Shown: one piece after another, positions 1 to 64,000 of the stretch
Numbering within the stretch: position 1 is the first letter of the stretch
Layout: each line of letters opens with the position of its first letter
Assembly (NCBI GenBank): GCA_029858565.1
Contig: JAOUEV010000001.1
Coordinates: 64,001-128,000 of the forward strand
Direction: 5' to 3'
DNA length: 64,000 bases
Source: Nitrospirota bacterium
GTDB taxonomy: Bacteria > Nitrospirota > UBA9217
The notes under the pieces: generated by a model
Seen by the model: only the letters and a program-made list of their open reading frames with translations
Told to the model about the DNA's origin: nothing
Databases searched by the model: none
Position numbers and translations under genes: made by a program

Positions 1-741
1 CTCGGGTTTTTCCCGGGAGAGAATGCCCAGCAGCAGGGGGACCTTTTCATGCTTGCCCACGTGGTACAGGATCTGGTCAACTTTTTCCACCGTGACCTGC
101 TCGGGAGTGATCGAGATCTTTTCCGGCAGGTTCATGAACTCGTAGGCCAGTTCCATGACCCGGTAGGAGAGCGTTGCGGAAAAGAGCATGGATTGGCGTT
201 TGGAGTAGTCGGGGAGCTTGCGAAGCAGGTAGCGGAGGTCATCGATGAAGCCCATGTCGAACATGCGGTCCGCTTCGTCGATCACCAGGTACCGGGTTTT
301 CTTGAGGCTGTAGACGTGCTGTTTGTAATAATCAATGAGCCTGCCCGGCGTGCCGATCAGGACATCGACTCCCTTGGACAGCGTATCGCGTTGTTTTTCG
401 TAGTCAATGCCGCCGTACACGGCGAGGAAGCGGAAACCGGTGAATTTCCCGAGCCGCTCAGCTTCGTGGAATATCTGGTCGGCCAACTCACGCGTGGGCG
501 CGATGATCAGCGCCTGCGGGGAATCGCCGGGGTCCACCACCGGATTGCGGGTCATGCGGGAGAAAAGGGAAATGAGGAAGGCCGCGGTCTTTCCCGTCCC
601 GGTCTGCGACTGCGCGGCGACATCTTCGCCTCGCACGGCGCGGGGGATTACCTGCTCCTGAACCTGCGTGCAGGTCGTAAAGCCGGAATGCTCGATGCCT
701 TGTTGTACTTCGTAGGGAAGATCAAAATCGCTGAAGTTCAT
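1..741 (-). CDS. DEAD-box RNA helicase, RhlB-like (runs off window start)
   Basis: Manual minus-strand translation from ATG at 741: MNFSDFDLP..AQSQTGTGKTAAF..APTRELA..GTPGRLID..IDEADRMFDMGF..FSAT. Not in the ORF track because no stop codon lies within the window. Confidence 0.93.
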   Translation of the reverse strand, partial: MNFSDFDLPYEVQQGIEHSGFTTCTQVQEQVIPRAVRGEDVAAQSQTGTGKTAAFLISLFSRMTRNPVVDPGDSPQALIIAPTRELADQIFHEAERLGKFTGFRFLAVYGGIDYEKQRDTLSKGVDVLIGTPGRLIDYYKQHVYSLKKTRYLVIDEADRMFDMGFIDDLRYLLRKLPDYSKRQSMLFSATLSYRVMELAYEFMNLPEKISITPEQVTVEKVDQILYHVGKHEKVPLLLGILSREKPE

Positions 742-1198
742 GGGTCCGATCGTTGCGAAGACATTTTGTCAATGATTGTCGGCCACTACTATACCATAAA
801 TGCTGGAGACGACAAAGGGAAAAGAACAGGTGCGATCGTCATCAGCGATACAGACTGTTGACTAAAGTGACTATAAGGACAGATACGCTCCCCTATTGTT
901 GTTCCGTTAAATGGTGTGATGTCATGCTCATTCCGTGAAAGGACGATGTGCTTCCTGCCGGAGCGCACAGCGGAGTTTGGCGGGAAAAACAGCATTTTCT
1001 CGTCTACGATCGCCAGGATCATGCGATTCGGCCGCGATGAAGTGAAAAAGCGCATAATAATTTCATGATGAAGAGAACAAGTATAATTGTGAATAATCCG
1101 CATAAAACAAAAAAATAAAGTACACATTTTAATTGGTGTTGATATAACTGTTGATAAATTGTCTAACATGAGGAAAGATAATTTTTTATTTTTTTCTG

Positions 1199-1228
1199 TT
1201 GACAAATTATGAACTCTTGTTGTATATT
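1199..1228 (+). promoter_or_regulatory. sigma70-like promoter for the MNT-HEPN operon
   Basis: TTGACA(1199)-18 nt-TATATT(1223) in an AT-rich intergenic region. Confidence 0.5.
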
Positions 1229-1249
1229 TGTCCACGAGGTGAACAGAAG

Positions 1250-1816
1250 TTGCTATCGAAACTCTTCTCTTCAACGAGAGCCGAACTTCTGAGCCTGTTC
1301 TTTAACAATCCGGACGAGAAGTTCTACCTCAGGGAGATCGCCCGGCATATCGGCAAGGACGCGGCCGGTATCAAGCGGGAGCTCGATACCCTGGTGAAGA
1401 TCGGGCTCCTGGCCTGGGAAAAGCGGGGAGTGCAGAAGTACTACTTCGCAGACAAAGGCTCCCCGATCTTCTCGGAAATGAAAGGCCTGATCTTCAAGAC
1501 CACGGGCGTGCAGGGCGCGATCAAGGCGGCGCTCACGAGGCTCAAAGGGGTGCAGGCGGCATTCATCTACGGCTCCTTTGCCAAGGGTTCGGAAAAAGAG
1601 GACAGCAATATCAACCTGATGGTGATCGGCCAGGTGAACATCACGGAACTGAACGACGTGGTGGTAGGGCTCGAAGAGAAGCTGAAACGCGAGATCGACT
1701 ACCTGGCCTTTGACGAGCAGGAATACCGGAAACGGAAGGAAACGAAGGACCCCTTCATCCGGGAGATCGTGAAAGGAAAAAAGCTCATCCTGCTGGGCAA
1801 GGACGATGACGTATGA
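1250..1816 (+). CDS. wHTH + minimal nucleotidyltransferase (MNT)-fold protein, DxD motif altered to NxN
   Basis: N-terminal HTH (FYLREIARHIG..IKRELDTL) and IYGSFAKG...SNINLMVIG. TTG start at 1250 follows GAGGTG. Confidence 0.8.
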   Translation: MLSKLFSSTRAELLSLFFNNPDEKFYLREIARHIGKDAAGIKRELDTLVKIGLLAWEKRGVQKYYFADKGSPIFSEMKGLIFKTTGVQGAIKAALTRLKGVQAAFIYGSFAKGSEKEDSNINLMVIGQVNITELNDVVVGLEEKLKREIDYLAFDEQEYRKRKETKDPFIREIVKGKKLILLGKDDDV

Positions 1817-2288
1817 AGCGCTCCAAGAGATGGGGCTGGAGGAGCGGGCACCTGAGATCGCCGAAGTAATGGGTCTGATGATACGGGCCGAGCGCGATCT
1901 GGCAACGGCCCGGTTGCTCCAGGACAAGGACGAGGAATGGTCCTACGCCGCGGCGTATCAAGCCATGGCCCGGTCCGGGAGAGCGCTCATCATGTCCGAG
2001 GGATACCGGCCCAAGGGGCCCCGGAGCAGGGATACCCATAAGACAGTAGTGACCGCTTCGGGAGTGATCCTGGGCGATAAGTTCAAGAGCCTGATCAATA
2101 AGTTCGACCGGATGCGCAGGAAGTACCAGAACTTCATGGTCGAGAGCGTAAGCATGGTATCCCGTTATGAAGCAGGGCAGGCCATCAAGGACGCGGAAGA
2201 GCTCTTCGGGATCGTAAGTTCACGGCTGCGGGAAAAGTACTCGCAGATGTCATTGCTGAACGATGTACCTCAGCTCGTATCCAGATAA
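1806..2288 (+). CDS. HEPN-domain protein, catalytic motif degenerate
   Basis: AERDLATARLL..WSYAAAYQAM..ALIMSEGYRP..H..FDRMRRK. Overlaps the MNT stop codon. Confidence 0.75.
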   Translation: MTYEALQEMGLEERAPEIAEVMGLMIRAERDLATARLLQDKDEEWSYAAAYQAMARSGRALIMSEGYRPKGPRSRDTHKTVVTASGVILGDKFKSLINKFDRMRRKYQNFMVESVSMVSRYEAGQAIKDAEELFGIVSSRLREKYSQMSLLNDVPQLVSR

Positions 2289-2333
2289 AGGCCGCTTGAA
2301 TCGAATGCGGTGACCGAAAGGGGGTGGACAACA

Positions 2334-2393
2334 ATGCCGGCGAAGAAGAAAGCTGCCAAGAAGAAGGCGAAGAAAAAGGCGAAGAAAAAGTAG
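2334..2393 (+). CDS. 19-aa Lys/Ala-rich peptide MPAKKKAAKKKAKKKAKKK
   Basis: ATG at 2334 to TAG at 2393, purine-rich RBS (GAAAGGGGGTGG). Paralogous to the next peptide. Confidence 0.6.
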   Translation: MPAKKKAAKKKAKKKAKKK

Positions 2394-2528
2394 TCTTTGA
2401 ATACATTGCCCCGAGATGGGGAAACGCCGGGGGATCTCCCCCGGCGTCATTTAATCAATAATTCGTCCGCAGTCGAGGACGTTTTCCAGGGCTTCGCCCC
2501 TAACCTAAGCAAGGAAGGAGATCGAAAC

Positions 2529-2588
2529 ATGCCCGCAAAGAAAAAAGCCCCGGCCAAGAAGGCCAAGAAGACCACGAAGAAGAAATAG
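2529..2588 (+). CDS. 19-aa Lys-rich peptide MPAKKKAPAKKAKKTTKKK
   Basis: Strong RBS AAGGAAGGAG 8 nt before the ATG. Same length and N-terminus as the upstream peptide. Confidence 0.65.
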   Translation: MPAKKKAPAKKAKKTTKKK

Positions 2589-2638
2589 CTGTGCCGAGCC
2601 TGTCAGGACGGCCATGCTCAAAAGCCATGAATATGGTT

Positions 2639-2672
2639 ACCACGAAGGACGTCTTCGTGGTTTTGTTTTTTT
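2639..2672 (+). terminator. intrinsic terminator
   Basis: ACCACGAAG-gacgt-CTTCGTGGT followed by a T tract. Confidence 0.7.
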
Positions 2673-2798
2673 ATGGGAAGAAGAAAGAGCGGTTCAGAAC
2701 ACCCGTCGAGCCGAACACACGTTGTGGTACGGAGACGGACGTGAACGTGCTCTTCTGTCCGGTGAGGTCTTCGCGCGGATGATCTGACCTCCCCACAT

Positions 2799-2827
2799 TT
2801 GAAATATCCGGCCGCTTGCTCTATAAT
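2799..2827 (+). promoter_or_regulatory. sigma70-like promoter
   Basis: TTGAAA-17 nt-TATAAT, 19 nt before the ftsB-like ATG. Confidence 0.6.
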
Positions 2828-2846
2828 GCGGTCGGATGGCTGAATT

Positions 2847-3185
2847 ATGGCAAGACGAAACTATGTACGGACCCCCCGCAGTCTGAAACGCACGGCCGGC
2901 AGGAAGAAACTGGTGATTGCCGCGGCCGTGGTAGCCGGGATTGCTTTGCTCTGGTCCCTGGTAATGGGAGAGATGGGGCTGGTGAAGTACTTGCGGATGA
3001 AGAACCAGGAGAATGCCCTGCGCGTCGAGATCGATCACCTGACCCAGGACAACCGCCGCCTGCTGCAGGAGGTCAAGGCGCTCAAGTACGATGCCGCGTA
3101 TCTGGAGCGTCTTGCCCGGGACAAGATCGGCCTCGCCCGTCCCGGCGAGATCGTCTATTATTATGGCGATGTGGAGGTGCGGTAA
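2847..3185 (+). CDS. ftsB: septum formation initiator (FtsB/DivIC family)
   Basis: Single TM segment, GEMGLVKY, coiled coil, YLERLARDKIGLARPGEIVY. Confidence 0.85.
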   Translation: MARRNYVRTPRSLKRTAGRKKLVIAAAVVAGIALLWSLVMGEMGLVKYLRMKNQENALRVEIDHLTQDNRRLLQEVKALKYDAAYLERLARDKIGLARPGEIVYYYGDVEVR

Positions 3186-3243
3186 CTCTCCTTTTGGCGG
3201 TCTGCAGTATACTGTCGATCATTCCTCGGGTTCCAATATTCGT

Positions 3244-3272
3244 TTGACACCTCTTCCCCCCGCTTGTATCAT
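3244..3272 (+). promoter_or_regulatory. sigma70-like promoter
   Basis: TTGACA-17 nt-TATCAT upstream of the GH57 gene. Confidence 0.55.
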
Positions 3273-3301
3273 TAGAGACATACTGTTCCCGTGACCAAAC
3301 C

Positions 3302-5506
3302 ATGTCTGATCATCCTCTTTCCATAGCCTTTGTCTGGCACATGCACCAGCCCTACTACAAGGACGACCTGACGGGCTCGTACATCCTGCCCTGGGTGCGC
3401 ATGCACGGCATCAAGGACTACTACGACATGCCGGCCATGCTCCGGGACTTTCCCGCGGTGCACCAGACCTTCAACCTCGTTCCCTCACTGATCAAACAGA
3501 TCCAGGACTACGTGGAGAACAACGCCACGGACAAGTTCCTGGACCTGACGATCAAGCCCGCGGAGAGCCTGACGCAGGAAGAGAAGCTATTCCTGCTCAA
3601 GAACTCATTCATGGCGAACTGGGACACCATGATCAGGCCCTACCAGGCCTACTGGATGCTGCTCGATCGCCGGGGGAGGAGCGTGTCACCCCGGGACTTG
3701 GAGAGCGCCACGCGCTATTTCACGGTCCAGGACTACCGGGACCTGCAGGTGTGGTTCAACCTCACCTGGTTCGATCCTCTTTTCAAACAGGGAGATCCGC
3801 TCGTAAAGGGGCTGATCGAGAAGGGAAGCGGTTTCACCGAGGAGGAAAAATTGCTCCTGGTGAAGAAACAGCGCGAAGTGATGGGCCTGATCATCCCCGA
3901 GTACCGCCACCTGGCGGCGTTGGGAACGATCGAGCTCACGACCACTCCTTTTTACCATCCCATCATGCCCTTGTTGTTCGATACGGATCTGGCCAAGGTC
4001 GCTGAACCGAACATCAGTCTGCCTCAGAACCGGTTCTGCCATCCCGAGGATGTGCGCGTGCAGGTGGAGCGCGCCCTGGCCTATCATGAGAGATTCTTCG
4101 GATCCCGGCCCACGGGCATGTGGCCTTCCGAGGGCTCTGTTGCCGAGGAGATCATCCCGCTCCTGGCCGATGCGGGCATCAAATGGATCGGCACTGACGA
4201 GGGTGTTCTTGCCCGTTCCCTGGGCGTAACGATCGAACGGGACTTCGGCGGGGTCATGAAGCATCCGGACCTGCTCTGCAAACCCTACCGCGCGGGCAAA
4301 GGCGACAAGAACCTATCAGTGATATTCCGCGACCACACCCTGTCTGACCTCGTGGGTTTCGTCTATTCCAAGTGGGATTACAAGAACGCGGTGAACGACC
4401 TCATCGAGCGGCTGCACCGCATCCGGAAAGGCGTGGGGAACACGCCGCACCTGGTCTCTATCATCCTGGACGGCGAGAACGCCTGGGAGTACTACCAGAA
4501 CGACGGACGGGATTTCTTTCTCGCGCTTTACGAGCGGCTGAGCAGGGAGCAGGGGCTCAAATGCGTTACCGTGGGCGAGTATCTGAAGGACCATCCGCCC
4601 GCGGACGGGATCGACCGGTTGCACGCGGGCTCCTGGATCTCGGCGAACTACCGCGTCTGGATCGGTCACGAGGAGGACAACCGGGCCTGGGACCTCCTGG
4701 GCCAGACCCGCGACGCGCTGGTGCAGTTCGCCAACAGCAACGGCGACGCCGGGGCGGTCGAGCAGGCCTGGGAGGAGATCTACATCGCAGAGGGCAGTGA
4801 TTGGTGCTGGTGGTACGGGGACGACCATTTTTCCGAGAACGACCAGGAGTTCGACCTTCTGTTCCGGACGCACCTCATGAACGTCTACCGGATCATCGGC
4901 CTCGACGTGCCTGACGAACTGCACATCCCGATCCTGCGCGAGGACCGGGAAGCGCGGCCCACGGTGGAGCTGACCGCCCTGATCTCTCCGTCCATCGACG
5001 GCCAGGTCACCAACTATTTCGAATGGCTCTCCGCGGGCTACTACGACGTTGCGCGCGGCGGCGGCGCCATGCACCGGGGCGACAGCATCATCAGCCATAT
5101 CTATTACGGTTTCGACCTTCGCAACCTTTTCCTCCGGCTGGACCCGAGCCAGAGCCTGCAGGACGACAAGGTGGCGGACCTGACGTTCTATGTAAACTTC
5201 CTGTCGCCAAAGGGACTGGACGCGGAGATCCGGCTCGCGCCGCAACAGCGCAGGGTGACCGCAGCCCTGTTCCGGGGAAGGAACGGCGAGCGCAGCCGGG
5301 TCGCGGCACTCGACATGATCTCCGCCAACGAGATAATCGAACTGGCGATCCCCTTTGAATCGCTCGGTGTGAAGCCGGGCAGCGGCGTCCATTTCTTTGT
5401 CACCGTGGAGCGAAAGGGTTCCGAAGTGGAAAAATGGCCCTTCCGCGGCTTCATTCAGGTGACCGTACCGAACGACGATTTTGAAGCCACCATGTGGCAG
5501 GTCTAG
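3302..5506 (+). CDS. glycoside hydrolase family 57 (amylopullulanase-like)
   Basis: WHMHQPYY, YHPIMPL, GMWPSEG, ILDGENAWE, AEGSDWCWW. Confidence 0.92.
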   Translation: MSDHPLSIAFVWHMHQPYYKDDLTGSYILPWVRMHGIKDYYDMPAMLRDFPAVHQTFNLVPSLIKQIQDYVENNATDKFLDLTIKPAESLTQEEKLFLLKNSFMANWDTMIRPYQAYWMLLDRRGRSVSPRDLESATRYFTVQDYRDLQVWFNLTWFDPLFKQGDPLVKGLIEKGSGFTEEEKLLLVKKQREVMGLIIPEYRHLAALGTIELTTTPFYHPIMPLLFDTDLAKVAEPNISLPQNRFCHPEDVRVQVERALAYHERFFGSRPTGMWPSEGSVAEEIIPLLADAGIKWIGTDEGVLARSLGVTIERDFGGVMKHPDLLCKPYRAGKGDKNLSVIFRDHTLSDLVGFVYSKWDYKNAVNDLIERLHRIRKGVGNTPHLVSIILDGENAWEYYQNDGRDFFLALYERLSREQGLKCVTVGEYLKDHPPADGIDRLHAGSWISANYRVWIGHEEDNRAWDLLGQTRDALVQFANSNGDAGAVEQAWEEIYIAEGSDWCWWYGDDHFSENDQEFDLLFRTHLMNVYRIIGLDVPDELHIPILREDREARPTVELTALISPSIDGQVTNYFEWLSAGYYDVARGGGAMHRGDSIISHIYYGFDLRNLFLRLDPSQSLQDDKVADLTFYVNFLSPKGLDAEIRLAPQQRRVTAALFRGRNGERSRVAALDMISANEIIELAIPFESLGVKPGSGVHFFVTVERKGSEVEKWPFRGFIQVTVPNDDFEATMWQV

Positions 5507-5557
5507 GCAACTGCTCTTCCCGCATCCATCCCGAAGTCACCTTCACTGTGACGCGCC

Positions 5558-6985
5558 ATGAACGTTCTTATCATCAGCACCAACCGGAACCGCTTTCCCA
5601 TGCCCGTGATGCCCATCGGTGCGTGTCTTGTCGCTGAATCTGCCGAGCGGATGGGACACCGCGTCGCTTTCCTTGACATGATGTTCCTGCAGGATCCGCT
5701 GGGATCGGTCACCGCGGCGATCAAAGAGACCCGGCCCGACGTGATCGGCATTTCGGTCAGGAACATTGACAATAACGACCGTGCCGGCCCGGTCTTTTTC
5801 ATTGATGCCTTGCGCCCTCTCATGGCCGCGATTCGGCGGGAAACGGACGCCGTGACGATCCTCGGCGGAGCAGCAGTATCGGTCATGCCCGGCGAGATCC
5901 TCGAAGCGACAGGAGCGGACGCCGCGGCAACGGGCGACGGTGAGATGCTCTTTCCGCAACTGCTGGACCGCATCTCGACGAACAGGTCCTATGATGATCT
6001 GCCCGGCGTAGTCGTTCCGGGGGGCTCGCCGGTGCATCATGCTCCGCGCAGCCCAGCGGGACTGGGCAGCGAGTGCCTCGCGCCCGCTTACTCCCGATGG
6101 ATCGATGTGCGGGCCTATCAGGAACAGATGGCGACCGCGCCGGTCCAGAGCAAGCAGGGCTGCCCGTTCCAGTGCGTGTACTGCACCTATCGGAAGATCG
6201 AGGGAAGGACCTTTCGCACTGCCGATCCCGCTGCTGTGGCCGACCGGGTCGCGGAGCTTGCAGCACGCGGGACCAGGGATATCGAATTTGTGGACAGCGT
6301 GTTCAACGCACCGGCAGACCATGCGATGGAGGTCTGTGAAGTCCTGGCGCGTACGCGGCACAAGGCGCGGATCCAGAGCCTGGAGCTGAATCCCACGTTC
6401 TTCAACGACGGCCTTCTCACGACCATGGAGCGGGCGGGCTTTGTCGGATACGGCCTGACGGTCGAGAGTGCTTCGGACCCGGTGCTCGCGGGGCTCAGGA
6501 AAGGATTCACCGCTGCCGAAGTACAGAATGCGGCAGATATTGTTAGAAGGCACAAGCTGCCCTGCGCGTGGATATTTTTACTCGGCGGGCCGGGAGAGAC
6601 GCAGGAAACCGTTCGCGAGACGCTCAGGTTCGCCGAACGGTCCATCCGAAAAAGCGATGTGGTATTCTTCAACATCGGTATCCGTATCTATCCCGCCACC
6701 GGACTGGACAATATCGCTCGCAGCCAGGGGCTTCTTGACCTGCAGCGCGAAGATATGCTCGCACCGGTGTTCTATCTTTCTCCTGAGGTGGATGGCGGCT
6801 GGCTTGTTTCCGAGGTGCGGGGATTCATGGCCGGTCACATGAATGTGATCAATGCAGACACGCTGAGCCTGCCGATCTTGCCGATGGTCAACCGCGCAGG
6901 GTTCCGGCTGGGATTACGTCCGCCGCTGTGGAAACATACTCGGTTCATCCGGCGAGGGCTGCGCATGGCGGGCATGGATGTGTGA
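5558..6985 (+). CDS. B12-binding radical SAM enzyme
   Basis: N-terminal cobalamin-binding domain (PIGA..PDVIGISVRNIDN) and CPFQCVYC. Confidence 0.9.
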   Translation: MNVLIISTNRNRFPMPVMPIGACLVAESAERMGHRVAFLDMMFLQDPLGSVTAAIKETRPDVIGISVRNIDNNDRAGPVFFIDALRPLMAAIRRETDAVTILGGAAVSVMPGEILEATGADAAATGDGEMLFPQLLDRISTNRSYDDLPGVVVPGGSPVHHAPRSPAGLGSECLAPAYSRWIDVRAYQEQMATAPVQSKQGCPFQCVYCTYRKIEGRTFRTADPAAVADRVAELAARGTRDIEFVDSVFNAPADHAMEVCEVLARTRHKARIQSLELNPTFFNDGLLTTMERAGFVGYGLTVESASDPVLAGLRKGFTAAEVQNAADIVRRHKLPCAWIFLLGGPGETQETVRETLRFAERSIRKSDVVFFNIGIRIYPATGLDNIARSQGLLDLQREDMLAPVFYLSPEVDGGWLVSEVRGFMAGHMNVINADTLSLPILPMVNRAGFRLGLRPPLWKHTRFIRRGLRMAGMDV

Positions 6986-7170
6986 ATGAAAACAAGAGCA
7001 TCTTACCGCAGAGGACGCAGAGAAAAGCCAATGTAAGATCTTCTGTGAGGAGAGCAGCTCGCTTTTTTAGATAAAAAGCGGGCAGCGTGGCGGTTGTGCA
7101 CACTTGGTTTCGGCCAGGATCGAAGAGTCAGCGGTTAACCAAGTTTGGGAAATAAATGAGGAAAGAATAG

Positions 7171-8232
7171 ATGGTCGAGAGCACGAGAGCGTACATCGCA
7201 TCCGTCGCCACTGCAGTGCCGGAATACTCGGCTGACCAGCAGTTTGCCGAGGAATTCATGAAAAAACACTATGGCCCCCGTCTGAACCGGCGGAGCATGG
7301 GTCTGATCAGCACGGTCTTTTCCCATCCCAGCATCCGAAAGCGCCACTTTGCTTTTGATGATCCGGCAAGACTAGTGCAGGAAACGCCTGACGAGCGTGT
7401 TGCCCGGTTCACGGAACGGTCGATCGAACTTGCCGTCAGTGCCATCAGGAATGCGCTGGACAAAGCCCGAGTCACCGTGCATGATGTCCGCGGACTGGTC
7501 GTGAACACCTGTACCGGCTACATATGTCCGGGAATAGCGACCTATCTGGTCGAGCGATTGGGGCTGGCACGGGACATCCGGCTTTACGACCTTGTGGGGA
7601 GCGGATGCGGCGGTGCTATCCCCAATCTCCAGGTGGCGGAGTCGCTGCTCCCTAGGGCTCCTGAAGGCGTGGTTGTGAGCGTTTCCGTGGAGATCTGCAG
7701 CGCGACCTTTGAGATGGACAATGACCTGAGCCTTATCCTGTCGAACGCGCTCTTCGGCGACGGAGCTGCCGCTGCCGTGCTCTGGACCAGGCCCGAGGGA
7801 CTGGAGATCGCCGGCACCGGGGCATGGTACGCTCCCGAGCATCGCGAGGCCATCCGGTTCGTGCACAAGGAAGGGAGGCTCCGCAATCAGCTATCACTCC
7901 GGCTCCCTGAACTCGTGGCGGCGGCGGCATCGGCGGTCAGCCGAGACGTCCTGGGCCATGCATCAGTCGAGGCGGCCGCGGTGTCCCACTGGGCCCTCCA
8001 CACAGGAGGTGAAAAGATCCTCAACGCTGTGCGCGACGAGCTCAAGATACCCGAGGACAGGCTTTGGGCGAGCCGCAAGGTCCTGGGCGAATATGGGAAT
8101 ATGTCGTCGCCAACGGTCTGGTTCGTGCTGGAGGAGATACTAAAGCGCGGCATGGGAGCAGGCGAGACCTGTCTCATGCTTGCCTACGGCGCGGGCATGT
8201 CGGCACACGGTGCCCTGCTCAGGAAAAAATGA
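7171..8232 (+). CDS. type III polyketide synthase (chalcone synthase-like)
   Basis: Cys-His-Asn triad: GSGCGG, WALHTGG, YGNMSS. Also ALFGDGAAA. Confidence 0.92.
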   Translation: MVESTRAYIASVATAVPEYSADQQFAEEFMKKHYGPRLNRRSMGLISTVFSHPSIRKRHFAFDDPARLVQETPDERVARFTERSIELAVSAIRNALDKARVTVHDVRGLVVNTCTGYICPGIATYLVERLGLARDIRLYDLVGSGCGGAIPNLQVAESLLPRAPEGVVVSVSVEICSATFEMDNDLSLILSNALFGDGAAAAVLWTRPEGLEIAGTGAWYAPEHREAIRFVHKEGRLRNQLSLRLPELVAAAASAVSRDVLGHASVEAAAVSHWALHTGGEKILNAVRDELKIPEDRLWASRKVLGEYGNMSSPTVWFVLEEILKRGMGAGETCLMLAYGAGMSAHGALLRKK

Positions 8233-8396
8233 GTGGTCAACACTCTGATAGTCACAGAAAAGACCGCAAAGTATGTATTTGAGATCGCCAGGCGCTTCCT
8301 GTTCTTGAAGAGCCGCATGGACCGTGGCACCTGCACCAGGCATGGAAAGGGCTTCTGATCCGGCGCGCACAGCTGACCGGCCACGCGATTCCCTTT

Positions 8397-8687
8397 GTGA
8401 CGGTAAAACAACATCGCAGGCTCGGGCCGATCGCAGCCTTCCTGGCGATAGCGGGTTATCTTGCCGGTATCTCCCTGGTCCTTTTTGATAAGGGATCTGT
8501 TTATGAATACCCCCTGCACCTCGCTGTCGGGAGCGCGATGCTGGCTTCCCTCGTGACCACGGTGGTCCTCTCTCGAATGATCAAAGGGACCTTGCAATCG
8601 ATCCGGACCTGGCACTTCCGGTTCGGCATTGTCACCCTTGGTCTCTTGATCATCGAGGCGATCCTCGGTCTCGATATCCTGCTCTGA
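8397..8687 (+). CDS. small membrane protein with conserved His residues (DUF4079-like); start uncertain, possibly N-truncated
   Basis: Three hydrophobic segments, HRRLG..LH..WHFRFG. Confidence 0.5.
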   Translation: MTVKQHRRLGPIAAFLAIAGYLAGISLVLFDKGSVYEYPLHLAVGSAMLASLVTTVVLSRMIKGTLQSIRTWHFRFGIVTLGLLIIEAILGLDILL

Positions 8688-8742
8688 ATCCCTTCAAGTC
8701 AGAATAACTATCTATAAATCCTTCAAATAACCCCATATTTCC

Positions 8743-8770
8743 TTGACAACATAGGCTGTTTTTGTATAAT
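8743..8770 (+). promoter_or_regulatory. glyQS promoter
   Basis: TTGACA-16 nt-TATAAT. Confidence 0.65.
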
Positions 8771-8820
8771 AACTAGCTGCTTTTTCTGTTTCCAAATATC
8801 ATTTCACCGAGGGCAATCAT

Positions 8821-9690
8821 TTGACATTTCAGGAGCTTATACTGACGCTCCAGGACTACTGGGCTTCCAAGGGCTGCGTGATCCATCAGCCCTATGACCT
8901 GGAGGTCGGCGCGGGAACGTTCCATCCCGCAACGTTCCTGCGCGTGCTCGGGCCCGAGCCCTGGAGCACCGCCTATGTCCAGCCCTCCCGCAGGCCGACC
9001 GACGGCCGCTACGGCGAGAACCCCAACCGTTTGCAGCACTACTACCAGTTCCAGGTCATCCTGAAGCCCCATCCGCAGAACGTCCAGGAACTCTACCTCG
9101 AAAGCCTCCAGAAGCTTGGCATCAACCCCCTGAAGCACGATATCCGGTTCGTTGAGGACGATTGGGAGTCTCCGACTCTCGGCGCCTGGGGCCTGGGTTG
9201 GGAGGTCTGGCTGAACGGCATGGAAGTGACCCAGTTCACCTATTTTCAGCAGGTGGGCGGCATTGATCTCAAGCCGGTCTCGGCAGAGCTTACCTACGGT
9301 ATCGAGCGGCTTGCCATGTATCTTCAGGGCGTCAACAATGTGTACGATCTCGCCTGGACCAAGGACGTGAAGTACGGCGACGTGCATCATGAGACCGAGG
9401 TGCAGTTCTCGAAATACAACTTCGAACTGTCTGACCGGGAGATGCTCTTCCGGCAGTTCGAGTCCTATGAAAAAGAATGCGAGAAACTGATCAAGGCGGG
9501 AGTGGTCTATCCTGCCTATGATTACTGCCTCAAGTGTTCGCACACCTTTAACCTTCTGGACGCGGCCGGCGCCATCAGCGTGACCGAGCGCACGGGCTAC
9601 ATCGGACGGGTGCGGAAACTCGCGCGGCTCTGCGCCCATGCCTATCTGGCGGACCGGGAAGCGAAGGGGTTTCCGATGCTGAAGCGCTAG
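8821..9690 (+). CDS. glyQ: glycine-tRNA ligase alpha subunit
   Basis: [41 protein letters not shown] start. Confidence 0.97.
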
Positions 9691-9703
9691 GCGCTTCAGC
9701 ATG

Positions 9704-9930
9704 AATGCGGAGTGCGGAATTCGGAATGCGGAGTTAACGACAAAAGCTTGTTTCGCGCGGAGACGCCGAGCTCGCAGAGGAAGGCAAAGGACCAAGTAAA
9801 AGGGAAGTTTTTTTGAAGTAGTTTTTCTCTGCGTACTCTGCGCCCCTGCGCGAAAAATGGTTTTTGAATTTGTTTTGTTGGTTCATCCGTGGTTAAGAAG
9901 CAGTTGACTTCATCTGCGTTAATCTGTGGT
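9704..9930. repeat. intergenic cluster of 7-nt and ~9-nt periodic, partly inverted repeats
   Basis: AATGCGG/AGTGCGG/AATTCGG heptamers; CGCGCGGAGACGCCGAGCTCGCAGAG mirrored by CTCTGCGTACTCTGCGCCCCTGCGCG; TTCATCCGTGGTT and ATCTGCGTTAATCTGTGGTT. Confidence 0.6.
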
Positions 9931-9960
9931 TGATAAGCAGTCGCTTTTATCGAGGTTATT

Positions 9961-12039
9961 TTGGCGAAAGAGTTCTTCTTAGAGATCGGCACCGAAGAGA
10001 TCCCGTCGCGGTTCATCCAGCCTGCGCTGGAGAAGATGAAGGAGCTGTTCGTTCAGCTCCTGGCCAACGGCCGGATTGCGTCGGAAGGCGACGTCCGGGT
10101 CTTCGGCACGCCGCGCAGGCTGATCCTTACTGCCTCGGCGCTCGACGAGTCGCAGGCCGATGAATGCCGCGAGGTGGTCGGTCCGCCAAAGAAGATCGCC
10201 TATGATGCTGAGGGGAAGCCGACAAAGGCCGCGACGGTGTTCGCTGAAAAGAACAAGATCGCGATCGAGGCGCTTACCTTCAAGACCACGGACAAGGGCG
10301 AGTACGTTGTGGCGCGGATCGATGAAAAAGGCGGGGACACGCTTCTTTGGCTCGCTCAATCCATGCCCGGGTATATCCTTTCGATCCCCTTCCCCAAGTC
10401 CATGCGCTGGATGGACAAGGACATACGCTTCGCCCGGCCGATCCACTGGGTCGCCTGCATTTATGGCGGCGAGACCGTTGCCTTTGATCTGGGCGGCATC
10501 AAGAGCAGCAACCTTTCACGGGGCCATCGGTTCATGAGCCCCGGCGCGTTCCTGGTGAAGGATTTCAAGTCCTACCAGTCCCAGGCAGAACCGAACTATA
10601 TTGTCATCGATCCCGAGGTGCGGAAGCAGCGCATTGTGAAGCAGACCGCGGACCTGGCCACAGAGAAGGGCGGCAAGGTGCTCGAGGACGCCGGCCTGGT
10701 GGACGAGGTCGCGAACCTGGTGGAATATCCGGTCCCGGTCATGGGGACCTTCAGCAAGGACTTCCTGCGCGTTCCCAAGGAAGTGCTGATCACGGCCATG
10801 CGCGAGCATCAGCGTTACTTCAGCGTGGTGGACAACCGGGGCGAGCTGCTTCCCTGCTTCATCACGATCAGCAACACCCGGGCCGAGGACATGGAAGTGG
10901 TCCGGGCCGGGAACGAACGGGTGCTGACGGCCCGTCTTTCCGACGCGGCCTACTTCTTTGACCATGACATCCAGGTGAAGCTCGCTGACCGCGTCGAGGG
11001 GCTCAAAAAAGTCACCTACCAGGAAAAGCTCGGGTCGGTCCATGACAAGATCGATCGGGTGAAGAAGCTTTCAATCTACGTTGCCGGGTTGTTCGGCGCT
11101 GACGCGAATGCTGCCGAACGGGCAGCCCATCTTTCCAAGGCCGACCTGACCACGGGCGTGGTGGGAGAATTCCCCAAGCTCCAGGGCGTGATGGGCAGGC
11201 ACTACGCGCTGCTGACCGGTGAAAGTCCGCTGGTCGCGGACGCAATTGCTGAACACTACATGCCGAGGTTCGCCGGCGACAGCCTCCCGAAAACAGCCGA
11301 AGGCATGTGCGTGGGCATAGCGGACCGCATCGATACGATCACGGGCTGCTTTTCCGCGGGCCTGATCCCGAGCGGTTCCGAGGACCCCTACGGCCTCAGG
11401 CGGCAGTCCATCGCGATCCTGGCCATGCTGTTCCACAAGGGCAGGGGAATGTCCCTTTCCGGCCTGGTGAACGAGGCTTGCAGCGCCTATGGCCTCAAGT
11501 CAGGCGAAGCAAAAAAGATTTCCGCTGATGTGCTTGACTTCCTGCGCCAGCGGCTTGCGGGCATCCTGACGGGCGAGGGATTCCGTGCTGATGTGGTGGA
11601 TGCGGCGCTCCTGGTAAACTTCGACGATCCCCTTATTGCCAAGGAAAAAGTGAAGGCCATCGATGCCTGGCGGGCTTCCGAGGACTACCAGCCCCTGGTC
11701 ACGGCGCTCAAAAGGGCGGGCAACATCGTACCCAGGGAGTTCGGCGGCAAGGTAAAGGAATCTCTGCTCACGGAAGACGCGGAAAAGGCGCTCTTTAGCG
11801 CATTCCAGGAGATCCGGGACCGGGTAAAGGACAAGACCGAGAAGCTGGATTTCCGGGGAGCTCTGGCGGATATTGCGTCGCTGCGCAAGCAGGTGGACGG
11901 TTTTTTTGATAAAGTAATGGTGATGGACAAGGACGAAGCGGTTAAGAACAACCGGCTGGCGCTGCTCGCGGCCATCACCGGCCTGTTCTACGGCATCGCG
12001 GATTTCAGCCGGCTTGAACTGAGCACGGATAAGAAGTAA
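9961..12039 (+). CDS. glyS: glycine-tRNA ligase beta subunit
   Basis: EIGTEEIP..TPRRL..FPKSMRW..GSEDPYGLRR..NRLALL. Confidence 0.97.
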   Translation: MAKEFFLEIGTEEIPSRFIQPALEKMKELFVQLLANGRIASEGDVRVFGTPRRLILTASALDESQADECREVVGPPKKIAYDAEGKPTKAATVFAEKNKIAIEALTFKTTDKGEYVVARIDEKGGDTLLWLAQSMPGYILSIPFPKSMRWMDKDIRFARPIHWVACIYGGETVAFDLGGIKSSNLSRGHRFMSPGAFLVKDFKSYQSQAEPNYIVIDPEVRKQRIVKQTADLATEKGGKVLEDAGLVDEVANLVEYPVPVMGTFSKDFLRVPKEVLITAMREHQRYFSVVDNRGELLPCFITISNTRAEDMEVVRAGNERVLTARLSDAAYFFDHDIQVKLADRVEGLKKVTYQEKLGSVHDKIDRVKKLSIYVAGLFGADANAAERAAHLSKADLTTGVVGEFPKLQGVMGRHYALLTGESPLVADAIAEHYMPRFAGDSLPKTAEGMCVGIADRIDTITGCFSAGLIPSGSEDPYGLRRQSIAILAMLFHKGRGMSLSGLVNEACSAYGLKSGEAKKISADVLDFLRQRLAGILTGEGFRADVVDAALLVNFDDPLIAKEKVKAIDAWRASEDYQPLVTALKRAGNIVPREFGGKVKESLLTEDAEKALFSAFQEIRDRVKDKTEKLDFRGALADIASLRKQVDGFFDKVMVMDKDEAVKNNRLALLAAITGLFYGIADFSRLELSTDKK

Positions 12040-12056
12040 GAACCGAAGGACGGTTT

Positions 12057-12134
12057 CACCACAGAGGCGCAGAGTGCACAGAGAAATCAAAGGCAATGGC
12101 TTGTGTCGTTCTCTGTGTCTCCGTGTCTCTGTGG
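12057..12134. repeat. imperfect inverted repeat built of 9-nt units
   Basis: ACCACAGAGGCGCAGAGTGCACAGAGAA ... TTCTCTGTGTCTCCGTGTCTCTGTGGT. Confidence 0.7.
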
Positions 12135-12182
12135 TAGATCAGATTTTCGCATTTCAGATTCCTATTTAGGGAGGAAAGCATC

Positions 12183-14867
<2,685 letters not shown>

Positions 14868-14887
14868 ATTTTATCGAGAACTGATCG

Positions 14888-14915
14888 AAGGGCGGCCGAA
14901 AGGCCGCCCTTTGTG
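14888..14915 (+). terminator. intrinsic terminator of ppdK
   Basis: AAGGGCGGCC-GAAA-GGCCGCCCTT-TGTG. Confidence 0.8.
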
Positions 14916-15068
14916 TTTGCGCGAAGCGAAAAAAGAACGTTTGTAACGGAAGGATCGGATAGAGGCAGATCTTGCTTTGCAGCGAATCCTGTCGTAATGG
15001 TCTATCCGCCGTTATCAGGCATTTATCCGCATCTTCCGTGTCGAGGATCCTGTCAGTAGGTTCGACCG

Positions 15069-15482
15069 ATGGACTCTTCAAAACTCAACCTCTCGAACAT
15101 CCGCTTCGATGCCGTCATCGTCGGCGCTATCGTCGATAACATCACCACCATGTCTTTGATGCTGCTCCTGATGTCTGCCATGTCCGCAACGGGCATCCCC
15201 CAGGACGAGGTCATCAGCCGGATGAAAACCCTGAGCGGCCTGCTCCTCAGCCTGATGCTGGGACTGGGATGCACGGCGTTCGGAGGGTACGTCGCTGCGC
15301 GGATGGCGAAGAAGTCCGAAATCCTCCATGGCGCTTGGGTCGGGGGCTTCGGTATCGTCCTTGCCCTGGTCTTCCGGGAAGAAGGGCTCCCCCTCTGGTA
15401 TCACGTTGCCGGATTTATCTGCATGCTGCCTGCGGGAATGGCCGGCGGGCATCTGGCGCGCCATGGTCAGGTGAAGAGTTAA
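15069..15482 (+). CDS. 4-TM membrane protein, paralog of 24059-24469
   Basis: Hydrophobic; shares AVI.GA.VDN, DEV..R, E.LHGA and LPAGMAGG.LAR with its paralog. Confidence 0.75.
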   Translation: MDSSKLNLSNIRFDAVIVGAIVDNITTMSLMLLLMSAMSATGIPQDEVISRMKTLSGLLLSLMLGLGCTAFGGYVAARMAKKSEILHGAWVGGFGIVLALVFREEGLPLWYHVAGFICMLPAGMAGGHLARHGQVKS

Positions 15483-15508
15483 GGAATGTCAATGCAGGGA
15501 GGTGTACG

Positions 15509-17278
15509 GTGAAGCGAGAGAACGCATTGAGTATTGCCATGGTTCTGTTCGGCGTGATTACGGGAATTGCCGTGGTGGTCCTGCTGATGGCGATAGCGGC
15601 ACCGTCAACCAGCCAGTACCTGCTTACGCATGCGGAAAAGGCGGACTACGACAGGATCGACGGCTATTCCCGGATCCTGTCCGGCGCCGGTTCCTGGATC
15701 GCCTATGGTCTTTTTTTTGCTGCTTTGGGCCTGGCGGTCTCTTTTTTCCTGACACTGCTCAATCCGTCTTTCAACATAAAAAAGGCTTCATCGGACCGAA
15801 AAATGGCTGCAGGGACAAGAGCCCTTGTGTTTCTTGCAGCCGCTGCCGGCTGGATCTACGGGACAGCATTCCTTCTTGATCTGCTTTTCCCAGGAGGGCC
15901 ATCCCGGGCGATCCAGTTCCTTTTCTACGTTGTCCTGTTCGCCGGTGTCTGGTTCATTATCGGCCGACAGGGGTGGGCAGGGGACCTCTCGTCCTGGAAA
16001 GTTCAGAAGAATGCCCGGCTCATGAGAACCGCTTTGCTCGGAGCCGCTGTTGGCGCCGTTGTATTCCTGATCTATTGGCTCTTTGACTGGTCGTTCAGGC
16101 AGTACTTCACCCTTGTATCCGAGGTGCTTGACCAATCAGGGGAGACCTCGTTTCTGGGATTTGTCCAGCTTGCGTTCGGAGCGGTCATCTGCCTTGGAGT
16201 CGCTTTTCCCCTTGCCGCCGGCTTTGTGGCAGCTCTTGCACCGGTGGAGCAGGAGAACCGGGAAATCCTGCGCAGACTCATGATCCCTGGAGCGGCATTC
16301 CTGGTTATCGCAGTCCTGCTGGCAGCGGCATATTGGTATGCCGGTGCTGTCTATGACCTGAATAAGAAGGATCTCGCAACAGCTGTCGGCATTCCCGCCA
16401 GGGCGAAGGAGAGCCGTACGATCGTCGCTCTTGTCGCCTCTAAGGGTCTTCCGGTGACGGTCCAGGAATGGCCGCTTGAGGCTTCTTCATCGGGATTCAT
16501 GTCCCAGAATACCATCGAATTGTCAGTGGAGAATCTTCAAAAGGTGGAGAGCTACCTGGCAGCCCATCCCCAGGGGACAGTGTTCACCTATCCCGGCCGG
16601 GAGATCCTTGTGAAGGGGTATTACGGCCTCTGGGACAGGGAGAACGGTCTGGCCTGGCAGGTCAGGGCAGCGGAGTCCCAGCTTCTCCAGCGACAACTGC
16701 TGCTCACCCGGTTCCGCTCCATGGCTGTGACGCAGGAGAACCTGAAACTGCTCGAGTCGTACAGCGACGAGAAGGTTTGGCGCGTGGGAGGCAAGTCAGC
16801 GCTCTACCTTTCCCAGGGGTATCAGCACTTCGGAAAAGCAGCGGAAGCGGCAAAATGGCTTGAAAAAGCGATCGCGCTCGGCACGGATATTTCGAAAGCC
16901 GATTTTGTGAAGGACCCGATCATTACTTATGGCTCTTTACAGGGAAGGATACTTCTGAATGGAAAGCCTTTGTCAGGAGTAAAGGTCGGGCTGCTGAGCC
17001 ATCGCGCTGATATGATGGGAAAGGAAAGTTTCAAATTAACGGATTTCAGCTTCCCCAGAATGCTCGTTGATGTGAGGCAGGCAGGGAAGGACGGCAGATT
17101 CGCGTTCTCCTCGCTCGGCACGGGCAGATATCTGATCGCGGTCATGACGGATAAAGAGACCATGCCTTATGATCTGAAGCCGGGCACCATCACGGCGAGT
17201 AACGTGCCCGGGATAATTTCGCTCGGCGCTGTTGCCTCGCGCGACCTGGGGACCATCGCGATCGTGAAAAAGCAGTAG
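15509..17278 (+). CDS. multi-TM membrane protein with C-terminal helical and beta-sandwich (carboxypeptidase-regulatory-like) extracytoplasmic region
   Basis: GTG start after GGGAGG; about 7 TM segments; GRILLNGKPLSGVKVGL..DGRFAFSSLGTGRYLI. Confidence 0.7.
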   Translation: MKRENALSIAMVLFGVITGIAVVVLLMAIAAPSTSQYLLTHAEKADYDRIDGYSRILSGAGSWIAYGLFFAALGLAVSFFLTLLNPSFNIKKASSDRKMAAGTRALVFLAAAAGWIYGTAFLLDLLFPGGPSRAIQFLFYVVLFAGVWFIIGRQGWAGDLSSWKVQKNARLMRTALLGAAVGAVVFLIYWLFDWSFRQYFTLVSEVLDQSGETSFLGFVQLAFGAVICLGVAFPLAAGFVAALAPVEQENREILRRLMIPGAAFLVIAVLLAAAYWYAGAVYDLNKKDLATAVGIPARAKESRTIVALVASKGLPVTVQEWPLEASSSGFMSQNTIELSVENLQKVESYLAAHPQGTVFTYPGREILVKGYYGLWDRENGLAWQVRAAESQLLQRQLLLTRFRSMAVTQENLKLLESYSDEKVWRVGGKSALYLSQGYQHFGKAAEAAKWLEKAIALGTDISKADFVKDPIITYGSLQGRILLNGKPLSGVKVGLLSHRADMMGKESFKLTDFSFPRMLVDVRQAGKDGRFAFSSLGTGRYLIAVMTDKETMPYDLKPGTITASNVPGIISLGAVASRDLGTIAIVKKQ

Positions 17279-17331
17279 GGGCAACCCCGCGTGGTTGCCC
17301 ATTCCGGGCGTCCACATAGGGCCGCTCCTAC
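17275..17331. repeat. GTAG-type REP doublet overlapping a stop codon
   Basis: GTAGGGGCAACCCCGCGTGGTTGCCC..GGGCGTCCACATAGGGCCGCTCCTAC. Confidence 0.7.
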
Positions 17332-17385
17332 GCAAGCATGTCAAAGTCTGCCTGCATCTTGCGCGCAGTTAATCAGGAGTGCGCG

Positions 17386-17844
17386 ATGATAACGATCACC
17401 TGGATTGCTGTATTCGGGGGTGTTTTTCTCTGGTCCGCTGTTCACCCCAAGGACTATTTCACCTGGTTCATGGAAGTGGCGCCGGCGATCACGGCATTCG
17501 TGATCCTGTTCTTTACCAGGAAACGCTTTCCCCTCGCCAATCTCGCATATGCCCTGATCCTTGTTCACAGCATGATCCTACGGAAGGAAGAGGTACAGCG
17601 CGGGCCATGGCTCTTCTTTATCGTTGTCTCGATATGCCTTGCCTTGAGCGCGTGCTACGAGTTCATCGAATGGTGGACCGCGGCGCTGACCAACGAGGCG
17701 GCCGAGGCGTTCCTCGGCACCCAGGGGTATCAGTGGGATACCCAGTCGGATATGCTGTTCGCGTTCATCGGCGCGATAGCGGCTATGACATTTCTGAGCA
17801 GGTTCCATGACCGGCAACTGGCTTCAGTCGACAAGCCTGTCTAG
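17386..17844 (+). pseudogene. DUF2238/YjdF membrane protein with in-frame internal deletion
   Basis: WSAVHPKDYFTWFMEVAP and YEFIEWW..AFLGTQG.QWDTQSDM are present, but the central GGHYTY..RNHYDR.GH segment is absent. Confidence 0.7.
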
Positions 17845-17886
17845 TATTGCTGCGCCGATTTTTCCTCTTTACTTCACGGCGAACGA

Positions 17887-17907
17887 TGTTATAATCAGGT
17901 TATAACA
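17887..17907. promoter_or_regulatory. palindromic TA operator overlapping the -10 box
   Basis: TGTTATAA-tcagg-TTATAACA containing TATAAT, 15 nt before the antitoxin ATG. Confidence 0.7.
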
Positions 17908-17922
17908 AGCGGGGAGGCGGCC

Positions 17923-18171
17923 ATGCATCGGAAAGTCGTATCCATCGGGAACAGTACAGGCGTTTCCATCCCGGTCAACATTCTTGAGAAACTTGAGTTG
18001 TCAGCTGGATCAGAGGTCGATATCGAACTCGATGAGGAACGCGGCCGGATCGTGATCGAGCCGGTCAGAAAAAAGCAGAAGGTCAAAGGCATCGACAAGG
18101 AGTTCGTCGGCCAGGTCAACGAGTTTATTGCCAAGTATCGCCCTGCCTTGAAGGAACTCGCGAAAAAGTGA
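17923..18171 (+). CDS. AbrB/MazE-family antitoxin
   Basis: RKVVSIGNSTGVSIP..L.L..GSEV. Confidence 0.88.
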   Translation: MHRKVVSIGNSTGVSIPVNILEKLELSAGSEVDIELDEERGRIVIEPVRKKQKVKGIDKEFVGQVNEFIAKYRPALKELAKK

Positions 18172-18554
18172 AGTATCTCTCCCCGGAGCAGGTCCTTTTC
18201 ATTCATTCACGGCTTATCGACGAAACCGGCGGCAGCCACGGCCTGAGGGACGCGGGCCTGCTCGCGTCCGCGGTCGCGCGTCCGCAAGCGACATTTGAAG
18301 GGAAAGATCTCTATCCTGATATATTTCGGAAGGCTGCTGCGCTCATGGAATCGCTGATCAAGAGCCATCCCTTTGTTGACGGGAACAAACGAACGGCGGT
18401 CACTTCGGCGGGCATTTTCCTACAAATGAACGGGTTTTCACTGGAAGTTCCTCAAAAAGAGCTTGTACGATTTGCGGTCGCTTATGCTGCTAAGAACCTG
18501 TCGTTCGATGAAGCTGTTGTATGGTTTATGAACCAGACGCGTCGGGACAAATAG
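18168..18554 (+). CDS. Doc/Fic family toxin
   Basis: HPFVDGNKRTA; GTGA overlap with the antitoxin. Confidence 0.92.
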   Translation: MKYLSPEQVLFIHSRLIDETGGSHGLRDAGLLASAVARPQATFEGKDLYPDIFRKAAALMESLIKSHPFVDGNKRTAVTSAGIFLQMNGFSLEVPQKELVRFAVAYAAKNLSFDEAVVWFMNQTRRDK

Positions 18555-18598
18555 CGGGTCCGCGGTCCGCGAATGACCGGTGTGAAAGGAACGAGTGC

Positions 18599-19687
18599 AT
18601 GACTGAAAGTGATAGCAAACCCAAGGCGATCAGGGAAATACGCATCAATCCGGTCGTTCCCGCGGAGTCGGTGCTCGTTGCAACTGCGCGGAGTCTCAGG
18701 CCCAAGAAAGAGGAGCCGCCCGCACCCCATGACGCGCGTCCGCACGTGGAGACCTGTCCCTTCTGCAGGGGGAACGAGTCAAAGACGCCGCCGCCGATCG
18801 CCGAGGTTCCCGGGCCGGGGGACTGGAGCATCCGGATCGTGGAGAACCTCTACCCGGTGCTGGATGATGACCAAAGGAATCCCAACCTTGCCATCGGCCT
18901 GCAGCAGACAATCGACGGCTACGGCAGGCACGAAGTGGTGATCGACCATTCCTTTCACGGTATCCGCATCCACGAGATGAGCGAAGAGCATCTCAGCCTG
19001 CTGTTCTCGACCTACCGTTCCCGCGTCCGGGAGCTGTTCAAAACGAATCCCTCGGTCCGGTCGGTGCTTGTGTTCAAGAACTTCGGCCCTGCGGCGGGCG
19101 CGAGCATTGCCCACAGCCACAGCCAGATCGTTGCCATGCCTGTGGTCCCCGCGAATATCGACGCCGAGGTACAGCAGAGCGCAGCCTACCACCAGAAGAC
19201 CGGCTCCTGCATCTTCTGCGGCCTGATCAACGAGGCGCTCACCTTTGAGGCGGCGATCTACGACCGGGAATCGGGAATTGTGCGGCGCAAGTTCGATGTA
19301 GGACAGTACGTGATAGAGCGGGGGAAGAAGTTCATCGCTATCAAGCCCTTTGCGAGCCGGTTTGAGTGGGAGGTGCAGGTCCTGCCGCTCTGCCACGAGG
19401 CGGACTTCGCGAACCTGGCTGACGAAGATCTGGCGGACCTTGCGCGGGTGTTCCAACGCGCCATGGCGCGGCTCAATAGCGTGCTCGGCGGCGTACAGTA
19501 CAACTTCTTCATCCATTCGCTGCCCCGCGGCCCGGTCTATGATGGGAACCGCGAGTCCTATCACTGGCATATCGAGATCTGCCCGCGCACGAGCGTGCCA
19601 ACTGGCTTCGAACTGGGCTCCGGATTGTTCGTGAACACCATCAGCCCCGAGGACGCGGCTGCCAGGCTCAGGGCAGTGGAGCTTTAG
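18599..19687 (+). CDS. galT: galactose-1-phosphate uridylyltransferase family (HIT-like)
   Basis: CPFC.GNE, N.YP, GRHEVVI, FKNFG..AGASIAHSHSQ, YHWHIEI.PR, GFELGSG. Confidence 0.85.
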   Translation: MTESDSKPKAIREIRINPVVPAESVLVATARSLRPKKEEPPAPHDARPHVETCPFCRGNESKTPPPIAEVPGPGDWSIRIVENLYPVLDDDQRNPNLAIGLQQTIDGYGRHEVVIDHSFHGIRIHEMSEEHLSLLFSTYRSRVRELFKTNPSVRSVLVFKNFGPAAGASIAHSHSQIVAMPVVPANIDAEVQQSAAYHQKTGSCIFCGLINEALTFEAAIYDRESGIVRRKFDVGQYVIERGKKFIAIKPFASRFEWEVQVLPLCHEADFANLADEDLADLARVFQRAMARLNSVLGGVQYNFFIHSLPRGPVYDGNRESYHWHIEICPRTSVPTGFELGSGLFVNTISPEDAAARLRAVEL

Positions 19688-19720
19688 CTGTCATTGCGAG
19701 CCATTGGCGAAGCAATCTCG
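19688..19720. repeat. short palindromic REP-like element
   Basis: TGTCATTGCGAGCCATTGGCGAAGCAATCTC directly after the galT stop. Confidence 0.5.
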
Positions 19721-20023
19721 TAGTTGCCTTATTATCCTTCTCCCCCTGACTCCTGTTGTCTCACCCCTACCCGAAAGGGTAGTCACGACAAAACTCACCA
19801 GAAAGAACAGGCAAAGCCAGTTATTGCTTGCAATTTGCAGTTATCTGTAATAGATTCGTTTTGGACGGATGCAGTAAGTCCCATGGAGTCCCGGAAAAGC
19901 ATCTCACGTATCAACGTCCCGCAAGTTTGCGGGGGGAATTTTATAGTGACGGTGTTTTTTAGCGTCTGCGCTTCTTTCTTATCTGGGATGACATGAAAGT
20001 AGACCTGGCCCCATGGGGTCCGC

Positions 20024-21148
20024 ATGCGCGGCCATGGGCTGATGCAGGCGATTGCGCGTGTGAACCGGGTGTTCCGTGACAAACCAGGCGGTCTCGTGGT
20101 TGATTACCTAGGTTTGGCAGACCAACTCAGAAATGCCCTGGCTGCGTACACAGAAAGCGGTGGTACCGGCGAGACTGCTATTGATCAGGCAAAGGCTGTT
20201 GCTTTCATGCTCGAAAAATATGAGATATGCCTCGGGATGTTCCATGGTTTCGATTGGTCAGCATGGAAGACCGGCAAGGCTGCGGCCCAGCTTTCGGTCC
20301 TTCCTCCGGCGCAGGAGCATATCCTGAAACAGGAAGATGGCAAGTCTCGACTGGTCAGGGCGGTCGTCGATCTGTCCAAGGCCTTTGCCCTATCCGTACC
20401 CCATGAGGAGGCAATCCGCATCCGTGACGATGTTTCCTTCTTCCAGGCGGTCAAGGCAGCCTTGGTCAAGAGCGAGTCCACAGGGGGTAAGACCGAAGAA
20501 GAAATGAACCTCGCTATCCAGCAGATCGTCTCGCGGGCTATTGCACCGGGCGAGGTGATCGATATCTTTGCCGCGGCAGGGCTCAAGAAACCGGATATAT
20601 CGATCCTGTCCGACGAGTTCCTTGCCGAGGTCCGGGGATTGCCGCAGAAGAACCTGGCTGTGGAATTGCTCCGGAAACTCCTGAATAACGAAATCAAGAC
20701 CAGAGCAAAACGGCATCTTGTCCAAGCCCGTTCATTCGCCGAAATGCTGGAGACGGCTATCCGGCGTTACCAAAATCGCGCTATCGAGACAGCCCAGATC
20801 ATCGAGGAATTGATCGATCTTGCCAAGGATATGCGGCAGGCTGAGAACCGGGGTGTGGATCTGGGGCTGAACGACGATGAGGTAGCTTTTTATGAAGCTC
20901 TGGAAGTGAACGATAGCGCGGTAAAAGTTCTCGGCGATGAAACCCTCAAGACCATTGCCCGGGAACTGGTGGATACCGTTCGCAAGAATACGTCGATCGA
21001 CTGGACGGTCAAGGAATCGGTAAAAGCCAAGCTGCGGGTGATCGTGAAACGGATTCTTCGGAAATATGGATATCCACCGGATAAGCAGGAACGGGCGACG
21101 CTTACTGTGTTGCAGCAGGCGGAACTGTTAGCGCCTGAGTGGGCGTAA
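20024..21148 (+). pseudogene. hsdR: type I restriction HsdR C-terminal fragment (motif VI + DUF3387)
   Basis: Starts at [16 protein letters not shown] and ends [15 protein letters not shown]. Nuclease and most helicase motifs are missing; no hsdM/hsdS nearby. Confidence 0.85.
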
Positions 21149-21221
21149 TGTTATCGATATGATCAATCAAGAAAAGATTATTGTCTGAAATTCATCAGCA
21201 TTTGAGGTAGCGGCTAATTTT

Positions 21222-21518
21222 ATGACAATTACGCGGCTCTTTGCGAAACGAGTCAGGTGTCTGTTAATGTCGCTAGCTTTATTAGCTGCTGTGGTGAGCT
21301 GTGCCGAAAATCCGCGCCTTGAAATCCAAACGTTCGATCAAGAAGCCGTCGTTGTTCAGTTTAATATGGGTCCTTTTATTAAAGAGGTTGATCTCGACAA
21401 TGCTATGAATAGTTATTGCGGCTCGTTGAAACCGAAGATCATCCGAGAAGAGCGAAAACAGTTGCCTGGTCAATATAGATTTCAGAAGAAGATCGAGTTC
21501 AAATGCGTTGCTCAATAA
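21222..21518 (+). CDS. hypothetical lipoprotein
   Basis: LALLAAVVSC lipobox-like signal; low GC. Confidence 0.55.
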   Translation: MTITRLFAKRVRCLLMSLALLAAVVSCAENPRLEIQTFDQEAVVVQFNMGPFIKEVDLDNAMNSYCGSLKPKIIREERKQLPGQYRFQKKIEFKCVAQ

Positions 21519-21709
21519 TTGAATTGCGGGAAGACGACATCCGGCGCAGATTTCTTCCCGTAGTTGAGATTCCATAAATTGGATCACGACTGCAGGTTAC
21601 TACGCGAAACGTATATGTCACCGGCTACTGAAGCATTTCTAGGATAAATGATACTGCGGAGGTTTTGAGGTTCGCAGAGTTTCAATCTGATTGATGAGGA
21701 CAGATTATA

Positions 21710-22345
21710 ATGAAATTCAAAAAGTGGGTTCGATGGTTCAATATTATTAATCACAACATACTAACTATGCAGATGTCATATCAATGCTACACCGATTTGG
21801 ACGCATACGTTCAATCTAAAGCGAATGGTTTTTATAAGATTCTGCAATTATGGTATTCAGATCACATGGTAATGTCAGTTAGGCGACAAATAAAAGCAGG
21901 GAGGGAGAGCGTGTCATTTCTTCGTTTGCTGCGCGAGATGGCGTCAGCTCCTCAAGCTATAACAAGAAGTCGATACGAAGCAGCTTTTGACGATAAAATG
22001 AAAGCAAATAGTATTTTTGATAAGTTTGCTGGGTCTGGTAATGGGTCGCTAGATAAGATGAGAATTGAGGTAGATATACAAGGGATTCAAGAAGTTTCAT
22101 CAAATATTGAAGCCTTCGCAGACAGATTTGTTGCACATTTAGATGGAAGAGGATTGCCAACCGATAGAATGCCATCTTATAGAGAGCTAGAGGAGGCATT
22201 ACTCCGCCTAGAGCAGCTTAGAGAGAAGTATGCTGAACTATTCTATGTGGCTCAATCAACGACAAACATAATTACATTTCGCTCACCAAGATTCAATATT
22301 GAGATCGAGAGCTTCGTAAAAAAAGCAGCAAAGCGCCTGAGTTGA
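21710..22345 (+). CDS. low-GC hypothetical protein, possibly HEPN (AbiU2-like)
   Basis: 211-aa AT-rich ORF; SVSF.RLL.E and ADRFVAHLD motifs. Confidence 0.5.
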   Translation: MKFKKWVRWFNIINHNILTMQMSYQCYTDLDAYVQSKANGFYKILQLWYSDHMVMSVRRQIKAGRESVSFLRLLREMASAPQAITRSRYEAAFDDKMKANSIFDKFAGSGNGSLDKMRIEVDIQGIQEVSSNIEAFADRFVAHLDGRGLPTDRMPSYRELEEALLRLEQLREKYAELFYVAQSTTNIITFRSPRFNIEIESFVKKAAKRLS

Positions 22346-22456
22346 ATATTTGAGTTCGTCATAGGCAGTGCGGAGATCTTCCTTAACAAGTTCTTCTGAA
22401 ATATTCAATAGAATGTATATATAAACTCCGCATTAAGGCCCTGGAGTAAATAGATT

Positions 22457-22777
22457 ATGACAATTGATTTTGATCGGATCAAAGGCATTGCTCTCAGTGG
22501 CATCCGAAGGGCAGCAGTTTTTCTAGGCTTAGGTGTGAATGGGGCACGGAATGACTCGCTTACAGAGTATGATTTAGCAGAAACTCGCATCAAACTCCTT
22601 CCTGAAAAGTTGTCGGCACAAGAACTGAAAGATATCAAGCAAAACTTTGAGAAATGGATTATATGGAACAGTCTACGGGAGCTGATTGAAAGTTTTGGTA
22701 TATTCCTTGATGCGATTCACCAGTCCGGGAGAACGAGGGGGACGTTGGTTCCTACGGTGCATAACGTGAATGCATAG
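22457..22777 (+). CDS. low-GC hypothetical protein, probably 3'-truncated
   Basis: GGAG RBS; composition shifts near 22720. Confidence 0.4.
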   Translation: MTIDFDRIKGIALSGIRRAAVFLGLGVNGARNDSLTEYDLAETRIKLLPEKLSAQELKDIKQNFEKWIIWNSLRELIESFGIFLDAIHQSGRTRGTLVPTVHNVNA

Positions 22778-23165
22778 AGAATGACCGACCATGAAAGCGA
22801 GGAGGGGATGTGCCACGCAACTTCCTAGGGTCACGTCTATTGAATTGGTGTCGGCTGTTCTTTGGAACTTCCTAGGGATCGTCGCGGGTCAGGCTTAATT
22901 ATTTAGATTCATCTAGGGAAAACACGCGGGTTTGCCCGGAGCTGTTGAGTTGTTTGAATACTGGCAAGGCCGGAGGAAACGCTCTCCGGCCCTTTGCTTT
23001 GCAGTGCCGGCTTTGGGCAGATGGGAACTTTCCAGGGTCCGGTCATTTGACATTTGCTCCTGATCAGCCTTTCCTCTGAACAATTTATATCTCTCCACGA
23101 TTTGAGCACTCTTTGCGTTGATAATGCGCATGCAATTACATTATAATTACGAGTGGAGGTGCAGT

Positions 23166-23414
23166 GTGAAAGCGACGATCATCCTCATTGGTAATTCCAG
23201 GGCCATCAAAATTCCCAAGGCGGTCCTGGAGCAGTGTCATATCGACAAAGAGGCGATTATGGAAATAGAAAAAGGGGCAATCATCATTAAACCGGCAAAG
23301 AAGGAAGCGCGGACCGGATGGGATGAGTCATTCAAGGAAATACGACGGTTCAAAGAGGATAACCTTCTTGTCTCCGGCAATGTCGACTCGGATTTTAAGG
23401 AGTGGGCATGGTAG
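23166..23414 (+). CDS. AbrB/MazE-family antitoxin
   Basis: GTG after GGAGGT; IGNSRAIKIPKAVLEQC..R.GW..F..EWAW. Upstream TTGATA..TATAAT. Confidence 0.82.
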   Translation: MKATIILIGNSRAIKIPKAVLEQCHIDKEAIMEIEKGAIIIKPAKKEARTGWDESFKEIRRFKEDNLLVSGNVDSDFKEWAW

Positions 23415-23450
23415 TCCAGCAGTACGACATCGTTCTCATCAACTTCGATA
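23408..23450 (+). pseudogene. MazF/PemK toxin N-terminal remnant
   Basis: MVVQQYDIVLINFD overlaps the antitoxin end and then breaks off. Confidence 0.6.
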
Positions 23451-23462
23451 AGGATACTTGCC

Positions 23463-23963
23463 ATGCAATCACTCGAATATAAGAACGCCTTTCTGTATGT
23501 CATTATCAGGCCGGAAGACGGAGCCGTCCCGGGCAGGTACATTTTCTATAGCGGTATTAATACGAAATGGTTCTGCAGGCTTGCCTGGAAAAAAGCCGGC
23601 ATCTGCTCCAACCCGGCTGTCCGGGGGATCCAGCTGCTCCGCACGCATGTGTCCGAATTCGTCGCCAAGCAGGGCATGATTGCCGATAAAGCGGACGGCA
23701 TCGAAGCATTTGCCATTGATCGCGGCGACGGATGGTGGAATGAGAATCCGCTCAGAATCGAAGGGGCTTCAGCTGAAAAAGTACGCGAACTGCTCGAATT
23801 CAGCGTCATGGACCTGGTGAAGACCGTGCTGGTCGTCTGCGTTCCCGGCGTCCAGGTTCCCGCGGGCTTTCTGGACCAGGCAGCGATGCAGAAGTTCCTC
23901 GAGTCGCTGTCGGTGGCCGAGGAGCGCGAGCGGGTGATGGCTTTTGAAAAGGAAAACTGTTGA
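23463..23963 (+). CDS. hypothetical protein
   Basis: 166-aa ORF with plausible codon usage; AAGGA upstream. Confidence 0.55.
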   Translation: MQSLEYKNAFLYVIIRPEDGAVPGRYIFYSGINTKWFCRLAWKKAGICSNPAVRGIQLLRTHVSEFVAKQGMIADKADGIEAFAIDRGDGWWNENPLRIEGASAEKVRELLEFSVMDLVKTVLVVCVPGVQVPAGFLDQAAMQKFLESLSVAEERERVMAFEKENC

Positions 23964-24058
23964 GAAATGCCGAATAGGGAGTGCTTGTAGTTAAGAAATT
24001 CAAGCAAGTAAGAGATTGCTTCGTCGCTTTCGCTCTTCATCAACGGAGGACAAACCAT

Positions 24059-24469
24059 ATGCCAAGACTTTCCGACATCAAGTTCAAGGCCGTGATCCTC
24101 GGCGCTGTTGTGGACAACATGGGCACCCTGGTGATCATGTCGGTCCTGGCGGCATTGCTCGTGAAAACAGGTTTGTCCGAGGACGAGGTCATGGCCAGGC
24201 TCAGGAGCACGAACGGACTTCTCCTGGGGCTGATCCTCGGCATGGGCTGCACGCTCGGAGGCTCCTACCTGGCCGGCAGGATGGCGGCCAGGGCCGAGGT
24301 ACTGCACGGAGCGCTGGTCGCGGTGATCGGCACGGTGCTTTCAATGGTCTTCCATGAGAGCGGCACCCCGCTCTGGTTCGATATCGCCGGTTTTACCTTC
24401 ATCCTTCCCGCGGGCATGGCCGGCGGGTATCTGGCGCGGAAGCATCGTATCGCTCCTCCGGCAGCGTAG
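24059..24469 (+). CDS. 4-TM membrane protein, paralog of 15069-15482
   Basis: GGAGGA RBS; colinear similarity with 15069-15482. Confidence 0.75.
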   Translation: MPRLSDIKFKAVILGAVVDNMGTLVIMSVLAALLVKTGLSEDEVMARLRSTNGLLLGLILGMGCTLGGSYLAGRMAARAEVLHGALVAVIGTVLSMVFHESGTPLWFDIAGFTFILPAGMAGGYLARKHRIAPPAA

Positions 24470-24593
24470 GGCCGGTCTGCCGTACCGTTCCTTCCCCCTG
24501 CCAATCAGCGTGCGCCGCTCAGGAGGTTGTCGTTGACAGCGAACGGCCAATTCCCTTATCATAAGCCCTCGGAATGAGTCCCAAAGGAATCCC

Positions 24594-25700
24594 ATGACGA
24601 ACAGATCCCTTGATGAACAATACATGGACCTGGCCCTGCAGCTGGCCGCGAAAGCCAAAGGCAGGACGAGCCCGAACCCCCTGGTCGGCGCGGTGGTGGT
24701 GAAGAACGGCAAGGTGATCGCCAGCGGCTGGCACCAAAAAGCGGGGGAACCCCACGCCGAGGCGATCGCGCTCAGGAAAGCGGGAAAAGCGGCACAGGGC
24801 GCCACGCTCTATGTGACGCTCGAACCGTGCTCGCACACGAACAAGCGCACGCCGCCCTGCGCACCGCTGGTGATCACGAGCGGAGTGAAGCGCGTTGTGG
24901 TAGCCATGATCGATCCCAATCCCCAGGTGTCCGGCGGAGGACTGAAGGCGATCAAGCGAGCGGGCATCAAGGTCACGACCGGCGTGCTCAAGGACGAGGC
25001 GGAGAAGCTGAACGAGGCCTTTGTCAAGCGCATGGCGACCGGCCTGCCTTTCGTGACCATGAAGATCGCCCAGACCCTTGACGGCAAGATCGCGACGGCA
25101 AAAGGCGAGTCCAAGTGGATAACCGGACCTGACGCGCGCGAGGCCGGCCACTATTTGCGCGACACTCATGACGCGATCCTCGTTGGCATCAATACCGTGC
25201 TGAAGGACGATCCGAGCCTCACCACGCGCATTCCCGGCGGCCGTGACCCGATCCGGGTGGTCGTGGACAGTTCGCTGCGGATCCCGATGAAAGCGAAGAT
25301 CATCACGCAGCGTTCCTCCGCCAGAACGATCGTTGCCACGGTCGACGGCGCTTCGGAAAGCAAGCTCCGGAAGCTCGAAGCAGCGGGTGTCGAGGTCGTT
25401 ATCACGAGGGCGGCTCAGGGCAGGGTGGACCTCAAGGACCTGATGAAGAAGCTCGGTATGAGAAGCATCATGTCCCTCCTGATCGAGGGCGGGGCCGAGG
25501 TCCATGCATCAGCGCTCAAGGCTGGGATCGTGGACAAGGCCGTGATCTTCATCGCGCCGATGCTCATGACCGGCAAAGACTCGCTCTGCTCCATCGGCGG
25601 CAGATCGCCGGCCAAACTTGCTCAAGCGGTCAAGTTCAGCGAGGCTGAGGTGGATACGGTCGGCGATGACCTGATGGTGGAAGGGTACATTCAGCGATAA
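24594..25700 (+). CDS. ribD: riboflavin biosynthesis deaminase/reductase
   Basis: SPNPLVGAV, PHAE, TLEPCSH..TPPC, LDGKIA..SKWIT, IEGG. Confidence 0.97.
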   Translation: MTNRSLDEQYMDLALQLAAKAKGRTSPNPLVGAVVVKNGKVIASGWHQKAGEPHAEAIALRKAGKAAQGATLYVTLEPCSHTNKRTPPCAPLVITSGVKRVVVAMIDPNPQVSGGGLKAIKRAGIKVTTGVLKDEAEKLNEAFVKRMATGLPFVTMKIAQTLDGKIATAKGESKWITGPDAREAGHYLRDTHDAILVGINTVLKDDPSLTTRIPGGRDPIRVVVDSSLRIPMKAKIITQRSSARTIVATVDGASESKLRKLEAAGVEVVITRAAQGRVDLKDLMKKLGMRSIMSLLIEGGAEVHASALKAGIVDKAVIFIAPMLMTGKDSLCSIGGRSPAKLAQAVKFSEAEVDTVGDDLMVEGYIQR

Positions 25701-25766
25701 GCAATAAGTTGTAAGGGGTAAGTAAAGCAGGAGCACTGTATTCCTCCCATTCGTACTTTACAAATC

Positions 25767-26444
25767 ATGCATCCCACTGTTCACGATATCAAAGAAGCCC
25801 TCAAAAGCAACGCCATCACCCACGTCCTGCTCGACATGGATGGCACGCTCCTGGACAAATACTTTGATGACTACTTCTGGGAGCATCTGGTGCCGGAGAA
25901 ATACGCGGACAAGCACAAGATCACCTTCGGGAAAGCAAAGGAAGAACTGCTCAGGAAGTACAAGTCTCACGAAGAGACGCTCAACTGGACGGACATTGAT
26001 TTCTGGTCCCGGGAACTGGGGCTCGAGATCATGGCGCTCAAGGAGCAGATCCGGCACCTTATCGAAATCCATCCCCATGTGGAGGAGTTCCTGGGCCTTA
26101 TGCGTTCAAGGAGGAAGAAGGTCTATATTGCCACGAACGCCCACGACCGGGTGCTGGCCATGAAGATGAAAAAGACCGAACTCGGCAAATATCTCACCGG
26201 AACGATCACGTCAGCTGAGATGGGATATCCCAAGGAGCATCAGGAGTTCTGGCACCGGCTGGAGAAAAAGCTCGGATTCTCCAGGGACTCGGCGCTCTTT
26301 GTGGATGACACGCTCGCGGTGCTCCGGTCCGCGAGGAAGTACGGGATCAAGTACCTTGTGTACAAGGCAAAAGGGAACTCGAAGGTCCCGCCGGGAAAGA
26401 GCGATGAATTCGCCACGGTGATGGATTTCAACGAACTGATGTAA
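25767..26444 (+). CDS. HAD hydrolase, YrfG-like nucleotidase
   Basis: LLDMDGTLLDKYFDDYFW, ATNAH, GYPKE..FW, FVDD. Confidence 0.85.
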   Translation: MHPTVHDIKEALKSNAITHVLLDMDGTLLDKYFDDYFWEHLVPEKYADKHKITFGKAKEELLRKYKSHEETLNWTDIDFWSRELGLEIMALKEQIRHLIEIHPHVEEFLGLMRSRRKKVYIATNAHDRVLAMKMKKTELGKYLTGTITSAEMGYPKEHQEFWHRLEKKLGFSRDSALFVDDTLAVLRSARKYGIKYLVYKAKGNSKVPPGKSDEFATVMDFNELM

Positions 26445-26504
26445 CGCTCGGCATGGTTGAGCGTCAATGGCGCTCAACGCTGTTTCTGGTATACTCAAAT
26501 CACC

Positions 26505-27554
26505 ATGAATCCTTTCCGAAAAAAGACCCTCACGGGAATGTCCCGCACCTGCGGCTGAGCAGCCAAGATCGGTCCGGCGGACCTGTCGGACGTGCTTTCC
26601 TCGATCTGTCCTGTTCATGATCCCAACCTGCTGGTGGGGTTCGACACCAGCGACGACGCGGCGGTCTACCGTCTCACGCCCGAAGTCGCGGTGATCAGCA
26701 CCGTTGACTTCATCACGCCTCCGGTGGACGATCCGGTCTGGTTCGGCAGGATCGCCGCCGCGAACGCCCTTTCCGATGTCTATGCCATGGGCGGCAAACC
26801 CGTGGTCGCGCTGAACCTGGTGATGTTCCCGTCAAAGAAGCTGGACAAGGGACTGCTCAGGGACATGCTGAGCGGCGGATTCGAGAAGGTCCAGGAGTCA
26901 GGCGCCGCCCTGGCTGGGGGGCATTCGGTCGATGACCTGGAGCCCAAGTACGGTTTGGCGGTGACCGGCACGGTCCACCCTGACCGGGTCCTGACGAACT
27001 GCAACGCAAAGCCCGGTGACGCCTTGGTCCTGACCAAACTGCTCGGCACCGGCGTGCTGTTCAATGCCTGTAGATCAAAGAAACTTCCCTATCGCGACCT
27101 GGAGCCCATTCTTCCCAAGGTTGCCGAGCTGAACCGCGCTGCGATCGAGACCGCCCTAACTTTCGAGATCCACTCCTGTACGGACATTACGGGGTTCGGG
27201 TTCCTTGGCCACGCGCTTGAGATGGCGCGCGGGAGCAAGGTCCGGATCGAGGTGGCCTTCGGCAGGCTGCCGGTCCATCCTTATGTGTTCGACATGTACC
27301 GCAAAGGCGAGACTACCGGGAGCAACAAAGCGAACCGGAAGATGGCCCAAGGCTGGTGGGAACAGCAACGAAAGCTTTCTCATCCTGAGCAGGAACTGCT
27401 GTTCGATCCCCAGACATCGGGCGGCCTGCTGTTGTCCCTTCCCGGTCCGCAGGCAGGGGAACTGGTGCAGAAGCTGAAAGAGGCTGGTGTCGAGGACGCA
27501 GTCGTGATCGGTGAGGTGCTCGCGTCCGGGCAGCCGGGCATCGTCATAATCTGA
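26505..27554 (+). CDS. selD: selenide, water dikinase, selenocysteine-containing (UGA at 26556-26558)
   Basis: In-frame MNPFRKKTLTGMSRTCG-U-AAKIGP continuing into DDAAVY..TVDFITP..ANALSDVYAMG..GGHS..DPQTSGGLL. Confidence 0.93.
26571..26583 (+). promoter_or_regulatory. apical hairpin of a putative bacterial SECIS
   Basis: GGTCC-GGC-GGACC, 12 nt after the UGA. Confidence 0.55.
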
Positions 27555-27599
27555 TAATTAGTTCTGTTACTTCCATTCTGTTTCTTTCCGCACGTGTCC

Positions 27600-28190
27600 T
27601 CAACTTCCGATCAGTTTTACCAGCCCCGTTCTGATCATCTTTACCGCGAATGCTGCAAGGATAAGCGCCGCGACCTTGGCAAATGCCCGGGAGCCGTTGA
27701 TGCCTACGGTCCGGATGATCCGGTCGGACAAGGCGAAGATGAGCCAGGCAATGACCAGATTGAGCACGAGGGATATCATCACCGGAAGATACCCATAGGT
27801 GCCGTGGAGCACCATGGTCGTTGTGAGCACGGCCGGACCCGCGATGATCGGCGTTCCCAGGGGTACCACGCCGAAGGTGGGGCTCGGCACCGGTCGTTTT
27901 TCTCCGGCCCGCACGATATCCACGGTAGCGATAATGAGCAGCAAGATGCCACCGGCGATCATGAAGTCTTCGACCAGGATGCCGAGGGCGTCGAAGATCG
28001 CCCTGCCGACCAGCACGAAACCGGCGGTGACGAGGAATGCGGTGACGATGGACTGGCGGACGATCCTCTTGCGTTCCGGCCGCTTCATGCCCTCGGTCAT
28101 TCCCACAAAGATCGGCAGCGTACCCGGAGCGTCCATGGCGACCATGATGGGAATGAAGCATACCAGAAAGCTGTTCACCAGTTCGTTCAT
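27600..28190 (-). CDS. MarC family membrane protein
   Basis: MDAPGTLPIF, F.IAGGILL, VPLGTPIIAGPA.LTT. Confidence 0.9.
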   Translation of the reverse strand: MNELVNSFLVCFIPIMVAMDAPGTLPIFVGMTEGMKRPERKRIVRQSIVTAFLVTAGFVLVGRAIFDALGILVEDFMIAGGILLLIIATVDIVRAGEKRPVPSPTFGVVPLGTPIIAGPAVLTTTMVLHGTYGYLPVMISLVLNLVIAWLIFALSDRIIRTVGINGSRAFAKVAALILAAFAVKMIRTGLVKLIGS

Positions 28191-28469
28191 GAGAGGCCCT
28201 TTTCCCTTCCCGTGGTACTAGTATATAGCAGAAGCCCGGAGCTGTCCAGAAGACATCCCGTTGTTGTCATCCCGTTGTTCCACCTGGGTTCGGCAGTATT
28301 CCGTCGTCCGCGAAACCGGCCCGTTTCACGCGCGCAGGTTGCACAGGTATGCAAATATTATTGTGCGAGAAATGGGAAAGAGTCTTGACATGCCGGAATT
28401 GGGACCATATAATTCATCGGATTTATCGAAATGCCTGCAGGGGCATTTGTTCGCTTCCGGGGGGAATGC

Positions 28470-29144
28470 ATGCGGAAACCGCGGGTCGTGATCTTCGATG
28501 ATGAATCGCTCATCCTCGGCATGTTGCGGGACTACTTCAACATGCGGGGATACGAGGTCCTGTCCTATGCCGAGCCTACGAACGTCTGTCCGCTCTACGG
28601 CAAGGACGGCGACGTGTGCTCCTATTTCGATCCCTGCGCGGATGTCATCCTCACCGATTTCAATATGCCCGGCCTGAACGGCGTAGAACTTCTGGAACAC
28701 CAGCACCGCAAGGGCTGTCCGCTCGACAACAGGAACAAGGCAGTCATGTCCGGTCTCCTCGAAGACCAGTTCCGGCGCAGGATCGAGGAGCGGGGATACC
28801 AATTTCTGCAAAAACCCTTCACCATCTTCAAGCTCTCCGAGTGGCTTTCCCAGTGCGAGCAGCGTATGGACCTGGGCAGACAGCTGGCGACGCGGCGGCA
28901 GGAAGAGCGGTTCGACAGCTTCCGCGAGGTTACGTTCCGGGTCCCGACGCAGGACCGGACCTTCACGGGCGTTGCCGTGAACATCAGCCGATCCGGTCTA
29001 TGCCTCAAGGTCCCTATGCCGCTTCAGCGGGAGGAGACCCTGCATATCGATGCCGGTCACTTCTCAACATGCCGGCAGGCTTCGGTGCGCTGGGTCCAGC
29101 CGGCCGATAACGGTTCCTACCTTGCCGGCCTGCACTGCTGCTGA
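28470..29144 (+). CDS. response regulator receiver + PilZ domain protein
   Basis: VVIFDDE..ILTDFNMPGLNG..MSG..QKPF, then RRQEERF..NISRSG. Confidence 0.85.
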   Translation: MRKPRVVIFDDESLILGMLRDYFNMRGYEVLSYAEPTNVCPLYGKDGDVCSYFDPCADVILTDFNMPGLNGVELLEHQHRKGCPLDNRNKAVMSGLLEDQFRRRIEERGYQFLQKPFTIFKLSEWLSQCEQRMDLGRQLATRRQEERFDSFREVTFRVPTQDRTFTGVAVNISRSGLCLKVPMPLQREETLHIDAGHFSTCRQASVRWVQPADNGSYLAGLHCC

Positions 29145-29319
29145 TCACACAGGATCCTTCCCCTTCCAGGATGTCCTTATTTCTTAATGCGGATTTCCCG
29201 TTAGTTATTCCATGCGATGCCGGGTTTATCAGGTAGAAGGCTGAAGGTTTATGGTTGGGGCCTGAAGACGAAAGGCCGTTTCACAACACGGTCAGTCTTC
29301 AGGCGATATCTGCTGCTCC

Positions 29320-29667
29320 TCAGCAGGTGATGTGGAAGGCGGCAATGACCTTGTCTTTGGAGGTCGCGAGAAGGGTGTTGAACATGTCAACGGCCTTGAC
29401 GGTCTTGTCGACCCGCACTTCAATGCCTTTAGAAGTAAGAAAGTTGCGGATCTGGTCGGGGATGGACATGACGCCTGCGTAACCGGTCCCGATGATCAGG
29501 ATGTCCGGCGCAGCCTGGACGATATCGGCGAACTCGCTGATCTGCGGGCGATGTTCTTCCTCCCGGACCCAGGCGTCCTGGACGCGATCAGGGTAGACGA
29601 TTACATCAGTGGTGAATGTTTTCCCCGCGATGGTTATCTTGCCGAAGGAAAAAGAATCGACTTTCAT
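29320..29667 (-). CDS. Mth938-like (DUF498) protein
   Basis: FSFGKITI..DVIVYPD..PDILIIGTG..AAFHITC. Confidence 0.88.
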   Translation of the reverse strand: MKVDSFSFGKITIAGKTFTTDVIVYPDRVQDAWVREEEHRPQISEFADIVQAAPDILIIGTGYAGVMSIPDQIRNFLTSKGIEVRVDKTVKAVDMFNTLLATSKDKVIAAFHITC

Positions 29668-29929
29668 CCAATCACTCCAAAAGGATAGGATTATCATCAA
29701 AAACAGGCCGGTTGCTCCTGGCCTGCTTGTATTGGCCGATAGTATACCAAAAGATTATAGTTTTATGAACAGGTTTTTTAGGTAATTTTCCCTAACCTCA
29801 AGGTCCGGAACAGCGCAGCGAGGAACGAACGTCCTGTCCAGAGCATGGTGGCAAGCCGTATCTGAGGGTATTCCGGGAGGCAGGAGCCCTGCCATTCGTG
29901 GTATAGTACTGCATAATGGTAGTGAACGC

Positions 29930-30388
29930 ATGAACAGATTACCTCAGCAACCTTCCCGTTTGCCGCATGGAATTCTCCTGGCGGTCATGGGACTTTTTCT
30001 CTGTTGTTCTCCGGCCTGTGCGCCGAAGAAGGCCGGAACGCTTCCGCCGGACCTTTTGCGGAATCTGGTGTGCAGGATCGTCACGTTCACCGATGGACCG
30101 GTACGGTCCATAGAACCGCTGATCGACAGGAATCTGGACACCTTGAGCAACGATCCGGCGGACCAGTCCCTCGGCACGGTGATCCACGATGGGAGAACGC
30201 TTGCGGCACGGGTGCAGCATGTGAGCGTGGCTTTGCCGCGCGAGCGATTCAACGTGGAAGTAACGGTCGATGGCGCGACCTACATCAGGATCAACCACAT
30301 GGACCTCGATATCTATCTTGAAACGACAGTGCAGGGCAGAGTATACGCGCTCCATTGCTTCCCGCCGTTCGCGGAGGTCCGGGACTAG
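29930..30388 (+). CDS. hypothetical lipoprotein
   Basis: Hydrophobic N-terminus ending SPAC. Confidence 0.5.
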   Translation: MNRLPQQPSRLPHGILLAVMGLFLCCSPACAPKKAGTLPPDLLRNLVCRIVTFTDGPVRSIEPLIDRNLDTLSNDPADQSLGTVIHDGRTLAARVQHVSVALPRERFNVEVTVDGATYIRINHMDLDIYLETTVQGRVYALHCFPPFAEVRD

Positions 30389-30390
30389 GC

Positions 30391-31353
30391 ATGGAGAGCG
30401 GAAGTATCATCGGTCCTAATAGGACCTTTGTTCATCATGACGGCGCCCTGGGAGATGTCCTCCTGTCGCTTGCGGTGCTTCGGGAGATCAGGAACAGAAG
30501 TTCGATGCTCCACTTCGCCGGACGGCCCGACATGGGCATCCTTTTCCGCGAATGCGGGCTGGCCGATGAAATATCGCCCGCAGGAGCAGCCAGATACGCG
30601 CCGCTCCACAGCGGCCGGATAGGCAACGACCTCACAGGATTCTTTCGCGCATTCGATCATGCGGTCCTGTTCACGGTTGATCCGTCGGCACAGCTGGGAA
30701 CGTCGCTGTCCTCATACATTCCAGAGACGGCCGTCATCCTAACCATCCCTCCACGCGACAAGAGCATACACGTGTCGGACTTCCGCTCACAGCAGTTCCT
30801 GCAGCTGCACCCCCCGGCGGATGGAAGGCTGCTTCCGGTCCCCCGTGAATATCAGGAACTTGCCGGAGCCTTGCTCGGCCGCCTGGGATATGACGGGTCC
30901 GCGCCGGTGATCGCCGTGCATCCGGGCAGCGGGAGCAGGGAGAAGTCATGGCCGCTCGAGCGGTTTTTCGCTGTGATCGACCGCCTGAGGGCCGCAAATG
31001 ATCCTTTTATGCTTCTGCTGAGCGGCCCGGCAGAAGATGAGGCGCTGAAGGACCGGATCGAGGCGTTCTCGCGGTCCCGGCAGGGCATCGCGCACCTGTC
31101 CGACCCGGACCTGGTCACGGTCGCCGCTCTTTTAAGCGCCAGTGACCTGTTCATCGGGAACGACTCCGGCGCTGGACATCTTGCTGCCGCGGCGGGTTGT
31201 CCGGTCCTGGCGCTTTTCGGTCCGACCGATCCCGTGCTCTGGAGGCCCCGCGGACGCAGGGTCGAGGTTCTTGCTGCTCCGGCACTTGCGGAGATCGAGG
31301 TCTCCCAGGTATATTCACGTGCACTGTCCATGCTTGCGCCGGAGAAATCATGA
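30391..31353 (+). CDS. glycosyltransferase family 9 (heptosyltransferase-like)
   Basis: GALGDVLL, HPGSGS.EKSWP, FIGNDSG.GHLAAA, ALFGPTDP..WRP. Confidence 0.88.
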   Translation: MESGSIIGPNRTFVHHDGALGDVLLSLAVLREIRNRSSMLHFAGRPDMGILFRECGLADEISPAGAARYAPLHSGRIGNDLTGFFRAFDHAVLFTVDPSAQLGTSLSSYIPETAVILTIPPRDKSIHVSDFRSQQFLQLHPPADGRLLPVPREYQELAGALLGRLGYDGSAPVIAVHPGSGSREKSWPLERFFAVIDRLRAANDPFMLLLSGPAEDEALKDRIEAFSRSRQGIAHLSDPDLVTVAALLSASDLFIGNDSGAGHLAAAAGCPVLALFGPTDPVLWRPRGRRVEVLAAPALAEIEVSQVYSRALSMLAPEKS

Positions 31354-31979
31354 GATTCAAGATCGATCTGCACGTTCATACCAGCAACAGCGGTGATAAT
31401 GACGCCGATCCCGAGGAGATGATCGAGCGCGCCATAGCGCGGGGCCTCGACGGCATCGCCATCACGGAGCATTACACCTTTGAGGCCTCGGAGCATGTTG
31501 AAAAGCTGCGCGAGAAATTCCGCGGTGTCATCCTGATCGTCCGGGGCGTGGAATTCTCGGCGCGGGAAGGCCACTGTCTGGTCTTTGGCGTTGATACGGA
31601 CCGACTAGAGCTGAGATCGGCGCCGGCCGCTGATGTCGTACGCGCTGTTTCCGAGCGGGGAGGCGTTGTGATCCCCTCGCACCCCTATCGGAGCGTCAAC
31701 AGCCTGGGGGACCTGGTGAGGCAGCTCCCGGGGATCGTCGGGCTCGAAGGGTACAACGGCGCTAACATGCATGCAATGAACGTGAAGGCCATCGAGACCG
31801 CCGGCACGCTCAACCTCCCCTTTACCGGCGGATCGGACGCCCACAGTCCCGCTGAGGTCGGGTCCTGCTACACCGAATTCGATGTCCCCCTGTCCCAGGA
31901 TTCCTTTCTTGATCACCTGCGCAGCGGCAGTTACCGGGGCGTCGATACCAGGAAAATATCGCGCGCCCTTGTTCTCTAA
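31350..31979 (+). CDS. PHP-domain metallophosphoesterase
   Basis: IDLHVHT, AITEH, GVE..GH, SHPYR, GGSDAH. Confidence 0.9.
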   Translation: MRFKIDLHVHTSNSGDNDADPEEMIERAIARGLDGIAITEHYTFEASEHVEKLREKFRGVILIVRGVEFSAREGHCLVFGVDTDRLELRSAPAADVVRAVSERGGVVIPSHPYRSVNSLGDLVRQLPGIVGLEGYNGANMHAMNVKAIETAGTLNLPFTGGSDAHSPAEVGSCYTEFDVPLSQDSFLDHLRSGSYRGVDTRKISRALVL

Positions 31980-32252
31980 CTTCCACTCCCAAACGAACAG
32001 CGCCTTCCTCGATGACATGAAGCAAGGATGAGTGACAGCGATGACGAGCTAGGCATGCTTGAGTCACTCGTGGACCGGGCCCCGCTGTTCAGCGGCGGAG
32101 GCGGCCAGACCTGAGTGAGACGGGTCCGGTCTTGTCAGCGTGCTGGAAGCGGCCGGTTCGATAGCCGCAGGCGTCCCGGGTTTTGACAGGGGCGCCTTTT
32201 TCTTGTATTATGAACATGCTGCATCATGCACATCGATCCGGAGGAGGATGCT

Positions 32253-32867
32253 ATGAATGTAAAGCCTTTGAATGACTGGGCGGTCATTATCCCGTCTGAA
32301 GCCGCCACCCGGACCGCCGGCGGCATCATCATTCCTGACAGCGCCAAGGAAAAGCCGTCCGAAGGGACCGTGGAGGCCATCGGCCCGGGCGCGCTCGAGG
32401 AAGAGGGGTATGGCAAGAAAAAGAAGGAAAAGAAGGACCGCAAGTTCGTTCCTACTTCGGTAAAGCCCGGCGAGCGGGTCCTGTACGAAGCCTATGCCGG
32501 CCACAAGATGGATGTAGGCGGACGGGAGATCGTGCTCGTGCGCGAACGGAACATCCTCGGCATCATGCCGCACAAGCCGGCGCAGCCCTACGTAGAGCTC
32601 CCGCCGCTCCAGATACCCCATATGACATCGACCGCGGGAACGACCGCGCTGGCGAAGCGCGCTGTTACGTCGGTGATGGTGCCGAAAGCAGGCGCCGGAA
32701 CCCCGGTCAAGACGGGAACAAAGAAAGCCGCGAAGAAATCTGCGAAAACGGCGGCAAAGAAGGCTGTGAAGAAAGCTGCAAAGAAGGCGGTAAAAAAGAC
32801 CGTTAAGAAAGCGGCGGCGAAGCCCAAGAAGAAGACCGCTGCAAAGAAAACGAAGAAGAAACGGTAA
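32253..32867 (+). CDS. groES: GroES-family co-chaperonin with long Lys/Ala-rich C-terminal tail
   Basis: VKPLND..TAGGIIIPDSAKEKPSEGTVEAIGPG..VKPGERVLY..ERNILGI, then KKAAKK repeats. Confidence 0.85.
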   Translation: MNVKPLNDWAVIIPSEAATRTAGGIIIPDSAKEKPSEGTVEAIGPGALEEEGYGKKKKEKKDRKFVPTSVKPGERVLYEAYAGHKMDVGGREIVLVRERNILGIMPHKPAQPYVELPPLQIPHMTSTAGTTALAKRAVTSVMVPKAGAGTPVKTGTKKAAKKSAKTAAKKAVKKAAKKAVKKTVKKAAAKPKKKTAAKKTKKKR

Positions 32868-32873
32868 CAGCGA

Positions 32874-33482
32874 ATGTCCATCCCTGAGAACGAACAAGCG
32901 GAGCGCGAGGTCAAGATCCGCAGCATACTGCAGGAGGAACTGCAGGACGGCGAGGACCTTGCGAACGAGGCCCGGAGCATGGTCGGCTATCTTCTGCGGG
33001 AGAAGAAAGGATATGCTGCCGAGGACATCCGGAAGGGGCTGGCCTTTGAGGTGCAGCTCGGCGCTGAGACGGCGTGGTCGTCCGCTGACTTCCTTGTGTC
33101 GCTGAACGGCCGGATGGCCATGATCATCAAGTGCGCAGCGGGATCGCTCGACTCGCGGGAGCGCCAGGCTGTGGCCGCGGCGCGGGTCATTGCGTCTCCG
33201 CCGCTGCCGGTCGCGGTCGTTGCGGACCCGGTGCATGCAGAGGTGCTGGACGTGGCGAGCGGCAAGGTAGTGGGGGAAGGGTTCGGTGCGATCCCAACCA
33301 AAGAACAATTGACCGCGCTTGTCGCCAGCAAGGCTATGACGCCGCTCGATCCGAAACGGCTTGAGAAGGAGAAGCGCATCCTCCTGGCTTTTGACGCCAT
33401 CAAGTGCTGCGTGCCCCAGGGCGGGGACGGCAAGGGCGTCAATCTGCCGCGGGACGGCGGCGACCGTTGCTCCCCGAAGTAA
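32874..33482 (+). CDS. stand-alone HsdR N-terminal-like (PD-(D/E)xK fold) protein
   Basis: YLL.EKGY..EDI, ADFLV..MIIKC..GSL..RERQAVAAAR. Confidence 0.65.
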   Translation: MSIPENEQAEREVKIRSILQEELQDGEDLANEARSMVGYLLREKKGYAAEDIRKGLAFEVQLGAETAWSSADFLVSLNGRMAMIIKCAAGSLDSRERQAVAAARVIASPPLPVAVVADPVHAEVLDVASGKVVGEGFGAIPTKEQLTALVASKAMTPLDPKRLEKEKRILLAFDAIKCCVPQGGDGKGVNLPRDGGDRCSPK

Positions 33483-33556
33483 ATTCCCCTGAAAGCTGAA
33501 GGGTCCCGGAGTTCCGGCGTTTTTCCCGTCGTTAATCCGGACTTCCATTGCCCACT

Positions 33557-36500
33557 ATGCCGCGGCGAATATCCATAGCAAAACTCTCGATTCCCTCGAC
33601 CAAGGGCAGCGTGGCGCGCACGCGGCTGTTCAAATCGCTCGACGAGGGCTCCCGCCCGGTCACCTGGATATCGGGACCCGCGGGATCGGGGAAAACGACG
33701 CTCATCGCGAGCTATTGCGCCGTCCGCAGGCTCCCGACCCTGTGGTACCGCGCCGACGCGGGCGACGGGGACCCTGCGACGTTCTTCTATTATCTCGGCC
33801 TCGCGGCACGGAAGGCGGCGCCGCGCAGGCGCAAGCCCCTGCCGCTGTTCACGCCGGAGTATTTTCTGGGAGCGGCGGTGTTTGCGCAGCGATACTTCGA
33901 GGAGCTCTTCGGCCGCCTTCCCTCCCGCGCCGCGATCGTGATCGACGATTACCACACCGTCGCTCCCGATTCTCCTTTGCATGCGATGACGGCGGCGGGA
34001 TTCGGCGTGCTGCCGGAGGGCATCCGGGTGTTCGTCACGAGCCGGAGCGGCCCGCCGGAGATGCTTGCGGGGCTGCGCGCGCAGGGGCGCATAGACATGC
34101 TCGGCTGGGAGGACTTGAAATTTACCCGGGAAGAGACCCGGGCGCTGGTGAGGAATGCGGGCCATGCGCGGCCGGCCCCGGACCTGGTCGCCGGGCTCCG
34201 GGCGACCACCGACGGGTGGAGCGCGGGCCTGGCGCTGCTCCTGGAACGGATGAAGAAGAGGCCCCTGGCCGGTCTCGCGGCTTCCCACCACTCCCGGGAG
34301 GAGATATTCGACTATTTCGCATCCCAGATCCTGGCTACGCTCGACGAAGAACGCAGGGCGTTCCTCCTGACGACGGCGCTTTTGCCGGAAATGACGGCGG
34401 CCGCGGCGGAAGATCTGAGCGGCGCCCCGCGCGCCTCGCGGATACTCTCGGACTTCGCGCGGGACCAGTTCTTTACGACAAGGCACGCGCGGAACGACGA
34501 CGTGTACCTCTACCATCCGCTCTTCCGGGAGTTTCTGACCGTCCGGGCGGAACGGGAGTTTTTGCCGGACCGGCTGCAGGCCCTCCGGAACCGGGCGGCC
34601 CGCATCCTGCAGCGCGAGGGAAGGTCCGAGGACGCCGCGGCGCTCATGGCTTCGGCAGGGGACTGGGACGGCCTCGCCGGGATCGTGCGCGAACAGGCGC
34701 CGGATCTCGTGCGCCAGGGACGGCACAAGACCGTCGAACACTGGCTGCTCCGCATGCCCGCGGAGGTCGTCGGCCGGTCCGGCTGGCTGTCGTACTGGCG
34801 CGCGGTCAGCGCCATGCCCTCCGATCTCACGGCGAGCCTGAACCTGTTCGAGCGCGCCTTCCGGCTGTTCGAAGCGGAAGGCGACCGGCCGGCGGCCCTG
34901 CTTGCCTGGTCGGGCGCGGTGGAAGCGATTTTTCTGGAGCGGGGGGATTTCACCAGGCTCGATCCATGGCTTGCATGGATCGACGAAATTCTCGGTGATG
35001 AGCCGGAGTTCCCCTCCGCCGAGGCGGAGGTCCGGGTCGTCACGAGCGTCGTCATCGCGCTGACCTTCCGGCGGCCGGACCATCCCCGCGTCTGCGCGTG
35101 GGCGGACCGTGCCTTCACCCTGGCGCAGCGAAACATCGACACCGGCGCCCGGATGTCCCTTGCGAATGTCCTCGTCTTTTTCGCCGTTCTATTCGGCGAT
35201 TTCACGAAGGTGTCCTTCCTCCTCGGCATGATCCGGCCGCTTGTCAGGACGGCCGATATCCATCCGCTCACCGCGATTCTCTGGCTCTCCATCGATGCCT
35301 GCGCCCGTTACTGGGTTGACGTGTCCAGCAAGGAGTCGCTCCGGGCCGTGGATGCGGGCATGGCGACTGCGCGCTCCAGCGGAGTGCGGGTTCTCGACTT
35401 CGTTCTCGCGGCCCAGGGAGCGCACGCAGCCATCGCGGCGGGGGACGTCGAAACAGCGCAGCGGTTCCTCGATGAAATGGCGCCGGTCATGGCCACTTCG
35501 CGTTTGACCGATCAGGCGAATTTTTACTATCTGCTGGCCTGGCTGGACCTCTACCGGGGAGATTCTCGTGCGGCGGCGCGGCACGCGGAGAGGGGAATCC
35601 AATTGGCCGCGGAAGCGGGAGCGGCCATTCCCGTCATTGCCACGCGAACCGGCCTGTCCCATGCGCTCATGAGCCTGGGAGACAATGATGCAGCTGAGAA
35701 ACAGATTTCCCTGGCGCGGTGCACGGCCGCCGGCATCCCGAGCATGCAGATGGAACTGATTCTGCTCTTTGCTGAAGCGCGGCTTGCCTTTCTTCGCGGA
35801 GCGGAGAAGGCCGGACGGTCCGTTCTCCGGAAAGCCCTGGTGCTGAGCCGCGACAACCGTTACTGGAATATGCCCTACTGGACGCCCGGCATCATGACGC
35901 CGCTTTGCATCAAAGCGCTCGACGGGGGTATCGAGAGAGAGTATGTCCGTGAGCTGATCAGGAAGCGAAATCTCTTTCCCGAAGAGTCGTTGCTCCTGAC
36001 GGAGAATTGGCCCTGGCCCGTCGAAATCCGCACCCTGGGCAGGTTTGAGATCGTTGTCGACGGGAAGCCGCACCGGTCGCCCGGGAAAGTGCAGCAACGG
36101 CCGCTGCAGCTCCTGAAAGCGCTGATCGCATTCGGCGCGCGCGAAGTGAGCCAGCCCAGTCTGAACGACGCGCTCTGGCCCGACGCGGACGGCGATTTGG
36201 CGAACCAGGCCTTTAAGACGACCCTGCACCGTCTGCGGCAGCTTCTGGGGAACGAGAAGGCCGTCGTCGTGAGCGACGGATTGGTGACCCTTGATCAGCG
36301 TCATTGCCGCGTTGATGTCCTGGTCTTCGAGCAACTGGCCGGCGAGGCCGCCGCTGCTTCGTCAGCGGGAGCAACGGACCAGGCCCGGGTCTTGCTCGAA
36401 AAGGCGGCGGCACTGTACACGGGCACCTTCCTTCCTGCGGAGGAGGGGAGCGTCTGGGCTGTTTCGCTTCGCGAGCGGCTGAAGGCGGGGTATCTGAAAA

Positions 36501-36754
36501 CCATTGTCCGGCTCGGCGCGCTGTATGCCTCGTCCTCGAACTGGGACAAGGCCGCGGATTGTTACCAGAAAGCACTGGATACGGACGATCTTGCCGAGGA
36601 GTTTTACCTCGGCCTGATGGAGTGTCATATCAGGCGGGGCCGGCCCGCCGAGGCTGCCCGCGTCTATGCCCGCTGCCGGAACAGGCTCATGGCTGCGCTG
36701 GGAGTCGGTCCGTCGCAGACCATCGAAGAACTTCACGCACGCCTGAAACGCTGA
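33557..36754 (+). CDS. large transcriptional activator: MalT-like STAND NTPase + TPR-like region + SARP-type wHTH/BTAD
   Basis: R.RL..GPAGSGKTT..IDDYH..TSR..L.FT.EE..GW..GL..YHPLFREFL; C-terminal IRTLGRF..DALWPD..TTLHRLRQLL..LYTG.FL..E.FY..LM. Confidence 0.88.
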   Translation: MPRRISIAKLSIPSTKGSVARTRLFKSLDEGSRPVTWISGPAGSGKTTLIASYCAVRRLPTLWYRADAGDGDPATFFYYLGLAARKAAPRRRKPLPLFTPEYFLGAAVFAQRYFEELFGRLPSRAAIVIDDYHTVAPDSPLHAMTAAGFGVLPEGIRVFVTSRSGPPEMLAGLRAQGRIDMLGWEDLKFTREETRALVRNAGHARPAPDLVAGLRATTDGWSAGLALLLERMKKRPLAGLAASHHSREEIFDYFASQILATLDEERRAFLLTTALLPEMTAAAAEDLSGAPRASRILSDFARDQFFTTRHARNDDVYLYHPLFREFLTVRAEREFLPDRLQALRNRAARILQREGRSEDAAALMASAGDWDGLAGIVREQAPDLVRQGRHKTVEHWLLRMPAEVVGRSGWLSYWRAVSAMPSDLTASLNLFERAFRLFEAEGDRPAALLAWSGAVEAIFLERGDFTRLDPWLAWIDEILGDEPEFPSAEAEVRVVTSVVIALTFRRPDHPRVCAWADRAFTLAQRNIDTGARMSLANVLVFFAVLFGDFTKVSFLLGMIRPLVRTADIHPLTAILWLSIDACARYWVDVSSKESLRAVDAGMATARSSGVRVLDFVLAAQGAHAAIAAGDVETAQRFLDEMAPVMATSRLTDQANFYYLLAWLDLYRGDSRAAARHAERGIQLAAEAGAAIPVIATRTGLSHALMSLGDNDAAEKQISLARCTAAGIPSMQMELILLFAEARLAFLRGAEKAGRSVLRKALVLSRDNRYWNMPYWTPGIMTPLCIKALDGGIEREYVRELIRKRNLFPEESLLLTENWPWPVEIRTLGRFEIVVDGKPHRSPGKVQQRPLQLLKALIAFGAREVSQPSLNDALWPDADGDLANQAFKTTLHRLRQLLGNEKAVVVSDGLVTLDQRHCRVDVLVFEQLAGEAAAASSAGATDQARVLLEKAAALYTGTFLPAEEGSVWAVSLRERLKAGYLKTIVRLGALYASSSNWDKAADCYQKALDTDDLAEEFYLGLMECHIRRGRPAEAARVYARCRNRLMAALGVGPSQTIEELHARLKR

Positions 36755-36963
36755 TAAACCGCATTGTTTTTTCTGCATTTTCAAACCGCCCTGAGAGCAG
36801 CCATATTTCCCCGCTGTGCCACAATCGGTTCATCGCATCCGTAACCTATCCGTAACCTGTCCTCTTGTAGTATTCCCCATAGTGAATAACGACGAGTCCC
36901 CTGTCAAGCCGGCGCTGGGCGCTGGCAGGGACACGCCTAACCCGGACAAGCCGGAACTATAAA
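36736..36963 (+). repeat. ~228-bp direct repeat copy 1 (regulator 3' end + promoter + leader)
   Basis: Near-identical to 39611-39838. Confidence 0.9.
36837..36873 (+). promoter_or_regulatory. tandem 11-bp boxes ATCCGTAACCT x2 followed by -10 TAGTAT (putative SARP-activated promoter)
   Basis: ATCCGTAACCT-ATCCGTAACCT-gtcctcttg-TAGTAT; no canonical -35 box. Confidence 0.6.
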
Positions 36964-36982
36964 ACCAAAGGAGGTAATTATT

Positions 36983-38086
36983 ATGAAAAAGAGACATTTC
37001 GGGTTTTTTGCGGCATTGGTCTTGTGTTTATCATTGATAGCGGCCGCCTGCGGCGGGGGCGGCGGAGGGGGCATCCCGTCGGCGGCTACGCTTACCTCCA
37101 TCGCCGTAACTCCTGCCACCCCGAGCATTGCTCTGGGGACAACGCAGCAGTTCGCTGCCACGGGAACGTTTTCGGACGGAAGCACACAAAACCTGACCAC
37201 ACAGGTTGGCTGGAGCTCTTCGGACACGGGAAAGGCGACCATCAACAGCGCCGGCCTTGCCACGTCAGTTGCCGTCGGGACAACGACTGTCACGGCGACT
37301 TCAGGCAACATCGTGGGAACCGCCACTTTGACGGTAACCAACGCGACGCTCGCATCCATCGCCGTAACGCCGGCAACCGCGAGCATCGCTACGGGCGCGA
37401 CCCAGCAGTTCACTGCCAGGGGGACCTACTCGGACGGCAGCGCGAAGGATATCACGGCGTCGGTGACGTGGGCCTCATCGGACGTCACGCGGGCAACCGT
37501 GAGCGCGGCGGGATTGGCGACTGCGGCTTCAAATGCCGCCGGCTCGACCACTATCACGGCGACCTCGGGAAGCGTCTCGGGGAGCGCCGTGCTCAAGATC
37601 ATCGTCAATCTCCCCAAGACCGGCCAGGTCACATCATACGGCACGGGGTCGATCGACGATGGCGCATTGCAAAGAGGCGTTGCCTGGCCGACTCCGAGGT
37701 TCACCGCCGGAACGGGCGCAGAGGTTGACTGCGTGACCGACAACCTCACCGGGCTCATGTGGGTAAAGGCGCCGGATTCCACCATTACAAGGACATGGCA
37801 GGAGGCGCTGGACTATGCCAATGGTTTGGACCTTTGCGGCCACACCGACTGGCGGCTGCCGAACAAAAAGGAACTCAGGAGCCTTGCCAACTATGGGGAG
37901 GCCGATGTAGCTACATGGCTGAACAACCAGGGATTCAGCAATGTGCAGGCAAGCTTCTACTGGTCGTCTACGACGTACGCCGGTCTTACGACGTTGGCAG
38001 GGTTCGTCAGCATGTTCAACGGCCTCATGGGCTACGACACTAAGGGCGGTAGCTACTACGCGTGGCCTGTGCGCTCCGGACAGTAG
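36983..38086 (+). CDS. lipoprotein: 2x Big_2 Ig domains + DUF1566/Lcl C-type-lectin-fold domain
   Basis: AAACGGGGGG lipobox; SIAVTPA..TQQF.A.GT.SDGS repeats; LPKTGQ..VTDNLTGLMW..DWRLPN.KEL..YWSST..WPVR. Confidence 0.88.
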   Translation: MKKRHFGFFAALVLCLSLIAAACGGGGGGGIPSAATLTSIAVTPATPSIALGTTQQFAATGTFSDGSTQNLTTQVGWSSSDTGKATINSAGLATSVAVGTTTVTATSGNIVGTATLTVTNATLASIAVTPATASIATGATQQFTARGTYSDGSAKDITASVTWASSDVTRATVSAAGLATAASNAAGSTTITATSGSVSGSAVLKIIVNLPKTGQVTSYGTGSIDDGALQRGVAWPTPRFTAGTGAEVDCVTDNLTGLMWVKAPDSTITRTWQEALDYANGLDLCGHTDWRLPNKKELRSLANYGEADVATWLNNQGFSNVQASFYWSSTTYAGLTTLAGFVSMFNGLMGYDTKGGSYYAWPVRSGQ

Positions 38087-38125
38087 GTTATTCGGCCATT
38101 TGGTCATTTGAGGTTTCGGCGAATC

Positions 38126-38295
38126 ATGGCGCAATATGAGCATTTGCCCATATATAAAAAAGGCGATGGATTTGGCCATATACATCGAAAACATCGTCAG
38201 GGGTTTTTCGAGATACCACAAGTACATCCTGGGCACGGACCTGCGGAACCTGTCCCGCACGGTTGTGCGGCTGATCATCAGGGCGAATTCCGAAA
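38126..38295 (+). pseudogene. Avd-like four-helix-bundle gene, frameshifted and truncated
   Basis: MAQYEHLPIYKK, +1 A in the A run at 38156-38161, then AMDLAIYIENIVRGFSRYHKYILGTDLRNLSR..IIRANS, ending at the next gene's RBS. Confidence 0.75.
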
Positions 38296-38307
38296 GGAGG
38301 AATCAAT

Positions 38308-38913
38308 ATGTTGAAGAAAATTATGATGCTTGCGGTTGTAATGGTGTTTGCGGCTGTTGCGGCGTATGCCGCGCCCGCGGATATTCCCAAGACCGGGCAG
38401 ACAAAGTGCTATAACACTGCAGGAGCGGAGATTGCCTGCGCTAACACCGGGCAGGACGGCGACAAGCTGGCAGGCGTTGCCTGGCCGACTCCGAGGTTCA
38501 CGGTCGGAACAGGCGCAGAAGTTGACTGCGTAACCGACAACCTTACCGGGCTCATGTGGGTAAAGGCGCCGGATCCCACCGGAAGGACATGGCAGGAGGC
38601 GCTGGACTATGCCGATGGTTTGGACCTTTGCGGCCACACCGACTGGCGGCTGCCGAACGTGAATGAGCTCGAAAGCCTTCTCCATGCGGAATACACGAAT
38701 ACAACATTGTGCGGCGGCGCAGGGTGTAGTGACAACGCCGCGTGGCTGAACACCCAGGGCTTCAGCAATGTGCAGGCTCACTACTACTGGTCGTCCAGTA
38801 CGTATGCCGCTGATACGACGTTAGCATGGCTCGTCCATATGGTCTTCGGCGGCGTGTACAGCGACGATAAGACCTCTATATTCAACGTGTGGCCTGTGCG
38901 CGCCGGACACTAG
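38308..38913 (+). CDS. secreted DUF1566/Lcl protein
   Basis: Signal peptide (AAYA), IPKTGQ..TDNLTGLMW..WRLPNVNEL..YWSSS..WPVR. Core nearly identical to 37676-37864. Confidence 0.88.
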   Translation: MLKKIMMLAVVMVFAAVAAYAAPADIPKTGQTKCYNTAGAEIACANTGQDGDKLAGVAWPTPRFTVGTGAEVDCVTDNLTGLMWVKAPDPTGRTWQEALDYADGLDLCGHTDWRLPNVNELESLLHAEYTNTTLCGGAGCSDNAAWLNTQGFSNVQAHYYWSSSTYAADTTLAWLVHMVFGGVYSDDKTSIFNVWPVRAGH

Positions 38914-39116
38914 GCCGCTGCCGGTCTTGCCAATGCGGCAAAATTCAAGCATTGGATACCGGCGATGCGGTCTACGACAAATGCAGCAATTGGGCGGACG
39001 GAATCAGCGCAACAGCAGGTATATCAGGTTTGCCGTATACGACGAATATTTATTGGACATACGGCGCCTATCTGACCTGCGATATGGAGGCGTTGCTCTA
39101 TTACCTGGAAGACTGA
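38914..39116 (+). pseudogene. 3' remnant of a DUF1554-like paralog of 41956-44109
   Basis: 38914-38948 matches ~43717-43752, then C..W.D..G..G.PY..N..WT..TCD..LY.LED* with the same downstream UTR. Confidence 0.75.
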
Positions 39117-39151
39117 GTTTTCGCAGGAATCAGGAAGACACGTAGTGCTTT

Positions 39152-39181
39152 GCGGCCGCCCTCCGGGGCGGCCGTTTCTTT
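39152..39181 (+). terminator. intrinsic terminator (intron target site)
   Basis: GCGGCCGCCC-TCCG-GGGCGGCCGT-TTCTTT. Confidence 0.85.
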
Positions 39182-39184
39182 GTG

Positions 39185-39535
39185 GTGCGCCCGGCAGGGC
39201 GCACACCCTTGGAGGTGAAAGTCCTCTACGGACCCTGATGACGGGAACCGTTAGCTGAACCGCAAGGGCTGCCGGGCTCACCGGGGTCTGAAGGAAGCGG
39301 TAAGCAAATCTCCGGCCCGAAGAACATGAAGCGCATACAAGGCGCCGCGTCTGGGCGAGACGGCCATAAGATTCAAAGCCCGATAGTCATTCGGAAGGCG
39401 CGGAAGTAGATGCGACGGGTATATGGGGTGAAAGTGGGTGCGCAATACCCGGGGAGGTCTGCGCGTCATGCGGTAGGAGCGTCGTGAGGGAGTCCGGGGA
39501 CGGGTCAGCCCGGCAACCAAGACCCAGGCGCAGCA
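39185..39535 (+). mobile_element. group II (class IIC-like) intron 5' fragment (domains I-II), no RT ORF
   Basis: GTGCGCCCGGCAGGGCGCA..GGTGAAAGTCC..GGAAGCGGTAAGCAAA..GAAAGTGGGTGCGCAATACCCGGGGAGGTCTG, immediately after a terminator. Confidence 0.82.
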
Positions 39536-39610
39536 GCGGCTGTCATCTGCAGCGAGTCCCCTTAAGGCAGGGGAAATACGAACCAGACAGCATCTCAGGA
39601 CGAATCCTCC

Positions 39611-39838
39611 AGCACGCCTGAAACGCTGATAAATCGCATTGTTTTTTCTGCATTTTCAAACCGCCCTGGGAACAGCCATATTTCCCCGCTGTGCCGCAAT
39701 CGGTTCATCGCATCCGTAACCTATCCGTAACCTGTCCTGTTGTAGTATCCCCCAAGTGAAAAACGACGGGCCCCCCTTTCAAGCTGGCGCTGGGCGCCGG
39801 CAGGGACACGCATAACCCGGACAAGCCGGAACCATAAA
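39611..39838 (+). repeat. ~228-bp direct repeat copy 2 (promoter with tandem ATCCGTAACCT boxes + leader)
   Basis: Near-identical to 36736-36963. Confidence 0.9.
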
Positions 39839-39934
39839 TCCGATACTATTCACCACGGATGCACGCGGATGAGCACGGACAAAACTTAAGATAAACGCCT
39901 TTATCAATAAGCCATAAATAAGGAGGGAAGGGAA

Positions 39935-41053
39935 ATGAAGATGCTATTGAGGCTTTCTTTCACAGTATTGCTGGCAGTCATGGCTCTATCCGGGTGCGGC
40001 GGAGGTGGTGGGGAAGGGGGCGGTGCTCCCGCGTCATCGGCCAAGGCCATTACCGCCTTTTCTCTCGACGGGGTTGCGGGGACAATAAATGAAACGGCAA
40101 AGACGATCTCCGTCACCATGCCGTACGGCACGAATGTCACGGCCCTGGTTGCGACGTTCACGAGCACCGGGGCGAGCGTAAAGGTAGGCTCGGCCGTCCA
40201 GACAAGCGGGACAACGGCGAATGACTTCACAAACCCCGTGTCATACACGGTAACGGCGGCGGACGGCACAATAGCGGCATATACCGTGACGGTGACCGTG
40301 GCCCTGAGCTCCGCCAAGGCCATTACCGCCTTTTCTCTCGACGGGGTTGCGGGGACAATAAATGAAACGGCAAAGACGATTTCCGTCGCAATGCCGTACG
40401 GCACGAATGTCACGGCTGTCACGGCCCTGGTTGCGACGTTCGCGACCACCGGGGAGAGCGTAACAGTAGGCTCGGCCGTCCAGACAAGCGGGACAACGGC
40501 GAATGACTTCACAAGCCCCGTGTCATACACGGTAACGGCGGCGGACGGTACAACGGCGACATATACCGTGACGGTGACAGTAGGCAAACTCCCGGATACC
40601 GGCCAAACGGGAGACTACACCGCTACCATCGGAGAAGACAGCGATTATACCATTAACTCTCCCTCTTACACTGATAACGGAGACGGCACAATCACCGACA
40701 ATGTCACGAAACTTACGTGGCAGAAGTGTTCCCCGGGACAAAGCGGAGCGGATTGCGCCGCCGGCACCGCGACGGAATATAGCTGGGACAATGCAGGTAC
40801 AGCCTGCGCCGGCCTTGGGACAGGCTGGCGTCTACCCACGCGCATGGAACTGCTCACAATAGCCGATTACGGGGTATCTGCCCCGGCAATAAACGGCGTT
40901 TCTTTCCCAGGCACGATCACATGGTACTACTGGACGTCCACTACTTACGCGGGCGGTACGACGAATGCGTGGGTCGTGGCCTTCGGCGGCGGCACCGCGG
41001 ACTGGTACGATAAGACTAGCGTGAACTATGTCCGTTGCGTGCGAGGACAGTGA
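39935..41053 (+). CDS. lipoprotein: 2x beta-sandwich repeats (DUF5018-like) + DUF1566/Lcl domain
   Basis: LSGCGGGGG; AKAITAFSL..YTVTAADG...YTVTVT twice; LPDTGQ..TDNGDGTITDNVTKLTWQ..GWRLPT..YWTST..YVRCVRGQ. Confidence 0.88.
   Translation: MKMLLRLSFTVLLAVMALSGCGGGGGEGGGAPASSAKAITAFSLDGVAGTINETAKTISVTMPYGTNVTALVATFTSTGASVKVGSAVQTSGTTANDFTNPVSYTVTAADGTIAAYTVTVTVALSSAKAITAFSLDGVAGTINETAKTISVAMPYGTNVTAVTALVATFATTGESVTVGSAVQTSGTTANDFTSPVSYTVTAADGTTATYTVTVTVGKLPDTGQTGDYTATIGEDSDYTINSPSYTDNGDGTITDNVTKLTWQKCSPGQSGADCAAGTATEYSWDNAGTACAGLGTGWRLPTRMELLTIADYGVSAPAINGVSFPGTITWYYWTSTTYAGGTTNAWVVAFGGGTADWYDKTSVNYVRCVRGQ
40040..40579 (+). repeat. intragenic tandem duplication, 273-bp period; second copy has a 9-bp (VTA) micro-duplication
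   Basis: 40040-40297 vs 40313-40579 nearly identical. Confidence 0.9.
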
Positions 41054-41087
41054 GTCGGTCATTTAAATTCAAAGGAGGGGGTTGTCT

Positions 41088-41558
41088 ATGAAGAGAGTCC
41101 TGATTTCTATTTTGGCGGCAGGGTTTCTTGGGTTGTATTGCGGCTATGCAAACGCGGGGAGCTACACGGACAACGGCAATGCAACCGTGACCGACAATAC
41201 CACCGGTCTCATGTGGCAACAATGTTCCGCGGGTCTGAGCGGCGCTAATTGCACTGCAGGCATACAAGCTATATACTCATGGGATGATGCAATAACCTAT
41301 TGCGAAGGCCTGTCGCTCGGCGGCTTTACAGACTGGCGTCTGCCGAACGTCAGGGAGTTGAGCTCTCTTGTTGACGTTTCGCGGGTCAACCAGTCTATTG
41401 ATCCCCTGTTTCCTGCTACGCAATCAGCCTTGTACTGGTCGTCCACTATTAACGCGGGCAATACGTTATACGCGTGGATCGTGGACTTCAACAGCGGCCG
41501 CGTGTACTACAACGCGGTGTTTAATACGAACTATATCCGTTGCGTGCGGGGACAGTGA
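41088..41558 (+). CDS. secreted DUF1566/Lcl protein
   Basis: AAGGAGG RBS, signal peptide, YTDNGNATVTDNTTGLMWQ..DWRLPNVRELSSL..YWSST..YIRCVRGQ. Confidence 0.88.
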   Translation: MKRVLISILAAGFLGLYCGYANAGSYTDNGNATVTDNTTGLMWQQCSAGLSGANCTAGIQAIYSWDDAITYCEGLSLGGFTDWRLPNVRELSSLVDVSRVNQSIDPLFPATQSALYWSSTINAGNTLYAWIVDFNSGRVYYNAVFNTNYIRCVRGQ

Positions 41559-41635
41559 GCCGGCGACTGGGTCATTGGGGTATCTGGGTATGAAGGGGGA
41601 GGGGGATGCCGCTATGCCAACATCCCCCTCGCATC

Positions 41636-41700
41636 GTACTATCCCCCAAGTGAAAAACGACGGGCCCCCTTTCAAGCCGGCGCTGGGCGCCGGCAGGGCG
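41636..41700 (+). repeat. third (partial) copy of the -10/leader element
   Basis: GTACTATCCCCCAAGTGAAAAACGACGGGCCCCCTTTCAAGCCGGCGCTGGGCGCCGGCAGGG. Confidence 0.85.
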
Positions 41701-41735
41701 CGCCTGCGGCCGTGTATCCGGCCGGGAGGCAGGAC

Positions 41736-41942
41736 GTGGAGTGCTACATCGTTCGAATATACCGCCGATACGAGGACCCGGAGAGGAACATCGTCGGGGT
41801 CGTTGAAGAGGTGGGACAGGACGCAAAACAGGCATTTACCAATGACCGGGAACTGCGGGAGATCCTGGCCCCGGAACGAATACGAGCGGGCAGCCACGGC
41901 GGCAAAAGCGCTCTGAGCAGGTCCGGTGAACAGTCTCGTTAA
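41736..41942 (+). CDS. small hypothetical protein (YIVRIYR..IVGVVEEVG..AF)
   Basis: GTG start after GGAGG; compact beta-rich pattern. Confidence 0.6.
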   Translation: MECYIVRIYRRYEDPERNIVGVVEEVGQDAKQAFTNDRELREILAPERIRAGSHGGKSALSRSGEQSR

Positions 41943-41955
41943 AAAGGAGGAATTG

Positions 41956-44109
41956 ATGAGAAACAGCACATTTGAGTACGGAATGGTTTTTCTGGCGCTA
42001 TGTTGTCTTGTTTTTGCAGGCTGCGGAGGCGGAGGCGCGACCACGATTGCGGATACCACTGCCCCGACGATCAGTTCCACCAGCCCGGCGAGCAACGCGA
42101 GCGGCGTTGCAGTGAACGGAGCGATCAGCGCGACCTTCAGCGAGGCCATGGATGCGTCAACAATAACATCGTCATCGTTCACGGTAAAAGACGCGAACAA
42201 TAACGCGGTTTCCGGGGCCGTGAATTATGCGGGAACATCCGCGACCTTCACGCCCGCGGCGGACTTTGCCTACGCTACGGCCTATACTGCAACGATCTCG
42301 ACGGGAGCAAAGGACGTTGCCGGAAATGCCCTCACAGCTGCCTATTCCTGGAGTTTCACCACGGGCACGGCTCCGGATACCACTGCCCCGACAGTCAGTT
42401 CCACCAGCCCGGAGAGCAACGCAACCGGTGTTGCGGTGAACGGCGCGGTCAGCGCGACCTTCAGCGAGGCCATGGACCCCGCAACGTTCACCGTATCGTC
42501 GTTCCTGCTGAAGGACGGGAGCAATAATGCCGTCAGCGGCGCGGTGAATTACGCGGGTACGACCGCGACCTTCACGCCGTCGGTCAATCTGGCTTATTCC
42601 GCGGGATACACGGCAACGGTCACGACTACTGTTAAAGACCTTGCAGGGAACGCCCCGGCTGCTGCCTATTCCTGGAGTTTCACCACCGGCGCGGCGCCGG
42701 ATACCACACCGCCGACGGTGACCTCCACCAGCCCGGCGGGCAGTGCAACCGGTGTTGCGGTGGACGGCGCGGTCAGCGTGACCTTCAGCGAAGCCATGAA
42801 AGCGGAGACGATCACCACCGGGTCCTTCCTGCTGAAAGACGCGGGCAATAACGCGGTCAGCGGCACGGTTATCTATTCAGCCGCAACGGCAACGTTCACT
42901 CCATCGGCAAATCTGGCCTATGCAACGCTGTACACGGCAACGGTCACAACGGCGGCAGTGGACCTGGCGGGAAACGGACTTGCGACAAATGCGACGTTTA
43001 CCTTTACGACCGCTGCAGCTCCGAACGTCGCTTTCGTGACCTCTGTTACCGGGAACGGTAATTTGAGTTCCTGGGCGGACGCCGGCGGAAAAACCGGCCT
43101 GGCTGCGGCAGACGCGATCTGCCAGGCGCGCGCAACAGCCGGAGGGCTGACGGGAACGTTCAAGGCCTGGATGTCCGATACCTCCGACGACGCCTATTGC
43201 CGCATGCATGACCTGACCGGCCACATTTATGATAAATGCGGACAAGGGGTGCTCCCGGCTTCGGCAGGGCCCTGGGTCAGAACCGACGGCACTCCCTTTG
43301 CTCCAACGATCGATAAAATGACGGCGCAGCGCCAGATCTACAGTCCGCTGGCGTATGACGAGTTCGGGATTAAGGCCCCGGCGGGATCGGCATTCCACAC
43401 CGGGACTTCGGAAACAGGCGAATATGTGTATGGAGGAATGTGCACAAACTGGACGGTTTCAAATTTTGATGCTCACAATGTAGGTTTTATCTACTCTACC
43501 ACCTACGGATGGACTGCCGGCTCGGGAAACTGTAACTCGTCGGCGGCGCTGGCGTGTTTTCAGATCGGGAACGGCGGACCGCTCCCGGCCTTTACCGCCA
43601 CGGGGAGAAAAGCCTTCATTACGTCGACCAAGGGGACCGGCAACCTCGGCAGTTGGGCCGACTCAGGCGGCAACACAGGTGTTGCTGCCGGCGATGCGAT
43701 CTGCCAGGCGCGGGCTTCCGCCGCCGGTCTTGCCAATGCGGCAAAATTCAAGGCGTGGTTGTCCGATGGAACCGCGGCGATGGATAGCCGGTTGACGGGC
43801 AATGGCCCCTGGCTCCGTCTCGACGGCATGGTTATGGCCAAGGACAAGACAGAACTCATGAGCGGCAGTTTGCCGACCAGCATCAACGTAACCGAGACAG
43901 GGGTGTACGTCGGCGACGCAAATTCCCTTGCCTGGACGGGCACGAAGTCAGACGGCACGGCGCACGCAGACACTTGTAACGGCTGGACCGATGCAACAAA
44001 CGGGATGAGCGGATTGGCGGGGATGCCTTATGCCGCGAACCTCTGGTGGACGTTCTTCACGCTGCCGACCTGCGACACGCAGGCGTCGCTCTATTGCCTG
44101 GAAGACTGA
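41956..44109 (+). CDS. lipoprotein: 3x SbsA/Big_5 Ig repeats + 2x DUF1554/endostatin-like (C-type-lectin-fold) domains
   Basis: FAGCGGGG; DTTAPT..TSP..TFSEAM repeats with 324-bp period; AF.TS..G.GNL..ADAICQARA..FKAW.SD..GPW.R.DG..C..WT..L.C twice. Confidence 0.82.
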   Translation: MRNSTFEYGMVFLALCCLVFAGCGGGGATTIADTTAPTISSTSPASNASGVAVNGAISATFSEAMDASTITSSSFTVKDANNNAVSGAVNYAGTSATFTPAADFAYATAYTATISTGAKDVAGNALTAAYSWSFTTGTAPDTTAPTVSSTSPESNATGVAVNGAVSATFSEAMDPATFTVSSFLLKDGSNNAVSGAVNYAGTTATFTPSVNLAYSAGYTATVTTTVKDLAGNAPAAAYSWSFTTGAAPDTTPPTVTSTSPAGSATGVAVDGAVSVTFSEAMKAETITTGSFLLKDAGNNAVSGTVIYSAATATFTPSANLAYATLYTATVTTAAVDLAGNGLATNATFTFTTAAAPNVAFVTSVTGNGNLSSWADAGGKTGLAAADAICQARATAGGLTGTFKAWMSDTSDDAYCRMHDLTGHIYDKCGQGVLPASAGPWVRTDGTPFAPTIDKMTAQRQIYSPLAYDEFGIKAPAGSAFHTGTSETGEYVYGGMCTNWTVSNFDAHNVGFIYSTTYGWTAGSGNCNSSAALACFQIGNGGPLPAFTATGRKAFITSTKGTGNLGSWADSGGNTGVAAGDAICQARASAAGLANAAKFKAWLSDGTAAMDSRLTGNGPWLRLDGMVMAKDKTELMSGSLPTSINVTETGVYVGDANSLAWTGTKSDGTAHADTCNGWTDATNGMSGLAGMPYAANLWWTFFTLPTCDTQASLYCLED

Positions 44110-44144
44110 GTTTTCGCAAAAATCAAGAAGACACGTACTGCTTT

Positions 44145-44174
44145 GCGGCCGCCCTTCGGGGCGGCCGTTTCTTT
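44145..44174 (+). terminator. intrinsic terminator (intron-free twin of 39152-39181)
   Basis: GCGGCCGCCC-TTCG-GGGCGGCCGT-TTCTTT. Confidence 0.85.
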
Positions 44175-44314
44175 GGAACGTGTATCGATGCTTCCCCCGT
44201 GGCAGGAATATGCTGCGGCGAACAGAGCCTTGACCCGCCTTTGCCCATGATGCTAGAATGCACACTGTTCACCGGCATGGATATCCCGATCATGGCAGCG
44301 CATTCTTTCCGTTC

Positions 44315-45148
44315 ATGACCCAACTTACCGAAGAGACTTTTGAAAAGACCCTCCGTTCCTTTATCCGCTCAGAGCGTATAGACCTGGGCGGCGTCACGTT
44401 CATCGATCCCTACGGCATGGTCGGCCTTTTGGAGATCGGCGAGCTGTGCATGCTCGAGGACGTGAAGAAGACGATCGTCCTTCCCCGATCCCCCGAGGTC
44501 TGCAGGTATCTTGAGCGCATGGACTTCTTTTCCCACGCGAAACGATACTTCACCCTTGAACCCATGCAGCCTCCATCTGATGGCAGCAGCGGCGCCTCAG
44601 ATGTACTGCTCGAGATCACACCCATCGAACGGGCCAACGATATCCACTATATTGTCGGCAAGGTGCGGGAGCGGGCCCAGGCCATACTTACTGCACATCT
44701 CCGGTACGATGAACGGGCCATCAACGGGTTCATCGTTGCCCTTTCCGAGGTCTGCCAGAACATCATCGAGCATAGCGAGAACAAGGGCTTTGTGGGAATC
44801 CAGAAGTACCGTTTTCCGAGCCTGGGAAAGAACATCGTCAAGATCGCGGTCATGGATGCGGGCATAGGATTTCGCAGGTCGCTCTCGAACCGCTTCAAGC
44901 TCAAGAGCGATCTTGAGGCTATAGAAAAGGGCCTGCTCCAAGGCGCGTCGCGCCACGAGGACGAGGGCCGTGGCCACGGCCTTGCCGCAGTGCGCAGGTT
45001 CGTGACCCAGTGGCAGGGCAGGCTCTCGATCCGCTCTGGCTCGGCCCGTCTCTCACTTATCCCGAAGTGGTCGCGGGGCAGGGAAAAGGAACTGAACCTC
45101 ACGCAGTTCCCCGGCAGCCAGATCAACATCATCCTGCCGGAGATGTGA
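44315..45148 (+). CDS. STAS-like + HATPase_c (anti-sigma/RsbW-like kinase) protein
   Basis: IDL..VTFIDP.G; ALSEVCQNIIEHS (N box), DAGIG (G1), GRGHGL (G2), FPGSQI. Confidence 0.8.
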   Translation: MTQLTEETFEKTLRSFIRSERIDLGGVTFIDPYGMVGLLEIGELCMLEDVKKTIVLPRSPEVCRYLERMDFFSHAKRYFTLEPMQPPSDGSSGASDVLLEITPIERANDIHYIVGKVRERAQAILTAHLRYDERAINGFIVALSEVCQNIIEHSENKGFVGIQKYRFPSLGKNIVKIAVMDAGIGFRRSLSNRFKLKSDLEAIEKGLLQGASRHEDEGRGHGLAAVRRFVTQWQGRLSIRSGSARLSLIPKWSRGREKELNLTQFPGSQINIILPEM

Positions 45149-45273
45149 TCAGGCCCTATCCTGATCTCGAACACCGTTTTATTCCCGCGCTGATAACGCC
45201 TGTTTTATTGACAGCTCTCGATCAAGTTGGTACTATGTTGCAGTTTGTTGAAGCCGTTCTGAAGGAGAATGAA

Positions 45274-45672
45274 ATGAAGAAACAGATTGTGATGTTGTTC
45301 CTGGCAGCAGGTCTCATGATCGCCCAGAGCGCATTGGCTGCTGAAACAGCGCCGCTCAGCACTCCGGAGCTGAAGCAGGCCATCGGCGCGGGCAAGAAGA
45401 ACACGGTTGTTTTCTTTATCAACCCCAACGGCGGTCCCTGCAAGGCGCAGAAGGAGATCCTGGTTCAGCTTCAGAAGGACCGGAAGGGGAACTTCAATAT
45501 TGCCTACGTGGATGCAATGAACCAGGCGAACCAGAAGGCGTTCTATGACTACGGCGTCAGGAGCCTGCCCACGGTCGTGGTCGTTGACGGGAAGGGCAAG
45601 ATCGCAAAGTATTTCCCTCCGGGCATCCAGAGCTACGATGTTCTGGCAAAGACGCTGGACAGCATTAAGTAA
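45274..45672 (+). CDS. secreted thioredoxin-fold protein with a single Cys (GGPC)
   Basis: Signal peptide ALA-A; VVFF.NP.GGPC; YGVRSLPTVVVVDGKG. Confidence 0.75.
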   Translation: MKKQIVMLFLAAGLMIAQSALAAETAPLSTPELKQAIGAGKKNTVVFFINPNGGPCKAQKEILVQLQKDRKGNFNIAYVDAMNQANQKAFYDYGVRSLPTVVVVDGKGKIAKYFPPGIQSYDVLAKTLDSIK

Positions 45673-46316
45673 TGGACCTAGGCATAACAAATATCGGATT
45701 GGCAATAGGCGCGGGGCTCGCAAGCGTGATGTCTCCCTGCGTGCTGCCGGTCGTTCCGGTGATCATGGCGGGGGCGGAGCGGGAAGACCGCCTTCGGCCC
45801 CTGCTGATCGTTCTCGGGCTGTCGCTCATGTTCATGATCATGGGCGCGATCTCGTCGCTCTTTGGCGCGCTTCTGGTCGGAAAGACCCGGTACATCGAAC
45901 TGACCGGCGCGGTGATCATCATGATCATGGGCTTTGTGGTCCTGTTCGATCTCAGCCTGTTCAAGCGGCTCTATCAATTGTCGAACATTCGCGTGAAGGG
46001 CGAGGGAAGGTTCTCGGGGCTTCTGCTCGGCATGGCGCTCGGCCTTGTCTGGGTCCCCTGCATCGGTCCGTTCCTGTCCAGCATCCTCACCATGGTCGGC
46101 ACGAGCGGAGAGATGGCAAAGGGTGTTTTCCTGCTCGGATTCTACTCTCTTGGCCTTGCGATCCCCATGCTGATCGTGGCTTATTCCTCACATCTTCTGC
46201 AGCGCAAGCTCAGTTCCCTGGCACGGCATGAAGCGGTATTTCGCTATGTGACCGGCAGCATCCTTATTGCTTTTGGTCTGTACTCCATCCTTGTCGGCAA
46301 CATCGCCTTCTCGTAA
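45672..46316 (+). CDS. CcdA/DsbD-family transmembrane electron carrier
   Basis: SPCVLPVVP, WVPCIGP, YSLGLAIP. Confidence 0.9.
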   Translation: MDLGITNIGLAIGAGLASVMSPCVLPVVPVIMAGAEREDRLRPLLIVLGLSLMFMIMGAISSLFGALLVGKTRYIELTGAVIIMIMGFVVLFDLSLFKRLYQLSNIRVKGEGRFSGLLLGMALGLVWVPCIGPFLSSILTMVGTSGEMAKGVFLLGFYSLGLAIPMLIVAYSSHLLQRKLSSLARHEAVFRYVTGSILIAFGLYSILVGNIAFS

Positions 46317-46423
46317 CTGATTGATATTATAGGTTATAATATCAATTAAATAACCACTTGACAAAAGTCTTGAAATATGGTTCAATTGATTCAATTGAAT
46401 TGGATGTTTTTAGCGGGAGCTCT

Positions 46424-46990
46424 ATGGAATTAACGATCAATACCGGAACTTTTGAGCACAAGATCTATCCCATTCGAGGACAGAAGGTCATGCTGGACAG
46501 CGACCTTGCTGCTATGTATGGGGTGAATATCGGCGACCTGCATCGCGCGGTAAAAAGGAATATGACACGATTTCCCAAGGACTTCATGTTCCAGTTGACA
46601 CCCGATGAGACCGAAACCTTAAGATGCCAAACCGGCATCATGGGACTGCGTGAGCATCTTACAGCCCAAAACGCCGGCATAACGCCTGCTCGTGGAAAAC
46701 AGCGGAAGTATCTTCCCCAGGTCTTTACTGAACAGGGCGTGGCCATGCTTTCCAGCGTGTTAAAGAGCCGGCAGGCAGCTCACGTCAATACTGCAATCAT
46801 GCGCACGTTCATCAGTGATTCCCGGTTCGCGGTTGTTTTCGATGCCATTCGCGAGTTCATGACTCAGACGGACAAGATCGGTTTCCTTGCCAGGGAAAGC
46901 ATGTCTGTCTATAAGACAGTTGCTGAGAGATCATTATTGGCAGCCTCAAAAGCGGATAGGAAAAAGATCCATCATGAGGTTGCACGATGA
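46424..46990 (+). pseudogene. ORF6N-domain protein, degraded, with internal deletion
   Basis: IRGQKVMLDSDLA.MYGV..AVKRN..RFP.DFMFQLT..FTEQGVAMLSSVL; the coiled coil after IMRTF is missing. Confidence 0.75.
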
Positions 46991-47370
46991 AGCCGGTGGC
47001 CACGGCAGAAACAATAGCGCGACAGATTTATCTGATCCGCGGACAGCACCGAAAGTATTTACCCTATGCATTTACCGAGCACGGGGCGCTCATGGCTGCG
47101 AGTGTTCTTAATACGCCGCGTGCCGTCGAGGTGAGCATTTATGTTGTGCGCGCATTCGTCAAGCTCCGGGAAATGATCGCTTCTCATAAGGATCTCGCAA
47201 ATCGCTTTGATGATTTGGAGAAACGATACGATGCGCGGTTTACCGTGGTTTTCGACGCTATTCGCGAACTGATGACCGTTCCGGAGGAAGAAAAAAGAAA
47301 AATCGGGTTTCTGGCAAAGGAGAACCATGCGGTCTATGCGTCGCCTGACCGCAGTAATGCAGTGGCCTAA
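46987..47370 (+). pseudogene. ORF6N-domain protein lacking the domain core
   Basis: IYLIRGQ joined directly to HRKYLPYAFTEHG; coiled coil and KRKIGF retained. Confidence 0.75.
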
Positions 47371-47380
47371 TAATTTCGCT

Positions 47381-47944
47381 ATGACCACTTACGACCTTCA
47401 TACACTCCTGAAAGAGGAGATCAACAGCGACGCCCGGGACCTCGTGACCCGGCCCACCGGCCAGGCCATCCGCATACGGATCGAGCGGGACCTGGAAGCG
47501 GAGCCCGCGGGAACCGTGATCGGTCTCGACTTCTCCAGGGTCGGAGTGATCGACTATTCCTGCGCGGACGAGATCGTGGCAAAGCTCCTGTCGCGGCTGC
47601 TTTCGGGCGAGTACGGGGACCGGTATCTCCTGCTCCTGGGGCTGAACGAGAACCAGAAGGAGAACATCGAGGTGGCGCTGGAACGGAAGGACCTCGCCAT
47701 CGCAGGCCAGATGAAGGACAACGGAAGGGCGCTGCTCGGGAGCCTGAACAATTACCTCCGCGACACGCTCGATCATATCGTGAAGAACCGGAAGGTATCG
47801 TCAAAGGACCTGGCAGACGCCAAGAAGCTCGAGCCGAACACGAGCGGAACACGGCTGCTGAACCTCTACAAGAAGCGGCTGGTAAAACGGATCGAGGAAC
47901 TGCGCAGCGACGGCAAGGTCTGGGTGTATGAAACGCTGGAGTAA
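47381..47944 (+). CDS. STAS-like (DUF4325-type) + C-terminal winged-helix protein
   Basis: LVTR..G..IR..IGLDFSRVGVIDYSCADEIV; SSKDLA..NTSGTRLLNLYKKRLV. Confidence 0.75.
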   Translation: MTTYDLHTLLKEEINSDARDLVTRPTGQAIRIRIERDLEAEPAGTVIGLDFSRVGVIDYSCADEIVAKLLSRLLSGEYGDRYLLLLGLNENQKENIEVALERKDLAIAGQMKDNGRALLGSLNNYLRDTLDHIVKNRKVSSKDLADAKKLEPNTSGTRLLNLYKKRLVKRIEELRSDGKVWVYETLE

Positions 47945-48001
47945 AACAGCGCGAAGAAGCAACGGTGTTCTTATCAACGCGATTGACCGGAGGGTTGGAT
48001 C

Positions 48002-48460
48002 ATGGACAAGATCAACGACAGAATAGTCCTTTTTATCGCGCAGGGCGCGTACAGCGGCAGGGTGCCGTTCGCACCGGGAACAGCGGGAACGGCGGCTGCT
48101 GTTCTGCTGTATCTGCTGCTTAAGGCGCTCAATCCCGGGGCCTATCTTGGCGTATGCGTGCTCGTGACGGTCCTCGGGACCTGGATGGCAGGCGAGGCAG
48201 AGCTGCTGCTCAGGAAGAAGGACAGCCCCTCCATCGTTATCGACGAGATCGCCGGTTTTTTAGTGGCCATGTTCCTGGTGCCGGCGAGCTGGGAGTACAT
48301 CGTTGCGGCTTTCCTGCTCTTCCGGTTCTTCGATATCGTCAAACCCTGGCCGATCAACGGGCTTCAGAAGGTCTCCGGCGGCGCCGGGGTGATGCTCGAC
48401 GACCTGGGAGCAGGGATCTTCACGAACATAGTTCTTCAGATCGCGGCACGAAACCTATGA
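48002..48460 (+). CDS. pgpA: phosphatidylglycerophosphatase A
   Basis: PFAPGTAG, DSPSIVIDEIAG, FRFFDIVKPWPI, GVMLDD. Confidence 0.95.
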   Translation: MDKINDRIVLFIAQGAYSGRVPFAPGTAGTAAAVLLYLLLKALNPGAYLGVCVLVTVLGTWMAGEAELLLRKKDSPSIVIDEIAGFLVAMFLVPASWEYIVAAFLLFRFFDIVKPWPINGLQKVSGGAGVMLDDLGAGIFTNIVLQIAARNL

Positions 48461-48561
48461 AGGGAAAGGAGTAAAGGATTGCAGGATTAGGAGGATTACC
48501 CCCTGGCATTATCAGACGGTTAATCCTTACCTCTCTACTCCTCTGATCCTGATCTTAAATC

Positions 48562-49797
48562 ATGCGCGCTGAGATCATAGCAACCGGCAGTGAACTGTTG
48601 ACCGGCAGGACCGTGGACACCAACTCCCTGTTCCTTGCCGACGGGCTTCTGGACCTCGGCATCGAAACCGCTTTCAAGTCCGTGGTAGGGGACGATGAAA
48701 AGGACATGGAAGAGGTCTTCCGCCGCGCCCTTGACCGCGCGGAGGTGATCGTGATCACCGGCGGCCTGGGCCCCACGGAGGATGATATCACGCGCAAGGT
48801 GCTCGCGCGGATGTTGAAGAAACGGCTCGTGCTGAACGAGAAAGCGCTCAAGGCGATCAAGGACGTGTTCGCTGCCCGGAACAGGGAGTATCCGGCGTCG
48901 AACGACCGCCAGGCGCTCATCCCGTCAGGCGGCCGGGTGCTGGCAAATCCCGTGGGCATCGCTCCGGGGTTCTTCCTGATCGAGGAAGGGCGGTTCATTG
49001 CCGTGCTTCCCGGAGTGCCGCAGGAGATGCGGACAATGTTCAGCGAGTCGCTCCGGCATGAGCTCGCGGCCCATTGCCGCAGCGAGGTCTTCATCCACCG
49101 CAAGGTGCTGCATACCTGGGGCATCGCCGAGTCAAAGGTCAACGAACAGCTTGAGGATATACTGAAAAAGGGCAAGCCCGTCATGGGACTGACCGCGCGG
49201 GAGACCGGCGTTGATATCAGCATCCTTGCGAAGGAAGGGAGCCGCGACCGCGCGCTCACCCTGGCGGACCGGACAGAGACCGAGGTCCGCAAACGGCTCG
49301 GCGACGCGGTGTACGGTATGGACAGCCAGGCCATGGAAGAGGTCGTGGGCGCCCTGCTCAGGCACCGCAAGCTCACACTCAGCGCGGCCGAGTCCTGCAC
49401 CGGCGGATTGATCAGCTCGAGGATCACGAACACTCCCGGAAGCTCCGACTATTTCGAACGAGCCGTGGTCACCTACAGCAACGCATCCAAGACCGAACTG
49501 CTGGGTGTTCCCGCGGAGCTGATCGCGGCCCATGGCGCGGTGAGCCGGGAGGTCGCGGCTGCCATGGCAACGGGCATCCGGGAACGCGCGAAAACAAGCC
49601 TCGGCATCGCGATCACCGGGATCGCGGGCCCGGGAGGCGGTACAGCGGAAAAGCCTGTGGGTCTTGTGTACCTGGCCCTCGCAACCGCCGAAGGCGTATC
49701 GGTCGAGGAGCGCAGGTTCCTGGGAGACCGCGACCAGATCCGGCAGCGTACCGCCCAGGCGGCGCTGGATATGGTGAGGAGGCATCTGATTGCGTGA
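48562..49797 (+). CDS. cinA: competence/damage-inducible protein CinA
   Basis: GSELLTG..DTN, GGLGPTEDD.T, AESCTGG, TGIAGPGGG..KPVG. Confidence 0.95.
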   Translation: MRAEIIATGSELLTGRTVDTNSLFLADGLLDLGIETAFKSVVGDDEKDMEEVFRRALDRAEVIVITGGLGPTEDDITRKVLARMLKKRLVLNEKALKAIKDVFAARNREYPASNDRQALIPSGGRVLANPVGIAPGFFLIEEGRFIAVLPGVPQEMRTMFSESLRHELAAHCRSEVFIHRKVLHTWGIAESKVNEQLEDILKKGKPVMGLTARETGVDISILAKEGSRDRALTLADRTETEVRKRLGDAVYGMDSQAMEEVVGALLRHRKLTLSAAESCTGGLISSRITNTPGSSDYFERAVVTYSNASKTELLGVPAELIAAHGAVSREVAAAMATGIRERAKTSLGIAITGIAGPGGGTAEKPVGLVYLALATAEGVSVEERRFLGDRDQIRQRTAQAALDMVRRHLIA

Positions 49798-49861
49798 TTG
49801 CGGATTGCGGATTGAAAAAACCGCTGGCATAATCCGCAATCTGCAATCGGAAATCCGAAAT
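49796..49861. repeat. inverted heptamer arrays (GATTGCG)n / (AATCCGC)n
   Basis: GATTGCGGATTGCGGATTG ... AATCCGCAATCTGCAATCGGAAATCCGAAAT. Confidence 0.75.
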
Positions 49862-49865
49862 CAAT

Positions 49866-50420
49866 ATGCGTTTATTCATTGCCATCGAGCTCCCCGAATC
49901 GCTCAAGCAGGAGATCGGGACGGTCCGGGAACAGCTCAGGAAGAGCGGGGCAGATGCCAACTGGACCCGGCCTGAAGGCATCCACCTGACGCTCAAGTTC
50001 CTGGGCGAGGTGGAGGAGTCCCTCGTCCCGTTGATCAAAGGATCCCTTGCAGCGGCTTGTCGGGGTATCGGAAAGTTCCGGATCGAGATCGCGGGAGCGG
50101 GCGCCTTCCCGAACCTGAAGGCCCCCCGGGTGCTGTGGCTGGGCGTGCAGGGTGACGTGGAAAAGCTCGGAGCGCTGCAGGCATCGGTCGAGGACGGGAT
50201 GGCGGATCTGGGATTCGAGCGGGAGGAACGGAAGTTCAGTCCTCATCTTACCCTTGGCCGCGTTAAGTTCCCCAGGCCACGGGACAACTGGCAGGACAGG
50301 ATCAGCGAGATCAGGGACGTGCAGCTCGGCGGATTCGAGGCCGGTCACGTGAGCCTGATGAAGAGCGAGCTACGGCGCGACGGCGCGGTGTATACGGAAA
50401 TGGCGAGGATAGAGATCTAG
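49866..50420 (+). CDS. thpR: RNA 2',3'-cyclic phosphodiesterase (2H family)
   Basis: MRLFIAI, HLTLKFLG, PHLTLGR. Confidence 0.93.
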   Translation: MRLFIAIELPESLKQEIGTVREQLRKSGADANWTRPEGIHLTLKFLGEVEESLVPLIKGSLAAACRGIGKFRIEIAGAGAFPNLKAPRVLWLGVQGDVEKLGALQASVEDGMADLGFEREERKFSPHLTLGRVKFPRPRDNWQDRISEIRDVQLGGFEAGHVSLMKSELRRDGAVYTEMARIEI

Positions 50421-50489
50421 ACGAGAAACGAGAAACGAGAAACGAGAAACAGGAACTCACTCGTCGCTTGTCTCTGGTCACTTGTCACT
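50419..50489. repeat. heptamer array (ACGAGAA)n with degenerate inverted partner
   Basis: ACGAGAA x4, then CTCGTCGCTTGTCTCTGGTCACTTGTCACT. Confidence 0.75.
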
Positions 50490-50527
50490 GAGTAAATATC
50501 CCGGGACATCCGGAAAGGAGAACGAAC

Positions 50528-51622
<1,095 letters not shown>

Positions 51623-51780
51623 CGCCCGCCGCCGGATAATATTAGAAATTTCGCGCAAGTTAATGTACAATAGAACCACTTGCCGGTCGGTCCGGCCGCG
51701 TTCAGCGGTCAACGGCCGGCGCGATTTTTCTGCCCCGCCTGCTTGTCAGGCGTCGGTGCGTCTGGTTTGCGGGAGGTACC

Positions 51781-52998
51781 ATGCAACTGAATGATCTGCT
51801 CAAAGCGACGTTCGAAAAAAGAGCGTCGGACCTGCATCTGAAGGTCGGTGTTCCACCGGTCCTCAGGATCGACGGGAGGCTGGTGCCGCTTGATGCCGAG
51901 AAGCGGCTGACCCAGGAAGACACGGTCGCGATCGCGTCGGGCATCATGAACCCGGGCCAGAAGGCCCGGTTCAACGAGAAGAACGAGCTGGACCTGGCCT
52001 ACGCGGTCCCGGGGCTGGGACGTTTCCGCGTGAACATATTCAAACAGCGCGGCAGCGTGGGCATGGTATTCCGGTCCGTGCCCGCGAAGATCCTGAACTT
52101 CGAGGAGCTGCTCCTGCCCCCGGTATTGACGAAGGTCGCCCAGGAGCAGCGCGGCCTGATACTCGTGACCGGGACCACGGGAAGCGGAAAATCCACGACG
52201 CTCGCGGCCGTGATCGATTACATCAACACGGCGCGCACCACGAACATCGTGACCATCGAAGACCCCATCGAGTTCCTGCACCGGGACAAGAAGAGCATTG
52301 TGAACCAGCGCGAGATCGGTTCGGACACCTTCACCTTCGGAGAGGCGCTCCGGAGCGCCCTGCGCCAGGACCCCGATGTCATCCTCGTTGGCGAAATGCG
52401 CGACTTCGAGACCATTTCCACAGCGCTGACCGCGGCCGAGACCGGCCACCTCGTGCTGTCCACCCTCCATACGGTGGACACTTCCGAGACCGTGAACCGC
52501 ATCATCAACGCGTTCCCGCCCTTCCAGCAAAAACAGGTGCGCATGCAGCTGGCATCGGTCATCAAGGCCATCGTTTCCCAGCGGCTGGTCGCGCGCGCTG
52601 ACGGCAAGGGCCGCGTGCCTGCCGTGGAAGTGATGCTCGGGACCATGTCGGTGCGCGAAGCGATCATCGACGAGACCAAGACCCGCACCATCCCCGGGAT
52701 CATATCCTCGGGCATGGTCCATTACGGCATGCAGACCTTTGACCAGTCCCTTCTTGGCCACTACAAGAAAGGCATCATCACCTACGAGGAAGCGCTCACC
52801 ATGGCAAGCAACCCCGACGATTTCGCGCTCAAGGTCAAAGGCGTGCAGTCTACGAGCGACCTGGCCATGGAAGAGGATGAAAAAAAGAAGTCCGGATCAG
52901 GCATACGGGGCACCATCGGCGGAGCAAAGCCGGCGGCCAAGGAGTCCCCGGGCTCCTCAGGAAACTCGGATTTCAAGATCGACCGGTTCGGCAAGTAG
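51781..52998 (+). CDS. pilT: PilT/PilU-family type IV pilus retraction ATPase
   Basis: ASDLHL, GRFRVN, TGTTGSGKSTT, TIEDPIE, LRQDPD.ILVGEMRD, AETGH..STLHT, GMQTFD. Confidence 0.92.
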   Translation: MQLNDLLKATFEKRASDLHLKVGVPPVLRIDGRLVPLDAEKRLTQEDTVAIASGIMNPGQKARFNEKNELDLAYAVPGLGRFRVNIFKQRGSVGMVFRSVPAKILNFEELLLPPVLTKVAQEQRGLILVTGTTGSGKSTTLAAVIDYINTARTTNIVTIEDPIEFLHRDKKSIVNQREIGSDTFTFGEALRSALRQDPDVILVGEMRDFETISTALTAAETGHLVLSTLHTVDTSETVNRIINAFPPFQQKQVRMQLASVIKAIVSQRLVARADGKGRVPAVEVMLGTMSVREAIIDETKTRTIPGIISSGMVHYGMQTFDQSLLGHYKKGIITYEEALTMASNPDDFALKVKGVQSTSDLAMEEDEKKKSGSGIRGTIGGAKPAAKESPGSSGNSDFKIDRFGK

Positions 52999-53072
52999 GC
53001 GTGAGACGTGAAACTAAAGAGGGATAATATCATTTCAGGGCGGTCCTCAGTGACCGCCCGTTCAATTTGACC

Positions 53073-53561
53073 ATGGAGCAGGACGACAAGGAACTGAAAC
53101 GGGCAAAGAACAGCGCCTATCGTTTTCTCACCATCCGTCCCCGAAGCAGATACGAGGTCGAGCATAAGCTTCAGGACCGGGATTTCCCCTCGGACATCAT
53201 CACTTCCGTCATTGATCATCTTATCAGGCTTGGCTATCTTGACGATCGAAGGTTTGCGGCCCAATGGGCAGCGAGCCGTGTACGGACGCGCGGATTCGGC
53301 AGACGCAGGATCGAGCAGGAACTTTACACCAAGGGGATCAGCCGTGAACTTATCACCGATACCCTGAGGGAGCTCTTTTGCGACGAGCCGGAGCTTGATG
53401 TGGCGCGCAAGGAGGCGGAAAAGAAGCTTCGTTCCCTCGGACGGTTCGACCCGGAGGTCCGGAAGCGGCGGCTTGCCGGGCATCTGGAGCGGAAAGGATT
53501 CCCTGCGGAGATAATCGGGAAAGTCCTGAGGGAGACGGGCCGTGACCGACGCGAACCTTGA
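53073..53561 (+). CDS. recX: regulatory protein RecX
   Basis: AYRFL..RPRS..E...KL, GYLDD.RFA, G..RI.QEL..KGI, L.RKGF. Confidence 0.92.
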   Translation: MEQDDKELKRAKNSAYRFLTIRPRSRYEVEHKLQDRDFPSDIITSVIDHLIRLGYLDDRRFAAQWAASRVRTRGFGRRRIEQELYTKGISRELITDTLRELFCDEPELDVARKEAEKKLRSLGRFDPEVRKRRLAGHLERKGFPAEIIGKVLRETGRDRREP

Positions 53562-53587
53562 CTAATCCGATGAGAAGGGGTATGATC

Positions 53588-53607
53588 ATCCGTATTAAGT
53601 TACGGAT
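53588..53607. promoter_or_regulatory. palindromic operator of the Phd-RelE TA operon
   Basis: ATCCGTA-ttaagt-TACGGAT between a TTGACT..TATGAT promoter and the GGAGG RBS. Confidence 0.65.
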
Positions 53608-53621
53608 AATCGGAGGATATC

Positions 53622-53912
53622 GTGAAAGCAGCATTCAAAAGGGAAGAGATGGTAAGTGCAACAACGGTTGCGAAGAACTTCGGCAAGGTCGTTGCGGACC
53701 TTTTGGAACACCGGAAGGAGAAGGCGGCCGTGGTCAGGAACAATGAGATCACAGCGGTCATTCTGCCTGTCGAGGATTACGAGTACATGGCGGATGTGGT
53801 CGAGTTCGTGGAGCATCTCGAGATCTACGATATGGTCACGAAGCGACGGAAAAGCGCCGGCAAGCGCGTTCCCTTGGACAAGCTGTTGAAGGAGGAAGGC
53901 GTTGCGCTATAA
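53622..53912 (+). CDS. Phd/YefM-family antitoxin
   Basis: VSAT.VAKNFG..VVRNN...AVIL..EDYE. Confidence 0.85.
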   Translation: MKAAFKREEMVSATTVAKNFGKVVADLLEHRKEKAAVVRNNEITAVILPVEDYEYMADVVEFVEHLEIYDMVTKRRKSAGKRVPLDKLLKEEGVAL

Positions 53913-54210
53913 GGTCGTTCTTACCGCGGAAGCGGCGAACGATTTTCGCAGTCTTGACGGCTCGGTCAAGAAACAAGCCGCCCGACAGCTCAAAAAGCTC
54001 GAAGAATCACCTCACCTTGGCCAGCCGCTCGGAAATCGTGCAGGATTCGATCTGGCTGGTTACTATAAGCTGTACGCGGCAACTAAAGCCATCCGGATCA
54101 TCTATCGTATTATTGAGGATGAAGTCGTTGTGGAGATTCTAGGCATCGGCAAGCGGGCTGATTTCGAGGTCTATGCGGATGTGGCGAGAAGGTTGTTGAA
54201 GAAGAAGTAG
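53902..54210 (+). CDS. RelE/ParE-family toxin
   Basis: YKVVLT.EA..DF..LD, P.LG.PL, LAGYYKL, RIIY, IGKR. Confidence 0.88.
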   Translation: MRYKVVLTAEAANDFRSLDGSVKKQAARQLKKLEESPHLGQPLGNRAGFDLAGYYKLYAATKAIRIIYRIIEDEVVVEILGIGKRADFEVYADVARRLLKKK

Positions 54211-54326
54211 GTGAACCTGTTGTCAGGGATACCGGCTGTCCCGCACTAATCTGTTGAATTCTTCCCGTTTTTCTGCTATTTTCCCCAGTGCTGTTACTTT
54301 CTTAAATTTTCGCCAAGAGGTGTGTT

Positions 54327-56966
<2,640 letters not shown>

Positions 56967-57104
56967 TGCTGCTTAGATCTAAAAAGTAAAATGTATCTCG
57001 CGCGAAGCCGCAAAGGAAAGCAATGATCTGACGAACTTCTTTGCGGGCTTAGCGTCTTTGCGAGAGATATGATCTGGTCTGTTTATTTGAGAGTTGTGAA
57101 CTTG

Positions 57105-57142
57105 AACGCATCCGGAGCCCTTTCCGGGTGCGTTTTTCATTT
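57105..57142 (+). terminator. intrinsic terminator downstream of alaS
   Basis: AACGCATCCGGA-gccctt-TCCGGGTGCGTT-TTT. Confidence 0.7.
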
Positions 57143-57236
57143 TTCTCCAACCGCTTGTGCTTTGCTGTTCTATGCTATAATCAAATCAAACAGCTATAGT
57201 TAACTTCACAGGAACTCATCTCACAAGGAGGTTGCC

Positions 57237-57554
57237 ATGGTGGTTGCGGAGATCGTCAAGAGGGCTTTTCTGGCAGGGCTTGGTGCGCAGGAGAAGGCGA
57301 AGGAGTTCGTCGACGAGCTGGTAAAGGCCGGGGAGCTTTCAAAGAGCGACGCGGCTGCGATGGTCAAAGAATGGACCGAAAAAGCGCAGCAGAGCACCAA
57401 GGACGTGGATGTAAAGCTCAAGGACGCCGTGGCCGGCATCCTGGAAAAACTGCACATCCCGAATAAGGACGAGTTCGAACGGCTGGAAAAGAAGGTGCAG
57501 AGCCTTTCCGCGCGGGTCAGAAAGCTCGAAGGCGGGGGCGAGGCAGAGGACTGA
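57237..57554 (+). CDS. phasin-like coiled-coil protein (PhaF/PhaI-type)
   Basis: AFLAGLG..EKA.EFVDELVK.GE.S..IP.K.E..RLE. Confidence 0.75.
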   Translation: MVVAEIVKRAFLAGLGAQEKAKEFVDELVKAGELSKSDAAAMVKEWTEKAQQSTKDVDVKLKDAVAGILEKLHIPNKDEFERLEKKVQSLSARVRKLEGGGEAED

Positions 57555-57572
57555 TCGTCCGGGTAGAGCGCT

Positions 57573-59279
57573 ATGTCCTTCCTGGGGTTCTGGAGAAGAC
57601 ATTACCGGGACATTCCCCGGGTGCGGCATATCCTGATGGTGGCGTCCCGGAACGGGTTCGGCCATCTTGTGGAACAAACAGGTCTGCAGCGGTTCGTGTC
57701 CGTGGGCATGAGGTTTCTGGCGTTCCGGAAACCTCCGCCCATGGTCCATCCGCTCGGAGCGCCCGAACGGCTCCGGATCATGTTCGAGGACCTGGGGCCG
57801 ACATTTATCAAACTGGGCCAGGTGCTTGCCTGCCGGCCCGATCTCCTTCCCCTTGAGTATGCGCGGGAACTGGCAAAACTTACCGATTCCGTCGCTCCCT
57901 TTCCCTTCCCCGAAGCGCGAGAGATCATTGAGTCGGACCTGAACGCGGGTCTTGATGAACTGTTCAGCCGATTCGACGTTGTGCCGGTAGCTGCGGCATC
58001 GATCGCCCAGGTCCACAGCGCTGCCCTGCCCGACGGCCGCGAGGTCATGGTCAAGGTCCAACGGCCGAACATCGACCGCATCATTGAGCGCGACACCAGC
58101 ATCCTGAGCGGGATCGCCGCCCTCCTGGACACCCACGTGCGCGAGCTTCAGCCCTACAACCTGCCGGGGATCGTGGATGAGTTCGCCCGGACCATCGGCC
58201 GGGAGCTCGATTTCTACATCGAAGGATCGAACGCCCAGCGGCTGCGCAGGAACTTCGAGGCCGGCGACGTGCTGGTCATACCCGAGATCTACCCGGATCT
58301 ATCGAGCAGGCGGGTGCTGGTCATGGAGCGGATCGAAGGGATCCGGATCGACGACGTGGACGGGATCGTCCGGCGCGGCCATGACCGCAAGGAGATAACG
58401 AAAAAAGGGGCCGGCGCCTTTTTCAAGATGGTGTTCCAGGACGGACTGTTCCACGCCGACCCCCATCCGGGCAACATCTTTGTGCTCGCCGACGGACGGA
58501 TCGGCCTGGTCGACTTCGGCATCATGGGCCGGGTGACCGAAGAGAACATGGAGCATTTCGCCAACGTCCTGCTTGCGCTCGCGGATCACGATTATGATTC
58601 GCTGGCACGTCAGTATGTGAACCTCGGCTTCGTGTCCGAGGAGACCGTGGACATCGAGAAGTTCCAGCGCGGTCTGCGCGACGACCTGGAGGAGCTGCTG
58701 GAGCCTTATTACACCATGAAGGTCGGGCAAATAGACTTCGGCGTATACGTTGACCGGGTCTCGCGGATCCTGTCGCGGCATAAGCTCCGGCTTCCTCAGA
58801 ACCTCTACCTCATGGACAAGGCGCTGATCACGCTTGAAGGACTTCTGAAGCAGCTCGACCCGGAATTCAACTATTTCGAAGCTGCCCAGCCCTACGTGGA
58901 GGACCTGATCCGCAAGAGGCACCAGCCCGCACGGATGCTTCGGCGGGCGCGCAAGAGTTTGGCCGCGATGAACGACGCGGTGATCGATCTGCCGCGCCAG
59001 GCGCGATCAGCTCTTGGTAAGCTGCTTCGCGGCGACGTGGGGGTGAAGCTCCACCATGAGGGCCTGCACCATCTTATCCGCGACCTGGACAAGGCGAGCA
59101 ACCGGCTGTCATTCAGCATCATCACCGCTGCCATTATCGTGGCATCGTCCATTATCATCCACTCGGGGCTCGGCCAAAAGATCTTCGATCTGCCCGTGCT
59201 GGGGCTTGCCGGCTATGTCATCGCCGGTCTCTTCGGCATCTGGATCTTGATCGGCATCCTGCGGTCGGGACAACTATAA
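57573..59279 (+). CDS. UbiB/AarF (ABC1) atypical kinase
   Basis: LGPTFIKLGQ, AAASIAQVH, VKVQRP, FHADPHPGN, DFGIMG. Confidence 0.93.
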   Translation: MSFLGFWRRHYRDIPRVRHILMVASRNGFGHLVEQTGLQRFVSVGMRFLAFRKPPPMVHPLGAPERLRIMFEDLGPTFIKLGQVLACRPDLLPLEYARELAKLTDSVAPFPFPEAREIIESDLNAGLDELFSRFDVVPVAAASIAQVHSAALPDGREVMVKVQRPNIDRIIERDTSILSGIAALLDTHVRELQPYNLPGIVDEFARTIGRELDFYIEGSNAQRLRRNFEAGDVLVIPEIYPDLSSRRVLVMERIEGIRIDDVDGIVRRGHDRKEITKKGAGAFFKMVFQDGLFHADPHPGNIFVLADGRIGLVDFGIMGRVTEENMEHFANVLLALADHDYDSLARQYVNLGFVSEETVDIEKFQRGLRDDLEELLEPYYTMKVGQIDFGVYVDRVSRILSRHKLRLPQNLYLMDKALITLEGLLKQLDPEFNYFEAAQPYVEDLIRKRHQPARMLRRARKSLAAMNDAVIDLPRQARSALGKLLRGDVGVKLHHEGLHHLIRDLDKASNRLSFSIITAAIIVASSIIIHSGLGQKIFDLPVLGLAGYVIAGLFGIWILIGILRSGQL

Positions 59280-59434
59280 GAGCAGCAGTAAGGGGTAAGG
59301 AGCAAGGAACAGCAAAGCCGGTGCCGGTGGCTGGGAACAGCCGATATACCAGAGAACGTGGGATCACCTTTCGAATTATTCTCTCCATCTTATTGACGAA
59401 CCCGACATAGCGGTATATCATATTCGAACCTATC

Positions 59435-60535
<1,101 letters not shown>

Positions 60536-60631
60536 TAAGTGATAAGCAGTAAGCGCTAGAGCAGAAAAAGGGCTAGAGGGCTAAGAAGCAGGATCGAGGA
60601 TTACAGGATCAGAGGATTAAAAGGGTAGATG

Positions 60632-60654
60632 GTAGCCGCGGGCTTTAGCCTGCG
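60632..60654. repeat. GTAG-type REP
   Basis: GTAGCCGCGGGCTTTAGCCTGCG between convergent genes. Confidence 0.55.
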
Positions 60655-60663
60655 TTAGTCATG

Positions 60664-61020
60664 TTACTCGATCATGATCGTATATCCCGCGAACTCCGGT
60701 AACGCAGCAAGCATTTCCTTCATTCCGTCCGTCTTGAACTTTCCGTAGGCCATCGAAGTGTCGGAGAACTTGATGGCCTTTTTGTTCCCGTCGCGCTCGA
60801 ACTTCCCGCCGCCGAGGATATGCCAGGCTTTGTCGTGAATGAAAAACTTTTCCTTCCTGCTGTCGTAGCTTCCTTCGATGCCCTTGTCCATGCAGAACCG
60901 TTCCACGATGTTGGCGTGGTATTTGGTCAGCTCCTTGGGGGAGAGGATGAGATATATCTCGTTGCTGTTCCATATCTGGACGAACTTGCCCACGGTTGCC
61001 GAAGGGATGTCGGTTTTCAT
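60664..61020 (-). CDS. hypothetical protein
   Basis: GKFVQI..YHANIVERFC..GGGKF..S.AYGKF; host-like codon usage. Confidence 0.65.
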   Translation of the reverse strand: MKTDIPSATVGKFVQIWNSNEIYLILSPKELTKYHANIVERFCMDKGIEGSYDSRKEKFFIHDKAWHILGGGKFERDGNKKAIKFSDTSMAYGKFKTDGMKEMLAALPEFAGYTIMIE

Positions 61021-61072
61021 GATGGAACTGTAGTAAACGGGTGTGTAGTCGATGAATACCATGTACATGTTC

Positions 61073-61591
61073 TCAGGGCTTTACCTGCTCGATGAATCTT
61101 CCCTGATATCGTGCGTGTCCGTCGCACTTTTCGAACACGAACTGGCAGATCCGCGTGCCGGGATAGAGCGCCAGCGGTCCATGGCCCAGGTTCACGATCT
61201 CAAGCACCTGGTGATTCGAGATGCCCGGGTGCATGAATCCGGCGGTGACGTGCACGGCAAGGCCGAAGCGGGCGAACCTGCTTCTGCCTTCGAGCCTGCC
61301 CGAGATATTGTCCGCAAGGGTGATCTTTTCCCGGGTGATCCCCAGTATCATCTCTCCCGGTTTGATCACCATGTAGCTGCCGTCAGGCACATGCACGGTC
61401 CTGGTGATATCCTCGAACCGGGAATCGTTCTTGATGTGGTAGACCTTGAACTTCTTTTTGAACATCCTGAAATCGTTCCCAAGCGTAAGGTCAACGGACC
61501 CCGGACCGACCTGTGACCGGTCGAGCGGTTCGATCCTGATCGAACCATCAGCCAGTGCTTTCCCTATTTCTTCTCCGACCAGAATGCTCAT
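61073..61591 (-). CDS. dcd: dCTP deaminase
   Basis: PGSVDLTLG, EGRSRFAR.GL.VH.TAG, LEI.N, PG.RICQ. Confidence 0.93.
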   Translation of the reverse strand: MSILVGEEIGKALADGSIRIEPLDRSQVGPGSVDLTLGNDFRMFKKKFKVYHIKNDSRFEDITRTVHVPDGSYMVIKPGEMILGITREKITLADNISGRLEGRSRFARFGLAVHVTAGFMHPGISNHQVLEIVNLGHGPLALYPGTRICQFVFEKCDGHARYQGRFIEQVKP

Positions 61592-61594
61592 AGT

Positions 61595-62449
61595 TCACTC
61601 CCTCTGCCTCGGATCAAGCGCATCCCTTATGCCTTCGCCGAGCAGATTATACCCCAGCACGGTAATGAGGATGGCGAGGCCGGGAAAGGCTGAGAGCCAC
61701 CAGGCGATCTCGATGTTGTCCTTGCCTGACGAGAGCAGGCTGCCCCAGCTCGGTGTGGGCGGCTGGACGCCGAGGCCAAGGAAGCTCAGGCCTGATTCCA
61801 CGAGGATCGCGCCGCCGATGCCCATGGTAGCGGAAACAAGGATGGGGGAGAGGCCGTTCGGCAGGATGTGCTTGAAGATGATCCTGAAATCCGTTGCTCC
61901 GAGCGCCCTGGCCGCGGTGACGTATTCCCGCTCCTTGATGGCGATGAACTCCGCCCGAACGAGGCGGGCGGGCTCCATCCAGCTGGTGAGACCGATCACG
62001 ATCATGATGTTCATGATATTCGGCTCCAGGATGGCGATGACCGCGAGTACCAGGAAGATGGTGGGGATGCTCAGCATGATATCCACGAAGCGCATGAATG
62101 CGCTGTCGATGTATCCTCCGTAGAATCCCGCGATGGCGCCGACCAGGATGCCGATGAGGGTGGCGATGCCGATGGCCACGAAGCCCACTTCGAGCGAGAT
62201 GCGCGCGCCGTAGATCATGCGTGCCAGAACGTCGCGGCCCAGCTCGTCAGTGCCAAAGGGATGCTCCACGGTCGGCCCCACGAGGATATGCTTTACGTCG
62301 ATCTTCGACGGATCGTGCGGGCTGATCCACGGCGCAAGGACAGCGACCACGAACACGGCAAGCACCAGCAAACCGCCGATGACGGACAGCCAGTTCCTGC
62401 GGAAGGTCCGGAAAGTTTCGGTTGTTGTAAGGGTTATGTTGTTTGGCAT
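61595..62449 (-). CDS. peptide ABC transporter permease (OppC/DppC)
   Basis: HPFGTDELGRD, EYV.AARALGA..HILPN, ESGLSFLGLG. Confidence 0.93.
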   Translation of the reverse strand: MPNNITLTTTETFRTFRRNWLSVIGGLLVLAVFVVAVLAPWISPHDPSKIDVKHILVGPTVEHPFGTDELGRDVLARMIYGARISLEVGFVAIGIATLIGILVGAIAGFYGGYIDSAFMRFVDIMLSIPTIFLVLAVIAILEPNIMNIMIVIGLTSWMEPARLVRAEFIAIKEREYVTAARALGATDFRIIFKHILPNGLSPILVSATMGIGGAILVESGLSFLGLGVQPPTPSWGSLLSSGKDNIEIAWWLSAFPGLAILITVLGYNLLGEGIRDALDPRQRE

Positions 62450-62450
62450 G

Positions 62451-63422
62451 TCACTTCAGTCTCACTCTCGGGTCCGTGAGCGCGTACCCGATGTCCGCGA
62501 GGAAATTCCCGAGCATGGTGAGGCCCGCGGCAGGGACGAGCACACCCATGGCAACGTTGTAATCCCGCGAGAAGACGGCCTGGTACATGAGCTGACCCAT
62601 GCCGGGGATGCCGAAGACCTGCTCCATGATCACGCTGCCGCCGATGATGCCGGGCAGGGAGAGGCCGAGGATCGTGATCACGGGCATGAGCGCGTTCCGG
62701 AGCGCATGCTTGTACACGACCACGTTCTCGGAAAGTCCCTTGGCCCGGGCGGTCCTGATGTAGTCCTGGCGCAGGACCTCCAGCATGTTGTTCCGCATGT
62801 ATCTTGAGAAACCCGCCAGACCGCCGACAGCAGAGACAAATACCGGCAGGACCAGATGGTTCGCCTTGTCCATGAGCCTGTCCCAGCCTGACAGGCCGGT
62901 CAGGTCAAGGCTCTGGAGCCCGGAGATGGGCAGCAGGCCCCACTGGACACCGAAGAAATAGATCAGGAGCAGGGCGAGCCAGAAATGGGGCATGGAATAA
63001 CCCACGAACACGAAGATCGTGGTGAAACGGTCGAGGCTGGAATACTGGTGCGTTGCCGAGAGGATGCCTATGGGAATGGCGAGCAGCAGCACCACTGCGA
63101 GCGACAGAAGATTGATCGTGAGGGTGATGGGCAGGCGTTCGAGGATCTTGTCCTTCACCTTGCGGCCGTCGGCAAAGGCCTCGCCGAAATCCAGGGTAAC
63201 GAACTTGCGGAGCCAGGTGATGTACTGCTTGTGCACCGGCTGGTCAGCGCCATAGAGCTTCCGGAGCCGCTCCCGCGCCTCGGCAGAGGCCTTGGCCGAG
63301 AACTCCATCTGCGCTTCCGCAGGGCCGCCGGGCGCCATGTGCATGATCGTGAAAGAAAGGACCGTTATCCCGAGCAGGATGGGGACCATGAGCAAAAGGC
63401 GCTTTAGACTATAGAAGAGCAT
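62451..63422 (-). CDS. peptide ABC transporter permease (OppB/DppB)
   Basis: PGGP, DFG, ERLP.T, DYIRTARAKGL..HALRNA, E.VF..PGMG. Confidence 0.93.
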   Translation of the reverse strand: MLFYSLKRLLLMVPILLGITVLSFTIMHMAPGGPAEAQMEFSAKASAEARERLRKLYGADQPVHKQYITWLRKFVTLDFGEAFADGRKVKDKILERLPITLTINLLSLAVVLLLAIPIGILSATHQYSSLDRFTTIFVFVGYSMPHFWLALLLIYFFGVQWGLLPISGLQSLDLTGLSGWDRLMDKANHLVLPVFVSAVGGLAGFSRYMRNNMLEVLRQDYIRTARAKGLSENVVVYKHALRNALMPVITILGLSLPGIIGGSVIMEQVFGIPGMGQLMYQAVFSRDYNVAMGVLVPAAGLTMLGNFLADIGYALTDPRVRLK

Positions 63423-63427
63423 GGGGG

Positions 63428-63682
63428 CTAGTCTTTGACCTTGTAGACAAGGTCAAAGGGATTGGCAGGCTGGGAAAGCTTGATACCCGTGAACTGGCCG
63501 CGCATGGCTTTTTCGACCGGCTTGTGGTCGAACTCCATGGCGTCCACCTTCTGGGTGAAATCCGTGCCATTACCCTTGATGTGGATGGTCTCTCCTACGG
63601 CAAGGTCGCCGAAATCGAGTTTCACCGCGGCAATGGAATTCTTCTCAAAATACCTGATGACCGATCCGATCCGCTCTTCCAT
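63428..63682 (-). CDS. small EF-Tu domain II-like / U32 C-terminal-like beta-barrel protein
   Basis: IG.V..YF.K..IAAV.L..L.VG.TIHIKG..TDF.QKV..M. Confidence 0.7.
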   Translation of the reverse strand: MEERIGSVIRYFEKNSIAAVKLDFGDLAVGETIHIKGNGTDFTQKVDAMEFDHKPVEKAMRGQFTGIKLSQPANPFDLVYKVKD

Positions 63683-63796
63683 GGGGTCAATGATAGTATA
63701 AAATCCCCGTTCTTTCAAGAAAAAACCATGATGCCCCCGTCCGGGGGAGACGGCGAGAACGGCCGATAACCTTCAATCATTTTAACCTCATAGCGC

Positions 63797-63825
63797 TTGA
63801 CAAGGCAGGGGGCGGCGAGTATTAT
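63797..63825 (+). promoter_or_regulatory. sigma70 promoter of tRNA-Pro
   Basis: TTGACA-17 nt-TATTAT. Confidence 0.7.
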
Positions 63826-63863
63826 ATGGTCTGCCGTGAAGGGGCCAGGGAAGGTCAAATGCG

Positions 63864-63940
<77 letters not shown>

Positions 63941-63944
63941 GTTT

Positions 63945-63998
63945 AATTGCGGATTGCGGATTGTAGATTGCGGATTGCACGTTAATCCACAATCCCAA
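63945..63998. repeat. heptamer array (ATTGCGG)n with start of an inverted partner
   Basis: ATTGCGGATTGCGGATTGTAGATTGCGGATTGC..AATCCACAATCCCAAAT; same unit as at 49796. Confidence 0.7.
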
Positions 63999-64000
63999 AT

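What the first reader, a model, noticed from the sequence alone, without database searches (positions are those of the whole stretch)
33557..44174. Regulator-controlled array of hypervariable surface lectins with DGR signatures but no RT or template in the locus
Seen: a MalT/SARP-type activator is followed by five secreted or lipoprotein C-type-lectin-fold genes on three different Ig-like stalks, in three transcription units that share a leader element. The locus also holds a broken Avd-like gene and VR-like C-termini. No RT and no AAC-rich non-coding template repeat are visible in the 64 kb. Known: DUF1566/CLec folds are typical DGR targets, and Avd is the DGR accessory protein. Inference: this is a chromosomal, signal-inducible display cassette of diversified binders, either served in trans by a DGR elsewhere or frozen after RT loss. 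Coupling to a STAND-BTAD activator is not an arrangement I know to be described.
Basis: partly seen in the sequence, partly recalled or inferred. Interest (0 to 1): 0.85.

Follow-up and report, generated by a model that had tools for sequence, protein, structure and literature searches.

The report
Beheaded DGR under a SARP-type switch
A signal-sensing activator sits in front of an array of surface sugar-binding-type proteins, and the first pair of these is the remains of a mutagenic retroelement (DGR) that has lost its template and reverse transcriptase, so the binders are now frozen.

Summary
Window 33548-44175 holds a MalT-like NTPase fused to a C-terminal SARP DNA-binding module. It is followed by four Lcl_C/DUF1566 genes and one gene with two endostatin-like (DUF1554) domains.

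Two promoters carry an identical 22-bp box of two 11-bp direct repeats, 9 bp before a -10-like hexamer. This is the layout described for SARP activators.

Unit 1 (g367 - avd fragment - g201) is colinear with bona fide DGRs of related genomes (target - avd - TR - RT - target). It lacks the 3' half of avd, the TR and the RT. The 3.9-Mb assembly holds only two RTs, both of group II intron type, and no adenine-biased TR/VR pair. "Frozen after RT loss" is therefore supported, and "served in trans" is not. No DGR ancestry is shown for g372, g158 or g727.

New here: a conserved small ORF of no known family (window 41736-41942) follows SARP genes and the repeat box in several phyla. The arrangement recalls AfsR-afsS.

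Inactivated DGRs are known. I found no description of a DGR relic under a STAND-SARP module, nor of the SARP-box-small-ORF cassette.

The parts
33548..36754 (+). Regulator, 1068 aa: MalT-like STAND NTPase (Walker A GPAGSGKT), helical/TPR middle part, C-terminal SARP module (winged helix + BTAD)
   Evidence: Pfam BTAD E 1.3e-22. NCBIfam MalT 11-419 E 1.6e-52 and AfsR SARP 837-1066 E 2.8e-15. The Walker motif is read from the translation.
36837..36873 (+). Promoter 1: box ATCCGTAACCT x2 (36837-36858), 9 nt, then the -10-like hexamer TAGTAT (36868-36873)
   Evidence: The box occurs only twice in the genome, even when 5 mismatches are allowed.
36983..38086 (+). g367: lipoprotein, Big_2 x2 + Lcl_C. 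The VR-like 3' end (about 37940-38086) marks it as a former DGR target 1
   Evidence: Pfam; colinear with DGR target/VR of G031 and G034.
38126..38297 (+). avd remnant: the first 57 of about 120 codons, with a 1-nt insertion (frameshift) after codon 12, cut off at 38297
   Evidence: PF22296 E 0.004. BLASTP 43/51 identical to the G034 Avd (E 1e-30) and 37/51 to the G031 Avd (E 3e-27). Alignment.
38308..38913 (+). g201: secreted Lcl_C protein with a VR-like 3' end (about 38767-38913). A former DGR target 2
   Evidence: Pfam; window 38293-38909 is colinear with the target that follows the RT in G034.
38915..39182 (+). 3' fragment of a DUF1554 gene with its terminator hairpin (39152-39175). It is a copy of the end of g727
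   Evidence: The mismatches are spread over all four bases, so it is not a TR.
39166..39607 (+). 5' piece of a group II intron, without RT ORF or D5/D6
   Evidence: Rfam RF02001, 110 bits, at 39271-39443. The flanks match the ends of other contigs and the region upstream of the C62 RT.
39612..39934 (+). Duplicate of the last 18 nt of the regulator gene plus leader 2, with the same box (39712-39733) and TAGTAT (39743-39748)
39935..41053 (+). g372: lipoprotein, DUF5018 x2 + Lcl_C
   Evidence: Pfam.
41082..41558 (+). g158: secreted Lcl_C protein
   Evidence: Pfam E 6.3e-36.
41636..41705 (+). Third copy of the leader core (TACTAT at 41637, GC hairpin), without the direct-repeat box
41736..41942 (+). 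Small ORF, 68 aa (GTG start; GGGAGG ends 6 nt before the start codon). Conserved partner of SARP genes, with no known family
41956..44109 (+). g727: lipoprotein, Big_5 x3 + two endostatin-like (DUF1554) domains. The ORF is open from 41926; the likely start is the ATG at 41956, after AAGGAGG
   Evidence: Pfam. AF2 model pLDDT 93. Foldseek match to endostatin, E 4.8e-10, TM 0.74-0.77.
44145..44168 (+). Terminator-like hairpin followed by a T run

Best explanation
The locus is a regulon cassette. A STAND-type sensor ATPase with a C-terminal SARP DNA-binding/activation module switches on the promoters next to it. It does so by binding a 22-bp box of two 11-bp direct repeats that replaces the -35 element. 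The promoters drive genes for outer-surface lipoproteins and secreted partners that carry lectin-like binding domains.

The first operon is a decapitated diversity-generating retroelement. It was once target - avd - TR - RT - target. An internal deletion removed the 3' half of avd, the template repeat and the reverse transcriptase. The two variable C-termini are therefore frozen and now change only by ordinary mutation.

The stalked protein g367 and the short secreted g201 probably pair through their Lcl_C domains.

The array grew by segmental duplication and carries debris: a DUF1554 gene end and a group II intron 5' piece.

Shown: domain content, repeats, synteny, and absence of RT/TR in the assembly.
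Inferred: binding of the regulator to the box, inducibility, pairing of the two lectins, and their ligands.
For: Regulator chimera.

Box and promoter:
- The box is identical at 36837-36858 and 39712-39733, 9 nt before TAGTAT, and is unique in the genome. Only 10 perfect 11-nt tandem duplications occur in 3,918,454 bases.
- The same layout stands after regulator homologs in 5 of 11 intergenic regions scanned in relatives.
- It also stands in 35 of 55 loci from several phyla, against 24 of 1054 control windows.
- It matches the SARP promoter rule quoted in PMC10936776 (introduction read).

DGR relic:
- avd remnant: 43/51 aa identical to the Avd of a true DGR.
- Window 37675-38297 is colinear with target 1 + avd of G031. 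Window 38293-38909 is colinear with the target after the RT of G034. The 2,276 nt lying between these in G034 (avd 3' half, TR, RT) are missing.
- True DGRs in G031 and G034 show 21/23, 21/22 and 20/26 mismatches at TR adenines with the same script. Their RTs carry IGNLTSQ/YCDD.
- The own genome has 2 RVT_1 hits, both with the group II maturase domain. It has no A-biased repeat pair.
- Differences between g367 and g201 are enriched at sites that are adenines in the relatives' TRs: 22 of 47 such sites differ against 18 of 97 other sites, p about 0.001.
- dN/dS is 1.8 in the VR-like 47 codons against 0.4 upstream.

Recurrence:
- A metagenome contig (L164) 82.8% identical over 703 nt has regulator + box + small ORF upstream. 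It has a less advanced deletion of the same cassette.
- 6 of 80 related loci keep only the tail of the RT.

Pairing:
- Complex prediction median score 0.83, best control 0.01. On the tool's calibration that mark was reached by 51 of 78 solved complexes and 2 of 108 mismatched pairs. The runs agree in at least 89% of contacts, and partner pLDDT is at least 88.
- Relatives encode two Lcl_C domains in one frame.
Against: - No experiment or RNA data: the promoter, the TSS and the inducibility are inferred.
- The third leader copy has no box, so g727 and the small ORF may be read through from unit 2 or driven otherwise.
- The assembly has 144 contigs. A DGR on an unassembled or unbinned piece cannot be excluded.
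- g367 and g201 also differ at 19% of the non-adenine sites. Either the loss is old or they never shared one TR.
- Enrichment at 'adenine sites' is also what selection on binding residues alone would give.
- The complex score may reflect likeness to the solved Lcl C-terminal trimer (PMC11162425, passages read).
- Only 2 of 24 other genomes with a regulator match have Lcl_C genes within 10 kb downstream of it.
Confidence: 0.72

Rival explanations
1. The array is still diversified, by a DGR (RT + TR + Avd) that lies elsewhere in the genome or on a mobile element and was not assembled or binned.
For: Remote targets are known for chromosomal DGRs (PMC5758913, passages read). The assembly is in 144 contigs. 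In G031 a regulator-linked Lcl_C gene on contig C1 shows 22 of 29 mismatches at adenines of a TR on contig C3.
Against: - No DGR-type RT among the 2 RVT_1 hits.
- No partial Lcl_C hit of the TR kind among the 10 Lcl_C hits. Such hits do flag the TRs of G031 and G034.
- No A-biased repeat pair genome-wide.
- The cassette's own avd is frameshifted and truncated.
- Contigs of the run that holds the locus cross all VR-like stretches unbroken.
- g367 and g201 differ at 19% of non-adenine sites.
Confidence: 0.07
2. There was never a DGR here. The genes are ordinary paralogs whose binding loops diverged under positive selection, and the Avd-like piece is a chance or unrelated helical fragment.
For: Mismatches between paralogs fall on all four bases. 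Selection on ligand-contacting loops would also concentrate changes at the same codons. PF05635 and tblastn with the genome's own IVS-type proteins found nothing in the window.
Against: The remnant is 84% identical over 51 aa to the Avd of a true DGR, and its first 12 residues are identical. The gene order and flanks are colinear with two true DGRs at the DNA level. L164 still keeps the tail of the RT at the same place.
Confidence: 0.03
3. The deletion junction, or the whole mosaic (gene fragment, intron piece, duplicated leader), is an assembly artefact of a metagenome bin.
For: The region is full of repeats. Logan contigs break at several of them. One low-depth contig joins 37707 to 38632.
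Against: Single contigs of the run cover 37835-38612 and 38629-39664 with no differences, which bridges the avd/g201 junction and the fragment-intron-leader junctions. The run may be the bin's own source, so this is not independent. Similar deleted cassettes occur in unrelated contigs.
Confidence: 0.05
4. The regulator does not control the lectin genes. The repeat box is bound by another factor, or the regulator acts only on the small ORF.
For: - Across phyla the box precedes the small ORF, and the cargo behind it varies.
- In this window the small ORF copy has no box.
- Other Lcl_C pairs of the genome (C101, C89) have no regulator nearby.
Against: - Leader 2 carries the last 18 nt of the regulator gene, which shows that regulator end + box + leader moved as one unit.
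- The box is found only at this locus.
- The other two regulator paralogs with a small ORF (C88, C125) each have their own box variant, GTGAGT and TGTATC.
Confidence: 0.13

Closest known systems
Chromosomal DGRs with DUF1566 / CLec2 targets ('category d' of Wu et al. 2018, PMC5758913; exemplified by the Legionella DGR and its lipoprotein target LdtA)
   Same: Short DUF1566-only targets and targets with Big_2 extensions, and a surface lipoprotein with the variable part at the C-terminus (passages read). The order target - avd - TR - RT - target is seen in relatives.
   Different: No RT and no TR, and avd is frameshifted and truncated. The cassette sits in an operon behind a SARP-type box promoter.
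Inactivated or truncated DGRs, noted as common by Wu et al. 2018
   Same: That paper states that over half of candidate DGRs were discarded for premature stops, truncations or poor TR-VR matches (passage read). This locus is such a case.
   Different: Here the targets stay intact and are kept in a regulated array. A second lineage (L164) shows the same association at an earlier stage of decay. I saw no description of such retained targets. Supplements were not seen.
AfsR and afsS of Streptomyces (large SARP with NOD and TPR; 22-bp afs box of two 11-bp repeats; small-protein gene as direct target)
   Same: SARP + NOD + helical sensor. A 22-bp box of two 11-bp direct repeats lies close to the -10. 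A small-protein gene follows the box directly in most related loci.
   Different: The domain order is reversed (NOD first, SARP last). The phyla are not Actinobacteria. The small protein was not compared with AfsS and has no family. The cargo is surface proteins, not antibiotic clusters.
MalT of E. coli (STAND activator)
   Same: The N-terminal NTPase region aligns over 400 residues.
   Different: The score is below the equivalog cut-off. The output domain is SARP rather than LuxR-type.
Legionella Lcl C-terminal domain (PF07603), a glycosaminoglycan-binding trimer (PMC11162425)
   Same: The same Pfam domain, which oligomerises through it (passages read).
   Different: No collagen stalk. Ig-like stalks or no stalk at all. 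The predicted pairing is between two different gene products. The ligand is unknown.
Endostatin domain of collagens XV/XVIII
   Same: The last domain of g727 superposes with TM 0.74-0.77. A relative (G005) joins collagen repeats to DUF1554.
   Different: Bacterial lipoprotein on Big_5 stalks, with about 20% sequence identity.

Membership tests
Diversity-generating retroelement (functional) | DGR-clade reverse transcriptase | tested here: not met
   There are 2 RVT_1 hits in the genome and none on the window's contig. Both carry the group II maturase domain. The DGR RTs of G031 and G034 carry IGNLTSQ (the motif is recalled).
Diversity-generating retroelement (functional) | TR/VR pair that differs only at TR adenines | tested here: not met
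   None for the five 3' ends or genome-wide (the one candidate was rejected). The same script gives 21/23, 21/22 and 20/26 in G031 and G034.
Diversity-generating retroelement (functional) | Intact accessory gene avd | tested here: not met
   Only codons 1-57 remain, with a frameshift.
Diversity-generating retroelement (remnant) | Target genes and avd in the order and sequence of a true DGR | tested here: met
   DNA colinearity with G031 and G034 and with L164.
SARP family activator | OmpR-type winged helix followed by BTAD | tested here: met
   BTAD E 1.3e-22. Residues 837-1066 align to AfsR 40-265. Pfam Trans_reg_C itself was not reported.
SARP family activator | Target promoter with direct repeats 11 bp apart, the 3' repeat about 8 bp from the -10 | tested here: met
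   Two of three leaders carry the box, 9 bp before TAGTAT. The rule is quoted from PMC10936776.
SARP family activator | Binding and activation shown | not testable with these tools
   No RNA run holds the locus (1 DNA run).
STAND / MalT-type NTPase | NOD with Walker motifs | tested here: met
   NF003420 over residues 11-419, E 1.6e-52. GPAGSGKT and IVIDDYH are read.
STAND / MalT-type NTPase | LuxR-type output domain, as in MalT | tested here: not met
   The C-terminus is SARP, and the score of 178.7 is below the cut-off of 537.
Lcl_C / DUF1566 (PF07603) | Pfam model above the gathering score | tested here: met
   100.6-123.6 bits against a cut-off of 34.9 in four genes.
DUF1554 / endostatin-like | Pfam model and fold | tested here: met
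   PF07588, 34.7 bits against a cut-off of 27.5. Foldseek match to endostatin, E 4.8e-10. Only the second domain was folded.
Group II intron (complete) | D1-D4 RNA, intron-encoded RT, D5/D6 | tested here: not met
   Only RF02001 is present, at 39271-39443. There is no RT ORF and no other intron model at gathering score.
AfsR-AfsS type pair | Small protein homologous to AfsS | not tested
   No AfsS sequence was fetched. The likeness is one of arrangement only.

The most novel reading that the evidence does not exclude
SARP gene + 22-bp direct-repeat box + a 60-85-aa protein beginning M-E-S/N-Y-I-V-R-I-Y-R-R is an undescribed regulatory cassette. It is widespread in Nitrospirota, Thermodesulfobacteriota and Gamma/Betaproteobacteria and works like AfsR-AfsS. 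In at least two lineages it has taken a DGR lectin cassette under its control. Variable binders were therefore once both diversified and displayed on a signal, and were then fixed by loss of the RT.
Probability: 0.35. Interest if true: 0.75.

Novelty: new variant of a known kind. Interest (0 to 1): 0.62.

Why it matters
- The locus shows what happens to DGR targets after the retroelement dies. They can be kept intact and placed in a regulated display array. The stages of decay can be read by comparing loci: a full cassette, then only the RT tail left, then only half of avd left.
- It places SARP-type activators in Gram-negative environmental phyla, with the promoter architecture known from Streptomyces. 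One paper I read states that SARPs were found exclusively in actinomycetes (PMC7040171, passage read).
- It points to a conserved small protein partner that can be tested directly.

Tried and rejected
- PF05635 search of the genome, and tblastn of the eight hits against the window. Both found no Avd in the window. This was a false negative: the remnant belongs to the bAvd subfamily PF22296.
- The fragment at 38889-39116 as a TR for g727. Rejected, because the mismatches fall on all bases.
- Candidate C51/C126 from the genome-wide scan. It is an intergenic repeat.
- The RT next to Lcl_C genes in G002:C478 and G008:C1. Both are of group II type.
- Rfam at E up to 1 on 33000-46000. It found no known RNA family in the leaders.
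- Folds of the three leaders have z-scores of -1.6, -0.9 and -0.5, which gives no support for a structured RNA.
- Leader DNA against 64 family genomes. Only a 22-27-nt motif (AACCCGGACAAGCCGGAAC) matches, and it does so hundreds of times, so this does not show leader homologs.
- Small ORF: no Pfam or NCBIfam family, no PDB sequence match, no Foldseek match at E up to 0.001.
- Reads: the one run found is kept as contigs, so variation at the VR-like codons could not be measured.
- Papers holding DGR + SARP: 0. Papers holding DGR + BTAD: 11. By their titles they are phage annotation and tool papers. I did not open them, and 'btad' may match journal DOIs.
Full report
**What is there.**
On the + strand of 33548-44175 lie, in order:
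- a 1068-aa regulator;
- g367 (Big_2 x2 + Lcl_C);
- g201 (Lcl_C);
- about 1 kb of debris;
- g372 (DUF5018 x2 + Lcl_C);
- g158 (Lcl_C);
- a 68-aa ORF;
- g727 (Big_5 x3 + DUF1554);
- a terminator.

The regulator's residues 11-419 align to the MalT model (E 1.6e-52, below its equivalog cut-off). Residues 837-1066 align to the SARP part of AfsR, and Pfam finds BTAD at 922-1066. It is thus a STAND NTPase whose output domain is a C-terminal SARP module, the reverse of the AfsR order described in PMC10936776 (introduction read).

Three of the five proteins show a lipobox-like Cys followed by a glycine run. The two short ones have plain signal peptides (read; the motif is recalled).

An AlphaFold model of the last domain of g727 (pLDDT 93) matches endostatin (Foldseek E 4.8e-10, TM 0.74-0.77).

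**The shared leader.**
36737-36966 and 39612-39841 are 92.6% identical over 231 nt. A 64-72-nt core recurs at 41636-41705. None of this occurs elsewhere in the 3.9-Mb assembly.

Copy 2 begins with the last 18 nt of the regulator gene, so regulator end plus leader was duplicated as one piece.

Copies 1 and 2 hold an identical 22-bp box, ATCCGTAACCT twice, 9 nt before TAGTAT. With up to 5 mismatches the box is found only at these two places. Perfect 11-nt tandem duplications number 10 in the genome. Copy 3 has TACTAT but no repeat unit within 45 nt.

The layout is the one given for SARP targets: repeats 11 bp apart, with the 3' repeat 8 bp from the -10 (PMC10936776).

It is not peculiar to this window. 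Five of 11 intergenic regions next to regulator homologs in relatives show two 11-nt repeats followed by a TAnnnT hexamer. The paralogous modules of this genome on C88 and C125 have their own variants.

**A conserved small ORF.**
Downstream of those boxes in relatives I found a small ORF. The window's copy is 41736-41942, with a GTG start and GGGAGG ending 6 nt before it.

- A profile of five copies finds 22 matches in 9 of 41 related genomes. By my comparison with the regulator matches, 19 of the 22 lie within 5.1 kb downstream of one, on the same strand.
- A scan of one genome per species returned 61 loci from Nitrospirota, Thermodesulfobacteriota, Gamma- and Betaproteobacteria.
- 49 of the 61 hold a regulator-like gene, usually ending just before the ORF. 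In many Gammaproteobacteria it is a SARP-only protein.
- 35 of 55 loci with a clear start codon have an 11-nt-period repeat within 120 nt upstream, against 24 of 1054 control windows. The word pair GTA[AG][GC]-N6-GTA[AG][GC] occurs in 35 of 55 against 0 of 1071. The N-terminal motif was part of the search pattern, so its conservation is partly by construction.
- The protein has no Pfam or NCBIfam family. Among the 120 listed of its 247 homologs, the only names given are 'hypothetical protein', apart from one 'DUF2235 family' label.
- The model is three strands and a helix with a disordered tail and has no fold match.
- The genes behind the small ORF are varied and mostly secreted-looking: beta-propellers, fn3, PKD, Big_5, M48-TPR, and unknown proteins.

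Leaders 1 and 2 of the window keep the promoter, the first bases of this ORF and a GC hairpin, but not its body.

**The DGR question.**
The genome has two RVT_1 hits, on other contigs. Both carry the group II maturase domain, and one has intron RNA domains beside it.

No repeat of the five 3' ends, and no repeat pair genome-wide, has adenine-biased mismatches. The same script recovers true DGRs in G031 and G034, with 21/23, 21/22 and 20/26 mismatches at TR adenines. Their RTs carry IGNLTSQ.

My first Avd checks were negative. A search with the bAvd model then gave a weak hit at window 38157-38303. That stretch is 43/51 identical to the Avd of the G034 DGR (E 1e-30) and 37/51 identical to that of G031. 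The gene starts at 38126 with the same 12 residues as in G034. It has one extra A that shifts the frame, and it stops being Avd at 38297.

At the DNA level:
- 37675-38297 is colinear with target 1 plus avd of G031;
- 38078-38296 is colinear with the start of the G034 cassette;
- 38293-38909 is colinear with the target that follows the RT in G034.

The 2,276 nt between these points in G034 (rest of avd, TR, RT) are absent. Unit 1 is therefore a DGR with its engine cut out.

**How frozen, and for how long.**
The 3' ends of g367 and g201 align base for base with the TRs and VRs of G031 and G034.
- Their mutual differences fall on 22 of 47 sites that are adenines in the G034 TR and on 18 of 97 other sites (p about 0.001).
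- A true VR pair gives 17 of 17 differences at adenine sites.
- A TR-TR control shows no bias.
- dN/dS is 0.40/0.22 in the last 47 codons against 0.14/0.35 upstream.

This fits old adenine mutagenesis overlaid by ordinary drift. Selection on the same loops would look alike.

The only run that holds the locus is kept as contigs. They cross every VR-like stretch and the deletion junction without listed differences. This cannot exclude rare variants and is not independent of the bin.

**Recurrence.**
Eighty metagenome loci with related Avd genes were annotated with profiles built here.
- Many show target - avd - TR - RT - target.
- Six (L117, L118, L134, L135, L146, L164) keep only the last 75 or fewer profile positions of the RT right after avd.
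- Two (L127, L192) have a truncated avd directly followed by an Lcl_C gene, as the window does.

L164 is 82.8% identical to window 37600-38293 over 703 nt. It retains 325 nt (rest of avd, RT tail) that the window lacks. It carries a regulator, a repeat box and the small ORF upstream on the same strand. It is the only one of the 80 loci with a regulator or small-ORF hit.

Among 24 other related genomes with a regulator match, two (G031:C1, G009:C18) have Lcl_C genes within 10 kb downstream, and G005 has a collagen-DUF1554 gene there. In G031 that gene differs from the TR on another contig at 22 adenines out of 29 mismatches. It is a decayed or former remote target.

**Pairs of lectins.**
A stalked Lcl_C gene followed by a short secreted one occurs four times in this genome. 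Relatives often carry two Lcl_C domains in one frame.

Complex prediction for g367 215-367 with g201 23-201 gave a median score of 0.83 against a best control of 0.01. On the tool's calibration that mark was reached by 51 of 78 solved complexes and 2 of 108 mismatched pairs. The runs agree in at least 89% of contacts, and partner pLDDT is at least 88. The interface includes the VR-like residues. Because the Lcl C-terminal domain is a solved trimer (PMC11162425), the pass may reflect that likeness.

**Debris.**
38915-39182 is a shortened copy of the end of g727 with the same terminator. It is followed by the 5' part of a group II intron: RF02001 at 39271-39443, with no RT.

**Verdict.**

Inactivated DGRs are known to be common (PMC5758913).

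I found nothing in print on two points. One is retention of DGR targets inside a STAND-SARP regulon. The other is the wider SARP-box-small-ORF cassette. Supplements were closed, and subscription journals were not searched.

Noticed in passing
window 36939-36957 and 39814-39832; own genome C74 and C85; many family genomes: A 19-27-nt motif (AACCCGGACAAGCCGGAAC, a short hairpin) matches at hundreds of places across 54 of 63 other family genomes. In C74 and C85 it lies right beside the ribosome-binding site of an opposite-strand gene. Its nature is unknown.
   Followed up: partly
L087 (genome contigs), 6001-6513: One homolog of the small ORF is fused to a C-terminal stretch that looks like a PilZ domain (RxxxR ... 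DxSxxG, recalled). This hints at a link to c-di-GMP. It was not checked with Pfam.
   Followed up: no
L036 (G005:C20) 1542-2510, minus strand: A protein that joins collagen triple-helix repeats to a DUF1554 domain, behind a regulator + small ORF. This is the same domain order as collagen XVIII with endostatin.
   Followed up: no
window 37707 to 38632: One low-depth contig (depth 3) of the run joins g367 to g201 and skips 924 nt. This suggests recombination between their 91-94% identical segments in part of the population.
   Followed up: no
own genome C101:10088-10949 and C89:31769-32644: Two further stalked + short Lcl_C gene pairs (fn3 and PKD stalks). They follow caspase-TPR and M48-TPR genes, with no regulator nearby.
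   Followed up: partly
own genome C88:24000-38000 (L023): In a paralogous module, an IS200-like transposase gene and a HigB-like toxin gene lie between the regulator and its small ORF.
   Followed up: no
window 44258-45148: A 296-aa protein with a histidine-kinase-type ATPase domain and a weak RsbW-like match, with its own sigma-70-like promoter at 44230-44259. No link to the array is shown.
   Followed up: no
own genome, 8 places (C123, C7, C94, C93, C47, C98, C38, C108): Eight PF05635 (23S rRNA intervening-sequence protein) matches, five above the cut-off. None is near an RT or an Lcl_C gene.
   Followed up: partly
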